Origin: an uncultured Alphaproteobacteria bacterium | GTDB taxonomy: Bacteria > Pseudomonadota > Alphaproteobacteria > Methylaequorales > Methylaequoraceae | NCBI GenBank assembly: GCA_902536655.1 | Contig: CACAYF010000001.1 | Location: 39,627-103,626, forward strand | Length of the DNA: 64,000 bases | Direction of reading: 5' to 3' | Part shown: one piece after another, positions 1-64,000 of the stretch | Numbering within the stretch: the first letter of the stretch is position 1 | Layout of the letters: each line of letters opens with the position of its first letter | The notes under the pieces: generated by a model | The model's database searches: none | Told to the model about the DNA's origin: nothing | Seen by the model: the letters and a program-made list of their open reading frames with translations, nothing else | Made by a program: the position numbers and the translations under genes

Positions 1-1202
1 AAAATGGTTTTAGCTATATTGAAATAGATAGGATTAAAAAATCGCTTCTAGACCTAACCAACAGAATAATTAACTATGACACTGGTGTATGGAGAACAGA
101 TTTACAAAAAATTAAAGAGCTTCTACCTAGAAGACAACTTATCGAAAATAGTAAACTTAAAAAAGAAGATAAAATCTTTTATTTACTTGAGGATTGTAGA
201 CGTTATGGAACGCTCCCTTTTGCAGGTTTAGCACGTGTGGGCTTCATTGCAGTAGAGTTTTTAAACTCTCTTGTAAAACAAAAAATCATTTCAATGGAGG
301 ATAAACAACGATTGTTGCTATCTTTGGAGACAATAACAACTTCTTTATCCAAGGATATAATAAAGTTGAGTAAAAGAAAGTTTTTAGAAAATTATGGTCA
401 TTTACGTCCTGGAACATATGATATAAGATCAAAAAGATATGATGAAAATTATGACGCTTACTTTAAGTACCATTCAAATGCATTAGAAAATTCAACGAAG
501 AAAAGCTTTTCTCTTAGTTCAAATCAGTTAAGGTTAATTGATAAATTAATAAAAAAACATAAAATTGACTATGATGCAGAATTTTTTGTAAGGTTTATAA
601 AAAAAGGTATTGAGGCTAGAGAATATGCTAAATTTGAATTTACAAAAAATGTAAGTCTGATTCTCAAACTTCTTACTGAATTAGGAGAGAAACTAGGTCT
701 GACGAGAGACGATTGTTCTTTTATTGATATTAGGGTAATTTACGAATTGATGAACTCTAGTAAAGATATTGATTTAGTTTTAAAAAAAACTATTGAGGTC
801 GGTAAAGAAGAATTTTCAAAAACCGAGAAGTTAAATCTTCCAAGTTTAATTTTTAAAACAAATGATATATGGATTTTCTCTCAATTACCCTCAGAACCAA
901 ATTTTATAACACAAAAAAAAGTAACTGGCCAAATTCAAGTTGCTTCAGAAGATAAAGTTGACTTAGATAGGAAAATTGTTTTTATAAATAGTGCTGATCC
1001 AGGGTATGATTGGATATTTACCAAAAAAATTGGCGGCTTGGTAACGAAGTATGGGGGAGCTAATTCACATATGGCTATAAGGGCCAATGAACTTGGTATT
1101 CCGTCCGTTATAGGAGCGGGAGAACAATTCTATGATTTTTGGATAAAATATAATTTTTTATCAATAGATTGTAGCAAAAAAAAAGTTGAAATTTTATCGT
1201 GA
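1..1202 (+). CDS. PEP-utilising-enzyme family kinase, 5'-partial (frame open from window start); putative L-glutamine kinase-like (Cj1418-like)
   Basis: Frame is open from base 1. C-terminal phosphohistidine 'mobile' domain motif GGANSHMAIRANELGIPSVIGAG as in PpsA/PPDK/rifampin phosphotransferase. The 4-nt overlap with the next gene indicates an operon. Confidence 0.5.
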   Translation, partial: NGFSYIEIDRIKKSLLDLTNRIINYDTGVWRTDLQKIKELLPRRQLIENSKLKKEDKIFYLLEDCRRYGTLPFAGLARVGFIAVEFLNSLVKQKIISMEDKQRLLLSLETITTSLSKDIIKLSKRKFLENYGHLRPGTYDIRSKRYDENYDAYFKYHSNALENSTKKSFSLSSNQLRLIDKLIKKHKIDYDAEFFVRFIKKGIEAREYAKFEFTKNVSLILKLLTELGEKLGLTRDDCSFIDIRVIYELMNSSKDIDLVLKKTIEVGKEEFSKTEKLNLPSLIFKTNDIWIFSQLPSEPNFITQKKVTGQIQVASEDKVDLDRKIVFINSADPGYDWIFTKKIGGLVTKYGGANSHMAIRANELGIPSVIGAGEQFYDFWIKYNFLSIDCSKKKVEILS

Positions 1203-1786
1203 AGATAGGTATTACACAAAGAGTTATTTATAAGAATGGAAACTCAATTGATATGCTTGATGTTGGATGGGATATTTTTTTGAAAAAATGCGGATTCGAA
1301 TATGAAGTGATTTCTAATAAAGAAAAAAGTATATCCTCTAATTATTTAAGGAAATTTAAAGGTATAATTTTTAGTGGAGGAAATAGCTTGCTTTCATGTA
1401 ATGGAGACTCAGAGGAAAGAGATAAGTTAGAGAAAAAAATTTATAAGTTAGCAACTAATATGCAAATTCCTATTATTGGTGTATGCAGAGGTATGCAACT
1501 TATTCAGGAAATGCACGGTATTAAATTGTCAAGAATTTTTGGTCATGTAAAAAAAAAACAGAGATTAATAATTAATAATAAGACTACAATTACAAATAGC
1601 TACCATAATTATGGTACAAAGAAAAATGTTAAAAATCTAGTTGTATTTGCTAAAGCTTTTGATGGTGTTATTAAAGGTATATTAAGCAAAAAAAAAAAAA
1701 TAGTTGGAATTATGTGGCATCCCGAAAGAAACGACCCCTTAAGACCCTATGATATCAATCTTTTTAAAAAGATATGTTCTAAATGA
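1199..1786 (+). CDS. Class I glutamine amidotransferase-like / peptidase C26 hydrolase (Cj1417-like)
   Basis: GATase1 catalytic Cys motif IIGVCRGMQL and His in GIMWHPE; 195 aa; GTGA/ATGA overlaps on both sides. Confidence 0.55.
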   Translation: MKIGITQRVIYKNGNSIDMLDVGWDIFLKKCGFEYEVISNKEKSISSNYLRKFKGIIFSGGNSLLSCNGDSEERDKLEKKIYKLATNMQIPIIGVCRGMQLIQEMHGIKLSRIFGHVKKKQRLIINNKTTITNSYHNYGTKKNVKNLVVFAKAFDGVIKGILSKKKKIVGIMWHPERNDPLRPYDINLFKKICSK

Positions 1787-2538
1787 AATCATTGATTTTA
1801 GCGGCAGGAAGAGGAAGCAGAATTAATGAAATTACAAAAAATCATCATAAGTCACTCATCAAACTTAAAAGAAAACCACTCATTAAATGGCAAATTGATG
1901 CACTAACTAAATTTTCAATAAAAACTTGTGTTGTTACTGGTTATAATGAAAACAATATAAAAAAAAGACTAAAACAAGTTAAAAATATAACCTTCATAAA
2001 AAATAATGAATGGCAATCAAGTAATATGTTATATTCGTTACTTTGCGCTAAGAAATGGATAGATAATGATGATTTAATTGTAAGTTATTCTGATATATTT
2101 TATTCAAAATCTGCAATAGAGAGTTTGTGCCAGACAAATAGTGCTCTCTCAATTCTTTATGATCCTAACTGGCATATATTATGGAGAATGCGTTTTAATA
2201 ACCCACTAGATGATGCTGAAACTTTTAAGTTGGATAGTTTTTCGTTTTTAAGAGAAATTGGAAGTCGGCCAAAAACCATTAAAGAATGTAAAGGCCAATT
2301 TATAGGACTAATAAAAATTTCAAAAAAAGGTTGGTCTATGATTAATGAATATATCTATCTTATTAAAGATAAGATAAAAAAAATTGATACCACAACTTTC
2401 TTGAATTTCCTTATATCAAAAGGCCTAAAAATAGAAGCTGTTCCCATATCAGATACATGGGGTGAAGTTGATACATTTGATGACTATAAGCTTTATAAAA
2501 AATTGATAAGACAAGATTATTTTAAATGGATGAAATAA
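1783..2538 (+). CDS. Nucleotidyltransferase (NTP_transferase fold; putative phospho-glutamine or phospho-alcohol cytidylyltransferase, Cj1416/LicC-like)
   Basis: N-terminal MKSLILAAGRGSRI matches the G-x-G-t-R-l nucleotidyltransferase signature; 251 aa. Confidence 0.55.
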   Translation: MKSLILAAGRGSRINEITKNHHKSLIKLKRKPLIKWQIDALTKFSIKTCVVTGYNENNIKKRLKQVKNITFIKNNEWQSSNMLYSLLCAKKWIDNDDLIVSYSDIFYSKSAIESLCQTNSALSILYDPNWHILWRMRFNNPLDDAETFKLDSFSFLREIGSRPKTIKECKGQFIGLIKISKKGWSMINEYIYLIKDKIKKIDTTTFLNFLISKGLKIEAVPISDTWGEVDTFDDYKLYKKLIRQDYFKWMK

Positions 2539-2813
2539 AAAGAATTAAAGCTTTCAAGAACAAAAAACAATTTAGAGAAATTACTAATTGTTTATATAAC
2601 ATTTTATGTGTTAAAAATGCTGATCAGGCATATAAATTTTGGAATAGCTTTATGGTAGAGTGTGGATTAGAAATTTATTATAAAAAACTTGGATTAAATA
2701 ATAAAAAAATTATTACAAAAATTACAGATAACGTAAATTTAGAAAGACTTTCAAATCATCCAATGAAAATGAATATAAGTGACTTAAAAAGTATTTTTCA
2801 TGGCTTCGAATAG
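2526..2813 (+). CDS. hypothetical protein (95 aa)
   Basis: ORF only; overlaps both neighbours by ~13 nt; no recognisable motif. Confidence 0.25.
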   Translation: MDEIKRIKAFKNKKQFREITNCLYNILCVKNADQAYKFWNSFMVECGLEIYYKKLGLNNKKIITKITDNVNLERLSNHPMKMNISDLKSIFHGFE

Positions 2814-4410
2814 TATAATTTCAGTTTTAGTAGATAATTTAAGAATTGATAGTCTTTCTGAAAAAGATTTTTCCAAAAAATTTTTTCCAAATTTCTTATA
2901 TTTAAAAAAGAATGGAATTTTTAAAGAAATAATATCTAACTCAAATACCACCAAATTTGTAATGCCATCTATTTTTACCCAATCTTATCCACTTGATTAT
3001 GGTGGGTATAATTCTGTAATATCACAAAGACCTAAAAGTTTTGTTGAATTAATTAGAAATCATGGCTTTAAAACTATCATGGTTCAAGGCGATGAAAATG
3101 ACGGTCCCATGAACAATTGCGAGAGAGGTTTTGAATCAATAAGTCTTTTCTATGATTATAGAATTTTGATTTATAACTTGATAAACCGAAACATTCTTTA
3201 CGATATAGAACTCTGGGAAAAAAAAATAATAAGTAATACTGATATTAAAGCTACACTAAAAAAAAAATTAAAACCAGTACTCCAGTATTTATATGAATCG
3301 AAAAATAGGTTATGTAATTCCAATCTTTCAAAATGGCATAAGAAAGCAGATAAAAAATTAAAAACTGACATTTTATCAGAAATTGAGCTTATTAATAAAG
3401 AACCAATATTAATAGCAAAAAAAATCTTAAGAATTAATCCTGCTTTTTATATAAGTTCTTTAGGGGAGGGAATAAATTTTTCTATAACATTAAAAATTAG
3501 ATATTTTTTTTTTAAATTAAAACAAAAATTTGATGGAATTTTAAAATTTTGTTTTCCTAATTTTACTTTTTTTAAACCTCAAAAATCTGTATTAGTTGAT
3601 GATATTTTTGATTCGATTAAATCAAAAATCCCTAAAAAAGATAAATTCTTTATATACAGCCATATAATGGACCTCCATGACAGAGGATATATTAATAGAC
3701 CTATTAGATTTTTACAAAAATTGTCATTATGGCCTAAATGGATTTTAAATAAACAAACCAACAGAACGTTTGAGAGGTTTCTCTATGATGTTTCTCTACA
3801 TTTTATTGATAAAGAATTAGGAAAACTTATAAAGCTATCAAGATTAAAGTCATGCCAGTTATTTATTTTTGGAGATCATGGTTGCGACATTCACGACATA
3901 GATCAAAGAAATTTTTCAGAGATTTTTGGTTTTAGAACACATAGAGAGCATATAAACGTTCCTTTAATTATTTATAACTCTAATAATAAAATAAACAATA
4001 AAGGTTTTCACGATAGCATGAGTATCTCCGCAACAATATTAGATGAGCTAAATATAAAACCTCATAAAAGTTTTAAAGGTAGATCAGTCTATAAAATAGG
4101 AAAAAAAATTATTATTAGTGAAAATTGTGGAAGAGGTAATTGCGATGTAGAGAGAAAAGATCTTTACTTTACAATCACTAGTAAGAAATACAAAATGTTT
4201 GTGTTAATACAAAAGAATAAAATAAAAATAAAAAGACTTTATGATTTAGTAAAAGATATTGATGAAATAAATAATCTAATTAATTTAAAAAGTTTAAAAA
4301 AAGAAATTAAGACCCTTCTGTCATTTTTTATAAATGAAAGAAAAGGTCTATTAAAAAAAAGAAAAATTAAAATAAATCTGCAAAATCTTAACAACTATAT
4401 CGAGCCCTAA
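2800..4410 (+). CDS. Alkaline-phosphatase-superfamily protein (sulfatase-like fold, probably a phosphotransferase rather than a sulfatase)
   Basis: N-terminal VDNLRID...TTKFVMPSIFTQSYPLDYG aligns with the sulfatase/AP signature, but the C-x-P-x-R catalytic Cys and Arg are replaced (VMPSI) and a Thr lies nearby. DLHDRGY and GDHGCD metal-ligand motifs are present. Confidence 0.45.
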   Translation: MASNSIISVLVDNLRIDSLSEKDFSKKFFPNFLYLKKNGIFKEIISNSNTTKFVMPSIFTQSYPLDYGGYNSVISQRPKSFVELIRNHGFKTIMVQGDENDGPMNNCERGFESISLFYDYRILIYNLINRNILYDIELWEKKIISNTDIKATLKKKLKPVLQYLYESKNRLCNSNLSKWHKKADKKLKTDILSEIELINKEPILIAKKILRINPAFYISSLGEGINFSITLKIRYFFFKLKQKFDGILKFCFPNFTFFKPQKSVLVDDIFDSIKSKIPKKDKFFIYSHIMDLHDRGYINRPIRFLQKLSLWPKWILNKQTNRTFERFLYDVSLHFIDKELGKLIKLSRLKSCQLFIFGDHGCDIHDIDQRNFSEIFGFRTHREHINVPLIIYNSNNKINNKGFHDSMSISATILDELNIKPHKSFKGRSVYKIGKKIIISENCGRGNCDVERKDLYFTITSKKYKMFVLIQKNKIKIKRLYDLVKDIDEINNLINLKSLKKEIKTLLSFFINERKGLLKKRKIKINLQNLNNYIEP

Positions 4411-4414
4411 ATTT

Positions 4415-5602
4415 ATGAAAAAAAATTTTAAAATTGGGATTTTTACTTCAAGTTTTTTACCCGCAGAGGGTGGAGCCGAAATTGGTCTTCATAATTTAGC
4501 AAACTCCTTTATAAAGCAAAATTTAGATGTGACGGTAATAACTAGTTATAGACATTATTTGTCATTAAAAAAAAAACATATTGAACTTCCCTATAAGGTT
4601 ATAAGCTTTCCTCCAAAAGTATTTCATTTGCTTAGTAAATTTAATACAATCGGATATTTATATCTCAGCTTGTTTTTTGAATATTTACGAAGAAAGAAAA
4701 ATTTTGATATTTGGCATATTTCGTTCGCGTACCCTTTAGGTGTCAATGCAATAAAATATTGTATTAAAAAAAAAATTCCACACGTTATGATGTGTCACGG
4801 AGAAGATATTCAAATAAACAAATGTATAAATTATGGTATAAGAAGAGATAATAAAATAAATAAAATTATCAAATTCTGGTTGCCAAAAGCTGACATGCTG
4901 ATTGCTAACTCCGAAAGTATTATTGCGGAGTATAATAAAATCAAAGTAAAAAAAATTGAACTAATTCCTTTTGGGATAGATTTAAAAAGGGTCAATAATT
5001 ACTCAGTAAAAAAAAAAATTCGAGAACATTTTAGCATACCTGATAAAGGTATCGTTTTTTTATGTTTAGGAAGATACCACCCAAAAAAAAATTTTGAGAC
5101 AGTCATTGATTCTTTTAAAAAAATTAATTTATCCCGTAAAGGAATTCATTTAATTATTGCTGGTAATGGCGTTAATATTCTAAAGAATAAAATTTTAAAA
5201 ATTAATAGAATACATCTTTATGAACCAAATAATGTTGAAAAATTAAACTACCCATCTAGTGAAATCTATGATTTGTATTCAGCCTGTGATATTTTTATTA
5301 TGCCTTCAATAATTGAAACACAGGGTTTGGTTACAATTGAGGCGGCTTCTTTTGGATTACCAATCATTATATCAAAAGTACCTGGGAACAAAGATATTTT
5401 TAAAGAGAATCAATGTTTATATTACGATGGATCTTCTAAACAATTAATTGAGAGAATATTTTTTATATTAGAAAATAAAAAAAAAATCATTTCACTTAAA
5501 CGTTATTCTAAATTTGTTGCTAAAAAATACGATTCAAGATTAATGTCTAAAAAATATTTGAACCTTTTTTATAAACTTAAATTGTTAAAAAATATAAAAT
5601 GA
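4415..5602 (+). CDS. Glycosyltransferase family 1 (GT4-like)
   Basis: C-terminal IMPSIIETQGLVTIEAASFGLPIIISKVPG is the GT1 E-x7-E motif. Confidence 0.65.
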   Translation: MKKNFKIGIFTSSFLPAEGGAEIGLHNLANSFIKQNLDVTVITSYRHYLSLKKKHIELPYKVISFPPKVFHLLSKFNTIGYLYLSLFFEYLRRKKNFDIWHISFAYPLGVNAIKYCIKKKIPHVMMCHGEDIQINKCINYGIRRDNKINKIIKFWLPKADMLIANSESIIAEYNKIKVKKIELIPFGIDLKRVNNYSVKKKIREHFSIPDKGIVFLCLGRYHPKKNFETVIDSFKKINLSRKGIHLIIAGNGVNILKNKILKINRIHLYEPNNVEKLNYPSSEIYDLYSACDIFIMPSIIETQGLVTIEAASFGLPIIISKVPGNKDIFKENQCLYYDGSSKQLIERIFFILENKKKIISLKRYSKFVAKKYDSRLMSKKYLNLFYKLKLLKNIK

Positions 5603-6834
5603 AAATATTATATTTGTGCAGATTATTTGACGGTTTCGAAACCAGTTTACTTAAGAGGAAATGGATTCCATCAGGTGTCCCAACAATCTATAAATTAATT
5701 GAGAAATTAGATAAAGAAAATTTGGAATGTAAATTTGTCATTTCTGATTTGGGAACCGGTATTCATCGTGAGTCAATAAATCAATATGATAAAATTAGAG
5801 AATTTTCACTTGAAGGCCTTAAAAATAATCTGATATTTATTCCTGGAGAATTTTTAATAAAAAAGAAATTTAGGAATCGAATATCGAGTTTGTTTATTTT
5901 TTTTTATAGGCAAATCTCCATTTTAAATCTTGCTATTAAGTTTTCACCTGACATCATTTACGTCGATAGGGCTAATTTATTTACAGGTGCAATTTTATCA
6001 AGGTTTTTTTCTAGAAAAGTTGTTTTGAGAATTATGGGGGTTTATCCTGATATGTGGGAAATTATAAGGGAAAAAAGATATTTTTTTACTAGGTGGTTGT
6101 ATAGATCAAATTTTAGTCATGTTATCTGTACAGGAGATGGTAGTGGAGGAAAACAATGGATGGATCTTATACTCAAAGATGAAGTTAAACGTTCTGTAAT
6201 GTTAAATGGAATAGATAAAAAAAATACATTTCCAACTTCATTTATTTTGAAAAAAAGTAATAAAGTTAAAATTTTATTCATGGGTAGAATGGAAAAAATC
6301 AAGGGTATTGAGGATTTTATCGATGCTATTTCTAATTTAAAAAATGAAGTAAAAAAAAAAATAGATATTTATATTGTTGGTACAGGTTCATTGAATGATA
6401 GAGTTGATTATCTAATAAAAAGTTTTTATTTAAGTAATTTGATTACTCGCATAAAAATTATTAAGCACGATGAGATAAAAAGTTTTATAAAACAGTTTGA
6501 TATATATGTTTCAATGAATAAAGGTGGGAATATAAGTAATTCTAATATAGAGTGTTTTTATAGCGGTTTATGTTGTATTATTCCAAATAAGGACGAAAAA
6601 CTTTTTAGAGATATCGATTTAGAAAAGTATTTTCCTAAAGATTGTCTATTACGTTTGAACAACGAAAAATTAGTTGAGGATTTGACAGATAAAATTTCTA
6701 AATTAGTTTTAAATAGAAAGATAATAAAAAAATATTCTAAGAATTTAAAAAAAAAATCTTTAAAAATATTTAAAGACTGGGATTTTAGAATAAATAAAGA
6801 ATTAGATTTAATAAAAAAGATAGCTAGTCATTAA
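5599..6834 (+). CDS. Putative glycosyltransferase (GT1-like C-terminal half)
   Basis: FMGRMEKIKGIEDFIDA...IYIVGTGS pattern typical of the GT1 C-domain; weak. Confidence 0.35.
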   Translation: MKILYLCRLFDGFETSLLKRKWIPSGVPTIYKLIEKLDKENLECKFVISDLGTGIHRESINQYDKIREFSLEGLKNNLIFIPGEFLIKKKFRNRISSLFIFFYRQISILNLAIKFSPDIIYVDRANLFTGAILSRFFSRKVVLRIMGVYPDMWEIIREKRYFFTRWLYRSNFSHVICTGDGSGGKQWMDLILKDEVKRSVMLNGIDKKNTFPTSFILKKSNKVKILFMGRMEKIKGIEDFIDAISNLKNEVKKKIDIYIVGTGSLNDRVDYLIKSFYLSNLITRIKIIKHDEIKSFIKQFDIYVSMNKGGNISNSNIECFYSGLCCIIPNKDEKLFRDIDLEKYFPKDCLLRLNNEKLVEDLTDKISKLVLNRKIIKKYSKNLKKKSLKIFKDWDFRINKELDLIKKIASH

Positions 6835-7637
6835 TTATCTATTAAAAGTAAATTTTTATTTTTTAGCTTATTTTTTAAAATGATAGGCAATTTATTTAAA
6901 TAAGTTTCTCTAGAGAGATAAAACTTGTGGTGATTCAAAGAATGTTGATTTTCAACTCCATAAGATAAGAAGATGGAATATTTCGGAAAATTTCCTTTCA
7001 CGCATCCTCCCGCATGAATAAGTCTTTGGTCAAAAATTACACAATCACCTGGTTTAGTCTCAAGTTTTTTAATTTTTCTTGAGAAAAAAAAATGCCCGAG
7101 ACTGTTAGAATCAAAAAATTTTCTCCAATAATGTCTCAAATAATTCCAAAATAAAAATTCCTTTTTATTTATTATGTTTTCTTGTTTATTTGATTTAGGT
7201 AATAAAATCAATGATGAACCACTATCATTGAAATCAGTTAGATAAATTGCAACACGAACAACTTTATAGGAATTCTTTTCTTCATTCCAATCGGGACCCT
7301 CTCCAAAGTTTCTATAAGCATTATCTCTGTGAAAAGCTCCTGCAGGAAGATTTACATGGATGTCAGAATGTTGTGTGTATTTTATTTTTTCGCCAAATAT
7401 TTTTTCAATAGTGGATATTAATTTCTTATTAAATATTATCGGCCAGAATGAGCTATTTTTTGTAACTCCGTCTGGACATCCAAAGAATTTGCTAGATGAG
7501 GAGAAGTCTTTACTTAAACTAAATAATTCATTAATTTTAGCTATATAATAATTTACTTCATTTTTAGAAAAAAAGTTTTCTAAAACAAAATAACCATTTT
7601 CATCAAATTTATTTTTGATATTATTTTTATAATTCAT
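6831..7637 (-). CDS. Putative Fe(II)/2-oxoglutarate dioxygenase (PhyH-like)
   Basis: AFHRDNAY ... VIFDQRLIHAGG, a His/Asp...His-like arrangement; 268 aa; weak. Confidence 0.35.
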   Translation of the reverse strand: MNYKNNIKNKFDENGYFVLENFFSKNEVNYYIAKINELFSLSKDFSSSSKFFGCPDGVTKNSSFWPIIFNKKLISTIEKIFGEKIKYTQHSDIHVNLPAGAFHRDNAYRNFGEGPDWNEEKNSYKVVRVAIYLTDFNDSGSSLILLPKSNKQENIINKKEFLFWNYLRHYWRKFFDSNSLGHFFFSRKIKKLETKPGDCVIFDQRLIHAGGCVKGNFPKYSIFLSYGVENQHSLNHHKFYLSRETYLNKLPIILKNKLKNKNLLLIDN

Positions 7638-7762
7638 TAAACTTTTTATTATATTATCAATTAAAATTATTAAAAATAAAATCTATAACTTTATGCTCCT
7701 AGAATCACATAAGTTTATAAAGAAAATTTATTTTATTATAATTTATACTTAATATTTCAAAT

Positions 7763-9397
7763 TTGGCAATGTCACTTAATAAAATCAATAAAACCGAGGT
7801 GGTTATTTCTGATCAAACTGGTTGGTCCAAAGTAACAAAGAAAGACTATTATTATTTTTATACTGGATGTAAATCATTTGTGGATAAATTTACAAAAGAA
7901 TATTTATTAAAAAAAAGAAACGAAAATGATACTTTGGAATACCTTAAAAAATTTAATTCAAACAGTTCTTTAATTTTTAAAGGAAGAGATTTATTATTTT
8001 GTTACACAAGTTTTTCTAGAGATTATCCAATTTTCTATAAACTTATTGGAAATAAACTTGTTGTCTCAGATAATGTATACAGTATCAATGAAAATAGTGA
8101 TTCGATATATAAAGATGGTTTAAACGAATTTTTATTCTCTGGATACGTTTTAAACAATAGAACGCTAAATGAAAATATATTTTCTTTAGAACCATCTCAA
8201 ATTATTTATATAAAGAAGAATAATGAAATAACAATTAAAAATTATTTTCGTTATCATGAATTAAAAAAAAAACAACAATCCTTAAATCAGTTTTTTTTTG
8301 AGTTCAATGAGATTATAGATAACTCAATTGAGAAAATAATAGATAAATCAAATGAAGCAAAAATTTATATACCCTTGAGTGGCGGGTTAGATTCAAGATT
8401 TTTATTAGCTAAATTTTGTGAAAAAAAATATAAAAATATTGAATGTTTTTCTTATGGTTTGTCGAATAACTCAGATGCAGTTATTGCTAAGAAAGTTGCA
8501 AATCATCTTGGTATAAATTGGTCATATGTATGGTTTGAAAAGAAAAAATATAGAAAAATGTTTAATTCTAAGTTCAAACAAGATTATGATAAATTTTCTG
8601 ATCATTTTTCAACGCTGCCAAATTACCAAGAAATATTTTTTTTAAAAGATTTAAATGAAAAAAAATATTTTAAAGAAAACTCATTTATAATTAATGGACA
8701 AAGTGCAGACTTTCACACTGGACTTCACATTCCCGAAAACTTATACTTAATTGACATTGATCAGGAAAAAAAATTTGACAATAAAGAAGTAATAGCAGCA
8801 ATTATAGATAAACATTTATCACTTTGGCCAAATGAAAAAAGTAAAGAAAATTATAAACATCTTACCAATAAAATATTTTCTGGCTTAGCTGATTTGAATG
8901 ATATTTATAACTTATCCGATATCTATGAATACTGGGAATTTAAAGAAAGACAATGTAAATATATTGTAAATGGACAAAGAGCATATGATTTCATGAATAT
9001 AAAATGGTTTTTACCTTTCTGGGATTCGGAATACATTAAATTTTGGTCAACAGTCCCTTTAGAATTAAGATATAAGCAATCGCTTTATAAAAAAATTCTG
9101 AAAAAATGGGACTATTGCGGATTATTCACTAAGATTAACAAAAAAGTACAGGCATTTGAAGGAGTTGAAGATATTTTAGTAAAATCTATATCAAAAATTA
9201 CAAAAATTCTTTTTGGTAAAACCAATAGCCAAGAAATTATCAAGTATTTTGACTATTATTCAAGATATGGAAATAGTTACCAACTGTTTTCTTTATCAAT
9301 ATTTTTATTAAATAGACATAGAATAAATAATGCTTTTTCATTGCATACCAAACATTGGCTTAATTCAAATGAAAAAATTAGGGAACAATTTTCTTAA
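7763..9397 (+). CDS. PP-loop ATP pyrophosphatase, asparagine-synthase / WbpG-like N-acetyl-sugar amidotransferase (no glutaminase domain)
   Basis: SGGLDSRF PP-loop motif; no N-terminal Cys glutaminase domain. Confidence 0.5.
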   Translation: MAMSLNKINKTEVVISDQTGWSKVTKKDYYYFYTGCKSFVDKFTKEYLLKKRNENDTLEYLKKFNSNSSLIFKGRDLLFCYTSFSRDYPIFYKLIGNKLVVSDNVYSINENSDSIYKDGLNEFLFSGYVLNNRTLNENIFSLEPSQIIYIKKNNEITIKNYFRYHELKKKQQSLNQFFFEFNEIIDNSIEKIIDKSNEAKIYIPLSGGLDSRFLLAKFCEKKYKNIECFSYGLSNNSDAVIAKKVANHLGINWSYVWFEKKKYRKMFNSKFKQDYDKFSDHFSTLPNYQEIFFLKDLNEKKYFKENSFIINGQSADFHTGLHIPENLYLIDIDQEKKFDNKEVIAAIIDKHLSLWPNEKSKENYKHLTNKIFSGLADLNDIYNLSDIYEYWEFKERQCKYIVNGQRAYDFMNIKWFLPFWDSEYIKFWSTVPLELRYKQSLYKKILKKWDYCGLFTKINKKVQAFEGVEDILVKSISKITKILFGKTNSQEIIKYFDYYSRYGNSYQLFSLSIFLLNRHRINNAFSLHTKHWLNSNEKIREQFS

Positions 9398-9412
9398 TGA
9401 AAGGTTTTTAAT

Positions 9413-11341
9413 ATGTGTGGAATTACCGGAATAGTGACATCTAAATTCAATCTAAATATAAATAGATTGAAATCTGAAATCCAGTGTATGACTAATCAAT
9501 TAAAAAATAGGGGACCAGATAACTTGGGTTTTTGGTGTTCTAATAATGATGGATTATTACTTGGGCATTCAAGGCTTTCAATTTTTGATACATCTAAGTT
9601 AGGTAATCAACCTATGATTTCAAGAAATAAAAGATATGTAATGTCATATAACGGAGAGATTTATAACTTTAAAAAAATAAAAAGTACTATTGAAAATAAA
9701 TTTAATTTCACTTTTAAAAGCACTAGTGATTCAGAGGTTCTGTTGGAGTCAATATCATTTTTTGGCTTAGAAAAGACTCTTGAAATAGTCGTTGGAATGT
9801 ATGCTTTCAGTTTATGGGATTCAAAAGAAAAAAAACTTTATTTGGTTGCTGACCCTTTAGCTAAAAAGCCTTTATATTGGGGTATATTTGATAATCATTT
9901 GATCTTTGGATCTGAAATCAAAGCAGTTGCCAAGTCAAAATTTTTTAAAAAAAAAATTAATAAAAATGCTCTATCTAATTATCTTAAATTTTCTTATATA
10001 AAACCTCCTTTAACTATTTTTGAAGATTTATTCAAAATTGAGCCTGGAACTTATTTATGTTTTAGTAAAGATTTAGGTTTTAAAAAAAAAAGATACTGGA
10101 ATCCTGTCGATTACATTTACAACGAGGGTTCTGATTTTAAATCATTTGATGATGTTAAACTTGAAGTAAAAGAAATATTAGAACTAGCGGTCAAGGAAAG
10201 GGCTCAAGCTGATGTTCCTCTCGGGGTAATGCTATCAGGTGGAATAGATAGTTCACTAATCACTGCTGTTGCACAAAAAATATCTGCTTCCAAAATTAAA
10301 ACTTTTTCTGTTGGTTTCAAGGATAAATTATTTGACGAATCTTCTTTTTCACAAAAGATTTCCCATAAACTCGACACAAATCATAAAACATTCTTTTTAG
10401 ATAAAGAATTAATAAATAATATTATTTATAAAATTCCTGAAATTTACGATGAACCTTTCGGTGATTCTTCTCAAATTCCCACATTTCTTATTTGTAAAGA
10501 AATAAAAAAAGAAGTAACGGTAGTTCTTTCAGGTGACGGAGGGGACGAAGTTTTTGGAGGTTATTCAAGATATATATGGGCAAATCACTTTTTTTCTTTT
10601 AAAAAAATCTTTGGGACTCAATTATCCAGCATCTTATCAAAATTAATAAATTATTTCCCTGACTATATTTATGATTTTTTATCAGGAATTTTACCTGTCA
10701 ATTCTAGGCCAGCAGATTTCGGGCACAGAATTAAAAAGATAGCAAAGATTCTTAATTCACAAAGTGAAGATGAGATTTATTATAAATTAATTTCGAATAG
10801 TCGACTTAATGGCTTACTGAAAAGAGATATATCGAAACATGGAAAAACACTATTTCATGAAAGAGTTAAGCATTATTCTTTAACTGAGAAAATGCAACTT
10901 CATGATCTGCAAAATTACTTAACTGGAGACATTCTTGTTAAGGTAGATAGAGCCAGTATGTCCAATTCAATGGAAGTTAGGTCTCCTTTCTTGGATAGAA
11001 GAATAATAGAATATACGCTAAAAAATCTTCGTGTTTCTCACAAAATTAATAAAAATAAGGGAAAACTTTTATCTCGAAGTATTTTAAATGATTATCTACC
11101 AAAAAAATATTTTGATAGACCAAAAATGGGATTCGCACTCCCAGTTGATGTACTATTAAAAAATCAGTTAAAAGAAACAATTAACAATTATTTTTCCAAA
11201 TCGTACATTGAAAATCAAAATATCTTCGACAAAAAAAAAATTGATTGTTTTATGGATGATTATTTCACAAAAGGTCACAGTTTAAAAAACGAAGTATGGA
11301 ATCTTTTTATATTTCAATTATGGTATGAAAAATGGATGTAA
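9413..11341 (+). CDS. asnB: Asparagine synthetase (glutamine-hydrolysing), AsnB/WbpS-like
   Basis: N-terminal MCGITGIV (Ntn Cys2), LSGGIDSS PP-loop, 642 aa. Confidence 0.75.
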   Translation: MCGITGIVTSKFNLNINRLKSEIQCMTNQLKNRGPDNLGFWCSNNDGLLLGHSRLSIFDTSKLGNQPMISRNKRYVMSYNGEIYNFKKIKSTIENKFNFTFKSTSDSEVLLESISFFGLEKTLEIVVGMYAFSLWDSKEKKLYLVADPLAKKPLYWGIFDNHLIFGSEIKAVAKSKFFKKKINKNALSNYLKFSYIKPPLTIFEDLFKIEPGTYLCFSKDLGFKKKRYWNPVDYIYNEGSDFKSFDDVKLEVKEILELAVKERAQADVPLGVMLSGGIDSSLITAVAQKISASKIKTFSVGFKDKLFDESSFSQKISHKLDTNHKTFFLDKELINNIIYKIPEIYDEPFGDSSQIPTFLICKEIKKEVTVVLSGDGGDEVFGGYSRYIWANHFFSFKKIFGTQLSSILSKLINYFPDYIYDFLSGILPVNSRPADFGHRIKKIAKILNSQSEDEIYYKLISNSRLNGLLKRDISKHGKTLFHERVKHYSLTEKMQLHDLQNYLTGDILVKVDRASMSNSMEVRSPFLDRRIIEYTLKNLRVSHKINKNKGKLLSRSILNDYLPKKYFDRPKMGFALPVDVLLKNQLKETINNYFSKSYIENQNIFDKKKIDCFMDDYFTKGHSLKNEVWNLFIFQLWYEKWM

Positions 11342-11347
11342 CTCAGA

Positions 11348-12508
11348 TTACTTCTCTTCTATCTGAGTTAAAAATCTCTTAACAAACTTATTCATACCAT
11401 GCACATTAATTGAACCTTTATATGCCTCTTGAGAATTTGAAGAAATTCTTTTTCTAATTGATGGCTGCAAGGATTTATTAATTGTTTCTTCTAAATTTTG
11501 AAAATCCCAATCAAATGGTAAATATGTTTCATGAGGTAAAAAAATATCCGGCCAAGTTTCCATATGGTTTAACGATGGTTTTACTAAAAGAGAACCTGAA
11601 ATTATAGACTCATAATCCCTTGCACCAAGTTCTCCCCAACCAAAAGGGCTGAAAGATACCTTTGAACAATCCTGAATTTTTTTATAATCACTGTCAGAAA
11701 GAAAACCTTTTGCTTTTTTAATGAAATTTAGAGAACTGTTTTTTCCATATATTTCTTTATTGATAATAGAGGTTGATTTTTTTTTTGATAGGATTGAATT
11801 TAAATTTTCTACAAACTTTTGTCTGTGAAATTTAATTGTATTAAGGTTGTAATTAACACTTCCTCTAAAAAAAAAATCTATGTCTTTTTGTGAATTTATT
11901 GATACAAAGTTTTTTGGATATTTAAAAAAATTTGAAGTTGGAAATAATTTTCTTATAATTTCATGAATATAACTAAAAGATATATGAACATTCCCTAGTC
12001 CAATATTCCAACCTAATTTTAATTTTTGATTGTAATTATTTTGAAGCTTAAAACTTTTTTCAACAATTTGATCATCAGCGATTTTAAATTTTTTATTATA
12101 ATACTCTGTAAATATTCTTCCACCATAGAAGTCTTTTTTGTATAATGATCTATCTTTAAGTATTTGCTTTTTTAAATAAACATCAATATACGGCATTAAT
12201 TCAAAATTAGTAATAGAGCTACTATCAGAATTATCAAACCAAATTTTTTTTATTGTATTTTTATTTTTTTTTAAAAACTTAATTAATTCACCATTTGTTT
12301 TATAATAACTACCACTTTCATTAAAATGTCTGAATGCTGATTTTGAAATTAATAGTAAGATGTCGCAATCGAGAATTTTAGAACACACTTTTTTTAGAAA
12401 ATGTACGTCATAACCGTAATCACGAAAAATATGTATTGAATTTATTATTGGGAAAATAGTGTAATAAATTATTCCCTCATCGTGGTATAGAATATTTATT
12501 TTTTTCAC
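11348..12508 (-). CDS. hypothetical protein, possibly a glycosyltransferase-like C-terminal domain
   Basis: SFSPFGWGELGARDYESIISGSLLVKP is weakly GT-like; otherwise unknown. Confidence 0.3.
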   Translation of the reverse strand: MKKINILYHDEGIIYYTIFPIINSIHIFRDYGYDVHFLKKVCSKILDCDILLLISKSAFRHFNESGSYYKTNGELIKFLKKNKNTIKKIWFDNSDSSSITNFELMPYIDVYLKKQILKDRSLYKKDFYGGRIFTEYYNKKFKIADDQIVEKSFKLQNNYNQKLKLGWNIGLGNVHISFSYIHEIIRKLFPTSNFFKYPKNFVSINSQKDIDFFFRGSVNYNLNTIKFHRQKFVENLNSILSKKKSTSIINKEIYGKNSSLNFIKKAKGFLSDSDYKKIQDCSKVSFSPFGWGELGARDYESIISGSLLVKPSLNHMETWPDIFLPHETYLPFDWDFQNLEETINKSLQPSIRKRISSNSQEAYKGSINVHGMNKFVKRFLTQIEEK

Positions 12509-12563
12509 TTAATATATTTTATTTAATTAAAAACTAAAAAAAATAGTATATTATAAAATCAAG

Positions 12564-13271
12564 ATGTCTACTCGATTATCAACTAAAGAACATTTTAATA
12601 AGATATTCAAAAATTCAAAAAAACCACATTCTAACTTTTTAATGAGTGGTAAAAAAATTGGTAAAAAAGATGAGGTTATCATCAATATAATAAAATCATT
12701 TAATATCAAAAATAAAAATTGTGTAGATATAGGTCCAGGTGATGGAAGATGGACTAGCTTTCTAAAAAATTTTAATCCATCAAATTTAATTGGCATTGAT
12801 TTTTCTGAGGAAGTTTTAAAAAAAAATAGACAAATTTGTGATCAAATATTATTAACAAATATTCAAAATGAGAAATTGGCACTAAAGTCTAACAATATTG
12901 ACCTAATTCTTTGTCTGGAGGTTTTAGAGCATTTAACTTTTCCAAATTTTTTTATTTCAGAATTAATGAGAGTTTTAAAACCTGGGTCAATTGCAATATT
13001 TACTATTCCTAATATTTTATCATTTATCTCAAGACTAAGAGTTTTGTTAGGATTGTTGCCAGTAGCAATAATTTCAGATCCTACACATGTAAAATTCTAT
13101 AGACGCAAAGAAATTATTAGACTTTTTTCAAAATTTAAAACTGAAATTAAGTTTTATTCGTCAACCTTTTCCTTGAATATTTTTAATCCAAAAAGTAAAT
13201 TCAACATAAAGTCTTTTGGTTTGTTATCTAACTTTGATGATAGTTTAATTTTTTCTATAAAAAAATTATAA
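12564..13271 (+). CDS. Class I SAM-dependent methyltransferase
   Basis: VDIGPGDGRW (motif I) and LILCLEVLEHL (motif II/post-I). Confidence 0.6.
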   Translation: MSTRLSTKEHFNKIFKNSKKPHSNFLMSGKKIGKKDEVIINIIKSFNIKNKNCVDIGPGDGRWTSFLKNFNPSNLIGIDFSEEVLKKNRQICDQILLTNIQNEKLALKSNNIDLILCLEVLEHLTFPNFFISELMRVLKPGSIAIFTIPNILSFISRLRVLLGLLPVAIISDPTHVKFYRRKEIIRLFSKFKTEIKFYSSTFSLNIFNPKSKFNIKSFGLLSNFDDSLIFSIKKL

Positions 13272-13713
13272 AATATGTAAAAAACTATTTCTTGGAGATA
13301 TCCTAACTAACATTGACAGAGCTAGTATGGCTTCAAGCCTTGAATTGAGATTACCTCTGCTGGATTACACACTTATTGAATTTTCATTTAAAAATTTAGA
13401 TTCAAACTATAAAATTTACGGTAATAAAGGTAAATACATTTTAGGACAAATTTTAAAAAACTATATTCCAAAAAATTTAATTAATAGACTAAAAATGGGT
13501 TTTGCTATACCTCTATCAAAGTGGTATAGAGGAAGATTGAAAAATTCGATGTTAGATACTTTAAACTTAAATAAATTTAAGAGTCAAAATATACTTAATT
13601 TTCAGCAATTTGGTAAAATGATTAAAAACTACATAATATCAAAAAGAAATTGTTACCATAAGTTATGAAATATTTTGATGTTTCAAATGTGGTTCGATAA
13701 ATGGATAAAATAA
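13261..13713 (+). pseudogene. Decayed C-terminal fragment of an asparagine-synthetase (asnB-like) gene, frameshifted
   Basis: Translation FLGDILTNIDRASMASSLELRLPLLD...KMGFAIPL parallels residues ~505-600 of the intact AsnB at 9413-11341 (LTGDILVKVDRASMSNSMEVRSPFLDRR...KMGFALPV). The very C-terminal MFQMWFDKWIK* (vs FIFQLWYEKWM*) is in a different frame at ~13678-13713. No N-terminal two-thirds. Confidence 0.6.
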
Positions 13714-13726
13714 TATTCCTGCTAAA

Positions 13727-14899
13727 CTAATTGATAATAAGATTTTCATATATAGTGGTATGATTTTTTACCATCGCCTTTAGACAAAATTTTGTCGAAT
13801 CCTTTTTTGATTCTAAAGATTTTCTTTTCAATAAATTTTTATTTGACAGTAAAGTTTTCATCGCCTTGACTAATTGACTTTTATTATTGCTTTCTATTAG
13901 AAAACCATTTCTATTATTTGTAATCTCAGAATTTCCTCCAACATTTGTTGCTATTGTTGTTATACCATGACTGATAAATTCTATAAGGCTATTAGACAGT
14001 CCTTCTTCAAATGAAGAACTAATTCCAGCATCTGTAATATCTAGAAATTTTTTAATATATTTTGTTTTGTTTTTAAAAATAAAATAACCCTCAATTTCCT
14101 TTTCTTGAATTAAATTTTTTAGATATTTCTTATATTCATCTTTTCCTGAGCCTAAAAAAATAACTATGAACGGAGTTTTAACAAATTTTCTAAGTTCATC
14201 AACAGCATCAATTACTAGCTTGTGGTTTTTATAAGGTATCAAATTAGCTAAAACTAAAAAAACAAAAGTATTTTTTTTTATACCCAAAACTTCTTTAAAT
14301 TTATCTCTTGATTCTTTCTGTTTGTCATTTGTATTTACAAAACCGTTATAAATAACCTTAATTTTGCACTTTGGGGCTCCTTCATCTATTAAATTTTTTC
14401 TTACTGCAATAGCATTTGCAATTATTAGTTTTATTTTATTGTGAAGAAATAATTCAATTTTCCTTAAAGGAAGGAATTTAAATTTATTCTGATAGTGATT
14501 TAAAGATCTTCTGCTCATTATAATATTTTGATGATTATTTAAAATACCAATAAGACCTCCCGTCAAATATGCTAAAAATAAAAAACAATGAATAATGTCA
14601 GGTCTAGTTTTTTTTATTCTGAAGTAATTTACTACGAAATTTAAAAAATGACTTAATATTGATTTAAATTTAAATTTGGGAAGAAAAACTCTTACAGAAC
14701 TATCTAAATCCTCAAATAAATCACCCTTTTCGTTCATAAGAAGATAAAGATCAATCTTAAATTCTTTTTTATCCATTGAATTAATAAGATTGAGAAGTTG
14801 TTTTTCCGTTCCACCTAAACCAAGTGAGCCAATAAAAAAAGATATATGAATTTTTTGGGAAGTATTTTTTTTAAATTTTTGCTCAGATTTAAGCATCAA
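13727..14899 (-). CDS. Glycosyltransferase family 1
   Basis: EGLSNSLIEFISHGITTIATNVGGNSEI GT1 motif; 390 aa. Confidence 0.65.
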   Translation of the reverse strand: MMLKSEQKFKKNTSQKIHISFFIGSLGLGGTEKQLLNLINSMDKKEFKIDLYLLMNEKGDLFEDLDSSVRVFLPKFKFKSILSHFLNFVVNYFRIKKTRPDIIHCFLFLAYLTGGLIGILNNHQNIIMSRRSLNHYQNKFKFLPLRKIELFLHNKIKLIIANAIAVRKNLIDEGAPKCKIKVIYNGFVNTNDKQKESRDKFKEVLGIKKNTFVFLVLANLIPYKNHKLVIDAVDELRKFVKTPFIVIFLGSGKDEYKKYLKNLIQEKEIEGYFIFKNKTKYIKKFLDITDAGISSSFEEGLSNSLIEFISHGITTIATNVGGNSEITNNRNGFLIESNNKSQLVKAMKTLLSNKNLLKRKSLESKKDSTKFCLKAMVKNHTTIYENLIIN

Positions 14900-15178
14900 T
14901 TTTACTCATAGTGAAAAGGGCTTTAAATATATTCAATACTTACACTACCAAATTATTTTTTAAAATGATACTTTTGTTTTTAAGCATTTAATTAAAAGTC
15001 AAAACTAAAATTTTCAATTCAAATATATAATGTTATAACATTAAGTATAATTTATTATTTAATTATTATTAATTTATTTTTCAGTTTAGGTAAATTTAAT
15101 TCATATCAATTGTTTGACATGTTTTAATTAAATTTGGTAATTATTAAGATCTTTATATTTGTAAAAAAAAGGAAAAAT

Positions 15179-16795
15179 ATGCAAAAGCTTAAGGTTGCGG
15201 TAATAGGTTGTGGACATTGGGGAAAAAACCTTATAAGGGACTTTGCAGATTTGGGCGTGCTAAAATATGTTTGTGATTCAGATCCATTAATAGCATATGA
15301 AATTGCAAAACGATACAATGTTGAGACTAAGTCTTTAAAAGATATTTTACTTGGAGATGTATGTGGTGTTGTTATAGCTGCGCCTGCCGAACATCACAGT
15401 AAAATAGTAAAATCCTCACTTGAAGCAAAAAAACACGTTTTTGTGGAAAAGCCTATTTCTTTAAATGTTTTAGAAGCTAAAGAGTTATGTGACTTGGCTA
15501 AACTTAATAGTAAAATTTTAATGGTTGGGCATTTATTGCAATATCATCCAGCTTTTTTAAAGCTTAAAGAACTTGTTGATAAAGGTAAACTTGGTAAACT
15601 TCAATATATTTATTCAAATCGTCTAAACTTAGGCAAATTTCGAAGTGAGGAAAATATTTTATGGAGTTTTGCACCACACGATATTTCTATGATTTTAAGT
15701 CTTATTGGGAGTACACCAGAAAAAGTTGTTGCTACTGGTGCCGCACATTTGAGTAAAAATATTCACGATGTAACAATAACTCATTTAACTTTTAAAAATG
15801 ATATACAAGCTCATGTGTATGTCTCGTGGTTACACCCATTTAAAGAACAAAAGTTAGTTGTTGTTGGTGAAAGAGGCATGGCTGTGTTTGATGATGGTTT
15901 AGATTGGTCGATGAAACTAAAACTGTATCCTCATGAAGTAAAATGGGTTAATGGCTCTCCAGAACCGCAAAAAGCAGAATTTGAAGCTTTAATTCTTGAA
16001 TCTAAAGAACCACTTAGGACAGAATGTGAACATTTTTTAGATTGTATTCAAAAGAATAAAAGACCAAGAACCGATGGAAGTGAAGGTTTAAACGTTTTAA
16101 AAGTACTTGATGCTTCTCAGAGGTCTTTGATAAGAGGAAATACAATATATTTAGAAAATAATAAAGAAGAAAAAAATCAATTTTATTCTCATGAAACCGC
16201 ATATATCGACAAAGGTTGTTATATTGGTAAAGGAACTAAAATCTGGCATTTTTCTCATATTCTCAAAGGAGTTTACATTGGTGAAAATTGTAATATTGGT
16301 CAGAATAATATGATTGGTCCTGATGTTGTTGTTGGCAATAATTGTAAAATACAAAATAATGTAAGCTTATATAAAGGCGTAAAATTAGATGATGGTGTAT
16401 TTTGCGGTCCTTCTTGTGTTTTTACTAACGTGCATAATCCTCGAGCTGAAATTGATCGCAAAAAAGAATTTCTTAAGACTCATGTAGAGAAAGGGGTAAC
16501 TATTGGGGCTAACGCTACAATTATCTGTGGAAACAAATTGGGAGCCTATAGCTTTGTAGGTGCAGGTGCAGTTGTAACTAAAAATGTTAAATCTCACGCA
16601 GTTGTGGCTGGTAATCCTGCCAAACAAATTGGGTGGATATCACATGCAGGAGAACTGCTTGATAAATCTTTTAGATGTCCTAAAGAAGGTCGTAAATATG
16701 CAATTGATAAAGCTGGGAATTTAAAAGAAATTGAAAAAAAAAAAGTTTTGAATAAGCAGCCTAAAAATAAAACTAAAAAAATTGCTAACTTATGA
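15179..16795 (+). CDS. Bifunctional Gfo/Idh/MocA oxidoreductase (WbpB-like) fused to hexapeptide-repeat N-acetyltransferase (WbpD-like)
   Basis: N-terminal KVAVIGCGHWG Rossmann motif. The C-terminal third has left-handed beta-helix hexapeptide repeats (IGENCNIGQNNMIGPDVVVGNNCKI...). Likely start is the ATG at 15179, preceded by AAGGA. Confidence 0.65.
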   Translation: MQKLKVAVIGCGHWGKNLIRDFADLGVLKYVCDSDPLIAYEIAKRYNVETKSLKDILLGDVCGVVIAAPAEHHSKIVKSSLEAKKHVFVEKPISLNVLEAKELCDLAKLNSKILMVGHLLQYHPAFLKLKELVDKGKLGKLQYIYSNRLNLGKFRSEENILWSFAPHDISMILSLIGSTPEKVVATGAAHLSKNIHDVTITHLTFKNDIQAHVYVSWLHPFKEQKLVVVGERGMAVFDDGLDWSMKLKLYPHEVKWVNGSPEPQKAEFEALILESKEPLRTECEHFLDCIQKNKRPRTDGSEGLNVLKVLDASQRSLIRGNTIYLENNKEEKNQFYSHETAYIDKGCYIGKGTKIWHFSHILKGVYIGENCNIGQNNMIGPDVVVGNNCKIQNNVSLYKGVKLDDGVFCGPSCVFTNVHNPRAEIDRKKEFLKTHVEKGVTIGANATIICGNKLGAYSFVGAGAVVTKNVKSHAVVAGNPAKQIGWISHAGELLDKSFRCPKEGRKYAIDKAGNLKEIEKKKVLNKQPKNKTKKIANL

Positions 16796-17838
16796 AAAAA
16801 CGTGTTGTAACAATTGTTGGTGCAAGACCACAATTTATTAAAGCTTCAACTTTATCTAGAGAGATTAAAAACCATGATGTTTTTGAAGAAATAGTTATTC
16901 ATACAGGTCAGCATTTTGATAAAAATATGTCTGATATTTTTTTTGATGAGCTTAAGATTTCAAAGCCAAAATATAATTTTGATATTAATAGTTGTTCTCA
17001 TGGGAAAATGACTGGTCAAATGCTTATAGCAATAGAGGAGGTTTTTTTAAATGAAAAACCAGACTTAGTTTTAGTTTATGGTGATACAAATTCGACTCTA
17101 GCAGGTGCGATTGCAGCATCTAAACTAAATATCCCATTAGCCCATGTGGAAGCAGGTCTAAGGTCTTTTAACAGGAAAGTGCCTGAAGAAATAAACAGAC
17201 TTTTAACAGATCATCTAAGTAAGTTTCTATTCTGTCCAACAAAGCAAGCACTGAAAAACTTAAAAATTGAAGGAATCACAAACGGAGTTCACCACACTGG
17301 AGATATAATGTACGACGCCACAATATTTGCAAAAGATTACATAAATAAAAATTTAAAAAAGCTAAATAATAAGTTTAAAATACGTAAAAATGAATTTGGA
17401 TTAATGACTATTCACAGACAAGAGTCAGTAAATAATAAAATACAATTTTCTAAATTGTTGGACTATGCAAACAAGTTTTCAAAAAAAAATAATATAAAAA
17501 TTTTATTTCCCGTTCATCCTAGAACAAAAGCTCTGATAAAAGAATATAAGTTAATGTCAAACTTTTCCTTTCTAGATCCTTTGAGTTATTTTGAGATTCA
17601 ATACCTTCTAAGTAATGCTTTTGTTGTTTTAACTGACTCTGGTAGTCTTCAAAAAGAAGCTTATTTCCATAAAGTACCATGTGTTACATTTCGCTCAGAA
17701 ACAGAGTGGGTGGAAACTGTTAAAAATGGTTGGAACAGATTATGGACTGAAAATCATTATGAGTCTCGACAAAAAATTTTTGATTATGGTGACGGAAATG
17801 GAGCAAAAAATATAATCAATATTTTGTTAGAAAATTAA
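16792..17838 (+). CDS. UDP-N-acetylglucosamine 2-epimerase, non-hydrolysing (WecB/WbpI-like)
   Basis: N-terminal VGARPQFIKAS and HTGQHFD...M motifs of the epimerase_2 family. Confidence 0.7.
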   Translation: MKKRVVTIVGARPQFIKASTLSREIKNHDVFEEIVIHTGQHFDKNMSDIFFDELKISKPKYNFDINSCSHGKMTGQMLIAIEEVFLNEKPDLVLVYGDTNSTLAGAIAASKLNIPLAHVEAGLRSFNRKVPEEINRLLTDHLSKFLFCPTKQALKNLKIEGITNGVHHTGDIMYDATIFAKDYINKNLKKLNNKFKIRKNEFGLMTIHRQESVNNKIQFSKLLDYANKFSKKNNIKILFPVHPRTKALIKEYKLMSNFSFLDPLSYFEIQYLLSNAFVVLTDSGSLQKEAYFHKVPCVTFRSETEWVETVKNGWNRLWTENHYESRQKIFDYGDGNGAKNIINILLEN

Positions 17839-17862
17839 AAAAGTAATTCTTTTTGTAAACTA

Positions 17863-19035
17863 TTAATAATTGGCTTTACGTAACTTTTCAATAATTTCGT
17901 AAAACTTTTCAATAATATACGAAGAATACTTAATGTTCATTGGTAAACTTAAAACTTTACCTGAAACTTCTTCACTCACTTTTAAGGAGATAGATTTTGG
18001 AAACTTTTTGTATGCTTTTTGGAGATGTAAAGGTTTCTGATAATAAATCATAGAGGGTATCCCCGATTCTTTTAATTTCTCAATTAGAATTGATCTAGAA
18101 ATTTCGTTAGGTAATTGAATTGTGTATTGGGCCCACGCTGATTTTGCTCCTAAAATAACATACGGTACTTGGACGATATTTTTTAGCATTTTATTATAGT
18201 AACTTGCTATTTTTTGCCTTTCTCTAAGTTCATCATCAAATATTTTTATTTTTTCTAATAATATTGCTGCTTGAATTGTATCTAATCTTGCATTTAATCC
18301 GATGCGAATGTTGTCGTATTTGTGATCACCTTTACCATGCAGTCGTATTGACTTTAGTACCTCTGCAAGTTCGTCATCATCAGTAAAAATAGCACCTCCA
18401 TCTCCATAACAACCAAGAGGTTTTGCAGGAAAAAAACTCGTTGCTGTTGCATAAGCTAGCTTACCAACTTTCTTTTTTAACAATTCAGCTCCATAACTTT
18501 GTGCAGCATCAGCGAGAATCCATAACTTATTTTCATCTGCTATTTTTTTAAGTATATTATAATCCGATGGTTGACCAAATAAATCGACAGCAATTATTGC
18601 CTTTGGTTTTAGTCTCCTTTTTTTTGCAATTTTGATACTTTTAATTAAACTTTCTGAATCAATATTATAGGTGTCAAAAAGAACATCCACGAAAACAGGT
18701 GTAGCTCCTAAGATTGCAACTACCTCTGGTGTTGCGGTGTAGGTAAAGCTGGGAAGAAAAACAGCGTCACCTGGACCAATATTTTTTGCCATTAAAACCA
18801 TCAATAGAGCATCTGTGCCACTTGAACATGATATAACATTTTTAACTTTAGAATATGCTGCTAATTTTTTCTCCAGTTCAAAAACTTCAGGACCCATAAT
18901 ATACTTTCCATGATCTAGAACTCGTTTTATAGCCATATCGATTTGACTTTTTATTTTATTTTGCTGTGATTTGAGGTCAAGAAAAGGGATTTTTTTTAAT
19001 AAATTTTTTTTTTTGGCTTTAAGTTTGACTGACAC
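17863..19035 (-). CDS. DegT/DnrJ/EryC1/StrS family sugar aminotransferase (WbpE-like)
   Basis: IPFLDLK N-terminus and PLP-lysine region typical of DegT. Confidence 0.75.
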   Translation of the reverse strand: MSVKLKAKKKNLLKKIPFLDLKSQQNKIKSQIDMAIKRVLDHGKYIMGPEVFELEKKLAAYSKVKNVISCSSGTDALLMVLMAKNIGPGDAVFLPSFTYTATPEVVAILGATPVFVDVLFDTYNIDSESLIKSIKIAKKRRLKPKAIIAVDLFGQPSDYNILKKIADENKLWILADAAQSYGAELLKKKVGKLAYATATSFFPAKPLGCYGDGGAIFTDDDELAEVLKSIRLHGKGDHKYDNIRIGLNARLDTIQAAILLEKIKIFDDELRERQKIASYYNKMLKNIVQVPYVILGAKSAWAQYTIQLPNEISRSILIEKLKESGIPSMIYYQKPLHLQKAYKKFPKSISLKVSEEVSGKVLSLPMNIKYSSYIIEKFYEIIEKLRKANY

Positions 19036-19494
19036 TGCGAATAATTTCTTTTGAATAATTAGTTATTTGTTATGTGGCATTTAAGAAATTAATAACAATA
19101 CTTATTTTATATTCAAGCTCTGTTTTTTTGATTTTAAATTCTTATTTTAATATATCATATAAGTTTTAATACATCTATAAATTAGTACTGATATAAAATT
19201 AAACACTATCATCATAAAACTTTAAACATCCATTTTAAATTTTCTTAAGTTAAACTTCTCTTCTATCTTTATTCAGAATTATAAAGAACAAATTAGGCTT
19301 TGAATCTTTTAAATTAATTTTTTTAATCAAACACTAATTGTTTTTGCTTAGTCTTATGTATGTTTTAACACAAAGATATTTAATGCTACTTTGTCTTATT
19401 GTAGTAGTAATAATAATAGAACTCATTAATTTATTGAAAAAAATGTGACAAAATAATCAATGTTTATATTATAATTATTAATAGGAAAAGTAAT

Positions 19495-19872
19495 ATGAAA
19501 ATTTTACAGGGTATTGATCTTTTAAAGAAAGAAAGGATTCAAAAAGTATACTTAAAGTTTGGAGATAAGTTTTTATCTAGAATTTTTTCATTTAAAGAAA
19601 TAGAGCAAATAAAAGATAACAATAAATATACCAATAAAATTGCTTCGAAATTTTCGGCTAAAGAAGCTACCTCTAAGGCGATTGGAACTGGTTTCTCCGA
19701 GGGAGTAAAATTTAAAGATATAGAAATACTCAATAAAGATAATGGTAAACCTTTTGTAAAACTTCATGGTAAAGCAAGCCTTAAAATTGATGAGATATTA
19801 TCGTCCAGCGTTTCAATAAGTGATGAGGATGATCTTGTAATTACAATTGTGACATTTATTGTTAAAAATTGA
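19495..19872 (+). CDS. acpS: Holo-[acyl-carrier-protein] synthase
   Basis: 125 aa; GIDLL..ERI, ASKFSAKEATSKAIGTG and KDIEILNKDNGKP match the AcpS family. Confidence 0.7.
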   Translation: MKILQGIDLLKKERIQKVYLKFGDKFLSRIFSFKEIEQIKDNNKYTNKIASKFSAKEATSKAIGTGFSEGVKFKDIEILNKDNGKPFVKLHGKASLKIDEILSSSVSISDEDDLVITIVTFIVKN

Positions 19873-20025
19873 GAATCAAAACTTGATAGGTTTATATATT
19901 TATCTTTCTAAAAATTTTTTCTAGAATTTAATTATAATTGTGACAAATTTCAAAATTATTTTGATTAATATTTTCTTTATTATTAAATTCTTTATCCACT
20001 TTATATTTTTTTTTTTTCTATTAAT

Positions 20026-21291
20026 ATGTTGATAACAATGGATGATTTTTCTCAAACATTTACAAAAGATTCTATCTTAAAAAAATTTCATGCTGTGAGA
20101 AAACAGTCATTAAAATTGATTAAACCACTTGAAGCTGAAGATATGGTTATTCAAACAGAAACTTTTGTAAGTCCAATTAAATGGCATTTAGGACATACTA
20201 CTTGGTTTTTTGAGAAATTCTTATTAATCCCTAATCTCAAAAATTATATATCGTTTGATGAATCTTTCGATTATATTTTCAATTCATACTACTTAGGTGT
20301 AGGTTCATTCAATGAAAAGTCAAAAAGGGGATTTCTAAATAGACCATTTTATCAAAGGGTACTTGAATATAGAAAGTATGTAGACTCTTATATGAACGAT
20401 TTATTAAATTTGAAATTATCTCAAGACTTAAACTTTAAAGTTGAATTAGGCATTAATCACGAGCAGCAACATCAAGAGCTTATTTTAATGGACATTAAAC
20501 ATATATTTTTTAGTAACCCATTAAAACCTAAGTTTTTAGAAACTAAAAAAAATCATAAAAAAAAGGAAGTTAGATATTCAAATGAATTTAAATGTAATGA
20601 AAATAAAAAATTTAAATTTGGGAATAATGCAGAAAATTTTTTTTATGATAATGAAAGCCCAAGTTCTTTTTGTTATTTGCAGCCTTTTAGACTTGATAAT
20701 TTTGTAACAAATAAAGATTGGAAGGAATTCATGAGTGAAGGTGGATATGAGAATTTTAAATATTGGCTTTCTGATGGATGGGACTTCATTCAGAAAAATA
20801 AAATTAGAAAACCAATGTATTGGGTTGATTCTAATAATTATTTTACTTTTTATGGTGTAAAAAAAATTTTAGACCAATTACCAGTTTCAAATATTAGTTA
20901 TTATGAAGCTCAAGCTTTCGCAAACTATAAAAAAAAAAGACTGCCAACAGAATTCGAGATGGAATTTGTTTTGAGTAGTTCTAAAAAAAATGGAAATTTT
21001 CTTGAACAAGCGAATTTTGAAGAGATTAATTATAACACAGAGCTTTTTAATATGTCATTTTATGGTAATCTTTGGGTCTGGACATCCAGTTATTACGTAC
21101 CCTATAAAAATTACAAACCTTTTAAAAATAATCTATCAGAATATAATTCAAAATTTATGTGCAATCAATTAGTACTCAAGGGTGGCTCATTTGCATCACC
21201 CAAGAGCCATATAAGACCCTCTTATCGAAATTTTTATTATCCTCAAGATAGATGGCAGTTTTCTGGTTTAAGGTTGGCAGAGGATATTTAA
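20026..21291 (+). CDS. egtB: Ergothioneine biosynthesis sulfoxide synthase EgtB (DinB_2 + FGE-sulfatase domains)
   Basis: WHLGHTTWFFEKFLL and NHEQQHQELIL (DinB His triad); C-terminal KGGSFASPKSHIRPSYRNFYYPQDRWQFSGLRLAEDI FGE domain. At 421 aa it is not the longer OvoA. Confidence 0.7.
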   Translation: MLITMDDFSQTFTKDSILKKFHAVRKQSLKLIKPLEAEDMVIQTETFVSPIKWHLGHTTWFFEKFLLIPNLKNYISFDESFDYIFNSYYLGVGSFNEKSKRGFLNRPFYQRVLEYRKYVDSYMNDLLNLKLSQDLNFKVELGINHEQQHQELILMDIKHIFFSNPLKPKFLETKKNHKKKEVRYSNEFKCNENKKFKFGNNAENFFYDNESPSSFCYLQPFRLDNFVTNKDWKEFMSEGGYENFKYWLSDGWDFIQKNKIRKPMYWVDSNNYFTFYGVKKILDQLPVSNISYYEAQAFANYKKKRLPTEFEMEFVLSSSKKNGNFLEQANFEEINYNTELFNMSFYGNLWVWTSSYYVPYKNYKPFKNNLSEYNSKFMCNQLVLKGGSFASPKSHIRPSYRNFYYPQDRWQFSGLRLAEDI

Positions 21292-22259
21292 TGAATAATT
21301 TAGACTTTCTAAATTTTTTTGATTCTATTGAGGATCACTCTCTGACAGTGTTAAAGGGTTTAGATTCAAAACCTCAAAAAAAAATTAATTCCAAATATTT
21401 TTATGACAAAAAAGGATCAATATTATTCGATAAAATTACAAAACTAGCTGACTATTATCCCTCAAAAATTGAATGTGAAATTTTAGAAAAAAATAGGGAT
21501 AATATAAGAAAAATGTTACCTTCAAATTCTGTTATTATAGAATTTGGAAGTGGCTCAAACCGGAAAATAAAAAAATTACTGAATGCTATTGATAAACCAA
21601 TCGAATATATTCCAATTGACATAAGCAAAGAGTTTTTATTTAAAAATGCTAAAGACTCAGCAAAAGATTTTCCAAATCTAAAAATTAAAGCAATTTGTGC
21701 AGATTTTAATCAGATAGATGTACTACAAAGAATTATAGGAAAAAAAAAATCGAAAATTGGTTTCTTTCCTGGCTCTACAGTGGGAAATTATAGTCCAGAG
21801 GACGCAAAAAAATTATTAATTAACTTTTCAAGAATTCTTGGAGATGAAAGTCATCTTGTAATTGGTGTTGATTTAAAAAAGGATATAGAAGTTTTAGAAA
21901 AAGCATATAATGACTCTAAAGGAATAACCGCTGAATTTAATAAAAATATTCTTAATGGTGTGAATAAAATATGTGGCACCATATTTGATTCAAAACTTTT
22001 TTATCATAAAGCCTTCTTTAATAAAAAAAAGAGTAGGATAGAAATGCATTTAGTGAGTAAAAAAAAACAAATAGTTGAAATATTAAATACAAAAATTCAT
22101 TTTAAAGAAGGAGAAACTATTCATACTGAAAATTCTTATAAATATACCTTAAGTAGTTTTCAGAATTTAGCGGAGTTGTCAAATTTTCAAATCATAGATG
22201 TCCTAAAAGATAAGAGATCCTTTTTTGGTGTATTCATTTTGAAAGTAAAAAGTATTTGA
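21291..22259 (+). CDS. egtD: L-histidine N-alpha-methyltransferase EgtD
   Basis: EFGSGSNRKIKKLLNAI...YIPIDIS matches the EgtD ELGSGSS...YVPVDVS signature. The start overlaps the egtB stop (TAATG). Confidence 0.65.
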   Translation: MNNLDFLNFFDSIEDHSLTVLKGLDSKPQKKINSKYFYDKKGSILFDKITKLADYYPSKIECEILEKNRDNIRKMLPSNSVIIEFGSGSNRKIKKLLNAIDKPIEYIPIDISKEFLFKNAKDSAKDFPNLKIKAICADFNQIDVLQRIIGKKKSKIGFFPGSTVGNYSPEDAKKLLINFSRILGDESHLVIGVDLKKDIEVLEKAYNDSKGITAEFNKNILNGVNKICGTIFDSKLFYHKAFFNKKKSRIEMHLVSKKKQIVEILNTKIHFKEGETIHTENSYKYTLSSFQNLAELSNFQIIDVLKDKRSFFGVFILKVKSI

Positions 22260-23392
22260 AATATATTAATTTTAATAACGCAGGATCTAGCAAGCCACTC
22301 AACATTGTTAATGAAGAAATAAATAGTTTTTTAGAAATTGAGAATAATTATGGCGGATATTATGCAGTTGTTAAATTTAAAAATAAGTTAAATTGCTTTT
22401 ACAATAATCTTTCGAAATTAATAAATTGTAAACAAAAAGAAATATCTTTTTTAACAAGTACGACGCTGGCATGGAATTTATTTTTTAATTCACTGCAAAT
22501 AAAAAAGAATCAAAATATTCTTATTTTTGAAAATGAATACGGAAGTAATCTTATTTATTACAAAAATAAAAGACACAATTTAAAAATTGTCAATATTAAA
22601 AAAAATGGAAAAGTTTGTTTTGAAGACTTAAAAAAGAAAATTAATAAATATACCAAAGTAGTTTCTTTGTGTCATGTTGCAACGCATTGTGGAAATAAAA
22701 TTGAAGCTGAAAAGATTTGCAATTATGTAAAAGAGCTTTTTCCAGAAGTTATATGCGTACTTGATGCATGTCAATCTATTGGACAGGTAGAAGTTGATGT
22801 AAAGAAAATTAATTGTGATGTTCTTGTTGGTTCTGGAAGAAAATATCTAAGGGGTCCTCGAGGTACAGGGTTTATTTACATCAATGAAAAAATAAGAAAT
22901 AAAATTAGTCCCATGATTTTGGATATGAAAAATTCTGAAATAATTGGTGATAAAATAAAAATCAAAAAATCTCATATTTTTGAGAATTATGAATTCTCAC
23001 CCTCTCTGCAAGTTGGATTAAGTAAAGCTCTCGAAAAAGTTAATGAATATGGAATATATAACATTGAACAAAATATTATTAAGAAAAGTAAATATTTCAG
23101 AAAGAAACTTGAAAATTTTAATCAAATTACATTCTTTGAAAATTTGAATACGCTGACTGGGATTAATACATTAAAGATAAAAGGTTTGAGTTCATTAAAA
23201 ATTTACACATACTTACTTTCAAAAGGAATTCTTTGTTCTATATCAAAATATTCATCAAGTTTACTTTATTTTAATAAGCTTACAGTGAATGATTTAATTA
23301 GAATATCTATACATCAATATAATACATATGACGATATAAACTATTTAGTTAAATGTTTAATTGACTTAATTACAAAAAAAGCAATTATATAA
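22256..23392 (+). CDS. egtE: PLP-dependent class V aminotransferase / C-S lyase (EgtE-like)
   Basis: GSGRKYLRGPRGTGFIYI PLP-lysine region; ATGA overlap with egtD. Confidence 0.55.
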   Translation: MKYINFNNAGSSKPLNIVNEEINSFLEIENNYGGYYAVVKFKNKLNCFYNNLSKLINCKQKEISFLTSTTLAWNLFFNSLQIKKNQNILIFENEYGSNLIYYKNKRHNLKIVNIKKNGKVCFEDLKKKINKYTKVVSLCHVATHCGNKIEAEKICNYVKELFPEVICVLDACQSIGQVEVDVKKINCDVLVGSGRKYLRGPRGTGFIYINEKIRNKISPMILDMKNSEIIGDKIKIKKSHIFENYEFSPSLQVGLSKALEKVNEYGIYNIEQNIIKKSKYFRKKLENFNQITFFENLNTLTGINTLKIKGLSSLKIYTYLLSKGILCSISKYSSSLLYFNKLTVNDLIRISIHQYNTYDDINYLVKCLIDLITKKAII

Positions 23393-23394
23393 AT

Positions 23395-23778
23395 ATGAAT
23401 GTAGAGAAATTTATAAGATTAATACAAGTAACTTCTGTACTTTTAATTCTTGTTGGTGCCGTAGTTGGTTTCATTAGTGAAATCAATCTGATGATTGAAA
23501 AAATGAAAGTCGAGCTTGCAGATCTCTTACTTCTTTTTATTTATGTTGAGGTAATGGGAATGATAAGGGTATATCTTCTTAATGAAGAAATACGAATCAC
23601 ATACCCTCTGATAATTGCAATAACGGCTATTTCAAGACTAATAATACTGCAAAAAAAGGATCTCGATCCATCTATACTTATTTATGAATCTTTAGCAATA
23701 CTCATAATTGCCATTGCAATTATTGTATTGAGATTGAGATATTTGACATTTCTTAAGCCAAAAAGAAATTATAAATAA
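23395..23778 (+). CDS. small polytopic membrane protein (127 aa), hypothetical
   Basis: Four hydrophobic segments; lies immediately after egtE. Confidence 0.3.
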   Translation: MNVEKFIRLIQVTSVLLILVGAVVGFISEINLMIEKMKVELADLLLLFIYVEVMGMIRVYLLNEEIRITYPLIIAITAISRLIILQKKDLDPSILIYESLAILIIAIAIIVLRLRYLTFLKPKRNYK

Positions 23779-23788
23779 ATATTAAATC

Positions 23789-24505
23789 TTGATGCATTCA
23801 AAATTTATTCAAAAACTTTTTTTTTACAACAACTGTACCTTTATTTTGTTTGTACTACTCTTTCTATTTTATCCAAGTTTGGATATTTATTTTTCTAGTC
23901 TTTTTTTTAATGAAAATCAGTTTCTTTCTGAAAAATATACGTTTATAAAAGTTTTAAGGGTTTATTTAAAAAACCTTATGATAATTATTCCAGTAATTTC
24001 TCTTCTAATCCTGTTCATAGACTATATTAACAAAAAACAGAATATGAGAAGATTAATAAATCAAAGAACTAAGTTCTCATTAATAGGTTTAATTGTTGGC
24101 CCAATTTTGGGTTGTGGGATAATCGCCAACTTATATTTCAAAGATACTTGGGGAAGGGCTAGACCAGTTCATGTAGAGGAATTTGGTGGAAACAAAATCT
24201 TTACTCCTGCTTTTTTAAAGTCTGATCAGTGTGAAAAAAATTGTTCTTGGATCAGTGGAGAAACGTCTGCAGCATTCTCATTAACAGTTGGCACAATACT
24301 ACTTAAAAATCCTATTTTTTTTCTAATGAATTTAATTCTGGGTTTTTTAGTTTTCTTTTGTAGACTTTCCATGGGAGGACACTTTTTCAGTGACAATATT
24401 TTCGCTATGATTTTTATGATCTATTTAGCGATATTTTACAAAAATATAATTTATCTACATTTGAGAAAAAAATTATTTTATGAAAAAAGTTTTAATAATA
24501 ACTGA
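23789..24505 (+). CDS. PAP2-family membrane phosphatase (candidate lipid A / undecaprenyl-PP phosphatase)
   Basis: KDTWGRARP (K-x6-RP) and RLSMGGHFFSD (R-x5-H-x3-D) PAP2 motifs. Confidence 0.55.
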   Translation: MMHSKFIQKLFFYNNCTFILFVLLFLFYPSLDIYFSSLFFNENQFLSEKYTFIKVLRVYLKNLMIIIPVISLLILFIDYINKKQNMRRLINQRTKFSLIGLIVGPILGCGIIANLYFKDTWGRARPVHVEEFGGNKIFTPAFLKSDQCEKNCSWISGETSAAFSLTVGTILLKNPIFFLMNLILGFLVFFCRLSMGGHFFSDNIFAMIFMIYLAIFYKNIIYLHLRKKLFYEKSFNNN

Positions 24506-25418
24506 TGAAAAAAAAAGTAGTTATAATCAATGTGATGCTCTTTTATATTATTTAAAAAAAAAAGTTAAAATAAAAACAGAGCATTTAAAAATTGAAAGAG
24601 AATTAACTCACACTTTACCCAATTTTGTTATTTATACATATTTGTATATAAAATCATTTTTTAAAAAAAAAAATAAGAATCAAATTGCAGATTTTATTAT
24701 CTCCTGTGGAAGAATAAGTGCTCCATATAGTTTAATACTAAAAAAATTTAACAAAGAATGTAAAGTCTTTCATATATTAGATCCTTATTTTCTAAGAAAT
24801 CGCTTTGATAAAATATTAATTCCATCTCACGACTTTCAAAAGTTTTATAAACGCAACAATGTGCTAGAGTTTGTGGGAACCTTTGTTGTTAAAAGAAAAT
24901 TACCCAATAATTATGTAAAAAATTTTAAGGAAATTGAATCAATAAAAAATATAATAGCTTGCTTTGTAGGTGGAGATGGTAAGAGTTCTAAAATCTTAAT
25001 TTCGGAAATAAATGATCTTGTTGACAAAATAAATCTAATTGGTGATGGATACAGGGTTGTATATTGTTTTTCAAGAAGAACAAGTAAAATAACAAAAAAA
25101 ATTATCTGTAAAAGAAAAAAAGACGATCATTATTGTTATGATTATAAAGACAAAAATCCATATTGGTACTTGATAAATAAATCATCACATTTTATTGTTA
25201 CAGAGGATTCTGTTAGTATGATATCAGATGCTGCTTTTACAGGAAAACCTGTTTACGTAGCTAGGATAAATAATATAAAAGATAAAATAAAAGATTTTGT
25301 AAAGAATTTAGAAGAAAAAGGTGTCGTAAAATTTTTTGACGGTGAAATTCGAAGTTGGAAATATAAAAAAATAAATGAGTCAAAGAGAATCGCAGATCAT
25401 CTTATCAAAATAATTTAA
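24480..25418 (+). CDS. hypothetical protein (ELM1/DUF1022-like?)
   Basis: 312 aa, no firm motif. Confidence 0.2.
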   Translation: MKKVLIITDEKKSSYNQCDALLYYLKKKVKIKTEHLKIERELTHTLPNFVIYTYLYIKSFFKKKNKNQIADFIISCGRISAPYSLILKKFNKECKVFHILDPYFLRNRFDKILIPSHDFQKFYKRNNVLEFVGTFVVKRKLPNNYVKNFKEIESIKNIIACFVGGDGKSSKILISEINDLVDKINLIGDGYRVVYCFSRRTSKITKKIICKRKKDDHYCYDYKDKNPYWYLINKSSHFIVTEDSVSMISDAAFTGKPVYVARINNIKDKIKDFVKNLEEKGVVKFFDGEIRSWKYKKINESKRIADHLIKII

Positions 25419-26275
25419 TTGTTCCATCTATTATGAAACCAAATCCACTGTTCTGGTTTTTGTTTTATCCATATTTCAACATATTTATTCAAATGATTCA
25501 TAATTTCTTTTTCATTACCAATTTGTTTAAGTTCATCAGGAGAAATTGGTTTCGCATAAGAAATTTTGAAATTTGTAGCATTTTCTCTAAAACATACTGC
25601 AGGTATTATGGGACAATCATATTTTAAAGCAAATTTGGCAATTGCAGACGGAGATTTAACAGATTGTCCAAAAAATTTTGTAGAAATACCGTCATTCATT
25701 TTTTGATCTATAAGCATTCCAATATGTCCACCTTTACTTCTCATTATTTTGAGGCACTGTTTAGCTCCATCAGCACCTTTTCTAATTAAACCAACTCCAT
25801 AACCTAAGCGTATCTTTCTGAGAATTTTATCAACTAAATGATTATTTGGAGCTCTGTATATAAAATTTATTTTAAAGCCTTTTTGGGTAAGTAGATGAGA
25901 AGTTAATTCCCAGTTACCGATATGTGCAGAAAAAAATAAACAATTAGAGTATTTTTTCATTGGACCAATTAAGTTTTCCTCATTCTCAACAATTATATTA
26001 TTTTTTTTTCCAAGTTTAATTTTATTAAGATTTGGATATTCGCCAACAACTCTTCCAAAATGAAACCACATCCTACTAATTATAGTGTTAAGTTCTTGTG
26101 AACTTATTTTCGGGAAAACTCTCATAATATTTTTTTTTACAACTAAATTTCTCTTTGAAAAAAAACCATATAAAGAAAAAATCACTCCTCCAGTTAATGA
26201 TGATAGTCTAAGCCCGAGTAGTTTAAATAATAAAAAAAAGAAAATTACTATTATATATTCTAAAATATTTCTCAA
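25415..26275 (-). CDS. Lipid A biosynthesis lauroyl/myristoyl acyltransferase (LpxL/HtrB family)
   Basis: N-terminal TM, HIGNWEL (H-x4-E/D acyltransferase motif), 286 aa. Confidence 0.6.
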   Translation of the reverse strand: MRNILEYIIVIFFFLLFKLLGLRLSSLTGGVIFSLYGFFSKRNLVVKKNIMRVFPKISSQELNTIISRMWFHFGRVVGEYPNLNKIKLGKKNNIIVENEENLIGPMKKYSNCLFFSAHIGNWELTSHLLTQKGFKINFIYRAPNNHLVDKILRKIRLGYGVGLIRKGADGAKQCLKIMRSKGGHIGMLIDQKMNDGISTKFFGQSVKSPSAIAKFALKYDCPIIPAVCFRENATNFKISYAKPISPDELKQIGNEKEIMNHLNKYVEIWIKQKPEQWIWFHNRWNN

Positions 26276-26291
26276 AAAACTCCCAAAAATC

Positions 26292-27026
26292 CTAATTTAT
26301 TACTATTATTGATGGAGGCAAAATATTATTTTGATTAATTGTTTTTTCAACTTCATACAAAGAAGATTGGAAAACTCTTTCTGAATTCATTGAAGCGTTT
26401 GAAACTATAAAAACTTTTGTTTTACGATCAACACCCATTTCAATTAAATCAGATGAAATTTTTTTTATTTGACTTACCCCCATATATATAATTATTCTAC
26501 CCTCGTTACCTACGATTTTCTTTAGATCCAGTGAAATAGAGCGATTATTAATTCTTCTATGACCAGTGATAAAGTTACAAACACCGTTTTGATTGAAAAA
26601 AGAAATGTTCGTTTTGTTGATTGCTGGTTGTGATGATGTAATTCCAGAAAAAATTTTATATTTTATCTGTTTTTTTTTAAGAAATTCTATTTCTTGACTT
26701 CCCCTGCTAAAAAAACTAGGGTCACCGCCCTTAAGTCTTAAAACTTTATTGTTTTTTTTGGCATGATCTACCATCCATTCATTTATTTCACTTTGAGAAC
26801 ATGCTCTTTTATTTTTTGTTTTACCTCCAAATATCTTTATTGCAGTTTTTTTTGTATTCTTTAAAAGTTCTTCATTTACTAAAGAGTCATATATAATAAC
26901 ATCTGCCTGTTTTATAGCTACATAAACTTTTAATGTTACTTGCTTTAAACAACCAGGTCCAGCGCCAGCAAGAATAACTGATCCTTTTTCAAAAACTAAA
27001 TTACTGGGTTTATAATTAATCTCCAT
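26292..27026 (-). CDS. Uroporphyrinogen-III C-methyltransferase (CobA/CysG methylase domain)
   Basis: VILAGAGPGC, YDSLV and GGDPSFFSRG tetrapyrrole-methylase motifs. The start is probably the internal Met (MEINYK), which avoids overlap with the divergent ABC gene. Confidence 0.6.
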   Translation of the reverse strand: MEINYKPSNLVFEKGSVILAGAGPGCLKQVTLKVYVAIKQADVIIYDSLVNEELLKNTKKTAIKIFGGKTKNKRACSQSEINEWMVDHAKKNNKVLRLKGGDPSFFSRGSQEIEFLKKKQIKYKIFSGITSSQPAINKTNISFFNQNGVCNFITGHRRINNRSISLDLKKIVGNEGRIIIYMGVSQIKKISSDLIEMGVDRKTKVFIVSNASMNSERVFQSSLYEVEKTINQNNILPPSIIVIN

Positions 27027-27049
27027 ATGATATCGTAGCATCAAAAGAC

Positions 27050-27772
27050 ATGAAAAATACAATCGTTTTAAAAAAAGTATCAATAAAATTAGATGGAAAA
27101 TTTGTTCTTAAAAATATATCTTTTTCCGCGAGTCCTGATAAACCTTTATGTATTATAGGAACAGGTTCTTCAGGAAAGAGTTCATTGTTAAAAAGTATTT
27201 TAGGTCTCGTGAAAATAAGCTCCGGTAAAATTTTTATAAATGGTCAATCAATTGAAGATAATAAAATAAGGAAAGTGTATGATACATTTGGAGTTGTATT
27301 TCAAAAAGATGCATTGTTTGATAGTTTAACTGTTTGGGAGAATATTATGTTTAGGAGCTTAAATGACTTCTCCAAGCAAGAGTTGATAAGAAAGTCTCTT
27401 TCAATTCTCAAAAAAGTCGGTTTGGCTAGAAATGATGCTTTCTTGTTTCCATCTGAGCTTTCAGGTGGAATGAGAAAAAGAGTAGCAATTGCTAGAGCCA
27501 TTTCTCACAAACCAAAGTTTTTGGTGCTAGACGAACCCACCGCAGGTTTGGATCCAGTTAAAACTAATGTTATCTTTAATATTATCAAGAAATTATCCAA
27601 TAATAGCAATACGACATTGATTGTCGTAACATCTGACATGCGTGGTGTTTTGAAGTATTTTGAAGAGGTTGTGGTTCTTGAAAACTCGGGTTTACACTGG
27701 CTAGGTTCAGTTGCTCAGGTAAAAAAAAAACCTACTAAATATTTAAAAAAAATGTTTGAAAGAGTGGCATAA
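27050..27772 (+). CDS. ABC transporter ATP-binding protein
   Basis: Walker A GTGSSGKSS, signature LSGGMRKRVAIARA, Walker B LVLDEPTAGLD. Confidence 0.65.
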   Translation: MKNTIVLKKVSIKLDGKFVLKNISFSASPDKPLCIIGTGSSGKSSLLKSILGLVKISSGKIFINGQSIEDNKIRKVYDTFGVVFQKDALFDSLTVWENIMFRSLNDFSKQELIRKSLSILKKVGLARNDAFLFPSELSGGMRKRVAIARAISHKPKFLVLDEPTAGLDPVKTNVIFNIIKKLSNNSNTTLIVVTSDMRGVLKYFEEVVVLENSGLHWLGSVAQVKKKPTKYLKKMFERVA

Positions 27773-27773
27773 C

Positions 27774-28166
27774 TCATTTTCTAATCAAGTCAGCACACCC
27801 TGCAGTTGCATCAATGCCAGATTCAACATAACAGGCACTCAGTCTGTTTTTAGTTAGGAGTTTTCCAAGATTGTAACCTCTACTATTTGAAGCGACCCAA
27901 GTAATAGTCTTGTTATCGGGATGAATCACCCCAAAAAAATTTTTGGTACCGTCTGTGTATGAAAAAGTACCTTTGAATCTTCGACCTTTTTGCTCTATAA
28001 TTTCAACTTTTTTTTCCCAAGTTCTAAATCCTCTTTGTTCTGATATAGTTTTGTTTTCTCCAATCCAAGTTCCAATTATATTTGGAACCTTCTCAGATGA
28101 AAAGACGTTGTTAAAGCTAATCATAGCAAAACAGAAAAAAGAGTAGATGAATATTCTAAAGTTCAT
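27774..28166 (-). CDS. secreted hypothetical protein (130 aa)
   Basis: N-terminal signal peptide, two C-terminal Cys. Confidence 0.3.
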   Translation of the reverse strand: MNFRIFIYSFFCFAMISFNNVFSSEKVPNIIGTWIGENKTISEQRGFRTWEKKVEIIEQKGRRFKGTFSYTDGTKNFFGVIHPDNKTITWVASNSRGYNLGKLLTKNRLSACYVESGIDATAGCADLIRK

Positions 28167-28208
28167 ATTATTATTATTGTTATAAATAAAAAAAATTCAA
28201 CAATTATA

Positions 28209-29459
28209 ATGAATATTGAATTTCTAAAAATATATTATTCAAAAAAAATACTATTAATATTTGTGATGGGTATCGCAAGTGGAATTCCTCTTTACATGAT
28301 TTTGTCAACTTTATTTATTTGGCTTACAAGAGAAAATATTGATATTTCCACAGTTGGTCTATTTGCGCTCACACAAATACCATGGAGTTTAAAATTCACT
28401 TGGGCCCCATTTATAGATAATTATAACATACCTATTTTAAGTAAATATTTTGGCCAAAGGAAATCCTGGTTGTTAATAACACAAATTTTGCTTATTTTTT
28501 CTTTGATTCTTTTAGGTTTTAGTGATCCTACTGAAAATCTAATTTTAACTGCATCTTTTGCCTTATTAACTGCTTTCTTTTCAGCCAATCAGGATATAAT
28601 TATAGATGCTTTTCGAATTGAAATTCTTGAGAATGAACTCCAAGGTGCAGGGGCTGCTGCTACACAGTTTGGATATAGAGTTGGGGGAATAATGGCAGGA
28701 GCAGGTTCTCTTTATCTTAAAAGTATTTTTAGTTGGTCAGAGGTTTTTATCTTAATTGCTCTAGTACTTTTATTTTTAATGATTTTGTGTATTTTTGTGT
28801 TTAAAACGAATTCTTATCATAAAAAAAGAAAACAAGACGGTTTACTTGCTCCTTTCAGAGAGTTTATAACAAGAAACTCAATTAAAAATTTAATTATTAT
28901 TCTTTTTTTCATTTTTTTCTTCAAATTTGGAGATGTAGTTGCAGGAATAATGGCAAATCCGTTTTACGTAAAAATTGGTTTTTCAAATATTGATATTGCT
29001 AACGCGAGTAAAATTTTTGGTGTTTTTATGACTTTATTTGGCGTTTTATGTGGAGGATATTTAGTTAAAAAAATAGGTTTAATTAACTCTTTAATTATTT
29101 CAGGTTTTTTTCAAATAGTATCAAATTTATTATATGTCTTATTGAATATAATTGGACCTGAATTTAATTTTCTTTTAATTACTGTTGCAGGTGAGAATTT
29201 TTCAGGTGGATTAGGTTCAGCTGCTTTTGTAGCCTATTTGTCAGTTCTTTGTAAAAAAGAATTTTCAGGAACACAGTATGCAATTTTATCATCAGTTATG
29301 GGTGTAGCAAGAACATTTTTATCTTCTCCTTCTGGTTTTATTGTAGAGTCTTTAGGATGGAGTTATTTTTTTGTATTATCAACAATATTTGGTTTGCCAG
29401 GTTTAATTATATTATTCTGGATGAAGCAAAGATTTCCTATTAAAATGCAGATTCCTTAA
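28209..29459 (+). CDS. ampG: AmpG-family MFS permease (muropeptide transporter-like)
   Basis: GIPLYMILSTLFIWLTRENIDISTVGLFALTQIPWSLKFTWAPFID parallels the AmpG N-terminal signature; polytopic. Confidence 0.55.
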   Translation: MNIEFLKIYYSKKILLIFVMGIASGIPLYMILSTLFIWLTRENIDISTVGLFALTQIPWSLKFTWAPFIDNYNIPILSKYFGQRKSWLLITQILLIFSLILLGFSDPTENLILTASFALLTAFFSANQDIIIDAFRIEILENELQGAGAAATQFGYRVGGIMAGAGSLYLKSIFSWSEVFILIALVLLFLMILCIFVFKTNSYHKKRKQDGLLAPFREFITRNSIKNLIIILFFIFFFKFGDVVAGIMANPFYVKIGFSNIDIANASKIFGVFMTLFGVLCGGYLVKKIGLINSLIISGFFQIVSNLLYVLLNIIGPEFNFLLITVAGENFSGGLGSAAFVAYLSVLCKKEFSGTQYAILSSVMGVARTFLSSPSGFIVESLGWSYFFVLSTIFGLPGLIILFWMKQRFPIKMQIP

Positions 29460-29463
29460 AAAA

Positions 29464-30099
29464 TTAATTTGTAATAGATTTAAATTCCTCAAGCTTATTC
29501 AATGGCTCATAGTTACAAATTTCATTGTAATAATTATTCAGTACAGGAGTTTGATTTAAAAATGCAGGATCTATGAGATCAAGCTTACCAGAACAAAACC
29601 AATAAATAACCCTCCAAGCTGTTATATCTGCAATACTAAATTTGTCTGTAAAAAACTTTTTATTTAATGAAGAATTCTTTAATAAATTTTCTAAGTAGGA
29701 AAACCATAAAACTAAATCATTTTCTATAAACTCTTGACGAAGTTTCTTTGACTTAGCAAAGTTTTTTTCTCTTATTGCCGCTCTAATCGAGGGAGCAATG
29801 TGAGTTGTTATTTCGTTAGCCCAATCTAATACTTGATCTATGATTAATATCTTTAATTCATTTGTATCGTACAGAGAGGCACGCGTCGCGCAAAATTTTG
29901 CTAGAGTATGTGTTTGTGAAAACTGTTTATTATTTATAATCATTACTGGAAGTTGACCAAATGGGAATTTTTTTTTTTCTTTTGGCCACTGTTGTCTTTT
30001 AATTCTAATATATTCGTAAGGAATTTTTGAGTGAGACAGACATAATCTCAAAATGTCTATTCTCCAAAAGTTAAAATCAAAATAAACGAGCTTTATCAT
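29464..30099 (-). CDS. Glutathione S-transferase-like protein
   Basis: N-terminal thioredoxin-like region with FGQLPVMIINNK; 211 aa. Confidence 0.45.
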   Translation of the reverse strand: MIKLVYFDFNFWRIDILRLCLSHSKIPYEYIRIKRQQWPKEKKKFPFGQLPVMIINNKQFSQTHTLAKFCATRASLYDTNELKILIIDQVLDWANEITTHIAPSIRAAIREKNFAKSKKLRQEFIENDLVLWFSYLENLLKNSSLNKKFFTDKFSIADITAWRVIYWFCSGKLDLIDPAFLNQTPVLNNYYNEICNYEPLNKLEEFKSITN

Positions 30100-30878
30100 T
30101 ATTTCTCTGCAAATGCTTTTTCAATAACAAATCCACCTTGAACTTTTGTGGAACCTTCTTTAGAACCAAGGTTTTCAAATATTTTTTTTAAATCATATGT
30201 CATCTCTTCTGAACCGCAAATCATTACTCTATCAATTTCAGGTTTGAAGTGTTCTACACCAACTTTTTTCCATAATGTATTTTCTTTTATCCAGTCTGTA
30301 ATTCTTCCTTCATTAACCCATTTTTCTCTTGTAACAGTGTTAAAATAAATGAAATTATTTTTTGTCACTTCAGAATAAACCTCATCGTTGTTAAGGTTTG
30401 TAAGCAAATCTCTGTAAGCAAGTTCTTTAGATGTTCTTACCGTATGAGTTAAAATAATCTTTTCAAATTTTTCGTATGTTTCAGGATCTCTTACTATACT
30501 CATGAAGGGAGCTAACCCTGTCCCAGTTGAAAATAAAAAAAGATTTCTTCCGGGCAGAAGGTAGTCACACACTAGTGTTCCAGTTGGTTTTGAATTAATA
30601 ATTATTTCATCATCAATTTTTACATGTTGAAGCTTACTAGTTAATGGTCCGTTAGGAACTTTAATGCTTAAAAACTCTAAATGATCTTCATGATTAGGAC
30701 TAACTACAGAATAAGCTCGTAACAATGGTTTTCCATCAATTTCAAGTCCTATCATAGCGAATTCACCATTTTTAAACCTAAAACTCATATCTCTAGTTGT
30801 TTTGAAACTAAATGTTTTGTCAGTCCAGTGGTGGATTTCAGTTACTTTTTCTTTTAGAAGAGCCATTAAATTTTTCAA
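30099..30878 (-). CDS. fpr: Ferredoxin--NADP+ reductase (bacterial Fpr type)
   Basis: RAYSVVS FAD-binding motif and GTGLAPF NADP-binding motif. Confidence 0.7.
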   Translation of the reverse strand: MKNLMALLKEKVTEIHHWTDKTFSFKTTRDMSFRFKNGEFAMIGLEIDGKPLLRAYSVVSPNHEDHLEFLSIKVPNGPLTSKLQHVKIDDEIIINSKPTGTLVCDYLLPGRNLFLFSTGTGLAPFMSIVRDPETYEKFEKIILTHTVRTSKELAYRDLLTNLNNDEVYSEVTKNNFIYFNTVTREKWVNEGRITDWIKENTLWKKVGVEHFKPEIDRVMICGSEEMTYDLKKIFENLGSKEGSTKVQGGFVIEKAFAEK

Positions 30879-30941
30879 AAAAACATCATATTATTGATTT
30901 ATAATTATGATATAAACCTTAATTATATAATTTTTAAATAA

Positions 30942-33900
30942 ATGACAAGTATTAATATTAGAAAATTATCTCATTCCGAGATGGATTTGTACAGGAAACC
31001 ACTATTACCTGAAAAATGGAGTTGTTTCCCTGTTGATAAAGACATCGATACTCAACAGTTAAGAAAAATTTTGCAAAAAGATTTAGATAAAATTAGATCT
31101 GGTGCAGAAAAAGATCCGTTTTCCAATTCAATCACAATGTTAGCTCTTGATATTTCTAGAAGGTTAGAGAAGAATAAACTAAATTATTCTGCACTTGAAG
31201 CTTTGATTCAAAGGTTAGCTGTTGGTTCATTTGGTCTTCGTGCTGATCGTTTAAAATCTTATATCGGTAAAATAGACAAAAAACAAAATACTGAAATAAT
31301 CAGAAAAATCATTACAAACCTAGCATTTGAAAAAAAGAAAAAGTTAACGTTTAAAGAATTTAACTGCAAGATTTCGAAAGAAATATTTGGAATTGTATTA
31401 ACAGCACATCCAACTTTTGGAATGACCTATAATATGATGTTAGAACTGGCAAAATTGGCTACATCAAAAAATAATAATAAAAAACTTACTGATAAAGAAT
31501 TAAAGGGGATTGTTAAAGAAGTCTTCAAGACCGAGCAAAGACCAGAAAAGAAAATAACACTTAATTTTGAACACTCTCTGTCAATGTCTGCTCTAAAATT
31601 TCTTCAAACTTCACTGGGAACATTTTATGAGGTAATCATAGATGTCTCAAAAAAATTATTTCCAAGTGATTATCACAGAATAACCCCACAGATTTTTAGA
31701 TTACATACTTGGGTTGGATATGATGTTGATGGAAGAGGTGATATATTCTGGAACGATAGTTTTTCAAAAAGGCTTCAGGTTAAGGTTGAGCAACTAGATA
31801 TTTATAAAAAAAAGATAAATAAAATTATAAAATTAAATAAAGACAAACATTGCGGAATTGAGTTGTCAAAAATAAAAAATATTATCACTAATGCAATTCA
31901 AACTAATGCTGAAGTGCTTAAAAAATTTTCAGAAAATGGTTTTGTAAATGATTTTAATTCCATTAAAAAGGTATCAAATTTTCTACATAAAAATAAAGAT
32001 AAGTTGCTCACAAACACTTTGCTAATTCGAGAAAAAATTTCATATGTTATAAATTATTTATTCGAAAAAGATTCGAATAAAAATAAAAATATTATTAATG
32101 AAATATTAATTTTTAAAATTGAATTATCAAACTTTGGACTTGGTTTAGGAAGAACACAATTAAGACTAAACGCCAATCAATTAAATAATGCTATATCTAA
32201 AGAAATTAATCTGAGCGGAGATCCCAATGATCCCTCAAATAAACTTACATATCTAAATATAATCTCAAAAATGATTGATAATGTTAAACCCGTTAAAATT
32301 AATTTTGGAAGTATTTATGAAGAAAATATGAATGCAAGAAGATATTTTATGCTAACAAAACAAATCTTGAAATATATAGACGAAAATCAGTCAATAAGAT
32401 TTCTGATAGCTGAATGTGATTATCCACTTACTGTTATGACAGCATTATATTTCTCAAAATTGTTTGGGGTAGAAAGTAAAATCGATATATCACCTTTATT
32501 TGAGACAGAGAAAGGAATTGAGATTGGAGACGATGTAATTAGAACACTTTTAAGAAATTCAAATTTTAAAAAATACATATTATCTCGAAAGAAACTCACA
32601 GTTCAAACAGGATTCTCAGATGCAGGAAGATACTTAGGACAATCTGCAGCTGTTTTATCAATTGAAAATTTGCAAAGAAAAATTGCAAAAGCAATGCATG
32701 ATTTGAATATAACAAACGTAAAACTTTTAATCTTTAATACTCACGGAGAATCAATTGGAAGAGGTGGACATCCTGTATCCTTAATTGATAGGTTGAAATA
32801 TGTGAGTTGTAATTATACTCGCAAAAAACTTGTGGATTGGAAAATTGATTTAATTCAAGAAATGAGTTTTCAAGGTGGTGACGGTTATCAATACTTTATG
32901 AATCATGATTTAGCTTTCGCTGCTATCTCAAGAATTACAGAATTTTGTTATAATAATAATAGTTCTGAAAAATCAGATGCATTGTATGATTCAGTAGATT
33001 TTGGTATAGAGTTTGTTAATACAATTAAAAATTTTAATACAGAAATAATGGATGATCCAAATTATGCAGCACTTTTAAATGTTTTTGGATCTAATTTGAC
33101 TCACTCAACTGGATCAAGATCAGTGAAGCGCCATATTGACTCTTCTATAAAGACACTTGTTTATCATCCAAGTCAGACAAGAGCAATACCGCAGAATTCG
33201 ATTCTTCAGCAACTTGGAATGCTAGCAAACTCTTTAGGGGGAGTAGGAAGATTTATAGGGAAAGACCCAAAAAAATTCGTTAGATTATACAACAATTCCG
33301 ATAGATTTAAAAGAGTAATGGACATAGTGCAATATGCATTTGCTTTTAGTGATATAGAAGTATTAAAAGCTTACATAGATTGTTTTGATCCAGGTATGTG
33401 GTTGTCTTGGTCAACAAGAACCGCAGATTCAGAAAGAAGTAAAAATATGAAAGAAGTTGCAAATTTACTTGAAAAATTTGATGTTCATTGGAGACTTAAT
33501 AAAGTTTACAGAGGACTGCATCAGGAATATATGGAAATAAGAAACTGGATTTTAGGTCGAAAACTCAGCGGGAGAATTGCTGTAGGAAGAGGAAGAGTAA
33601 TTGAAAAAGAAATCAGAGACGAATTATTGTTAATGCATGGGATACGAGTTGCGATTTTTCATGAAATTTTTTTACTCTCCGTCAGAATACCAAAGTTCAG
33701 TGATCAGGCAGGTACGTCGAGAGACGAAGTAATTGCAAAATTAATAAGATTTGACGTTTTTAACGCAGTCGAGACTCTAAGGAAAATCTTTCCAGTTGGT
33801 CAAGCAAAAACTTCGAACATTGGTTTTTCTGACAAATCAAACTATGTAAGTGAGGGTAACATTAATTATACAAAAGAAGAAAAAAACATTTTCCAAAAAT

Positions 33901-33971
33901 TAGAAGCCTTATATGAATGTGCAAGACGAGTTAGCAATGGAATCAATCACTTCATAGGATCTGTAGGTTAG
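30942..33971 (+). CDS. ppc: Phosphoenolpyruvate carboxylase (divergent)
   Basis: VLTAHPTF, GFSDAGRYLGQ (GYSDSxKDxG-like) and HGESIGRGGHP (FHGRGGxxGRGG-like) PEPC motifs; 1009 aa. Confidence 0.65.
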   Translation: MTSINIRKLSHSEMDLYRKPLLPEKWSCFPVDKDIDTQQLRKILQKDLDKIRSGAEKDPFSNSITMLALDISRRLEKNKLNYSALEALIQRLAVGSFGLRADRLKSYIGKIDKKQNTEIIRKIITNLAFEKKKKLTFKEFNCKISKEIFGIVLTAHPTFGMTYNMMLELAKLATSKNNNKKLTDKELKGIVKEVFKTEQRPEKKITLNFEHSLSMSALKFLQTSLGTFYEVIIDVSKKLFPSDYHRITPQIFRLHTWVGYDVDGRGDIFWNDSFSKRLQVKVEQLDIYKKKINKIIKLNKDKHCGIELSKIKNIITNAIQTNAEVLKKFSENGFVNDFNSIKKVSNFLHKNKDKLLTNTLLIREKISYVINYLFEKDSNKNKNIINEILIFKIELSNFGLGLGRTQLRLNANQLNNAISKEINLSGDPNDPSNKLTYLNIISKMIDNVKPVKINFGSIYEENMNARRYFMLTKQILKYIDENQSIRFLIAECDYPLTVMTALYFSKLFGVESKIDISPLFETEKGIEIGDDVIRTLLRNSNFKKYILSRKKLTVQTGFSDAGRYLGQSAAVLSIENLQRKIAKAMHDLNITNVKLLIFNTHGESIGRGGHPVSLIDRLKYVSCNYTRKKLVDWKIDLIQEMSFQGGDGYQYFMNHDLAFAAISRITEFCYNNNSSEKSDALYDSVDFGIEFVNTIKNFNTEIMDDPNYAALLNVFGSNLTHSTGSRSVKRHIDSSIKTLVYHPSQTRAIPQNSILQQLGMLANSLGGVGRFIGKDPKKFVRLYNNSDRFKRVMDIVQYAFAFSDIEVLKAYIDCFDPGMWLSWSTRTADSERSKNMKEVANLLEKFDVHWRLNKVYRGLHQEYMEIRNWILGRKLSGRIAVGRGRVIEKEIRDELLLMHGIRVAIFHEIFLLSVRIPKFSDQAGTSRDEVIAKLIRFDVFNAVETLRKIFPVGQAKTSNIGFSDKSNYVSEGNINYTKEEKNIFQKLEALYECARRVSNGINHFIGSVG

Positions 33972-33977
33972 TAAGAG

Positions 33978-34790
33978 TTATTTCTTTTTTTCAGCTTTAT
34001 AGTGATCTTCAATTGCACCTATGTCTTTATCCGATAAATTCAGTTTTTCTGATAATAACCGTAGTTCCTCTCTTTCCTCTTTATCAATAACATCATCTTT
34101 CAGCATAAATTTTAATTTGTCTTCATATTTTTTTTGATTCCTTCTTGTGAATTCTGTAAAAGCTGATGCCATGATTCCAGCTGGCAATGCAACCGTTCCA
34201 ATTCCTAAAATAATACTTATAGACCCAAAAAATTTTCCTAAATTTGTAATCGGGTACACATCTCCGTAACCAACTGTTGTTAGAGTAACTAATGCCCACC
34301 ACATAGATTGAGGGATACTTCCAAATTTTTCTGGTTGAACGTCTTTTTCAACTAAGTACATTCCACTTGATACGATTATTAAAGCTATAAACAATAAAAA
34401 AAATGCTGCTGCAAAGGACCTTCTTTGATCCCATAATACAGAAATTAAACTATTAATTGAACCTGAGTATCTTGAAAATTTTAACAACCTTACAATCCTC
34501 AATGCTCTGACAAATCTAAGATCAATAGATGGGTAAAATAATGCGACAAGACTTGGAAGTATTGCAACAGCGTCAATTATAGCTCCAAAACTAAAAATAT
34601 ATCTGACTCTTTTTTTATAATCACTCTCTTTTTCATTTTCTTTTGAAACACAAGACCACAACCTAAGTAGATATTCTATTGTAAAAATTAATACAGAAAA
34701 ATACTCGAAATAATTGAAGTAAATTTCAAATTTTTCATAAATTGAATCAACCGTTTCTAAAATTACTGAAAAAACATTCAATGTTATCAA
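33978..34790 (-). CDS. Voltage-gated potassium channel (Kv-like, 6TM)
   Basis: Selectivity filter TTVGYGD; S4 voltage sensor with Arg at every third position (RALRIVRLLKFSR). Confidence 0.65.
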   Translation of the reverse strand: MITLNVFSVILETVDSIYEKFEIYFNYFEYFSVLIFTIEYLLRLWSCVSKENEKESDYKKRVRYIFSFGAIIDAVAILPSLVALFYPSIDLRFVRALRIVRLLKFSRYSGSINSLISVLWDQRRSFAAAFFLLFIALIIVSSGMYLVEKDVQPEKFGSIPQSMWWALVTLTTVGYGDVYPITNLGKFFGSISIILGIGTVALPAGIMASAFTEFTRRNQKKYEDKLKFMLKDDVIDKEEREELRLLSEKLNLSDKDIGAIEDHYKAEKKK

Positions 34791-34905
34791 TGTAAGAAGA
34801 AAAAGGTCAGTTATCTTACTTGCTATATCTTTATCTTGTCCTGGTTCAAGTAATTGCCAACATCTATATTGTATTTGTTTAATATTAATTGGTTGCTCCT
34901 GAGAA

Positions 34906-35193
34906 TTATTTTTTAGGACACGTTATTTCTTTTTGGCATGTATTCCCTGGAGAACCAAGGTATATCTCTTTATCTTTTGCTCCTCTTTTCTGAGATTGAT
35001 AGGTACAAACAACGTCACCTGGAACTTTTCTTTCACTAATAAGCCTGCATTTTGGTTGAATAACAATTCTCTTTCTTCTGTCAAATGTTCCCTCTTCAGG
35101 GGCATATGTTCTACCTTTTGTTTTTGGTAAAGCGTCAACCATAAAGGGAATCATAAAACAAAATATTACATAAAGACTAAGAATTTTCCTCAT
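34906..35193 (-). CDS. small secreted Cys-containing protein, hypothetical
   Basis: Probable start at MRKILSLYVIFCF (signal peptide) inside the longer tracked ORF. Confidence 0.3.
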   Translation of the reverse strand: MRKILSLYVIFCFMIPFMVDALPKTKGRTYAPEEGTFDRRKRIVIQPKCRLISERKVPGDVVCTYQSQKRGAKDKEIYLGSPGNTCQKEITCPKK

Positions 35194-35428
35194 CAGGTTT
35201 TTCCTTATTCTGAGTATTTGTTTTTGTGGATGTTTCTTCGTCTGATCCAGGCATATAAGCAGAACCTTGAATTGACTTTGCAACAAATTTGTTCATTAAA
35301 GTATCTGATTTTTTTACATAATCTTCAAGCTCTTCTTGCAAAATTTTTTCTGCCTCTTCCTTACTATTAGCTTCGATTTCAGCTAGTCCATCAACTATCC
35401 AGTGAACTTTATAAATCATCTTCATCAT
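35177..35428 (-). CDS. hypothetical protein (83 aa)
   Basis: ORF only; acidic C-terminus. Confidence 0.25.
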   Translation of the reverse strand: MMKMIYKVHWIVDGLAEIEANSKEEAEKILQEELEDYVKKSDTLMNKFVAKSIQGSAYMPGSDEETSTKTNTQNKEKPDEENS

Positions 35429-36065
35429 TATTAGAATTAAAATATTTATTTTTTGTTAGGATTTCATTGGCTTGAACCTGAATTTCTGTTATTTTTTCCT
35501 TTTCAATTAACTTTCCAACTCTATCCCTAAATTTCATGGCTTTATATATTCCTGAACTTACAGACACAGAATACCATAAATATGATTTTTCAAAATCAAT
35601 TTCTGGAGAAATTTTTTCATACCAATAACCTAATTGAAAAGCTGATATTGGGTTGTTATCGTTAACATACTCATTTTCAAGAATTATAGGGATAGTTTTA
35701 GAAATTTTTAAAAACTCATCTTCTTCAATTTTTTCTTCAATTGATTTTATTTTATTTAAACATTTTTTATTTCCGTTTAGTGAACAAAGCCAGGTATACT
35801 TTAGTGACTTACTAAAGTCTTGGGTGGTTCCGATACCCTCAAAATACATATTTGATAAATTAAAAATTGCATCTTTATTTCCTTTTTCAGAAAGATTAAA
35901 AAAAACAATAAAAGATTTTTTGAACTCTCCATTCTCATAAAAATTTACTCCACTTTTATAGTATTCCACATCATTCAAATATTTATTTTCAGATGTTGTT
36001 GTATCTGCGAAAGATAATTCTTTAACGAAAAAAAAGATTAAAAAAACTAAAAGAAACTGTTTCAC
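35409..36065 (-). CDS. Sel1/TPR-like repeat protein, secreted
   Basis: Signal peptide; Sel1-like AIFNLSNMYFEGIGTTQDFSKSLKY repeat. Confidence 0.45.
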   Translation of the reverse strand: MKQFLLVFLIFFFVKELSFADTTTSENKYLNDVEYYKSGVNFYENGEFKKSFIVFFNLSEKGNKDAIFNLSNMYFEGIGTTQDFSKSLKYTWLCSLNGNKKCLNKIKSIEEKIEEDEFLKISKTIPIILENEYVNDNNPISAFQLGYWYEKISPEIDFEKSYLWYSVSVSSGIYKAMKFRDRVGKLIEKEKITEIQVQANEILTKNKYFNSNNDEDDL

Positions 36066-36445
36066 CTTCCCGCCATCATTATTAATTGCAAATATAAAAC
36101 TCTTAATCTAAATTTGGAATTTGGTCTTTGTTCATAAACAACAATTCTTGGTCTATCAGAATTGGGTTTTTGAAATTCTATTGACATGTCCTCTGGAAGA
36201 TATACTCCATTAAATTCCAAAGTTTTTTGAGGATCTTGTTCAAACTCTTCTTTAAATTTAGAATCTATCCAAATCCTAGCTAGAACTCTCCCAAGTATAT
36301 CTGGAAGAAACTTTCTAACTTCAGATCTATTTTTGAAATGATGAAGTTTATTAGTTATATCAAGTGTTTTCGTTTTGTCTTGATTAACAGTTATAACTTC
36401 GTTTTTTTTTGTTTTAACTGGAAGATTTTGTTGTTTTTTTTTCAT
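36062..36445 (-). CDS. NHLP (nitrile-hydratase-leader-peptide)-like domain protein
   Basis: RVLARIWIDSKFKEEFEQDPQKTLEFNGVYLPEDMSI resembles the NHLP leader consensus (AKAWxDPxFKxxLLxDPxxxLxExGxxxPxGxEV); no Cys/Ser/Thr-rich core follows. Confidence 0.35.
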   Translation of the reverse strand: MKKKQQNLPVKTKKNEVITVNQDKTKTLDITNKLHHFKNRSEVRKFLPDILGRVLARIWIDSKFKEEFEQDPQKTLEFNGVYLPEDMSIEFQKPNSDRPRIVVYEQRPNSKFRLRVLYLQLIMMAGR

Positions 36446-36531
36446 AGCTAAATTTACTATATATCTAAATCATAATTTAAAATAAATCATTAATTTATTA
36501 AAATTTTGAAAATATTGTCGTTAACTAACTT

Positions 36532-36804
36532 ATGCATAGCACGAAGAACATTATTGAATTCCCAAATTTAATAAACCAAAAGAAAGAAAAAATGGTTGAA
36601 ATTAGAGATGAAATTGAAAAGATTTTAACAAACTACGCCATTAATGAGCAAGATTTATGGGCTGTTTCACTTGCTGCTGGAAGATTTGCTTCAATCCATC
36701 TTGAAAAGTTGGATGGTGAAAAGCAGACGATTAATTTTTTCAAAAATTGCATTGAAACGCAAAGAAAGTTTGAACTAACTAGAAATTCTTCCAACATTAC
36801 CTGA
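36532..36804 (+). CDS. hypothetical protein (90 aa)
   Basis: ORF only. Confidence 0.2.
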   Translation: MHSTKNIIEFPNLINQKKEKMVEIRDEIEKILTNYAINEQDLWAVSLAAGRFASIHLEKLDGEKQTINFFKNCIETQRKFELTRNSSNIT

Positions 36805-37092
36805 AATTTGAGCTCCAGTATCAACGGAAAGTGAATTTGTTTTTAATTTACCGTCAATTACACCACTGTTAGATACCTCTAAAAGGTCAGCTGTAATATC
36901 TCCATCAACTTTTCCCTCTACTTTTATGTGTTCTGCATTAATGTTTCCATTGAATAGTGCTGTGGGTTCAATAACCACTGATCTCGCAACAATATTACCT
37001 TTAAAATTTCCTGCTATAACAACTTGGCCTTCTTTCGACTCCAATTGTCCTTCCATAAGAAGATTTTTGTTAATGTAAGTTATATCACTCAT
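36775..37092 (-). CDS. Bactofilin (DUF583) paralog 3
   Basis: Beta-helical repeats VIAGNFKGNIVARSVVIEP...GKVDGDITAD...VIDGKLKT. Confidence 0.65.
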   Translation of the reverse strand: MSDITYINKNLLMEGQLESKEGQVVIAGNFKGNIVARSVVIEPTALFNGNINAEHIKVEGKVDGDITADLLEVSNSGVIDGKLKTNSLSVDTGAQISGNVGRISS

Positions 37093-37446
37093 TTAATCCT
37101 CAGCATGCTTATTATTTTTTAACTTATTTTCATCCCAGTTATGGATGATTTTACAGTTAAGTGCTGCACCTCTATCCATCTGAAGTGATTTGTAATTAAT
37201 TTCTCCAGTAATCACAGAAGAATCTGTTAGCCAAACAGAATCAGCTTTAATTTTACCTTGATAGTTTCCAGAAATTACAACTAATTCAGATATTATTGAC
37301 CCCTCAAGTGAAGCATATTTGCCAAGTGTTACCTTATCGGATTTAATATCTGCTTCTACTCTTCCATTAATTTCTATAGTTGATGCATTAGATATTTTAC
37401 CTTTAAATATCGCTCCTCTTCCTATGATTGATTGATTATCTGCCAT
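37093..37446 (-). CDS. Bactofilin paralog 2
   Basis: IIGRGAIFKGKISNASTIEINGRVEADIKSDKVTL... bactofilin repeats. Confidence 0.65.
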   Translation of the reverse strand: MADNQSIIGRGAIFKGKISNASTIEINGRVEADIKSDKVTLGKYASLEGSIISELVVISGNYQGKIKADSVWLTDSSVITGEINYKSLQMDRGAALNCKIIHNWDENKLKNNKHAED

Positions 37447-37448
37447 TA

Positions 37449-37871
37449 TTAAACACCTTTAGGTTTTTTTGATTGTTTCTTTCTTTTTTCTTTCTCTAAA
37501 CTTTTATCTTCGATTCTTTTATCTAACCCTCGGAAAAGCTGGACCTCTAAATTAGCACCGGGTCTTGCACTTAAACTGTTGTAATACATATTACCTTTTA
37601 TGTTTGCTGCAGATTCTATAGCCAATGATTCAGCAGTAACATCCCCCTCAAATTTACCTCCAATTATACATTCGAAAGCTTTTATATTACCTTTCTGATT
37701 TCCTTCAGCAGAAATATGAACATGTTCGCATTCTATATTACCTTTAACAATTCCTTTAAGCACTAACTTTCCACTGCATTTTATATTACCATTAATTTGC
37801 ATTTCGGTACCAATTACACTAGAGGAAGTCGATGCTTTTTTTTGAGTTTTATCTGGATTTCTAGAAAACAT
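37449..37871 (-). CDS. Bactofilin paralog 1 (Lys-rich C-terminal tail)
   Basis: VIGTEMQINGNIKCSGKLVLKGIVKGNIECEHVHI... bactofilin repeats. Confidence 0.65.
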   Translation of the reverse strand: MFSRNPDKTQKKASTSSSVIGTEMQINGNIKCSGKLVLKGIVKGNIECEHVHISAEGNQKGNIKAFECIIGGKFEGDVTAESLAIESAANIKGNMYYNSLSARPGANLEVQLFRGLDKRIEDKSLEKEKRKKQSKKPKGV

Positions 37872-37882
37872 ATTTCTACATT

Positions 37883-37899
37883 TGCAATAATTTTGCCAA
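37883..37899 (-). promoter_or_regulatory. Candidate sigma-54-like promoter upstream of the bactofilin triad
   Basis: Minus strand TGGCAAA-ATTA-TTGC. Very close to the annotated bactofilin start, so it fits better if translation begins at the internal Met (MQINGNIK, ~37802). Confidence 0.3.
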
Positions 37900-37970
37900 T
37901 TTATTCAATTTTAAGAACTTTAACCATTATCATAAAAAAAATTAAAAAAAAAGTTTTATTATTTAAATTT

Positions 37971-37986
37971 TGGCTTACTAAATGCA
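37971..37986 (+). promoter_or_regulatory. Candidate sigma-54-like promoter upstream of the tail-anchored protein / M23 peptidase / SLT operon
   Basis: TGGCTTA-CTAA-ATGCA (GG...GC spacing correct; -12 is aTGC instead of TTGC), ~45 nt upstream of the ATG at 38028. Confidence 0.3.
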
Positions 37987-38027
37987 TAAATTTACTTTTA
38001 ATAAATTTTATTGTAAGTTAATAAATT

Positions 38028-38570
38028 ATGAGTGAACCAGTAATTGACATTAGAGATAGAATAGAAAAGATGAGAAATCAGATGACTGTACCTGCCTCTA
38101 AAGTTTCTAGTTCAGAAACAAAAGTCGAAAGTAAAAAAGTTGAATCCGTACCAAGCGACAAAGCTGCAAACATTAATGTAGAAAACATAGAAAAAAAAAT
38201 AAGTAAAAACAACTTTGAAATAGCCGATAAAGAAAATATTAGATTTAAGAAAAACGAAAAATCAGCAGCTGATTATGAGGCACAAAAGCATAAACTAAAA
38301 AAAGATGAAGAACCCGATATTATTGAAAAAATAGAATTTGAAAAACAAAAGACTTTTGAAACTAAACAAAATTATAAGACCTATGACAGCTATCAAAATG
38401 ATAGAGTTGTTGATGATAAAAAACAATCAGTTAAGTTTGACGAAAAACAGCCATTTCCTCAGTTTAGCTTAAATGTTAGTAATCCTATTTCTTGGAAACT
38501 TATGTTGCTAATTATGTTAATGCAACTATTAACCAATATGATGTTGGTTGTTGTTCTATACTTGAAATGA
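38028..38570 (+). CDS. tail-anchored membrane protein with charged disordered N-terminal region, hypothetical
   Basis: K/E-rich low-complexity region; single C-terminal TM. Confidence 0.3.
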   Translation: MSEPVIDIRDRIEKMRNQMTVPASKVSSSETKVESKKVESVPSDKAANINVENIEKKISKNNFEIADKENIRFKKNEKSAADYEAQKHKLKKDEEPDIIEKIEFEKQKTFETKQNYKTYDSYQNDRVVDDKKQSVKFDEKQPFPQFSLNVSNPISWKLMLLIMLMQLLTNMMLVVVLYLK

Positions 38571-38574
38571 TTAA

Positions 38575-39954
38575 ATGGAAAATTTATCTAAAAAAATTTC
38601 CATGAATGTTTTCAAATTTAACATTTTGAAAAATCTAAAATCAAGTACAAGATTCGGCGAAACAAGTATTTTTTCCAGAAATTTAAGTGTATTTTCAAAA
38701 AATCTTAGACTTCTTCTCAAAGAAAGAAGATTTCTTTATTTTACAAAAAAAGGGCCTATAGAAGTTGTATTCAATATTAAACACTATTTGTCAGCTATCA
38801 CAATTTTTCTGGTTTTAATCTTCAAAGTTTTTCAACTTTTATTCTTTGGTGTTTCGTCTTTTTTTTCTTATATGGTTTACAAAAATACAGTTATAAATGA
38901 ACAGAGTTTTACAGAATCTGAAATAAAAACATTAAAAAGTATTGCAAAAGGTAAAAATATTTCAGAGCAAGAAATTAATTCTGAAAAAGCAGAAATAGTA
39001 ATTAAACAACAAGATGAATTTACAAAAACGAATAATTTTCAAAATGAATTACAAGATCAATTAAGAGAAAAATTATTAAATTTAAAAAGTATGATGCGAA
39101 ATATAAAGCTTAGCTTCCCAAATGACTTGAATTATTCAGATGAAATTAAATTTGAACAATTTTCAAAACTTGCAAGTCCTGAAATGGTTGCAATAGAACA
39201 TGCCTTTGAGAACAAGTTTGATCTAACAAAACCATCAAAAGACAAAAAAGAATCATTTGCATATAGGAAGCTCCCTGTTGTACCGTTTGTTGCTCCAAGA
39301 ACAAAAAAACTTAAAATAATTAATTTTACAAAGAAAATTGATACCGAAATTTTACAACTTTTAAGTGTTTTTGAACAATTGAAACTTCAACCAGACAAAC
39401 TTGATATTATCAGGATAAACGCCTTGCTTGCTGAAAATATAAATGTAGGCGAAGATAATGAGGATTTATTGGATCATACTTCGCTGAGGTTTCAAATTTT
39501 GCAAGATCTAAAAGATGCAATTATTTATGTACCTTTAAAACCACCTATGCAATATTACTACGTGTCTAGTCCTTATGGAATCAGAGTTCATCCTAAAAGC
39601 AAAAGAAAACAAATGCATCATGGAATTGATATGGCTGGCACTTGGCAAGAAGAGGTTAGGGCACCTGCTGATGGATATGTTTCTTTTTCGGGAAGAAATG
39701 GGTCTTTTGGTAAAACTATTAAAATAGTTCATAAACATGGTGTGTCAACATTGTATGGACATCTTCATCGATTAAATGTGAAAAAAGGGATGAATGTCAC
39801 AGAGGGAGAAGTAATTGGAAAAATGGGATCAACAGGAAGAGCTGTTGGTGCGCATCTTCATTATGAAATAAAAGTTAGTGGTAAATCAGTAAATCCATAC
39901 GATTTCATTTCAGTGGGACGTGATCTGCTAAGCAGTTCAATAATTAAAAAATAA
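38575..39954 (+). CDS. M23 (LytM) family peptidoglycan endopeptidase, membrane anchored
   Basis: HHGIDMA...YGHLHR...GSTGRAVGAHLHYEI (HxxxD / HxH M23 motifs); N-terminal TM. Confidence 0.7.
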   Translation: MENLSKKISMNVFKFNILKNLKSSTRFGETSIFSRNLSVFSKNLRLLLKERRFLYFTKKGPIEVVFNIKHYLSAITIFLVLIFKVFQLLFFGVSSFFSYMVYKNTVINEQSFTESEIKTLKSIAKGKNISEQEINSEKAEIVIKQQDEFTKTNNFQNELQDQLREKLLNLKSMMRNIKLSFPNDLNYSDEIKFEQFSKLASPEMVAIEHAFENKFDLTKPSKDKKESFAYRKLPVVPFVAPRTKKLKIINFTKKIDTEILQLLSVFEQLKLQPDKLDIIRINALLAENINVGEDNEDLLDHTSLRFQILQDLKDAIIYVPLKPPMQYYYVSSPYGIRVHPKSKRKQMHHGIDMAGTWQEEVRAPADGYVSFSGRNGSFGKTIKIVHKHGVSTLYGHLHRLNVKKGMNVTEGEVIGKMGSTGRAVGAHLHYEIKVSGKSVNPYDFISVGRDLLSSSIIKK

Positions 39955-39990
39955 ATTAAAGTTTGGCACTTAAATTGCTGATTAAAATGC

Positions 39991-40611
39991 ATGAGATTAT
40001 TTTTAGCCGTTTTATTATGCTTTTTAATATTTACATTACTTGAATCAAAAGAACTTGAATCAAAAGAATTAGATAATTGTAACTATTTAACTGAAAAGTA
40101 CGGAAAAATTTATAATCTTCCCAATAAACTATTAACTTCTATTGCACTTGTTGAGTCAGGGATCAAAAAGAACGAATTTAAGTCATGGCCATGGACACTA
40201 AATGTTTCCGGAAAATCAATGTATTTTGATAATAAATTAGAAACCTTAGAATATTTAAAAAGTAATATAAGCTCTAAAAAAAGTATCGACGTCGGTTGCA
40301 TGCAAATTAACACAAGATACCACTTAAAAAATTTTAAAGATTTGTCTCATTTAGTCGAGCCTGAAGAAAACGTGAAGTACGCTGCAATTTATCTTCGTAA
40401 ACTTTTTAAAAAATATAAATCGTGGAACGAAGCAGTTTCAAGATATCATTCATCAATTCCAAAACGAAAGAAAAATTATCTTAAAAAAGTTCGTACATAT
40501 TGGAATGATTTAAGACAACAGAAAATAGTTATAGATAATAATTATATCAGCCATGATGAGGCAGAAAAAATAAAATTTTTTAGAGAAATACTAAAAAAAG
40601 AAAATACTTAA
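39991..40611 (+). CDS. Lytic transglycosylase, SLT-domain (secreted)
   Basis: Signal peptide; IALVESG...DVGCMQIN SLT catalytic Glu and motif II. Confidence 0.5.
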   Translation: MRLFLAVLLCFLIFTLLESKELESKELDNCNYLTEKYGKIYNLPNKLLTSIALVESGIKKNEFKSWPWTLNVSGKSMYFDNKLETLEYLKSNISSKKSIDVGCMQINTRYHLKNFKDLSHLVEPEENVKYAAIYLRKLFKKYKSWNEAVSRYHSSIPKRKKNYLKKVRTYWNDLRQQKIVIDNNYISHDEAEKIKFFREILKKENT

Positions 40612-40615
40612 GATT

Positions 40616-40828
40616 TTGGCAAAGTATTTGCACACATATTTTATGAAGGAGAAAAAAATGAATAAATATATATGTTCACGCGATATTAAAGATAATATTA
40701 TTAATTCTAACCCAGTTATTAAAATTACTCATTTTGAAAATGATAAAAGTGTTAAAACTGATGTTTACCCAATTTCACATTTCTTGGATAAATCTTCTAG
40801 AGAAATTAAAACGATAGTATATTCCTAA
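40616..40828 (+). CDS. hypothetical protein (70 aa)
   Basis: ORF only. Confidence 0.2.
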   Translation: MAKYLHTYFMKEKKMNKYICSRDIKDNIINSNPVIKITHFENDKSVKTDVYPISHFLDKSSREIKTIVYS

Positions 40829-40933
40829 TAAAAGAAATAAAACATTTTCAAAACACATTTTTATTGGATTATATATATACTAGATTGAATTTTAAAGAAA
40901 ATAAGAGAATTTATAAATTTTATCAATTCCAAA

Positions 40934-42394
40934 CTACATATTCATACTTTGAATTTTCATAATTTTTCTTCTAACTGAGGAGGCTGGTATATTTAGTAAC
41001 TCCCTGTATTTTGCTACAGTTCTTCTAGCTAAATCAATTCCTTCATCTTGAAGTTTCTCTACTAACATTTCGTCACTCAATGGACTGTTAACTGGTTCAC
41101 TACTAATCAATTTTTTTAGAGATTCTCTCACTGATTCTGCTGAATGAGTTTCACCTTTCTTAGTACTACTTATGGAGGCACTAAAAAATAGTTTCATTTC
41201 AAAAACACCCCTTGGTGTTAGCATTAATTTATCTGATGTAACTCTACTGACTGTGCTTTCATGCATATTTATTTTTTTTGCTACATCTTTAAGAACCATT
41301 GGTTTAAGATATTTTTTTCCCTTTTCAAAAAATTCCTTTTGTTGGTTAACAATTTCTGAACTAATTTTAAGCGTTGTTACATTTCTCTGTTGAATTGCTT
41401 TAAGTAACCATCTTGCAGAATTTAAAGATTCATTAATAAACTTTTTATCTGATTCTCCACAATTAAGTCTTCCTATTTCTTTCACGTAGTCTTCATTAAT
41501 ATTAATTTTTGGAAGTGTGCTATTATTTAATTCCACCGCCCAATCAGAATTATTTTTTGTTACAATTACATCTGGATGAAAAATATTGTCATTATCCATC
41601 GAATATTTGCTACCAGGTTTTGGGTTTAGAGATCTTATAAGCCTAATTTCTTCTTTGAGTTTTTCTTCTTTTAATCCTGTAAGTTTTTGAAGACCTTTAA
41701 TATTTCCACTTCCAAGTAAATCAATATTATCAATAAGAATCTCTTTTTTTGAATCAAAGTTGTTTTCGTTTATTAGTTGAATTTTTAGGCACTCTTTCAA
41801 ATTTCTAGCAAACACCCCATTAGGCTCAAAAAATTGCATTCGTTCTAGAACTTTTTCAATTTTGTTTAATTTAAATCCACTAAACTCTTCAATAGTTTCC
41901 AATTTTTCTGTGATCCAACCATTTTCGTCAATATAGTCAATTAATATTGTTGCAATATTCTTATCTTCATCATCCTTGAATTCAAGATCCGCTTGATTAT
42001 TCAAAATGGACTTTAAAGAAATTTTGTTGCTAAGTGTTTGTTCTATTACACTTCCAACGTCAACACTTTCTTTTGACGTATGCTTTCTATTAAATTCAAA
42101 AGTTGCATCGTTATCCCACCTATTTTCAAAATCATCGTTACGAGGTTCATCTGCAATTGATTCACCATTTTTGAAAGATTCGTCTAATTCATCAGTTTTT
42201 TCCATGTTTTGATTGTCTTGATTCTCTAGTACTTCGCTCTCATTTTCCAAAAATGGATTCTCTTCTATCTCTTTGTTCACTAGATTTGTTAATTCTAAAT
42301 TATTTAACTGAAGCAATTTAATTGCTTGTTGTAACTGAGGAGTCATAACTAAAGATTGACTCTGTTTTAATTTAAGATTCTGTGAAATTTGCAT
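40934..42394 (-). CDS. rpoN: RNA polymerase sigma-54 factor
   Basis: N-terminal LKQSQSLVMTPQLQQAIKLLQLNNLEL; C-terminal RpoN box ARRTVAKYRE. Confidence 0.85.
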   Translation of the reverse strand: MQISQNLKLKQSQSLVMTPQLQQAIKLLQLNNLELTNLVNKEIEENPFLENESEVLENQDNQNMEKTDELDESFKNGESIADEPRNDDFENRWDNDATFEFNRKHTSKESVDVGSVIEQTLSNKISLKSILNNQADLEFKDDEDKNIATILIDYIDENGWITEKLETIEEFSGFKLNKIEKVLERMQFFEPNGVFARNLKECLKIQLINENNFDSKKEILIDNIDLLGSGNIKGLQKLTGLKEEKLKEEIRLIRSLNPKPGSKYSMDNDNIFHPDVIVTKNNSDWAVELNNSTLPKININEDYVKEIGRLNCGESDKKFINESLNSARWLLKAIQQRNVTTLKISSEIVNQQKEFFEKGKKYLKPMVLKDVAKKINMHESTVSRVTSDKLMLTPRGVFEMKLFFSASISSTKKGETHSAESVRESLKKLISSEPVNSPLSDEMLVEKLQDEGIDLARRTVAKYRELLNIPASSVRRKIMKIQSMNM

Positions 42395-42534
42395 AATACT
42401 TTTCCTTTCGTTATTATTTCACAATTTTTTTGTTAGAAATGCAAAACTTTAATTTGACACTTCAACTGAGTCAGATACTTGACACCATTATTTATTAAAA
42501 AAGCAATTAATAAATTTCTCATTTATGTTGATAA

Positions 42535-43161
42535 ATGCTGGCTTATTTGAGTAAATATTCTATTATAACCCTAATGATAAAAGTTTTACCATTGTTGCTT
42601 ATTCCACCGCTTTTTTTAATATTTTTTTTGAACGTTGAAAATCTGACAGTTAAATTAGATAGTAAATTCCAATTTAAAAAGATATCTGAAATTAATACAA
42701 ATGAAGGTGTTCAAAATAAAAAAGATGAAGAAATAAAAATTTCAAATGAAAATTTAAATAAAAACAATGAAACAAAATTAGATAATTCTTCAAAAGATTC
42801 TGAACCTGTGCTGATAAAAGGGAACTCATCTAAATCAAAAACTGATTTAAATGATACCAAGAATAATCAGACAACTAATAAAATTCCAGAAATTAAAACT
42901 AAACCCACTCTGATAGTTAGTGATAGTTTTTTTAAAATTCAATTTGGTGCATTTTCGAAATTAAAGAATGCTGAAATACAAAAACTAAAAATACTAAAAT
43001 TAATGTCCGAAAAGTTTCCAGATTTTGAGAAAAAATTTCGAATTTTGGAAGAAAATAATTTGTTCAAACTTATTTATAAAGCCGAGAATTCTTCTAGTAG
43101 TGAATTAATATGCAAATATTCAAAATCTGTAAGAATTAACTGTTTAATTTTGAAAAGATGA
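42535..43161 (+). CDS. SPOR-domain (peptidoglycan-binding) secreted protein
   Basis: N-terminal signal/TM; C-terminal FKIQFGAFSKLKNAE...FKLIYKAENSS resembles the SPOR fold. Confidence 0.4.
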   Translation: MLAYLSKYSIITLMIKVLPLLLIPPLFLIFFLNVENLTVKLDSKFQFKKISEINTNEGVQNKKDEEIKISNENLNKNNETKLDNSSKDSEPVLIKGNSSKSKTDLNDTKNNQTTNKIPEIKTKPTLIVSDSFFKIQFGAFSKLKNAEIQKLKILKLMSEKFPDFEKKFRILEENNLFKLIYKAENSSSSELICKYSKSVRINCLILKR

Positions 43162-43358
43162 AAAACTGCAGAATATGTTCTTTCATAAGATATTTTTTAG
43201 CTTTTGTTCTGTTATTGATTATTATTTCGCTGACTTTTAAAGACAATCTAAGTTATCTTTCGTTTGTTACACCATGGAATGCAGCAATATTAATATTTGG
43301 TGTAGGTTGTGGTCTATTTTTATTTAAATTAATTGAGTATTTAAATCAGAAAGATTAA
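43158..43358 (+). CDS. small membrane protein (66 aa)
   Basis: Two hydrophobic segments. Confidence 0.2.
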   Translation: MKNCRICSFIRYFLAFVLLLIIISLTFKDNLSYLSFVTPWNAAILIFGVGCGLFLFKLIEYLNQKD

Positions 43359-43855
43359 CGATCTCTTACGAATCTTACAAATAATTCCTTCTCAGGTACA
43401 AACCTTCCGTAAGAATGTCCTGTAAAGAAGTTTACTGACCAAAAAAACTTAGGTGACCACCAATTTCTTTGAGAAGTCCAGAAAGGTTCAGCCGGTGTGT
43501 TAGGAAAAAAAGTTTTGTCTATCTTTGCTCCCTCGCAATTTTTACAAATTAAGCTTTCTAGCTCTTTTCTAGAGGGCAACCTCCACTCACCTTCAATTTG
43601 CTCATTAAGTAAATTATTAGCCTCTTCTGCAGATTTTAAATCCAATTTAACAGCAGCTCCAAGACATTCTTGTTTGTTGTCGCTCCATTGTTGACCTGTT
43701 GTACATTTTAGCCACTCAAGTTTATTTTTTAAATCTATAACGTAATACCCTTTGTCTATGAAGTTAGATGCAAAGACATTATTATTAAAAAATAGTAGGA
43801 AAAAACATATAAAAAGTTGCTTTTTAATCATATCTGTATAATACAATAAATACAT
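43355..43855 (-). CDS. DUF1566 (Lcl C-terminal domain)-like secreted protein
   Basis: Signal peptide; W...C...EWRLPSRKELESL pattern of DUF1566. Confidence 0.4.
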   Translation of the reverse strand: MYLLYYTDMIKKQLFICFFLLFFNNNVFASNFIDKGYYVIDLKNKLEWLKCTTGQQWSDNKQECLGAAVKLDLKSAEEANNLLNEQIEGEWRLPSRKELESLICKNCEGAKIDKTFFPNTPAEPFWTSQRNWWSPKFFWSVNFFTGHSYGRFVPEKELFVRFVRDR

Positions 43856-43880
43856 AAATTTATAAAAATATTTTCTATTT

Positions 43881-43896
43881 TGGTATTAAAGTTGCA
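43881..43896 (+). promoter_or_regulatory. Candidate sigma-54 (-24/-12) promoter upstream of motA
   Basis: TGGTAT-N5-TTGCA with GG and GC at consensus spacing, ~50 nt upstream of the motA ATG; G/C dinucleotides are rare in this AT-rich intergenic region. Confidence 0.4.
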
Positions 43897-43946
43897 GAAT
43901 TAACACCAAAATATTAATTATATATTAGATGTAAATGGAAAAATAA

Positions 43947-44720
43947 ATGGATTTAGCTACAATAATTGGTTTTCTTGGTACAATTGGCATGATTGCTGGC
44001 GCAATGATTTCAGCTGGAGGTTTGGGCTCATACATTGATGTCCCTTCAATTTTAATAGTTTTTGGTGGTTCTTTTTTTGCTGTAATGTATACAGCACCTT
44101 TACCAGTTTATCTTGGTTCTTTCGGAGCTTTTGGTAAAGCTTTTAAACCACCTGTAAAAAAAATGGACGAACTTATTGAAAGAATAGTAGAGCTAGCAGG
44201 TATTGCAAGAAAAGATGGGATGATGGCATTAGAAGGACAAGAAACTCCAGATCCATTTTTTGACAACGGTCTTCAAATGCTAGTAGACGGAGCAGATGAG
44301 TCAAAACTTACTGTACAATTAAAAAAAGAACTTAAGGCAATGCAAGGTCGACATGAAAAAAATATTGGGTGTGCCCAATCTTGGGTAGATATAGCACCTG
44401 CAATGGGAATGATTGGAACTTTGGTTGGATTGGTTGCGATGCTTGGTAATATGGCAGATCCTAAAGCAATTGGTCCTGCAATGGCTGTTGCTCTTTTGAC
44501 TACACTTTACGGGGCTATGATAGCAAATACTATTTTTATGCCCATAGTAATAAAATTAAAAGGCTATTCAGCCTACGAAACAACTTACAGAGAAATGATT
44601 ATTACAGGATTACAATTTATTTCCAGAGGAGAGAGCCCAAGAAATATTCAGGATCAACTTGTTGCGAATCTTCCACCTAAAGAAAAGCAAAAACTTCTGG
44701 AAGCTGCAGCTGGAGGTTAA
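43947..44720 (+). CDS. motA: Flagellar motor stator protein MotA/PomA
   Basis: 4TM MotA/TolQ/ExbB family; 257 aa. Confidence 0.8.
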   Translation: MDLATIIGFLGTIGMIAGAMISAGGLGSYIDVPSILIVFGGSFFAVMYTAPLPVYLGSFGAFGKAFKPPVKKMDELIERIVELAGIARKDGMMALEGQETPDPFFDNGLQMLVDGADESKLTVQLKKELKAMQGRHEKNIGCAQSWVDIAPAMGMIGTLVGLVAMLGNMADPKAIGPAMAVALLTTLYGAMIANTIFMPIVIKLKGYSAYETTYREMIITGLQFISRGESPRNIQDQLVANLPPKEKQKLLEAAAGG

Positions 44721-44730
44721 AGTTTGAATC

Positions 44731-45915
44731 ATGGCTGAGGAAAAAACTGAAAATCAACAGACATCAAATGAAGAGGAGGAACATGAATGTCCCGAATGTC
44801 CTCCAAAAGGAGCGCCTGCTTGGATGGCAACTTTTGCTGACATGGCAACACTGTTGATGGCTTTTTTTGTTTTAATCCTATCTTTCGCAGAATTTAATGT
44901 CCCAAAATTTAAACAAATAAGTGGAAGTATGAAGAATGCTTTTGGGATACAAAGAGTTATTCCAGTTGTTGAACCACCTAAAGGAACAACAATATTATCT
45001 TTAAATTTCAGTCCGAACCCGACTCCCGCGGTTCAAGAAAATTTAAAACAACAAACAACAGAGACTGATCAACCTAAAGTAGAACTTCAAACTAAGAAAG
45101 AAGATAATACTAAGGATGATGGTGAAACTGAGGACGCAAAAGAACTTGCCAAAAATATTCAAGAAGCTATTGCAAGAGGTGATATAACCGTCGAAGCATT
45201 GGGGAGTAAAGTTGTTGTTAACTTTACACCAACAGAAGCTGACGAGAAAGAACTACCTCAACTACTTCAAGAGACTTTAAATGCTGTGGAATCTGTAAAG
45301 GCTGCATCGGGAAAATCAGATTCTGAAATTTTAATTGGTGGCTTAGAAAAGCAGCTGGCTGATCTTGCAACTGCATCTTCTCAAAAAGGTAAAAATGAGG
45401 CTGAAGGTGAAGATGGAGAAAGTGTAGGTCAATCTGAACAAAGCCAATCAGCTAAGGAGGAGGCTAAAAAAGCAGAGCTGGCTGAGGACAAATTAAAAAT
45501 TGCACTAAAACAAGAAATTGGGGAAGGCCTTGTAAATGTTGATAGAGAAGACGATAAAGTGATAATAACTGTTGGGTCTGCTGGTGCGTTCAAGTCAGGA
45601 TCTGCTGAACTTACTAATAAGGCAAGAGAGATAATGTCTAAAATAGCAGAACAAAATAAAAAAGGTAGAAGTGAGATATTGGTGATGGGTCATACGGACA
45701 ACGTGCCACTTACATTTGGGTCAAATTATAGAGACAATTGGGATCTCGCAGCAGCAAGATCTGCCTCAGTGGTTCAACAATTATCAAGAAATGATATTCT
45801 CGACCCAAAAAGAATGAAGGCCATAAGTTACGGAGAGACAAGACCAGTAGAGTCAAATGATACCACTCAGGGAAGAGCCAAAAATAGAAGAATTGAAATC
45901 GAGATAAATTATTAA
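44731..45915 (+). CDS. motB: Flagellar motor stator protein MotB (OmpA-like C-terminus; long E/K-rich linker)
   Basis: TM with conserved Asp (WMATFADMATLLMAFFVL); C-terminal OmpA motif ILVMGHTDNVP...NWDLAAARSASVVQ...NRRIEI. Confidence 0.8.
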   Translation: MAEEKTENQQTSNEEEEHECPECPPKGAPAWMATFADMATLLMAFFVLILSFAEFNVPKFKQISGSMKNAFGIQRVIPVVEPPKGTTILSLNFSPNPTPAVQENLKQQTTETDQPKVELQTKKEDNTKDDGETEDAKELAKNIQEAIARGDITVEALGSKVVVNFTPTEADEKELPQLLQETLNAVESVKAASGKSDSEILIGGLEKQLADLATASSQKGKNEAEGEDGESVGQSEQSQSAKEEAKKAELAEDKLKIALKQEIGEGLVNVDREDDKVIITVGSAGAFKSGSAELTNKAREIMSKIAEQNKKGRSEILVMGHTDNVPLTFGSNYRDNWDLAAARSASVVQQLSRNDILDPKRMKAISYGETRPVESNDTTQGRAKNRRIEIEINY

Positions 45916-45916
45916 G

Positions 45917-46840
45917 ATGAGAATAGAAAACAGTCCATTTCATATTTCTAAAAATAAGGTTCCCCTTGTAAAAGAAAATAAAGGACCTAACAATCAACAC
46001 CTCTTAAATGATAAGAAGGCTAATGGAGCCGAAAAAGACGATTTCTCTTTTTGGGATTGGTTTAGAGGGTTGGTAAACCCTTTCCAAAACCTCCCAATTA
46101 TAAGTGGAATATATTCAAGCATTAATTCTGATGATAGTAAATCCGATAGAGACTTGATTCAAAATAGTCTCGGTGGTTTTATGTATGGTGGTCCTATTGG
46201 CGCGATTGCAGGTTTTGGGAATTGGGTTTTTAATAAAATATTTGATAAAACGCCGTCAGAACTAGCGCTTGATGCTTCAGGAATAAGCAATCTTTGGAAA
46301 GACGATAAGAAAAAAGAGAGTCAGATTGCAGAAAATAATAAAATAGATGATGACAGAAATTCCTCAGTGGTTATTTCTAATAAAAATAATTACGGAGAGT
46401 GGTGGAAAGGCAACCAAAAACCTGGCATCAAAAATTATTTAGCATCTAGTAAAAATAATTTTGAAAAAACTAACTTCTCCAACTTCAAAAATATAGATAT
46501 CGAAAATAAAAATAAGTCTATTGAAAGAAATATTAACAAATATTCGACCAAACCAGTTGTTTTGGAAAATAAACAAAATATCACTTTAGCTTTTGATGGA
46601 AAGTCTGAGTTAGTAAAAATAAATAATCAAATCTCTGGGTCTATTGATAACAAAAACGAAAATAAAAAGTCCAAAAAAGTAAAATTTGGAGAAATCAATT
46701 TTAATTATCCGAGCTGGAGTCCAGGCTCTATTGAAGTTGACAAAAATAAAAATGATTTGAAAAGCAAAGATTCAATTAATAAGAAATATATGGATCTTAA
46801 AAATGGAAATATTGGATCAAACTTAAATCTGAAACTTTAA
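45917..46840 (+). CDS. hypothetical N/K-rich protein co-transcribed with motAB
   Basis: Starts 1 nt after the motB stop; Gly-rich hydrophobic patch LGGFMYGGPIGAIAGFGNWVF. Confidence 0.3.
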   Translation: MRIENSPFHISKNKVPLVKENKGPNNQHLLNDKKANGAEKDDFSFWDWFRGLVNPFQNLPIISGIYSSINSDDSKSDRDLIQNSLGGFMYGGPIGAIAGFGNWVFNKIFDKTPSELALDASGISNLWKDDKKKESQIAENNKIDDDRNSSVVISNKNNYGEWWKGNQKPGIKNYLASSKNNFEKTNFSNFKNIDIENKNKSIERNINKYSTKPVVLENKQNITLAFDGKSELVKINNQISGSIDNKNENKKSKKVKFGEINFNYPSWSPGSIEVDKNKNDLKSKDSINKKYMDLKNGNIGSNLNLKL

Positions 46841-47440
46841 TCACTCGTATTCAAGTTCTTCGTTTTTATATTTTTCAAAATATTCGTTACCCAGAATTTC
46901 CTTTATCTTTTCAATTGTAAGATCGTTGATTTTAGAGGAGTATAACTCGTGCATTTCAGAACATTTTCTGGAAACCGCGTTTGCAACCCCTTGAGATATA
47001 AAATCATTTTCAAGTGCTGTTCTTGCTCTTGTAGTTGCCTCAGATTTAGCCTTTGTGAGTCTAGCTAAACCTGAATTTTTTTTTCTATTTAAATCGTCGA
47101 CAACTTCCATTAGTTGTTTGTAGCTGGGTTCTGGTAGGTCAATGTTAATGAATTGTCCATCAACTTCGTAATTAAACTCTACTTCATCAACTTTTTCAGT
47201 TAAAAGGGGTATGTGATCTGTATTAAAAACTAAGATTTGTACTACATTTTCATTTTCTGTTTTCTTTATATCTCCTACATCAACTAACCTTCTTGGCTTA
47301 CCTTGGATGTTGATACGTATACCTTTAAGTGTACTTAAGTTTGCATCTGCTGATTTTACTTCTTGAATTACTTCTGTATAATCCTCGATTGCTGCTTTCA
47401 TTAAAGTTTCTGCTTGTATTGTATATTTATCTGCAACCAT
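46841..47440 (-). CDS. hypothetical soluble protein (199 aa)
   Basis: ORF; co-directional and tightly packed with the genes downstream of flhB. Confidence 0.3.
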   Translation of the reverse strand: MVADKYTIQAETLMKAAIEDYTEVIQEVKSADANLSTLKGIRINIQGKPRRLVDVGDIKKTENENVVQILVFNTDHIPLLTEKVDEVEFNYEVDGQFINIDLPEPSYKQLMEVVDDLNRKKNSGLARLTKAKSEATTRARTALENDFISQGVANAVSRKCSEMHELYSSKINDLTIEKIKEILGNEYFEKYKNEELEYE

Positions 47441-47449
47441 AAAATGATT

Positions 47450-48250
47450 TTATACTATAACTGTCTGATTTTCATCAACAATGTTTTCTTTATTACTGTT
47501 ATTTTTATTAACATTGTCTTCTTTTTTGTCTTTTTCAACCTCTTCTACAAGTGGTTTTGGTAGTTTTGAAAATTTAAATTTTGACTTTGGATCTAACTTT
47601 CTGATGGTTTTTTGAGCTTCATCAATTGATTTAGACAAAATTTTTATACAAAAAACTTTTCCTTCTAGCATTGAAAAACTATAAAGAAGGTTTAATTGGG
47701 CTTTATAACAGTAAATTGAAGTAAGTAACCAGCCAAGAAAAAAAATATAAATATTAACTGATATTGATACTGCCATAATTGCTGTAAACAGTAGCAAAAT
47801 CCACCATTTTTGCGAATAAGCTAGCCAGAATGGAGGAAAAATACCTGCTGATAGCGAGTTTGCATTTTCGATTACCTCGTAATTTCTGTAAACGTCTCTC
47901 ATTCCAATAAATTCCTTTAGTTCGTTAAGATCATGTATTTCTTCCGATAAGTAAACAGATTTTATTTTACTGGTTTCCTCAGCAGTGGTTGTGACAAATT
48001 TGCAACCTAAACTATTTTCTACTAATAAATTAAAAAATGTATCATCTCTCAAAACTGTGAGCATAGATTTTTGACTACTTTTTTTTAATTCTTTTAAATC
48101 AGCAGTTAACTGTTTTTCACCAAAAGTATAAATTTGGTTGTCTAGTGCAACGATTATATCATCAGGCTTCAAAAAGTTGTTTGCAGCGTGACTTCCACTA
48201 TTTATTTTATTAATTTTTAAAAGAAAGTTTCCTTCTTGCTTTTCAGACAT
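47450..48250 (-). CDS. hypothetical membrane protein with PDZ-like N-terminal segment
   Basis: GSHAANNFLKPDDIIVALDNQ resembles a PDZ carboxylate-binding region; 3-4 TMs follow. Confidence 0.3.
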   Translation of the reverse strand: MSEKQEGNFLLKINKINSGSHAANNFLKPDDIIVALDNQIYTFGEKQLTADLKELKKSSQKSMLTVLRDDTFFNLLVENSLGCKFVTTTAEETSKIKSVYLSEEIHDLNELKEFIGMRDVYRNYEVIENANSLSAGIFPPFWLAYSQKWWILLLFTAIMAVSISVNIYIFFLGWLLTSIYCYKAQLNLLYSFSMLEGKVFCIKILSKSIDEAQKTIRKLDPKSKFKFSKLPKPLVEEVEKDKKEDNVNKNNSNKENIVDENQTVIV

Positions 48251-48257
48251 TATTTTA

Positions 48258-48983
48258 TTATGGGAAAGTTATACTTTCTTTTTGATCAGTTATTTCTTTT
48301 ACTAATTGCTTATTTTGACTAGAAATCGCTTCCAGTGCTGCATTCAGTGATGATGTACTATTAGAAAGTTCTTTAAGAAGTTTTACGTTCTGGTTCTTTT
48401 TATTATCTTTTAATAGTTTTCCAATCTCTTTATTAACACTTGCAGACGTCACAACTCCTGACTCTTGAATAGACTTATTTAACTTGTCCGCTTCGTTTTT
48501 AATTGATTTAGAAAGTCCTGATGATAAATTTGTAATTTCTTTAGATAAATTAACCATTAGTTTTTTATCATTTGAATTAATTGCGCTGGAAAGCTCTTCA
48601 AGTTTAACTTTCATCTCTTCGCTGGCATTTAATAAATCAGTATGTCTAGCTAAACTTTGATTCATGTTATCTACCGCTTTATTAACATTTTCAACATTTT
48701 CAGCAAAAACAACCAAAGCTTCTCTACTAGTGCTTGTCATGTCTTCTAGTTCTGAAAGTGACTTAAAATATAGAAGTCCAGTTAAAAGAATTGCCACTAT
48801 AGCAGTAGCAATTGAACTTGAAAAAATGATGGTTGTATATTTGTGAATTTCTTTCATTTTTTGCTCCGTCTTTAAGTATTCGTTTTTAATTCTTTTGTAT
48901 TCTGAAGTCACATCGGTGGCTGCGTCAGCCGCATCCAACGCTATTTTTATGCTTTCCTGCATTGCATTAAGTTGTTGAGTCAT
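48258..48983 (-). CDS. single-pass membrane coiled-coil protein, hypothetical
   Basis: TM at ~residue 50; long heptad-like S/N/K-rich region. Confidence 0.3.
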   Translation of the reverse strand: MTQQLNAMQESIKIALDAADAATDVTSEYKRIKNEYLKTEQKMKEIHKYTTIIFSSSIATAIVAILLTGLLYFKSLSELEDMTSTSREALVVFAENVENVNKAVDNMNQSLARHTDLLNASEEMKVKLEELSSAINSNDKKLMVNLSKEITNLSSGLSKSIKNEADKLNKSIQESGVVTSASVNKEIGKLLKDNKKNQNVKLLKELSNSTSSLNAALEAISSQNKQLVKEITDQKESITFP

Positions 48984-49180
48984 GCAATTCTTCCTTTATT
49001 AAATATTTTAACACTTTTTTGTTTTTTTTGAAATAGTGCACAATCTGTGCCAGAAACTTTCTTTATTTCTAAATATGGATTATTTTTTGAAATTACACCA
49101 AATGCTTTACAACCATATGGAAAGTTTTTCTTATAGGTCACATAAAAATGCGCGCAGTTATTACAATTATTTTGGTTCAT
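48980..49180 (-). CDS. small Cys4 zinc-ribbon-like protein (66 aa)
   Basis: C-x2-C ... C ... C arrangement. Confidence 0.25.
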   Translation of the reverse strand: MNQNNCNNCAHFYVTYKKNFPYGCKAFGVISKNNPYLEIKKVSGTDCALFQKKQKSVKIFNKGRIA

Positions 49181-49409
49181 TTTTCGTTAGATCTCTTATT
49201 TTATAATATAGTTTTGCAATTTGGAACCTCAACGCACCACAAAAAGAAGTAAAAGCACAAAACCAAAGAAATAAAGCAAGCAAAAAATTTTTTTCTTCGA
49301 ACACTTCAATGGCCTTAAAGTGGCATATTAATGAGCTGTAAAAAAAAGCAAGAGTAACTATTAGTTGTGAAATATTTCTATTGATCATTTTTTCTTCCAA
49401 ACTCGTCAA
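49167..49409 (-). CDS. small two-TM membrane protein (80 aa)
   Basis: Immediately downstream of flhB, overlapping it. Confidence 0.2.
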   Translation of the reverse strand: MTSLEEKMINRNISQLIVTLAFFYSSLICHFKAIEVFEEKNFLLALFLWFCAFTSFCGALRFQIAKLYYKIRDLTKNEPK

Positions 49410-50529
49410 AAATCATATCTTCAGGAATCTCTATCTCTGGTTTCTCAATTTCTTCTCCATTATCTATTTTATAAATATATGCTAAGGCAATAGCAACAGC
49501 ATTGTAAAGCTTACTCATAATTTCATCACCAATTTCAGATGTATAGTATATTGCTCTTGCCAGTTTAGGACTTTGCATTGTACCAATCTTAAGTTCTTTT
49601 CCTTTCTTAATTATGGATTCAGCAATTTTACCCCTTCCTTTGGATATAATTATAGGTGCTTTTGCGTCCCCAACCTCATATTTAAGAGCTACAGCAAAGT
49701 GTGTTGGGTTTGTAATTATTGCAGTAGCTTCTTTAAGGTTATCAACAGACGATGCTTCTTTTCTACTTTTTGTTGCAGCTTCGGCTTGAAGTTTTCTTAT
49801 TTTTTGTTTGACTTCAGGTTGTCCGTCAGTCTCTTTGTATTCGTCTTTGAGGTCTTGATGAGACATTCTAAGTTGCTTAATATAATCATACTTTTGATAA
49901 ACCACATCTATAAAAGCTATAAATGCGAGAACGATAAGGAGATATGCAATTATTTCTGGAAAAAAAGAAAAAAGTCTATTTACTGCAGAAAAAATATTAG
50001 CAGTTGTTAAGTTGACTAAATCAGATAAATTATTTTCAATCAGAAAAAAAGCTACTAGACCAAGAAGACTGACTTTTAATATAGCTTTTACTAATTCTAC
50101 TAATCCCTTAAGTGAGAATATTCTTTTTAACCCTTTTATAGGATTCATTTTTTCAAACTTCCAGTAAATTGACTTTAAGGAGAAGTTTATTCCACCGATT
50201 AAAAACTGCGTTAGTACACTTACTACCAATAGTGGTATTGAAAAAATTAAAAATACTTGAATGAAAAATTTTACAACCACAGCAACAGATTCAAGAGGAG
50301 ACTTTCCAGAGGTTAGTTCCGGACCAAAAGAAAATAGAGATTTACAAATTTTTAAAAAATCGTCTAATAGAATTGGTGCAAGATAAAATAGTAACACTCC
50401 CATGAACATTGAACTAAAAACAAAAGCTTCTTTTGAAGACAGAACTTTCCCATCCTCTTTTGCTTTTTCAAGCCTTCGGGCCGTGGGTTCCTGGGTTTTT
50501 TCTTGACTTTCGTCTTTGTCTTCAGCCAT
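49378..50529 (-). CDS. flhB: Flagellar export apparatus protein FlhB
   Basis: 4 TMs plus a cytoplasmic domain with the NPTH autocleavage motif (AIITNPTHFAVALKY). Confidence 0.85.
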   Translation of the reverse strand: MAEDKDESQEKTQEPTARRLEKAKEDGKVLSSKEAFVFSSMFMGVLLFYLAPILLDDFLKICKSLFSFGPELTSGKSPLESVAVVVKFFIQVFLIFSIPLLVVSVLTQFLIGGINFSLKSIYWKFEKMNPIKGLKRIFSLKGLVELVKAILKVSLLGLVAFFLIENNLSDLVNLTTANIFSAVNRLFSFFPEIIAYLLIVLAFIAFIDVVYQKYDYIKQLRMSHQDLKDEYKETDGQPEVKQKIRKLQAEAATKSRKEASSVDNLKEATAIITNPTHFAVALKYEVGDAKAPIIISKGRGKIAESIIKKGKELKIGTMQSPKLARAIYYTSEIGDEIMSKLYNAVAIALAYIYKIDNGEEIEKPEIEIPEDMIFDEFGRKNDQ

Positions 50530-50543
50530 TAAATTATATCCTT

Positions 50544-51359
50544 TTAATTAATGAGTATATTTTCTATCGACTCTAAAGAACTTTTGGTAAGCTCTGCAAA
50601 TGCATTTCCTATAGATTGAGAAGCTAAATACATTATGAAGAAAGCTAGAATCATAGTCACTGGGAATGCAAACGAAAACATATTTAATTGAGGAGCTGCT
50701 CTTGTTATAATTCCTATTGCAATGTTTGTTAGTAAAAGTGCTCCAACAACTGGAAGCATTATCAATCCACCTGTGTAAAACATAGCACTAGCAGCTTCTA
50801 TACCCAAACCGACAAGACCAAATGGTGGTATTCCGTCATTAATATTAAAAATTTCAAAGCTTTTAAACAAAAATTCAATCGCAATTAAATGTCCATTTAA
50901 CGATAAAAAAATAGTAATCAAGAATAAGTCTAAAATTAGACTAATTACAGGTGTTTGTCCGCCTGTATCTGGATCAACCATTTGGGAAAAACCTAATCCA
51001 GTAGTAGCTGCTATTTTCTCTCCAGCCAAACTTGCTGCCGCAAACCATATTGTTAGTGTTAAACCCAATGATAATCCAATCAAAGCTTCTGCAATTACTA
51101 CAATAACAAGGTTATCAAGAATTTGTTCTGATATTTGAATATCAGAGAGATACCCAAAATAAAAAAATGAAATCACTAAAGAAAAAATTATTTTTACATT
51201 CAAAGGAATGACTCTTGAACCAAAAAAAGGGCTTGATATGAAAAATGCTGATAATCTTATCGAACATAAAAAGAATTTAAATAAGTACTCAATAAGAGAG
51301 TTTAATTCGAGTCCTGGTAAGGCATCCATAGGACTGTAAAAAGGTAATGGAATAAACAT
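50544..51359 (-). CDS. fliR: Flagellar export apparatus protein FliR
   Basis: Polytopic; position and size. Confidence 0.75.
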   Translation of the reverse strand: MFIPLPFYSPMDALPGLELNSLIEYLFKFFLCSIRLSAFFISSPFFGSRVIPLNVKIIFSLVISFFYFGYLSDIQISEQILDNLVIVVIAEALIGLSLGLTLTIWFAAASLAGEKIAATTGLGFSQMVDPDTGGQTPVISLILDLFLITIFLSLNGHLIAIEFLFKSFEIFNINDGIPPFGLVGLGIEAASAMFYTGGLIMLPVVGALLLTNIAIGIITRAAPQLNMFSFAFPVTMILAFFIMYLASQSIGNAFAELTKSSLESIENILIN

Positions 51360-51625
51360 TAATTTATTCCTGAAATTGTATCAAAAATAAATTGAAAATA
51401 ATCAGTTAAACTTACTAAAAGAAAATTAGCTAAGAAGCCTATTGCAAAGATAACTATGACAATTTTTGGAACAAAACTAAGTGTCATTTCCTGGATTGAA
51501 GTAGCTGCTTGTATAATTCCAATAACCAAGCCAATAGCAAGAGCCGCACCCAGAAATGGACCACTAGAAATCAAAACTTGGTAAAAAGCTAATCTTATCA
51601 TTTCAACATTTTGATCAAATCCCAT
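51359..51625 (-). CDS. fliQ: Flagellar export apparatus protein FliQ
   Basis: 88 aa, 2 TM, FliQ-like sequence. Confidence 0.8.
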   Translation of the reverse strand: MGFDQNVEMIRLAFYQVLISSGPFLGAALAIGLVIGIIQAATSIQEMTLSFVPKIVIVIFAIGFLANFLLVSLTDYFQFIFDTISGIN

Positions 51626-51651
51626 TACCGATTACTCCTAAAACACTAAAT

Positions 51652-52398
51652 TCACGAGAACGTTCCAACCAGAGACCCCACAGTCATTGACCAACCATCA
51701 ACCAAAACAAAAAGGAGTAGTTTAAAGGGTAGGGCAATTAACATTGGAGATAACATCATCATACCAAGTGACATCAAAACAGATGCTACGACCATATCAA
51801 TTACCAAAAAAGGTAAAAAAAGCAAAAAGCCAATCTGAAATGCAGTTTTTAATTCACTCGTAATATATGCTGGCAAAACAATGTAAAAAGGAATTTGAGA
51901 ACTATTTTCAAACTTTCCCTCATTTGCCATTTCAGCGAACATCAATAAGTCATTCTTTCGTGTATTTTTAACCATGAATTTTTTTAACTCACCCCCGCCA
52001 CTTTCAACTGCCTCAGATAAATTCATTTCTCCATTATTATAAGGTTCGGAAACATCAGAGTAAATTTTATTAAAGGTGGGAGCCATTACAAAAAAAGTAA
52101 GAAATAAGGATATAGCAACTAAAATTTGGTTAGGCGGTGTTTGCTGTGTGCCAAGAGCTTGTCTTAAAATAGACATAACAATTATAATTCTTGTAAAAGC
52201 AGTCATTCCTAAAACGAGTGAAGGCAGAATTGTTAAAGCTGTCATCAACGCTAAAATTTTAAGAGACAAAGAATATGTTTTTGTACCATTTTCTGACTCA
52301 GTAATAGTTAATGCTTCTAATCCGTCAGGAGCCATTTGAGAAAACCCAAAAAATGGAAAAAGAATAATAATTAAAAACAAAAAATTAATTTTTTTCAT
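51652..52398 (-). CDS. fliP: Flagellar export apparatus protein FliP
   Basis: Signal peptide; LTALTILPSLVLGMTAFTRIIIV...ALGTQQTPP FliP signature. Confidence 0.85.
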   Translation of the reverse strand: MKKINFLFLIIILFPFFGFSQMAPDGLEALTITESENGTKTYSLSLKILALMTALTILPSLVLGMTAFTRIIIVMSILRQALGTQQTPPNQILVAISLFLTFFVMAPTFNKIYSDVSEPYNNGEMNLSEAVESGGGELKKFMVKNTRKNDLLMFAEMANEGKFENSSQIPFYIVLPAYITSELKTAFQIGFLLFLPFLVIDMVVASVLMSLGMMMLSPMLIALPFKLLLFVLVDGWSMTVGSLVGTFS

Positions 52399-52711
52399 TT
52401 CTTAGCCTATTTTCAAATACTTTCTCAAGATTGTTACCTTTAAGACTGTTGTTTTTTATTTCTGTCAATAAAGAACCTGAATTTTTCCCAGAAATAAAAA
52501 GATAATCTTTATTATCTAAATTTAAGATTAAAGCTCTATCACCCTGTCCCAGTAGGGTAACTTCAGATACTTTCATTCTTTTCTTTGAATTTATGGTTCT
52601 TGAGATTATGTGTTTGTTCTTTTTTATATAATACAAGCCTACAAAAAGCAGAGCTAAAAATCCTAACACGAGTAAATAGTTTGATAAACTTGGACCTACA
52701 TATTCTGTCAT
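52385..52711 (-). CDS. fliO: FliO-like small single-TM protein
   Basis: Position between fliN and fliP; N-terminal TM. Confidence 0.5.
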   Translation of the reverse strand: MTEYVGPSLSNYLLVLGFLALLFVGLYYIKKNKHIISRTINSKKRMKVSEVTLLGQGDRALILNLDNKDYLFISGKNSGSLLTEIKNNSLKGNNLEKVFENRLRNEKN

Positions 52712-52744
52712 TTTCCCCTCTTGATTAGTTTATACAAGAGAGAT

Positions 52745-52759
52745 GCAAAAACCTTGCCG
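52745..52759 (-). promoter_or_regulatory. Candidate internal sigma-54 promoter in the 127-bp fliN-fliO gap
   Basis: Minus strand CGGCAAG-GTTT-TTGC, ~22 nt upstream of the fliO start. Confidence 0.35.
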
Positions 52760-52838
52760 AAACAATAGTATTCGCTTTAAGTAACTGATTTAATTGATGA
52801 ATTATTGATTGAAAAAGAAGATGTCAATTTGCTGACAA

Positions 52839-53240
52839 TTATAAGTTTTCAATTAGTTCTTCTGGGGTAGCAACTTCAGTAAACCTTATACCAAATTTTT
52901 CACCAACCATAACAACTTCGCCTTTAGCAATTTTTGTCCCATTTGCTAAAATATCTAAGGCGTCTCCAGCTAATCTGTCAAGTTCAACAACAGATCCTTC
53001 ATTTAATCTTAGCAAATCTTTGATTTTAATTTCAGTATTTCCAACTTCAACGGTGAGTTTTACTTCGATGTTCTCCAAAAGTCTTAAATTACTTACTGCT
53101 GCAGCATTTTTATCTGAAGTCTTTGAGGATTCTGTCTCAGATTTATTAGCTTGGTTTTCAGCTGAGCCTTCAGGTGCCTTAGTTTCTTCCTGAGCTTGTT
53201 CGGTCTGATTTTTATCTTTTTCTGCTGTTTCTGCATTCAT
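52839..53240 (-). CDS. fliN: Flagellar motor switch protein FliN
   Basis: C-terminal SpoA domain LDRLAGDALDILANGTKIAKGEVVMVGEKFGIRFTEV. Confidence 0.8.
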   Translation of the reverse strand: MNAETAEKDKNQTEQAQEETKAPEGSAENQANKSETESSKTSDKNAAAVSNLRLLENIEVKLTVEVGNTEIKIKDLLRLNEGSVVELDRLAGDALDILANGTKIAKGEVVMVGEKFGIRFTEVATPEELIENL

Positions 53241-53251
53241 AATTTTTCTCC

Positions 53252-54229
53252 TTAATTATTTCGTGTAGCAAGCTTTACTGAAGCATTGCCGTTTAGTTCT
53301 CCCATTTCAGCCTTAAAGTATTTTTGATTTTCAACATAAAAATCCACTTTATCCTCTAAATTTACGTTTAATGTATCTCCTGCCTTCATTCTAAGCAATT
53401 TAGACATTGAGACAACCGGTTCGCATAAATTACTTTTGACTAATAAGGGAATTTCTAATATTGCTTTTTCTAACTTATCCCGCCACGTCATGTTAGATTC
53501 GACTACATCAGATTGAACTCTAGATCTCAGTAAAGATGAAACTGGTTTAAGTGTTTGAAGTGGATACACTACATCAAAAGACATTGAGTCAATATTAGGT
53601 AACTGCATTACAAATGAACATACTATAACTAAATCTGTAGATTCTACAAAAGCAGCAAACTGGGGATTTTGCTCTCTACTTTGAAATTTGATTGAAATAG
53701 GCGTTAAATCTTTCCAACATTGTTCAAGAACCTGGGAGATTCCATTATTTATGACTTCGATTATTTTTTCTTCGGTTGCAGTAAATTCGGTTCTTTCAGC
53801 ATCATTAACCTCCAATTTTCCTCCATATCTACTACTGGTACAAAGACTAACAAAAGATGGTGGCAAAACAGTCAGCATGGAACCTCTTAACTCGTCAATT
53901 CTACTGTTTGTTAAACTCATAAATGCATCTAAACCAGAACTGTATTCTTCGAACGATTTAACTTCTGGGGGAAACGAACTTATTCTAGGTTGAACCCTTA
54001 GCAAAGGGAGAAATACTCCTCTAACTGTTCTTGCGAACCTCTCGTTTATAAGTCTTAAAGCGTAATAATCTCCTAAAAGTGAAAGATCATCTGAGCCGAA
54101 ATTAAATTTTTTGTACTCAATCGCAGTCCCATCTTTAACAGTAGTTGATGCACTTAAATCGCCCGATTTAAGTCCATCCATCAACGCGTTGACTTCTTCA
54201 GTAGATAATTTCCTTGATGGTTCAGACAT
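53252..54229 (-). CDS. fliM: Flagellar motor switch protein FliM
   Basis: N-terminal LSTEEVNALMDG (CheY-binding-like) and FliM middle domain. Confidence 0.8.
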   Translation of the reverse strand: MSEPSRKLSTEEVNALMDGLKSGDLSASTTVKDGTAIEYKKFNFGSDDLSLLGDYYALRLINERFARTVRGVFLPLLRVQPRISSFPPEVKSFEEYSSGLDAFMSLTNSRIDELRGSMLTVLPPSFVSLCTSSRYGGKLEVNDAERTEFTATEEKIIEVINNGISQVLEQCWKDLTPISIKFQSREQNPQFAAFVESTDLVIVCSFVMQLPNIDSMSFDVVYPLQTLKPVSSLLRSRVQSDVVESNMTWRDKLEKAILEIPLLVKSNLCEPVVSMSKLLRMKAGDTLNVNLEDKVDFYVENQKYFKAEMGELNGNASVKLATRNN

Positions 54230-54241
54230 AATTTTTATTTC

Positions 54242-54874
54242 CTATTGTACTACAAATGAGGTAAAATGTACATTTTCTATTCCACCAAAACCTTCAACTT
54301 TCACAAGAACCTCATTAATTCCATCTCTCAATGATTCAGCTAAGTTATTTTTACCCTCTTTACCGGCAATATCTTCAGAAGAAAATTCGGACATGATGGT
54401 TAATATTTCTGATCTAAGAGCAAGCTGATGACTCTCCACATTTACCATTACTTGTTCGTCATATTGAGTTGAAACTCCAACTGAGAGTTGAAGAAACTTT
54501 TTTGAGCCCTTTAAATTAGCTGTGAAATTTCCAGGAAATTCATAATACGTTGTAGTAAAGATTTCTTCTTCAGGTGTGATCTTTGGAATCTTCTTTGGAC
54601 CTGCAGGACAGTTGCCTTCTTCGTCTTTTTCTTCTTCCGCGCATTCAGCAGCAGCTTCATCAATAGTTTCTTCATCTTCATTTTTTGATGGTTCAGGATT
54701 TTCTTTTTTTTCAATAATTTGAGATATCTCAGCTGATGGATCTGTATCTTCTCCCCCACCCATAAAAATTCCAACTCCAATACCTGTTCCTAAAAGAACT
54801 ATGCCACCTACAATCATCAAAATTAATTTTAAGGGTGACTTCTTTTCATTTTCTTGATTATTCTCTTCTGCCAT
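54242..54874 (-). CDS. fliL: Flagellar basal body-associated protein FliL
   Basis: N-terminal TM (LKLILMIVGGIVLLGTGIGVGIF); size and position. Confidence 0.65.
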   Translation of the reverse strand: MAEENNQENEKKSPLKLILMIVGGIVLLGTGIGVGIFMGGGEDTDPSAEISQIIEKKENPEPSKNEDEETIDEAAAECAEEEKDEEGNCPAGPKKIPKITPEEEIFTTTYYEFPGNFTANLKGSKKFLQLSVGVSTQYDEQVMVNVESHQLALRSEILTIMSEFSSEDIAGKEGKNNLAESLRDGINEVLVKVEGFGGIENVHFTSFVVQ

Positions 54875-54901
54875 GATTCTCTCCTTAATATTTTAAATTA
54901 A

Positions 54902-56212
54902 TTAGGCATTCACATCAATATTATGATTACTAATTTTTTGATTTTTATTTTCAACATTTTTTTTATTCTTTTTAGAAATCTCATTGCTCGACAATAAATT
55001 TTCTCTTTCATTTTTTTGGTTAAAATAATTACTGTTGTTGTTTTCATTATTCATATTGCTTGAGAAACTTTTACTTTCTTTATCAATTGATTCTAAAAGT
55101 TTTGGAAGGTTGTCATTAAGAAGACTTACAACATCTTGATTCTCTGAACCAATGTTAACGGTTGTTACACTATTTTTTACAGAAACCTCCAAGTTTAATT
55201 TTCCTAAATTTTTGGGTTTAACCTGAATTTCTAATTTGTTTACACCATTATTAACTGCATTTTTAACAATTCTTGAGAATTTTTCGCCCCAGCTACTCTC
55301 TAATAAATCTAAAAAGATTTGTCCTTTATTGTGCATCTGATTGTCTTTAGTTTCCGGAGTTTTTGAAAAATCTTTATTGCTGATTTCTCTTTTTTGACCT
55401 ATTTGATTTTCTCTTGTTTTCTTCACAATTTGAGAAAAATTAGTATTATTTCTATTCTCCATTTTGACTTGTTTTGCAAGAAGGTCGTTTTGTTCGATTT
55501 CATCTTTTGCTGAAACTTTAAATTGTTTATTTTTTTTGTTTATTTTCTTGTTAATAATCGCAGTTTCAAAATTTGAATTCTTGGCTTTGTAATTAAATTC
55601 ATTTTGCTGCTTCAATACTTTACTATCAATTTGACTTTTATTTTCTGTAAAATATTTTGGATCGTGTTCATTTTTCTTAATTTTTTTTGAAGATGTAGGA
55701 TCTTTAATTATATTTATAACAATTTTTTTTGAATTATCATTTTTAAACGCTAAATCAGAATCATTAGAATCCAATTTATTCTCAACAGCTATTTTTTTTC
55801 CCCCTGTTATAAAATTTTTATTTAATAATGATTTTGGATTTTGATTTAAACTGTTTGGATTAGCATTTTTTGTTTGGTCCAAAGGTTCGACTATACCAAT
55901 TTCTTTATAAAATACCTCTATTAGTGATTTTGCAGTCTCATATTCAGAATCTGTGACCACTAATTTATTTTTCTGCTCGGAAGTTACTTTTAACAAACTA
56001 TTTTCAGAGATATTTTTACTTACATTCAAAAATTCTTCGGTATCAGTTTTTTGTAAGACTACATCTTTCAGCAAATTTTTATTTTCAGGATCTAGACTAT
56101 TTGTATTTATTAGTGCAAAGAGTTCAGCAAATAGCTCATTTGTTTTTTCAGAATGTAAAGTTGAGTTTACGAAATTTATGTTTTTGCTAGTATCATTTTT
56201 AATTGCAACCAT
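54902..56212 (-). CDS. fliK: Flagellar hook-length control protein FliK-like
   Basis: Low-complexity N/K-rich body; C-terminal Flg_hook-like region LEIQVKPKNLGKLNLEVSVKNSVTTVNIGSEN...; position between fliJ and fliL. Confidence 0.5.
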   Translation of the reverse strand: MVAIKNDTSKNINFVNSTLHSEKTNELFAELFALINTNSLDPENKNLLKDVVLQKTDTEEFLNVSKNISENSLLKVTSEQKNKLVVTDSEYETAKSLIEVFYKEIGIVEPLDQTKNANPNSLNQNPKSLLNKNFITGGKKIAVENKLDSNDSDLAFKNDNSKKIVINIIKDPTSSKKIKKNEHDPKYFTENKSQIDSKVLKQQNEFNYKAKNSNFETAIINKKINKKNKQFKVSAKDEIEQNDLLAKQVKMENRNNTNFSQIVKKTRENQIGQKREISNKDFSKTPETKDNQMHNKGQIFLDLLESSWGEKFSRIVKNAVNNGVNKLEIQVKPKNLGKLNLEVSVKNSVTTVNIGSENQDVVSLLNDNLPKLLESIDKESKSFSSNMNNENNNSNYFNQKNERENLLSSNEISKKNKKNVENKNQKISNHNIDVNA

Positions 56213-56255
56213 ATCTGCCCCTTGTTAAAGCAAATGTGCAATTATAATGCCACTA

Positions 56256-56669
56256 TTAAAGAGAAACTGAATTTTTAGGTTTGAAATAATTTTCTTTTTT
56301 TAATTCTTTTACTTTATCTTCTTGAATTTTAATAAATTTCTTTTTTTCACTTATTTTTTCTTTTTGTTTTTCAATTTTTACTATTTCTTTGAGATTATTA
56401 GTAATTTCGTCTAACACATGATTTTCTCTATTTTTTGAAACCTCAAGTTTATTTATTAAATTGCTAGTAAAAGATGCTTTGAATTTTAAATCTGAACCTG
56501 AAAGTTCACCAGATTCCTCTACGGCGCTTTGATTTAACATTTCATTCAACGTTTCTTTTACAAAATCTAACCTTTTTTTTTCATCATTTAGTGTAGATAA
56601 ATTGTTAAGCAACTTATTTTTCTTTAATTTTTTAAGAGTTAAAAAAATATCATATTTATTTTTTCTCAT
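56256..56669 (-). CDS. fliJ: Flagellar export chaperone FliJ-like coiled-coil protein
   Basis: 137 aa coiled coil immediately downstream of fliI. Confidence 0.5.
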   Translation of the reverse strand: MRKNKYDIFLTLKKLKKNKLLNNLSTLNDEKKRLDFVKETLNEMLNQSAVEESGELSGSDLKFKASFTSNLINKLEVSKNRENHVLDEITNNLKEIVKIEKQKEKISEKKKFIKIQEDKVKELKKENYFKPKNSVSL

Positions 56670-56673
56670 GTCA

Positions 56674-57993
56674 TCAGTTAATCTTCTTCAAGCTTGTTAT
56701 GCTATCTTCAAAACTTGATTTCATTTTAAAATGCTGTTTTATATGACTGCAAATTTTATTCCAATTATTTAATGCACTATCAATTTCAGGGTTTTGCCCT
56801 TGGGTATATCCCCCCATAAGAATGAGATCTTTGTTTTCTTGGTATATGGAGTATAATTTTTTTACTAATTCAGACTGATTTTGATGTTCTTCGGTAACAA
56901 TAGAATTCATTACTCTACTTAATGATTGATTTAAATCAATTGCAGGAAAAATTCCAAGTTGTGCAAGCTCTCTAGATAATACAATATGTCCATCTAATAT
57001 TGCTCTGGCAGTGTCTACTACAGGATCGTTCGTATCATCAGAATCTGCCAGTATTGTATAGAAACTTGTTATAGTTCCTTCATTTTTTGAACCGGCTCCA
57101 GTTCTTTCGATTAGATTTGGAATCATTGAAATTACAGATGTTGGGTATCCTTTTGAAGTAGGTTGTTCACCGAGTGCCAACCCTACCTCTCGTTTCGCAT
57201 GAGCTATTCTGGTAAGAGAGTCCATAATAAGCAAAACGTTTTTTCCTTTAGACCTAAAATGTTCTGCAATTGAAGTTGCTCTTTCTGCTCCTTTAATTCT
57301 TAATAATGGCGATTTGTCAGCTGGCACGGCTACGGTGACAGTTCTTTTTCTTGATTCGTCATTTAATATTTCTGATACAAAATTGCCTAACTCTCTTCCT
57401 CTTTCTCCGATCAGTGCTACAACAACAACATCAGCGTCAGTAAACTTAGTCATCATTCCGAGTAAAATAGATTTTCCAACTCCAGAACCTGCAATAATTC
57501 CAAGCCTTTGACCTCTTCCCACAGTAAAAAGTGAATTGATCGCTCTAATACCAACATCTAGCACTTCATTTATTGGTTTTTTTGACATTGGGTTATTAGG
57601 TTTTCCATTAATTGGCCATGTTTCTGCAGAGTCATTTATTTTTGCGCCTCCATCTATTGGATTCCCAAAAGCATCTAAAACCCTTCCAAGTAAATGAGAA
57701 CCCACAATTACGTCATTTGATGAATTTAAGACTCTTATTTCAGATCCTAAAATTATGTTTGCATTATTTTCATGAACGGCAATAATATTTTTATTTTCTT
57801 TGAAACCAATGATTTCTCCCGTGACTATAGATTTGTCATTACATTCTATTTCACATGTTGTACCGATGGGTGAGGGAAATGCTTCACATTCGACAACTTT
57901 ACCGTCATATTTTGATGTTTTACTCTTATAGATCCTGTTTTGAGATATAGTATGTGAATCTAAAGTCTGAAGTATTTTTTTTGCTATAACCAT
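56674..57993 (-). CDS. fliI: Flagellum-specific ATP synthase FliI
   Basis: Walker A GQRLGIIAGSGVGKS; F1/T3SS ATPase family. Confidence 0.85.
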   Translation of the reverse strand: MVIAKKILQTLDSHTISQNRIYKSKTSKYDGKVVECEAFPSPIGTTCEIECNDKSIVTGEIIGFKENKNIIAVHENNANIILGSEIRVLNSSNDVIVGSHLLGRVLDAFGNPIDGGAKINDSAETWPINGKPNNPMSKKPINEVLDVGIRAINSLFTVGRGQRLGIIAGSGVGKSILLGMMTKFTDADVVVVALIGERGRELGNFVSEILNDESRKRTVTVAVPADKSPLLRIKGAERATSIAEHFRSKGKNVLLIMDSLTRIAHAKREVGLALGEQPTSKGYPTSVISMIPNLIERTGAGSKNEGTITSFYTILADSDDTNDPVVDTARAILDGHIVLSRELAQLGIFPAIDLNQSLSRVMNSIVTEEHQNQSELVKKLYSIYQENKDLILMGGYTQGQNPEIDSALNNWNKICSHIKQHFKMKSSFEDSITSLKKIN

Positions 57994-58017
57994 TTATGTT
58001 TAATTCTAAATAAAAGT

Positions 58018-58884
58018 TTATTTTTGAGAATTTAATTTGGTATCTTCAAGATCTTTCTCAATTTCATCAGGTATTGAAAATTTAATTTTTTTAGAAACAA
58101 TGTCACTCATCTCTATTGATCCTGATTTTATTCTCATATCGCCTCGTTCAAGTTTTGCGTCTTGATTGATTTCAAATGACAAACTTAAATTATTTTTGCT
58201 GTTGTAAGCTTTTATAGATTCAAAATCTTTTGGATTTAAAAAAACTACAATATTTTCAATTGAGTTTTCAACTGAATTAACAACTTGCTTAATTTTTTCT
58301 TGAAATAATTTATTGTTATTATCTATCTCGTAACCTAAAACTTCTTTTGATAAATTTGAAAGTAAATTCGTTATTGATTTGTTTAATTCATTAACAAATT
58401 CTGGCGTCATTTTAAAAATATTATCAGTTGTATTTTTAAGTGTCACAGCAAGCGATTTTTCTCCTTTTTGAAGCTCTTCTGTAGTTTTTTTTACTCCAAG
58501 TTTATAACCATTGTTGTAATATTGTTTTGCTAAGTCATTGGCTAATTTTTGTGCTTCTACTTCTGTATATATTTTTTCATTTTCTGGTTTTTTTTCATCG
58601 ATAACATCACTTGTTTGTTGCTTTTCGTTACTTTCAGAAACTTCATTTAAATCTTTTGTTACTTCTTCTTTTTTTTCAGATGTTATTTCTTGATTTTTTT
58701 GTGCAAGGGATAATGGAGTAATTTTTTTAAACAAATTAGTAATGTTAGAAGTGATATCTGACTCTTTTACGAAGTCTTTATTACTTTTATTTAATAAACT
58801 AACAATTTCTTCAGTGCTAAGTGCTCCAGAAATTTTTTCATCACTTTTTTGCTGAGTTTCAGTTTTGTCTGTGAGTGGCATCAT
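58018..58884 (-). CDS. fliH: Flagellar assembly protein FliH
   Basis: Position between fliG and fliI; E/K-rich N-terminus plus FliH-like C-terminus. Confidence 0.55.
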   Translation of the reverse strand: MMPLTDKTETQQKSDEKISGALSTEEIVSLLNKSNKDFVKESDITSNITNLFKKITPLSLAQKNQEITSEKKEEVTKDLNEVSESNEKQQTSDVIDEKKPENEKIYTEVEAQKLANDLAKQYYNNGYKLGVKKTTEELQKGEKSLAVTLKNTTDNIFKMTPEFVNELNKSITNLLSNLSKEVLGYEIDNNNKLFQEKIKQVVNSVENSIENIVVFLNPKDFESIKAYNSKNNLSLSFEINQDAKLERGDMRIKSGSIEMSDIVSKKIKFSIPDEIEKDLEDTKLNSQK

Positions 58885-59930
58885 ACGAAGTCATCTCCAC
58901 CTCTTCCAGCAAGCACAATTGTTCCTTCGTCTGACATAGTTCTTGCTACATTTATGATAGCCTTCTGAGCCTCTTGAACTTCTGTAAGTCTCAGTGGGCC
59001 AAGTACTTCCATTTCATCTCTGATGTTTGCCGAAGCTCTTTGAGACATGCACGAGAAAATCTTATCTTTTAATTCGTCTTCTGTTCCTTTAAGCGCAATT
59101 ATAAGAATTTCTTGATCAACATTTCTTAATAAAGTTTGCATGCTTCTATCATCCATTAAAATTAACGTGTCAAAGGTAAACATACTTTCCTGAATTTCTT
59201 TAGCTAAATTTCTATCTTTTTCACCTAATGTTTTCATGATTCTTTGTTCCATATTTTGCTTTGTAAAATTCATTATTGATGCAGCATCTTTTATTCCACC
59301 GACTGAGGAGGCTCGCAATGAAGTGTTTGTTTTAAATTTAAGTTGCATAACCCTTTCTAATTCCGCCAAAGCGTCTGGTTGAACTGTTTCTAGAGTTGCA
59401 ATGCGATGAATAATATCAGATTGAGTTTCTTCGGGTAGCAAAGTTAAAACATCTGCTGCAACACCGGGCTCTAAATACGAAATTATCAATGCCATTATTT
59501 GAGGATGTTCATCAGAAATTAATTCTGCAACTGATCTGGCATCCATCCAATCTAAAATTTCTATTGGTTTGTCACTTTCAGTAGGGGTAATTCTTCCAAG
59601 AACAGACTGAGCTTTATTTTCGCCTAAGGCTTTTGTCATTACATTTCTTATGTAGTTTGTAGAACCCATTCCCAAGTCAGTTTGTGTTTTTATGATGGCT
59701 AAAAATTCGTCTAAAACTCTATTTACAGTTTCTTGATCTAAACCTTGAACATTGTACATCTCTTTACCGAGTTGCTGCACTTCTTTTGGACCCAAATTTT
59801 TTAAAATTTCTGAAGCCTCTTCCTCGCCTAAAAGCATCATCAAAATAGCACATTTTTGAGTGCTTGTTAATTGTTCATATTGCGACTTTTCTTCTTCTTC
59901 TTTATTTTCTTCCTTAGCTTTTTCAGCCAT
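58881..59930 (-). CDS. fliG: Flagellar motor switch protein FliG
   Basis: FliG N, M and C domains; CAILMMLLGEEEASEILKNL; C-terminal torque helix. Confidence 0.85.
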   Translation of the reverse strand: MAEKAKEENKEEEEKSQYEQLTSTQKCAILMMLLGEEEASEILKNLGPKEVQQLGKEMYNVQGLDQETVNRVLDEFLAIIKTQTDLGMGSTNYIRNVMTKALGENKAQSVLGRITPTESDKPIEILDWMDARSVAELISDEHPQIMALIISYLEPGVAADVLTLLPEETQSDIIHRIATLETVQPDALAELERVMQLKFKTNTSLRASSVGGIKDAASIMNFTKQNMEQRIMKTLGEKDRNLAKEIQESMFTFDTLILMDDRSMQTLLRNVDQEILIIALKGTEDELKDKIFSCMSQRASANIRDEMEVLGPLRLTEVQEAQKAIINVARTMSDEGTIVLAGRGGDDFV

Positions 59931-59954
59931 TTGAGTACTCCTTATTAATTTATA

Positions 59955-61679
59955 TTATATATCTTTTTTCATAAGTTGTCTGAATACATTTGAAACTTTT
60001 CCAGCTTCATCTCCCACTATCATCCTGATAACAGCAACTTTATCGTCGTAAGTATTGGCCGTATCGAGCATATCTGCTGAAATAGTTGATTTTTTTGGTT
60101 TAAGTTTAGCTTTTATGTCTTCGAGAGATTCGCCTTCTTGAACTTGAACTTCATCTTCTGCTTCTTCTGCCTCAAGATCAGCCTCAGAAGTACCACCTGG
60201 ACCTGCAGCTGTTCCAGCTGAAGGAACTAAAATTCTATTTAACAATGGCTTTAATGCACCGAATGTTACGATTGCAAGAATTAGAACAGTAGATAACTGA
60301 CCAACCATATTTTGAAACCATGATTGTTCATACCATTTAGTTGTAATAACATCCATTTCTTGGATAAAATCTCCGCTGGTTACAACAATTGTGTCTTCTC
60401 TATCCTCATTGAAACCAACCGCTTCTTTAACAAGAGAAGTAATTTTTTCTCTATCTTCTTCACTTATAGGCTCAGAGACGACTGTGCCTTCCGGAGTTTC
60501 AATCATTTTATTTTTAACTAAAACAGCCGTCTTAACTTTTTTAATTTTTCCAATTTGACCAACAGTTGTGCTAAGTTTTTTGCTAACTTCGTAGTTTTTA
60601 ACATTACTGGATGATCTTTGCTTGAATTCTGCTGGTTCCCCAGTTTCAGGAGCTGCAACTTGTAAATCAGCAGCTAAAGGAGCCTGGTTAGCAACTGCAC
60701 CTGGAACTCCTCGTGCAGGTCTGTCTGTAGATTCATCTTGACTGTTTTGCTCACTTCTTGTTGAAATACTCTCAGGATCGAAAATTTCCTCTGTGGTTTG
60801 ATTGCTTGTAAAATCCATTTCAACATTTACTTGGGCTGTTAAATTACCTGCACCAACGATTGGAGAAACTAATGATAAAATTCTTTCTCTGTATATAGAT
60901 TCAATTTTCACTCTGTGTGCTAATTGTTTCTCTGTCATTGCTAAATTGGGATCATCTTCTGGTTTTGACAATAACGAACCATATTGATCTACAACTGTTA
61001 CATTATCGGAAGTCATGTTAGGAATTGATGATGACACTATATGAACAATTGATCTAATTTGCTCTAAACCTAAAGCTCTTCCATCAGCTAGTTTAACAAA
61101 TACAGATGCAGTGGGAGGAGAGGAGTCCCTGACAAAAACAGATTTTTCAGGAATTGCTAGATGTACCCTTGCTCCAATAATGTTAGCTATTTCATTTATC
61201 GATCTGGCAAGCTCTATTTCTTGAGTCTGTTTCATTTTCATAAATTCAACTGACCTACTTGTGCCCATTGGAATTTTTTCAAGTATATCATAACCTTGAG
61301 GAACAGAGCTTGGCAAACCTTCTGCAGCAAGCTTCATTTTTGCTTCATAATATTCTGGAGATGGTACTAAAATTTCACCTGTTGTTCTGTCGATTGAAAC
61401 ATCAATTCCATTAGATCTTAAAACATCAATTACTCTGGATTTCTCATGTTCAGGTAATGTTGCAAATAAGGTTGTTCTTGGGGGTTCTCTGAAAGATATA
61501 AAAAAAACTAAACCAAGAAAAATAACAAATAAAGTTATCATAACTGGGATAGATCTTTGGACAGCAGGTTCATTAGAAAATTTTTTAATTTTTTCTAAAG
61601 AATTGCTAATATTTGATAGCATTCCTTGATTTGACGCTAAATTTTTTGTTACTTCAGTAGTTTGAATTTCTTCAGCCAT
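59955..61679 (-). CDS. fliF: Flagellar MS-ring protein FliF
   Basis: YscJ/FliF N-terminal domain LFATLPEHEKSRVIDVLRSNGIDV; C-terminal TM; 574 aa. Confidence 0.85.
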   Translation of the reverse strand: MAEEIQTTEVTKNLASNQGMLSNISNSLEKIKKFSNEPAVQRSIPVMITLFVIFLGLVFFISFREPPRTTLFATLPEHEKSRVIDVLRSNGIDVSIDRTTGEILVPSPEYYEAKMKLAAEGLPSSVPQGYDILEKIPMGTSRSVEFMKMKQTQEIELARSINEIANIIGARVHLAIPEKSVFVRDSSPPTASVFVKLADGRALGLEQIRSIVHIVSSSIPNMTSDNVTVVDQYGSLLSKPEDDPNLAMTEKQLAHRVKIESIYRERILSLVSPIVGAGNLTAQVNVEMDFTSNQTTEEIFDPESISTRSEQNSQDESTDRPARGVPGAVANQAPLAADLQVAAPETGEPAEFKQRSSSNVKNYEVSKKLSTTVGQIGKIKKVKTAVLVKNKMIETPEGTVVSEPISEEDREKITSLVKEAVGFNEDREDTIVVTSGDFIQEMDVITTKWYEQSWFQNMVGQLSTVLILAIVTFGALKPLLNRILVPSAGTAAGPGGTSEADLEAEEAEDEVQVQEGESLEDIKAKLKPKKSTISADMLDTANTYDDKVAVIRMIVGDEAGKVSNVFRQLMKKDI

Positions 61680-61696
61680 AATTATTTCCTTTTAAT

Positions 61697-62035
61697 TTAA
61701 ACAGGCATGTTCATAATGTCTTTATATGCGCTCAAGACTTTATTTCTTACGTTTAAAGTCATTTGAAAACCTAAACTAGACAATTGTTGTTGAATCATAA
61801 CTTTAGTCAAATCGTTCTCTATACCAAGCTCAAAGTTTTTCGTCAATTCAGCGCTTTGTTTCTGGGTATCAGAAACCTCTTGAATCGCTGACTTAATATT
61901 ATCCAAAAAACCACCATCTTGTGGTTCCATTATTTTTGGAGACAGATTTGCAACCTCTTCTTGAACTTTCTTTATTTCATTTTGGTTGTTTGGTGTGGTA
62001 ACTGTTGGTTTTAAATTAGTAAGATTTGGTTTCAT
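61697..62035 (-). CDS. fliE: Flagellar hook-basal body protein FliE
   Basis: C-terminal VRNKVLSAYKDIMNMPV FliE signature. Confidence 0.8.
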   Translation of the reverse strand: MKPNLTNLKPTVTTPNNQNEIKKVQEEVANLSPKIMEPQDGGFLDNIKSAIQEVSDTQKQSAELTKNFELGIENDLTKVMIQQQLSSLGFQMTLNVRNKVLSAYKDIMNMPV

Positions 62036-62051
62036 GATTTCTCCTTCAAAA

Positions 62052-63209
62052 TTAAGCTTGCATCAATTTTTTTTCTGATAAATTTTCTTGAATATTATTA
62101 TAAAAATTACTTTGTTTTGATACATCTATCATTATATCTTTAGCCTCAATAATATTTTTTTCACAAAGAACTATGGCTCGCTGTAGGACATTTTCTAACT
62201 CTCTAACATTTCCAGGCCAACCATACTCTTTTAATATTTTTTGAGCATCTTTATTGATGTAAGGCAAGGAGCTATTTTCTGTGTGTCTATTCAACAGAGC
62301 AATACTTATTGGTAAAATATCATCAGGTCTTTCAGATAAATTATGTGTTTCTATTGGGAATACATTTAGTCTGTAATATAAATCCTCTCTGAATTTTTTT
62401 TCTCTTACTTCGTCTAACATATCTCTGTTCGTAGTTGCAATTACTCTTACATTGACATCAATATCCCTTTGTCCGCCAATCGGTGTAACTTTTTTTTCTT
62501 GGAGAACTCTCAGAAGTTTGGCTTGGAGGGACAACGGCATTTCAGATACTTCATCAAGGAGTAATGTGCCATTATCCGCAGCTCGAAAAATTCCTTTATT
62601 GGCAGAAGAAGCTCCTGTAAAAGCTCCTTTTTCATGTCCAAATAACATTGCTTCAAGCATATTTTCTGGTATTGCAGCACAATTTATCGCAATAAAAGGT
62701 TTTTCATGTCTATCCGACTTTTTATGAATTAGGTTGGAAATAACTTCTTTTCCAGTTCCGGTCGGTCCATGAATGAATACTGTAACATCAGTTTTTGAAA
62801 CTTTTTCAACCATGTTAATTAAAGAAAGTGTTTTCTTATCAGAGAAACTGTACTTTTCCTTAGATATAATTTGGAAAATGATTTCTTTTATAACTTCATC
62901 CATAATTTTGTAAGAAATTTGAATATAAGCTCCGCCCATTTCTTTTTTTAAATCATAATTACCATCACTTGTTGAATCCAAAACTATTAATTTTGTGGAA
63001 CCTATATTTCTAGCTATTTTAAGGATATTTGATTGACCACCTTGTTTGTTTTCGAATTTTTTATCAATAATCAGTGTGGATTGAGAGCTCTTAATTTCAC
63101 TTATTTCATCGGAAACAATTAACTTTATTTCCTTTCTTTTTTTACTAAAAAAATCACTTACTTCATTGTATACTTCAAAACAATCTTTAATAATAAATAT
63201 TTCCTTCAT
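62052..63209 (-). CDS. Sigma-54-dependent activator (AAA+ with GAFTGA), degenerate receiver-like N-terminus, no C-terminal HTH (FleT/FlbD/FlgR-like)
   Basis: Walker [30 protein letters not shown] and GNVRELEN, then ends ~45 aa later. The tracked TTG start at 63236 is probably superseded by the ATG at 63209 (MKEIFIIKD), preceded by AAGGA. Confidence 0.7.
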   Translation of the reverse strand: MKEIFIIKDCFEVYNEVSDFFSKKRKEIKLIVSDEISEIKSSQSTLIIDKKFENKQGGQSNILKIARNIGSTKLIVLDSTSDGNYDLKKEMGGAYIQISYKIMDEVIKEIIFQIISKEKYSFSDKKTLSLINMVEKVSKTDVTVFIHGPTGTGKEVISNLIHKKSDRHEKPFIAINCAAIPENMLEAMLFGHEKGAFTGASSANKGIFRAADNGTLLLDEVSEMPLSLQAKLLRVLQEKKVTPIGGQRDIDVNVRVIATTNRDMLDEVREKKFREDLYYRLNVFPIETHNLSERPDDILPISIALLNRHTENSSLPYINKDAQKILKEYGWPGNVRELENVLQRAIVLCEKNIIEAKDIMIDVSKQSNFYNNIQENLSEKKLMQA

Positions 63210-63243
63210 ATTTAAATCCTTTATTTTCGTTTTCAATCTAAAA

Positions 63244-63259
63244 GCAAAAATATTGCCAA
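63244..63259 (-). promoter_or_regulatory. Candidate sigma-54 promoter for the activator-fliEFGHIJ... operon
   Basis: Minus strand reads TGGCAAT-ATTT-TTGC. The predicted TSS (~63233) sits just upstream of the ATG at 63209, supporting that start. Confidence 0.45.
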
Positions 63260-63318
63260 ATATGAAAATGAATTTTTACTTAATAGATTTTAGATAGTAA
63301 TATCAACCACTTAGAATC

Positions 63319-63341
63319 TTTTTTTTTTTTTTATTTTTTTT
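63319..63341. repeat. Poly-T tract (T14-A-T8) in the divergent regulatory region between the two sigma-54 activator genes
   Basis: Seen directly: ctttttttttttttt a tttttttt. Confidence 0.6.
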
Positions 63342-63400
63342 AAAATTTGCTTATTGTCAGTTTTCTGACATTATTTTATTTATAAATAAGTTAATTTATT

Positions 63401-64000
63401 ATGTCAGACATAATCAAAGGAAAATGCGAGGCAACTCAACAATTAAAAAAACTTGTAGAGATGGTTGCAAAATCAAACTCAACAGTTTTACTTAGAGGTG
63501 AGACTGGGTGTGGAAAAGATGTAGTTGCCAGAGCTATTCATAAATCATCTAAAAGAAATGGTGAATTAATTAATGTTAATTGTGCAGCGATTCCGTCCGA
63601 GCTTTTAGAATCTGAATTGTTTGGTCACGAAAAAGGAGCATTTACTGGTGCAGATTCAAAAAGAGAAGGAAGATTCGAGGCTTCCAATAATGGTACCTTG
63701 TTTCTAGATGAAATAGGTGACATGCCTATGGCACTTCAGGCTAAATTACTCAGAGCGATTGAAACTAGGAAAATTCAACGAGTTGGAGGAAGAAAAGAGA
63801 TTGACCTTAATTTGAGGCTTATTTGTGCAACTCACCAAGACATTGAAAAAAAAATTGATGAGGGTAACTTTAGAGCCGATCTATTTTTTCGAATTAATGT
63901 ATTTCCAATTGAAATTCCATCACTTGCAGAGAGAAAGGAGGATATTCCAATTCTTGTTAATCATATCTTAGAGGATTTGAAATGCAGTGGATCTATTATT
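63401..64000 (+). CDS. Sigma-54-dependent activator, 3'-partial; starts directly with the AAA+ domain (PspF/HrpR-like, no N-terminal regulatory domain)
   Basis: In-frame stop 9 nt upstream of the [14 protein letters not shown] Walker [25 protein letters not shown] Walker B. Confidence 0.7.

Follow-up and report, generated by a model that had tools for sequence, protein, structure and literature searches.

What controls an early flagellar operon that begins with one of two divergent sigma-54 activators, the first without a DNA-binding domain and the second without an N-terminal domain? The question is posed by the two genes, here called A and B, at the end of the window, the whole 64,000-nucleotide stretch analysed. 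The first-pass annotation described them as an atypical pair. We conclude that A and B are the counterparts of FleT and FleQ, respectively, already described in Rhodobacter (Cereibacter) sphaeroides; the pair is largely ordinary and less atypical than had been claimed, since the arrangement is in the literature (PMC11999139, PMC7277832, PMC9542535). The genes and the domains of A are as follows:

62052..63209, minus strand: gene A, FleT-type sigma-54 activator, 385 aa (predicted pseudo-receiver, AAA+ core and lid, no HTH)
62856..63209, minus strand: predicted N-terminal pseudo-receiver domain of A, about residues 1-118
62349..62840, minus strand: sigma-54 interaction (AAA+) domain of A (Pfam PF00158, E 3e-69)
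63401..64000, plus strand: gene B, FleQ-type sigma-54 activator without an N-terminal domain, 5' 200 codons (full protein 354 aa)

The longest open reading frame for gene A (62052..63236, minus strand) has a TTG start and encodes 394 aa. Three observations place the true start at the ATG at 63209, which gives 385 aa: the TTG extension has an overlap with the sigma-54 promoter (63244-63258), the ATG follows an AAAGG ribosome-binding site in 21/21 aligned loci, and gene callers use 385 aa. Pfam identified Sigma54_activat at residues 133-296 (E 3e-69) and AAA_lid_14 at residues 302-377, both in the 394-aa numbering. Walker A, Walker B and GAFTGA (62610-62627), read from the translation, are all intact. 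Zero matches to HTH_8 or Response_reg were found in A at E <= 0.1, and the 98%-identical copy in contig L001 gave none even at E <= 1. The protein ends 47 residues past GNVREL, in line with the earlier estimate of about 45 aa, too short for an HTH, and fliE begins 16 nt past the stop codon. Lengths of 381-388 aa are found throughout the related marine loci L007-L027. The earlier description of A as having a degenerate receiver-like N-terminus, a complete AAA+ domain with GAFTGA and no HTH is borne out, by Pfam for the AAA+ domain and the missing HTH and by the predicted fold for the N-terminus. Without an HTH, A should therefore be unable to bind DNA.

Gene B begins with the ATG at 63401 and is cut after 200 codons by the window end at 64000. 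An in-frame TAA lies at 63392-63394, 9 nt upstream of the ATG, and Sigma54_activat starts at residue 6-7 (Pfam, E 1.6e-69), so the gene does open at the AAA+ core, as first proposed. Its Walker A (GETGCGK) and GAFTGA motifs occupy residues 33-39 and 79-84; with strong PF00158 matches and GAFTGA in each, A and B both qualify as bacterial enhancer-binding proteins (bEBPs). The proposal that B consists only of an AAA+ core had to be abandoned. Contigs L001 and L007-L009, which are 95-96% identical to the window and reach past 64000, encode a B of 354 aa, in which AAA_lid_14 occupies 177-250 and a Fis-type HTH (HTH_8) occupies 306-346 (E 2e-11); B is therefore not AAA+-only. L001 matches the window at 96.3% of DNA positions and at 192/200 residues of B, and B measures 354-360 aa across related genomes. 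The best solved-structure match to B is Pseudomonas aeruginosa FleQ (8p53), residues 150-485 (E 2.2e-82), with both AAA+ and HTH covered. B starts at the equivalent of FleQ residue 150 and has no counterpart of the N-terminal FleQ (REC-like) domain, which is missing from B in about 20 related genomes too. AAA+ plus Fis-type HTH without an N-terminal domain is also what is described for R. sphaeroides FleQ, to which we liken B by architecture (PMC9542535). B is the predicted DNA-binding partner of the pair.

Pfam assigns no domain to the N-terminus of A. A model of this domain alone predicts a receiver fold; the model was made separately, the full-length AF2 model being poor in the AAA+ part (pLDDT 60.6). 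A phmmer search with the N-terminal 130 residues against 1.8 billion representatives returned 33 matches, among them no identifiable canonical receiver protein; 31/33 are short sequences of the same family. By hhalign, the domain profile aligned collinearly but weakly with FlrC receivers (probability 9%, E 0.0036), and comparison with FleQ N-terminal domains was negative. Because neither phmmer nor hhalign gave a firm receiver link, the receiver assignment of A comes from the predicted fold only. An aspartate (D49) ends strand 3, the phospho-acceptor position, in the present lineage and its closest relatives. Homologues of 45-85% identity have H, S, N, C or A there, and those of Rhodobacteraceae S or A. 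Nor is the acidic pair that follows strand 1 conserved, and no conservation was seen at the Thr/Ser and Lys receiver signature positions in alignments inspected by eye. No kinase gene adjoins A, and a crude motif scan found no HisKA-type ORF within the 64-kb window. Of the features of a two-component response regulator, A has the predicted receiver fold, and lacks a conserved phospho-acceptor, a conserved acidic pocket and a cognate kinase gene in the window. With B devoid of an N-terminal domain, this broadly upholds the view that neither partner has a conventional sensory input.

The two activators belong to different lineages and are 48% identical to each other. The best solved-structure match to A is Vibrio cholerae FlrC (E 3.6e-79). 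When reciprocal similarity was scored on those L055-L086 loci that carry two activators, the first activator of every gammaproteobacterial fleQ...fleR-fliE locus scored higher with B, and the fliE-proximal one with A. A also shares 50% identity over residues 44-366 with P0274 of C. sphaeroides WS8N (378 aa, no HTH), whose C. johrii copy is followed by fliE, fliF and fliG; from its position and missing HTH, P0274 is probably the published FleT. By sequence and position, A is an orthologue of this FleT-locus protein, and sequence comparison places B in the FleQ lineage. A C. johrii FleT homologue of 259 aa without an N-terminal domain was rejected as a contig-end artefact, its frame being open to the contig edge; the WS8N protein has 378 aa. 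Roughly 20 related marine loci carrying both genes (L007-L027) contain the divergent A/B pair with the same truncations, and it is found in three Rhodobacteraceae as well (L041, L048 and L051, of about 25 Rhodobacteraceae loci). The comparison suggests that FleT-type proteins retain a degenerate receiver domain of which the literature makes no mention.

The 191-bp spacer between A and B is AT-rich and has diverged across 21 loci, in which only two blocks are conserved:

63244..63258, minus strand: sigma-54 (-24/-12) promoter of the A-fliE operon, TGGCAATATTTTTGC, exact TGGC-N7-TTGC
63355..63370, no strand: palindrome TGTCAG-N4-CTGACA, putative enhancer (candidate B site)

The promoter is kept in 21/21 aligned loci. 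The palindrome is placed about 100 bp ahead of this promoter and 31 bp ahead of the B ATG, and similar GTCA-N6-TGAC palindromes occur upstream of fleT-like sigma-54 promoters in three other loci (L031, L037, L048). Across the window, 4 matches with one mismatch allowed were found against 2.2 expected, which is not a significant enrichment, and the palindrome was not found upstream of the fliK, sltF-like or bactofilin promoters. On the plus strand it doubles as a weak terminator-like hairpin before the B start codon. Its placement and conservation are consistent with a binding site for B.

By gene order, A is the first gene of an A-fliEFGHIJ operon, the position of FleT, and the window holds a sigma-54 gene and further candidate promoters:

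61697..62035, minus strand: fliE (Pfam FliE)
59955-61679, minus strand: fliF (Pfam label of the same gene in L001)
58881-59930, minus strand: fliG (Pfam label of the same gene in L001)
58018-58884, minus strand: fliH (Pfam label of the same gene in L001)
56674-57993, minus strand: fliI (Pfam label of the same gene in L001)
56256-56669, minus strand: fliJ-position gene (by position only; Pfam gives no match)
40934..42394, minus strand: rpoN, sigma-54, 486 aa, inside the flagellar region (Pfam Sigma54_AID, Sigma54_CBD, Sigma54_DBD)
56238..56252, minus strand: sigma-54 promoter before fliK (54902-56212), candidate target of the A/B pair
39964..39978, plus strand: sigma-54 promoter (TGGC-N7-TTGC) before an SLT-domain (SltF-like) gene (39991-40611)
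37884..37898, minus strand: sigma-54 promoter (TGGC-N7-TTGC) before three tandem bactofilin genes (36775-37871)
40617..40631, plus strand: sigma-54 promoter (TGGC-N7-TTGC) before a small ORF of about 56-70 aa (40616-40828)

Exact TGGC-N7-TTGC matches number 5 in the window against 0.77 expected, a count reached in 0/100 shuffles. All five sit just upstream of a same-strand gene start, four of them in intergenic spacers. The FleQ/FleT-type two-activator arrangement that the first-pass annotation had put forward is borne out by the orthology of A, the lineage of B, the rpoN gene, and the promoter and palindrome before A. Its suggestion of control by an anti-activator or by expression level fared unevenly. 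Partial scans of the window revealed no FleN/PspA-like gene: the PspA family had no match among the 23 window ORFs run against Pfam, which lie outside the 1-34 kb part, and a crude motif scan found no ParA/MinD-type ORFs. Expression order would suffice, as in R. sphaeroides.

In that species FleQ is sufficient to activate the fleT operon, and class III is activated by FleQ/FleT (PMC11999139, PMC7277832); both proteins are without N-terminal regulatory domains (PMC9542535). We consider it very probable that A and B are the master-regulator pair of a flagellar regulon of the Rhodobacter fla1 type (gammaproteobacteria-like), equivalent to FleQ/FleT. Having no regulatory N-terminal domain, B should therefore be active whenever it is made. 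It would bind the palindrome in the shared intergenic region and, with the cluster-encoded sigma-54, open the promoter about 100 bp away, so that A-fliEFGHIJ is transcribed. A, a FleT homologue presumably descended from FlrC/FleR, would have lost both the HTH and the partner kinase; what remains of its receiver would be a degenerate fold that cannot be phosphorylated. In the present organism, which retains D49, a kinase encoded elsewhere might nevertheless phosphorylate A. On the R. sphaeroides model, A would then join B in mixed AAA+ rings, and these may switch activation to later sigma-54 promoters (fliK, sltF-like and others). Under these steps, control would be mainly by expression order and not by a sensory domain.

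The evidence on the N-terminal domain also bears on a rival, which we regard as unlikely: that A, as FlgR does in Helicobacter and CtcC in Chlamydia, works alone from solution. Its receiver would then be phosphorylated by a kinase whose gene lies elsewhere, and B would be no more than an upstream master regulator. The predicted receiver fold, the D49 that closes strand 3 in the present lineage and closest relatives, and descent from FlrC/FleR, which are phosphorylated by FlrB/FleS, would all suit a solitary A. The replacement of D49 in homologues, together with the variable acidic pair and the Thr/Ser and Lys positions, speaks against it, as does the lack of a HisKA-type ORF in the window, the gammaproteobacterial kinase gene being located between the two activators. 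In addition, R. sphaeroides FleT by itself fails to activate flagellar promoters (PMC11999139). It is quite improbable that A is mainly a negative modulator, poisoning or titrating B hexamers as a feedback brake on the early promoter. A protein without an HTH yet otherwise a full AAA+ subunit could co-assemble with B, and a B-activated A promoter would have feedback topology, but intact Walker A, Walker B and GAFTGA motifs would be superfluous in a pure inhibitor, and FleT is needed for class III activation in R. sphaeroides (PMC11999139, PMC7277832). Negative-modulator and co-activator roles of A can coexist.

B might instead be a stress regulator of the PspF type, or some unrelated bEBP that happens to neighbour the flagellar cluster. 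Like pspF, which is transcribed divergently from the operon it controls and has a site close to its start, B is divergent from a putative target operon and has a candidate site near its start. The two proteins also share their architecture of AAA+ and HTH without an N-terminal domain, and to this extent the earlier label of B as PspF-like holds. In sequence it does not: FleQ, the best solved-structure match, scores about 280 bits and PspF about 194, while the NCBIfam PspF models score 261 (TIGR02974, 260.7) and 228 bits against cutoffs of 443.55 and 529. Given also that B-A-fliE synteny is kept across about 20 genomes and that the Pfam-scanned ORFs include no PspA-family match, we find this explanation scarcely credible.

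An extension of the FleQ/FleT reading is possible but doubtful: the FleT family (A and the C. sphaeroides protein) may have conserved a cryptic pseudo-receiver, in which R67 and G92-G93 are invariant, and the A/B pair may be a split enhancer-binding protein. If so, the regulatory module would reside on chain A and the DNA-binding module on chain B, and a ligand or partner sensed by the pseudo-receiver of A would gate mixed-ring assembly as well as the change from class II to class III. Through the FleQ/FleT equivalence itself, an abundant, streamlined, uncultured marine alphaproteobacterial lineage with genomes of about 1.3-1.5 Mb and 29% GC joins R. sphaeroides, the one organism in which this hierarchy has been studied experimentally. 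The spacer is compact and conserved in its regulatory elements: its 191 bp contain a single sigma-54 promoter and a single palindrome, and it would lend itself to studying how a minimal bEBP recognises its enhancer. The pair leaves the current understanding of sigma-54 control unchanged.

Comparison with known systems places the locus among several paired or truncated activators. In the Pseudomonas FleQ-FleS/FleR and Vibrio FlrA-FlrB/FlrC cascades, as here, a FleQ/FlrA homologue (B) is combined with a FleR/FlrC homologue (A), the order is activator...activator-fliEFGHIJ, and sigma-54 serves early and middle flagellar genes. Unlike in those cascades, no kinase gene lies between the activators here, B is divergent rather than tandem and lacks the roughly 140-aa FleQ N-terminal domain, and A lacks both an HTH and a conserved phospho-acceptor. 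Escherichia coli PspF resembles B in domain content and in the placement of gene and binding site, as set out above, whereas B is not orthologous to it, has a flagellar operon as its putative target and is accompanied by no pspA-like gene that we could find. HrpR/HrpS of P. syringae are likewise paired bEBPs without regulatory domains, thought to be hetero-hexameric (PMC10084136, PMC9542535). They are close tandem paralogues under the anti-activator HrpV, whereas A and B come from different lineages, include one predicted DNA-binding partner and have no HrpV-like factor that was found. FlgR (Helicobacter/Campylobacter) and CtcC (Chlamydia) share with A a receiver and AAA+ architecture without a DNA-binding domain (PMC3162934); they have functional phospho-accepting receivers and cognate kinases and act alone from solution, whereas the receiver of A is degenerate and a DNA-binding partner is encoded next door.

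The closest likeness is to FleQ/FleT of R. sphaeroides (Poggio 2005, Pena-Sanchez 2009, via PMC11999139, PMC7277832, PMC9542535). Both systems combine an activator with an HTH (FleQ, B) and one without (FleT, A), place FleT/A first in the fliEFGHIJ operon behind a sigma-54 promoter and, as in fla1, have a dedicated rpoN in the cluster; the WS8N FleT-locus protein is 50% identical to A and of similar length (378 vs 385 aa). The host here differs in being a small-genome, 29% GC uncultured marine alphaproteobacterium, and B is directly divergent from A, which among about 25 Rhodobacteraceae loci was observed in 3 only. FleT is described in the literature as "AAA+ only", whereas an N-terminal domain of roughly 120 aa, a predicted pseudo-receiver, is present in both A and the annotated WS8N protein.

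The last 30 kb of the window (28.9% GC overall) form a flagellar region, which also includes motA, motB and rpoN. Divergent genes for two sigma-54 activators, A and B, lie at its end. From 63209 down the minus strand the order is gene A, fliE, fliF, fliG, fliH, fliI, a fliJ-position gene, fliK, the fliL/M/N/O/P/Q/R-position genes and flhB.

62052-63209, minus strand: gene A, sigma-54 activator heading fliEFGHIJ
fliE, minus strand: Pfam FliE
fliF, fliG, fliH, fliI, minus strand: Pfam labels taken from the 96%-identical contig L001
fliJ-position gene and fliL/M/N/O/P/Q/R-position genes, minus strand: fliL-R assigned by position only
fliK, minus strand: Pfam Flg_hook
flhB, minus strand: Pfam Bac_export_2
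63401 to past 64000, plus strand: gene B, sigma-54 activator, cut by the window end after 200 codons
63244-63258: sigma-54 promoter of A, consensus match
56238-56252: sigma-54 promoter of fliK, consensus match
39964-39978: sigma-54 promoter of the SLT-domain gene, consensus match
40617-40631: sigma-54 promoter of a small ORF, consensus match, inside the mechanical extent of that ORF
37884-37898: sigma-54 promoter of three bactofilin genes, consensus match

Judged by ORF N-termini alone, positions 1-34000 look like a sugar-modification or glycosyltransferase region, with a probable asparagine-synthase-like gene at 9413-11341, and may be tied to surface or flagellin glycosylation.

The mechanical ORF of A (62052-63236, 394 aa) begins with TTG. 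Three features place the true start at the ATG at 63209 (385 aa): extending A to the TTG would run it into its sigma-54 promoter, in 21 of 21 aligned loci the ATG follows an AAAGG ribosome-binding site, and every database gene call is 385 aa long. Pfam matched Sigma54_activat (E 3e-69) and AAA_lid_14 in A, with no match to HTH_8 or Response_reg, and only 47 residues follow GNVREL, in agreement with the first-pass annotation's description of A. Its reading of the start of B was also accurate: an in-frame TAA lies 9 nt upstream of the ATG at 63401, and Sigma54_activat begins at residue 6. Full-length B was obtained from contig L001 (retrieved by searching for the exact FliE sequence; 96.3% identical to window 55710-64000) and from L007-L009 (found by genome scan; ~95% identical to the window). 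All four near-identical contigs encode a B of 354 aa, with 190-192 of the first 200 residues equal to those of the window, AAA_lid_14 at 177-250 and HTH_8 at 306-346 (E 2e-11). B is therefore AAA+ plus HTH, and the earlier description of it as AAA+ only is unsupported. Past B in L001 lies an unrelated rhodanese/UPF0176-type gene; thus B is the end of the flagellar cluster. In metagenome contig L002 (ERZ23499893), the B region (L002:544-1027, window 63515-64000) is just 86.6% identical, against 95.6% for the remainder; ~37 nt over the Walker A region are missing and B is called only as a 179-aa C-terminal fragment. Either B is disrupted in this strain or the contig is chimeric.

A and B are 48% identical in the AAA+ core, and are therefore not recent duplicates. 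Among solved structures, B best matched P. aeruginosa FleQ residues 150-485 (E 2.2e-82), in an alignment that includes the HTH and starts exactly at the start of the FleQ AAA+ domain, and A best matched the V. cholerae FlrC AAA+ domain (E 3.6e-79). Neither reached an NCBIfam equivalog cutoff. In gammaproteobacterial fleQ-(kinase)-fleR-fliE loci, the first activator always scored higher with B and the fliE-proximal one with A. In C. johrii, the gene order after the A homologue is fliE, fliF, fliG; this homologue is 98% identical to P0274, the protein at the FleT locus of C. sphaeroides (R. sphaeroides) WS8N, which has 378 aa and no HTH. On the basis of 50% identity to this HTH-less protein (residues 44-366, part of the N-terminal domain included) and the C. 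johrii gene order, A is the orthologue of the FleT-locus protein. Tandem short activator pairs also precede fliE in Steroidobacteraceae and related gammaproteobacterial MAGs (L055-L086, e.g., L062, L072, L073 and L076). Their members (first 354-411 aa, second 324-353 aa) have short N-termini and HTH-length C-terminal tails, with no kinase gene between them, as if the FleQ-FleS/FleR module had been reduced there once more, independently.

A genome scan with A placed its closest relatives (62-95% identity) in uncultured marine Alphaproteobacteria, comprising single-cell genomes (AG-/AH- series) and MAGs labeled Pelagibacteraceae or Rickettsiales by their submitters; the same family occurs on 1.3-1.5 Mb contigs in the protein database. 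The divergent pair has the same truncations in ~20 loci of this tier (L007-L027) having both genes. There, A has 381-388 aa, Walker A at ~147 and 44-48 residues past GNVREL; B has ~354-360 aa, Walker A ~32 residues in and 131-137 residues past GNVREL (upstream start codons lengthen three mechanical ORFs to 371-400 aa, and contig ends truncate two copies). The next tier for A is Rhodobacteraceae (43-53% identity over nearly the whole length), whose A-type proteins (376-430 aa) likewise have no HTH; one 579-aa mechanical ORF has a long, non-homologous upstream extension. Three of these loci (L041, L048 and L051) have a divergent B-type gene.

The window matches the sigma-54 consensus TGGC-N7-TTGC at five sites (0.77 expected), and 0 of 100 shuffles gave that many. 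All five sites are rightly oriented just upstream of a gene, four in intergenic spacers; weaker candidate sites lie ahead of motA (43881) and of the fliO-position gene (52744). The bactofilin genes (36775-37898, minus strand; 105, 117 and 140 aa; Pfam Bactofilin, E 1e-21 to 1e-23) stand in tandem directly behind their promoter within the flagellar region, which suggests a bactofilin scaffold co-regulated with the flagellum. With just ~13 nt between the -12 element and the ATG, translation may really begin at a later codon. At 38575-40611 (plus strand), a Peptidase_M23 gene (459 aa) precedes an SLT-domain lytic transglycosylase gene (206 aa) that has a separate sigma-54 promoter and whose product resembles the flagellum-specific SltF of R. 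sphaeroides. The small ORF (40616-40828, plus strand; ~56-70 aa, MNKYICSRDIK...) has a good ribosome-binding site and is convergent with rpoN.

Alignment of the A-B spacer from 21 loci revealed only two conserved blocks in otherwise diverged, AT-rich sequence: the sigma-54 promoter, TTGG(C/T)AA-N4-T(T/C)TTGCTT, and a palindrome, TGTCAG-N4-CTGACA (TGTCA-N6-TGACA in most loci). The palindrome lies 31 bp from the B ATG and ~100 bp upstream of the A promoter, a typical enhancer distance. GTCA-N6-TGAC palindromes also occur 100-150 bp upstream of fleT-type sigma-54 promoters in L031, L037 and L048. The motif is not statistically enriched window-wide. It is absent at the other sigma-54 promoters of the window, which fits the published idea of a mixed complex using different sites. 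The window has one other exact copy, at 52822-52837. The spacer that separates the fliN-position gene from the fliO-position gene contains both this copy and, ~80 bp downstream of it, the sigma-54-like site CGGCAAGGTTTTTGCA (52744, minus strand), where fliOPQR-flhB may have an internal promoter dependent on B. The palindrome's position just upstream of the B start codon makes autoregulation of B possible, although speculative; equally speculative is a plus-strand hairpin and T-run ahead of B, for which the sequence scores weakly. Between palindrome and promoter, a run of ~14 T (63325-63347, plus strand) lies in a wider T/A-rich stretch, is an A/T-rich tract in all related loci, and may substitute for an IHF site by bending the DNA intrinsically.

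The N-terminal domain of A has no Pfam match, and phmmer against 1.8 billion representatives returned almost only same-family fragments. Profile comparison with FlrC receivers was collinear but weak. R67 and G92-G93 are nearly invariant. The domain is predicted to be a pseudo-receiver because the AlphaFold2 model of residues 1-128 is confident (pLDDT 85.7), the phospho-acceptor position holds Asp in the closest relatives only (elsewhere H, S, N, C or A), the acidic pair after strand 1 is not conserved, and no kinase gene adjoins A; a crude scan of the window found no HisKA motif. Most simply, it would be a relic of an FlrC/FleR receiver, and P0274 carries the same domain. That A alone is a phosphorylated, FlgR-like activator is unlikely.

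In R. sphaeroides, FleQ and RpoN2 activate the fleT-fliEFGHIJ operon; FleT has no DNA-binding domain and no activity by itself, and its hetero-oligomers with FleQ activate class III promoters (PMC11999139, PMC7277832). There, rpoN2 is located in the fla1 cluster (PMC7277832). A cascade of this type is the best explanation of the A/B pair and a likely one, and the FleQ/FleT-type arrangement proposed in the first-pass annotation is borne out by the orthology of A and the FleQ match of B. B, always active once made, would bind the palindrome and turn on A-fliEFGHIJ together with the sigma-54 encoded in the cluster; A, unable to bind DNA, would then co-assemble with B and redirect activation to later sigma-54 promoters. 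A role for A mainly as a brake on B has a smaller chance than the FlgR-like one, and B as a PspF-type regulator is highly improbable, since B scored far lower with PspF than with FleQ (194 vs 280 bits). The need for the anti-activator postulated earlier is unsupported; no FleN/PspA-like factor was found within the window.

FleQ and FleT are both described without N-terminal regulatory domains (PMC9542535); the architecture of B is thus that published for R. sphaeroides FleQ. FleT is described without either flanking domain (PMC3162934, PMC10084136), and a pseudo-receiver in a FleT-type protein, which the literature has as AAA+ only, would be a small new point. The A/B pair adds an ecologically common, uncultured lineage to the already known FleQ/FleT kind.
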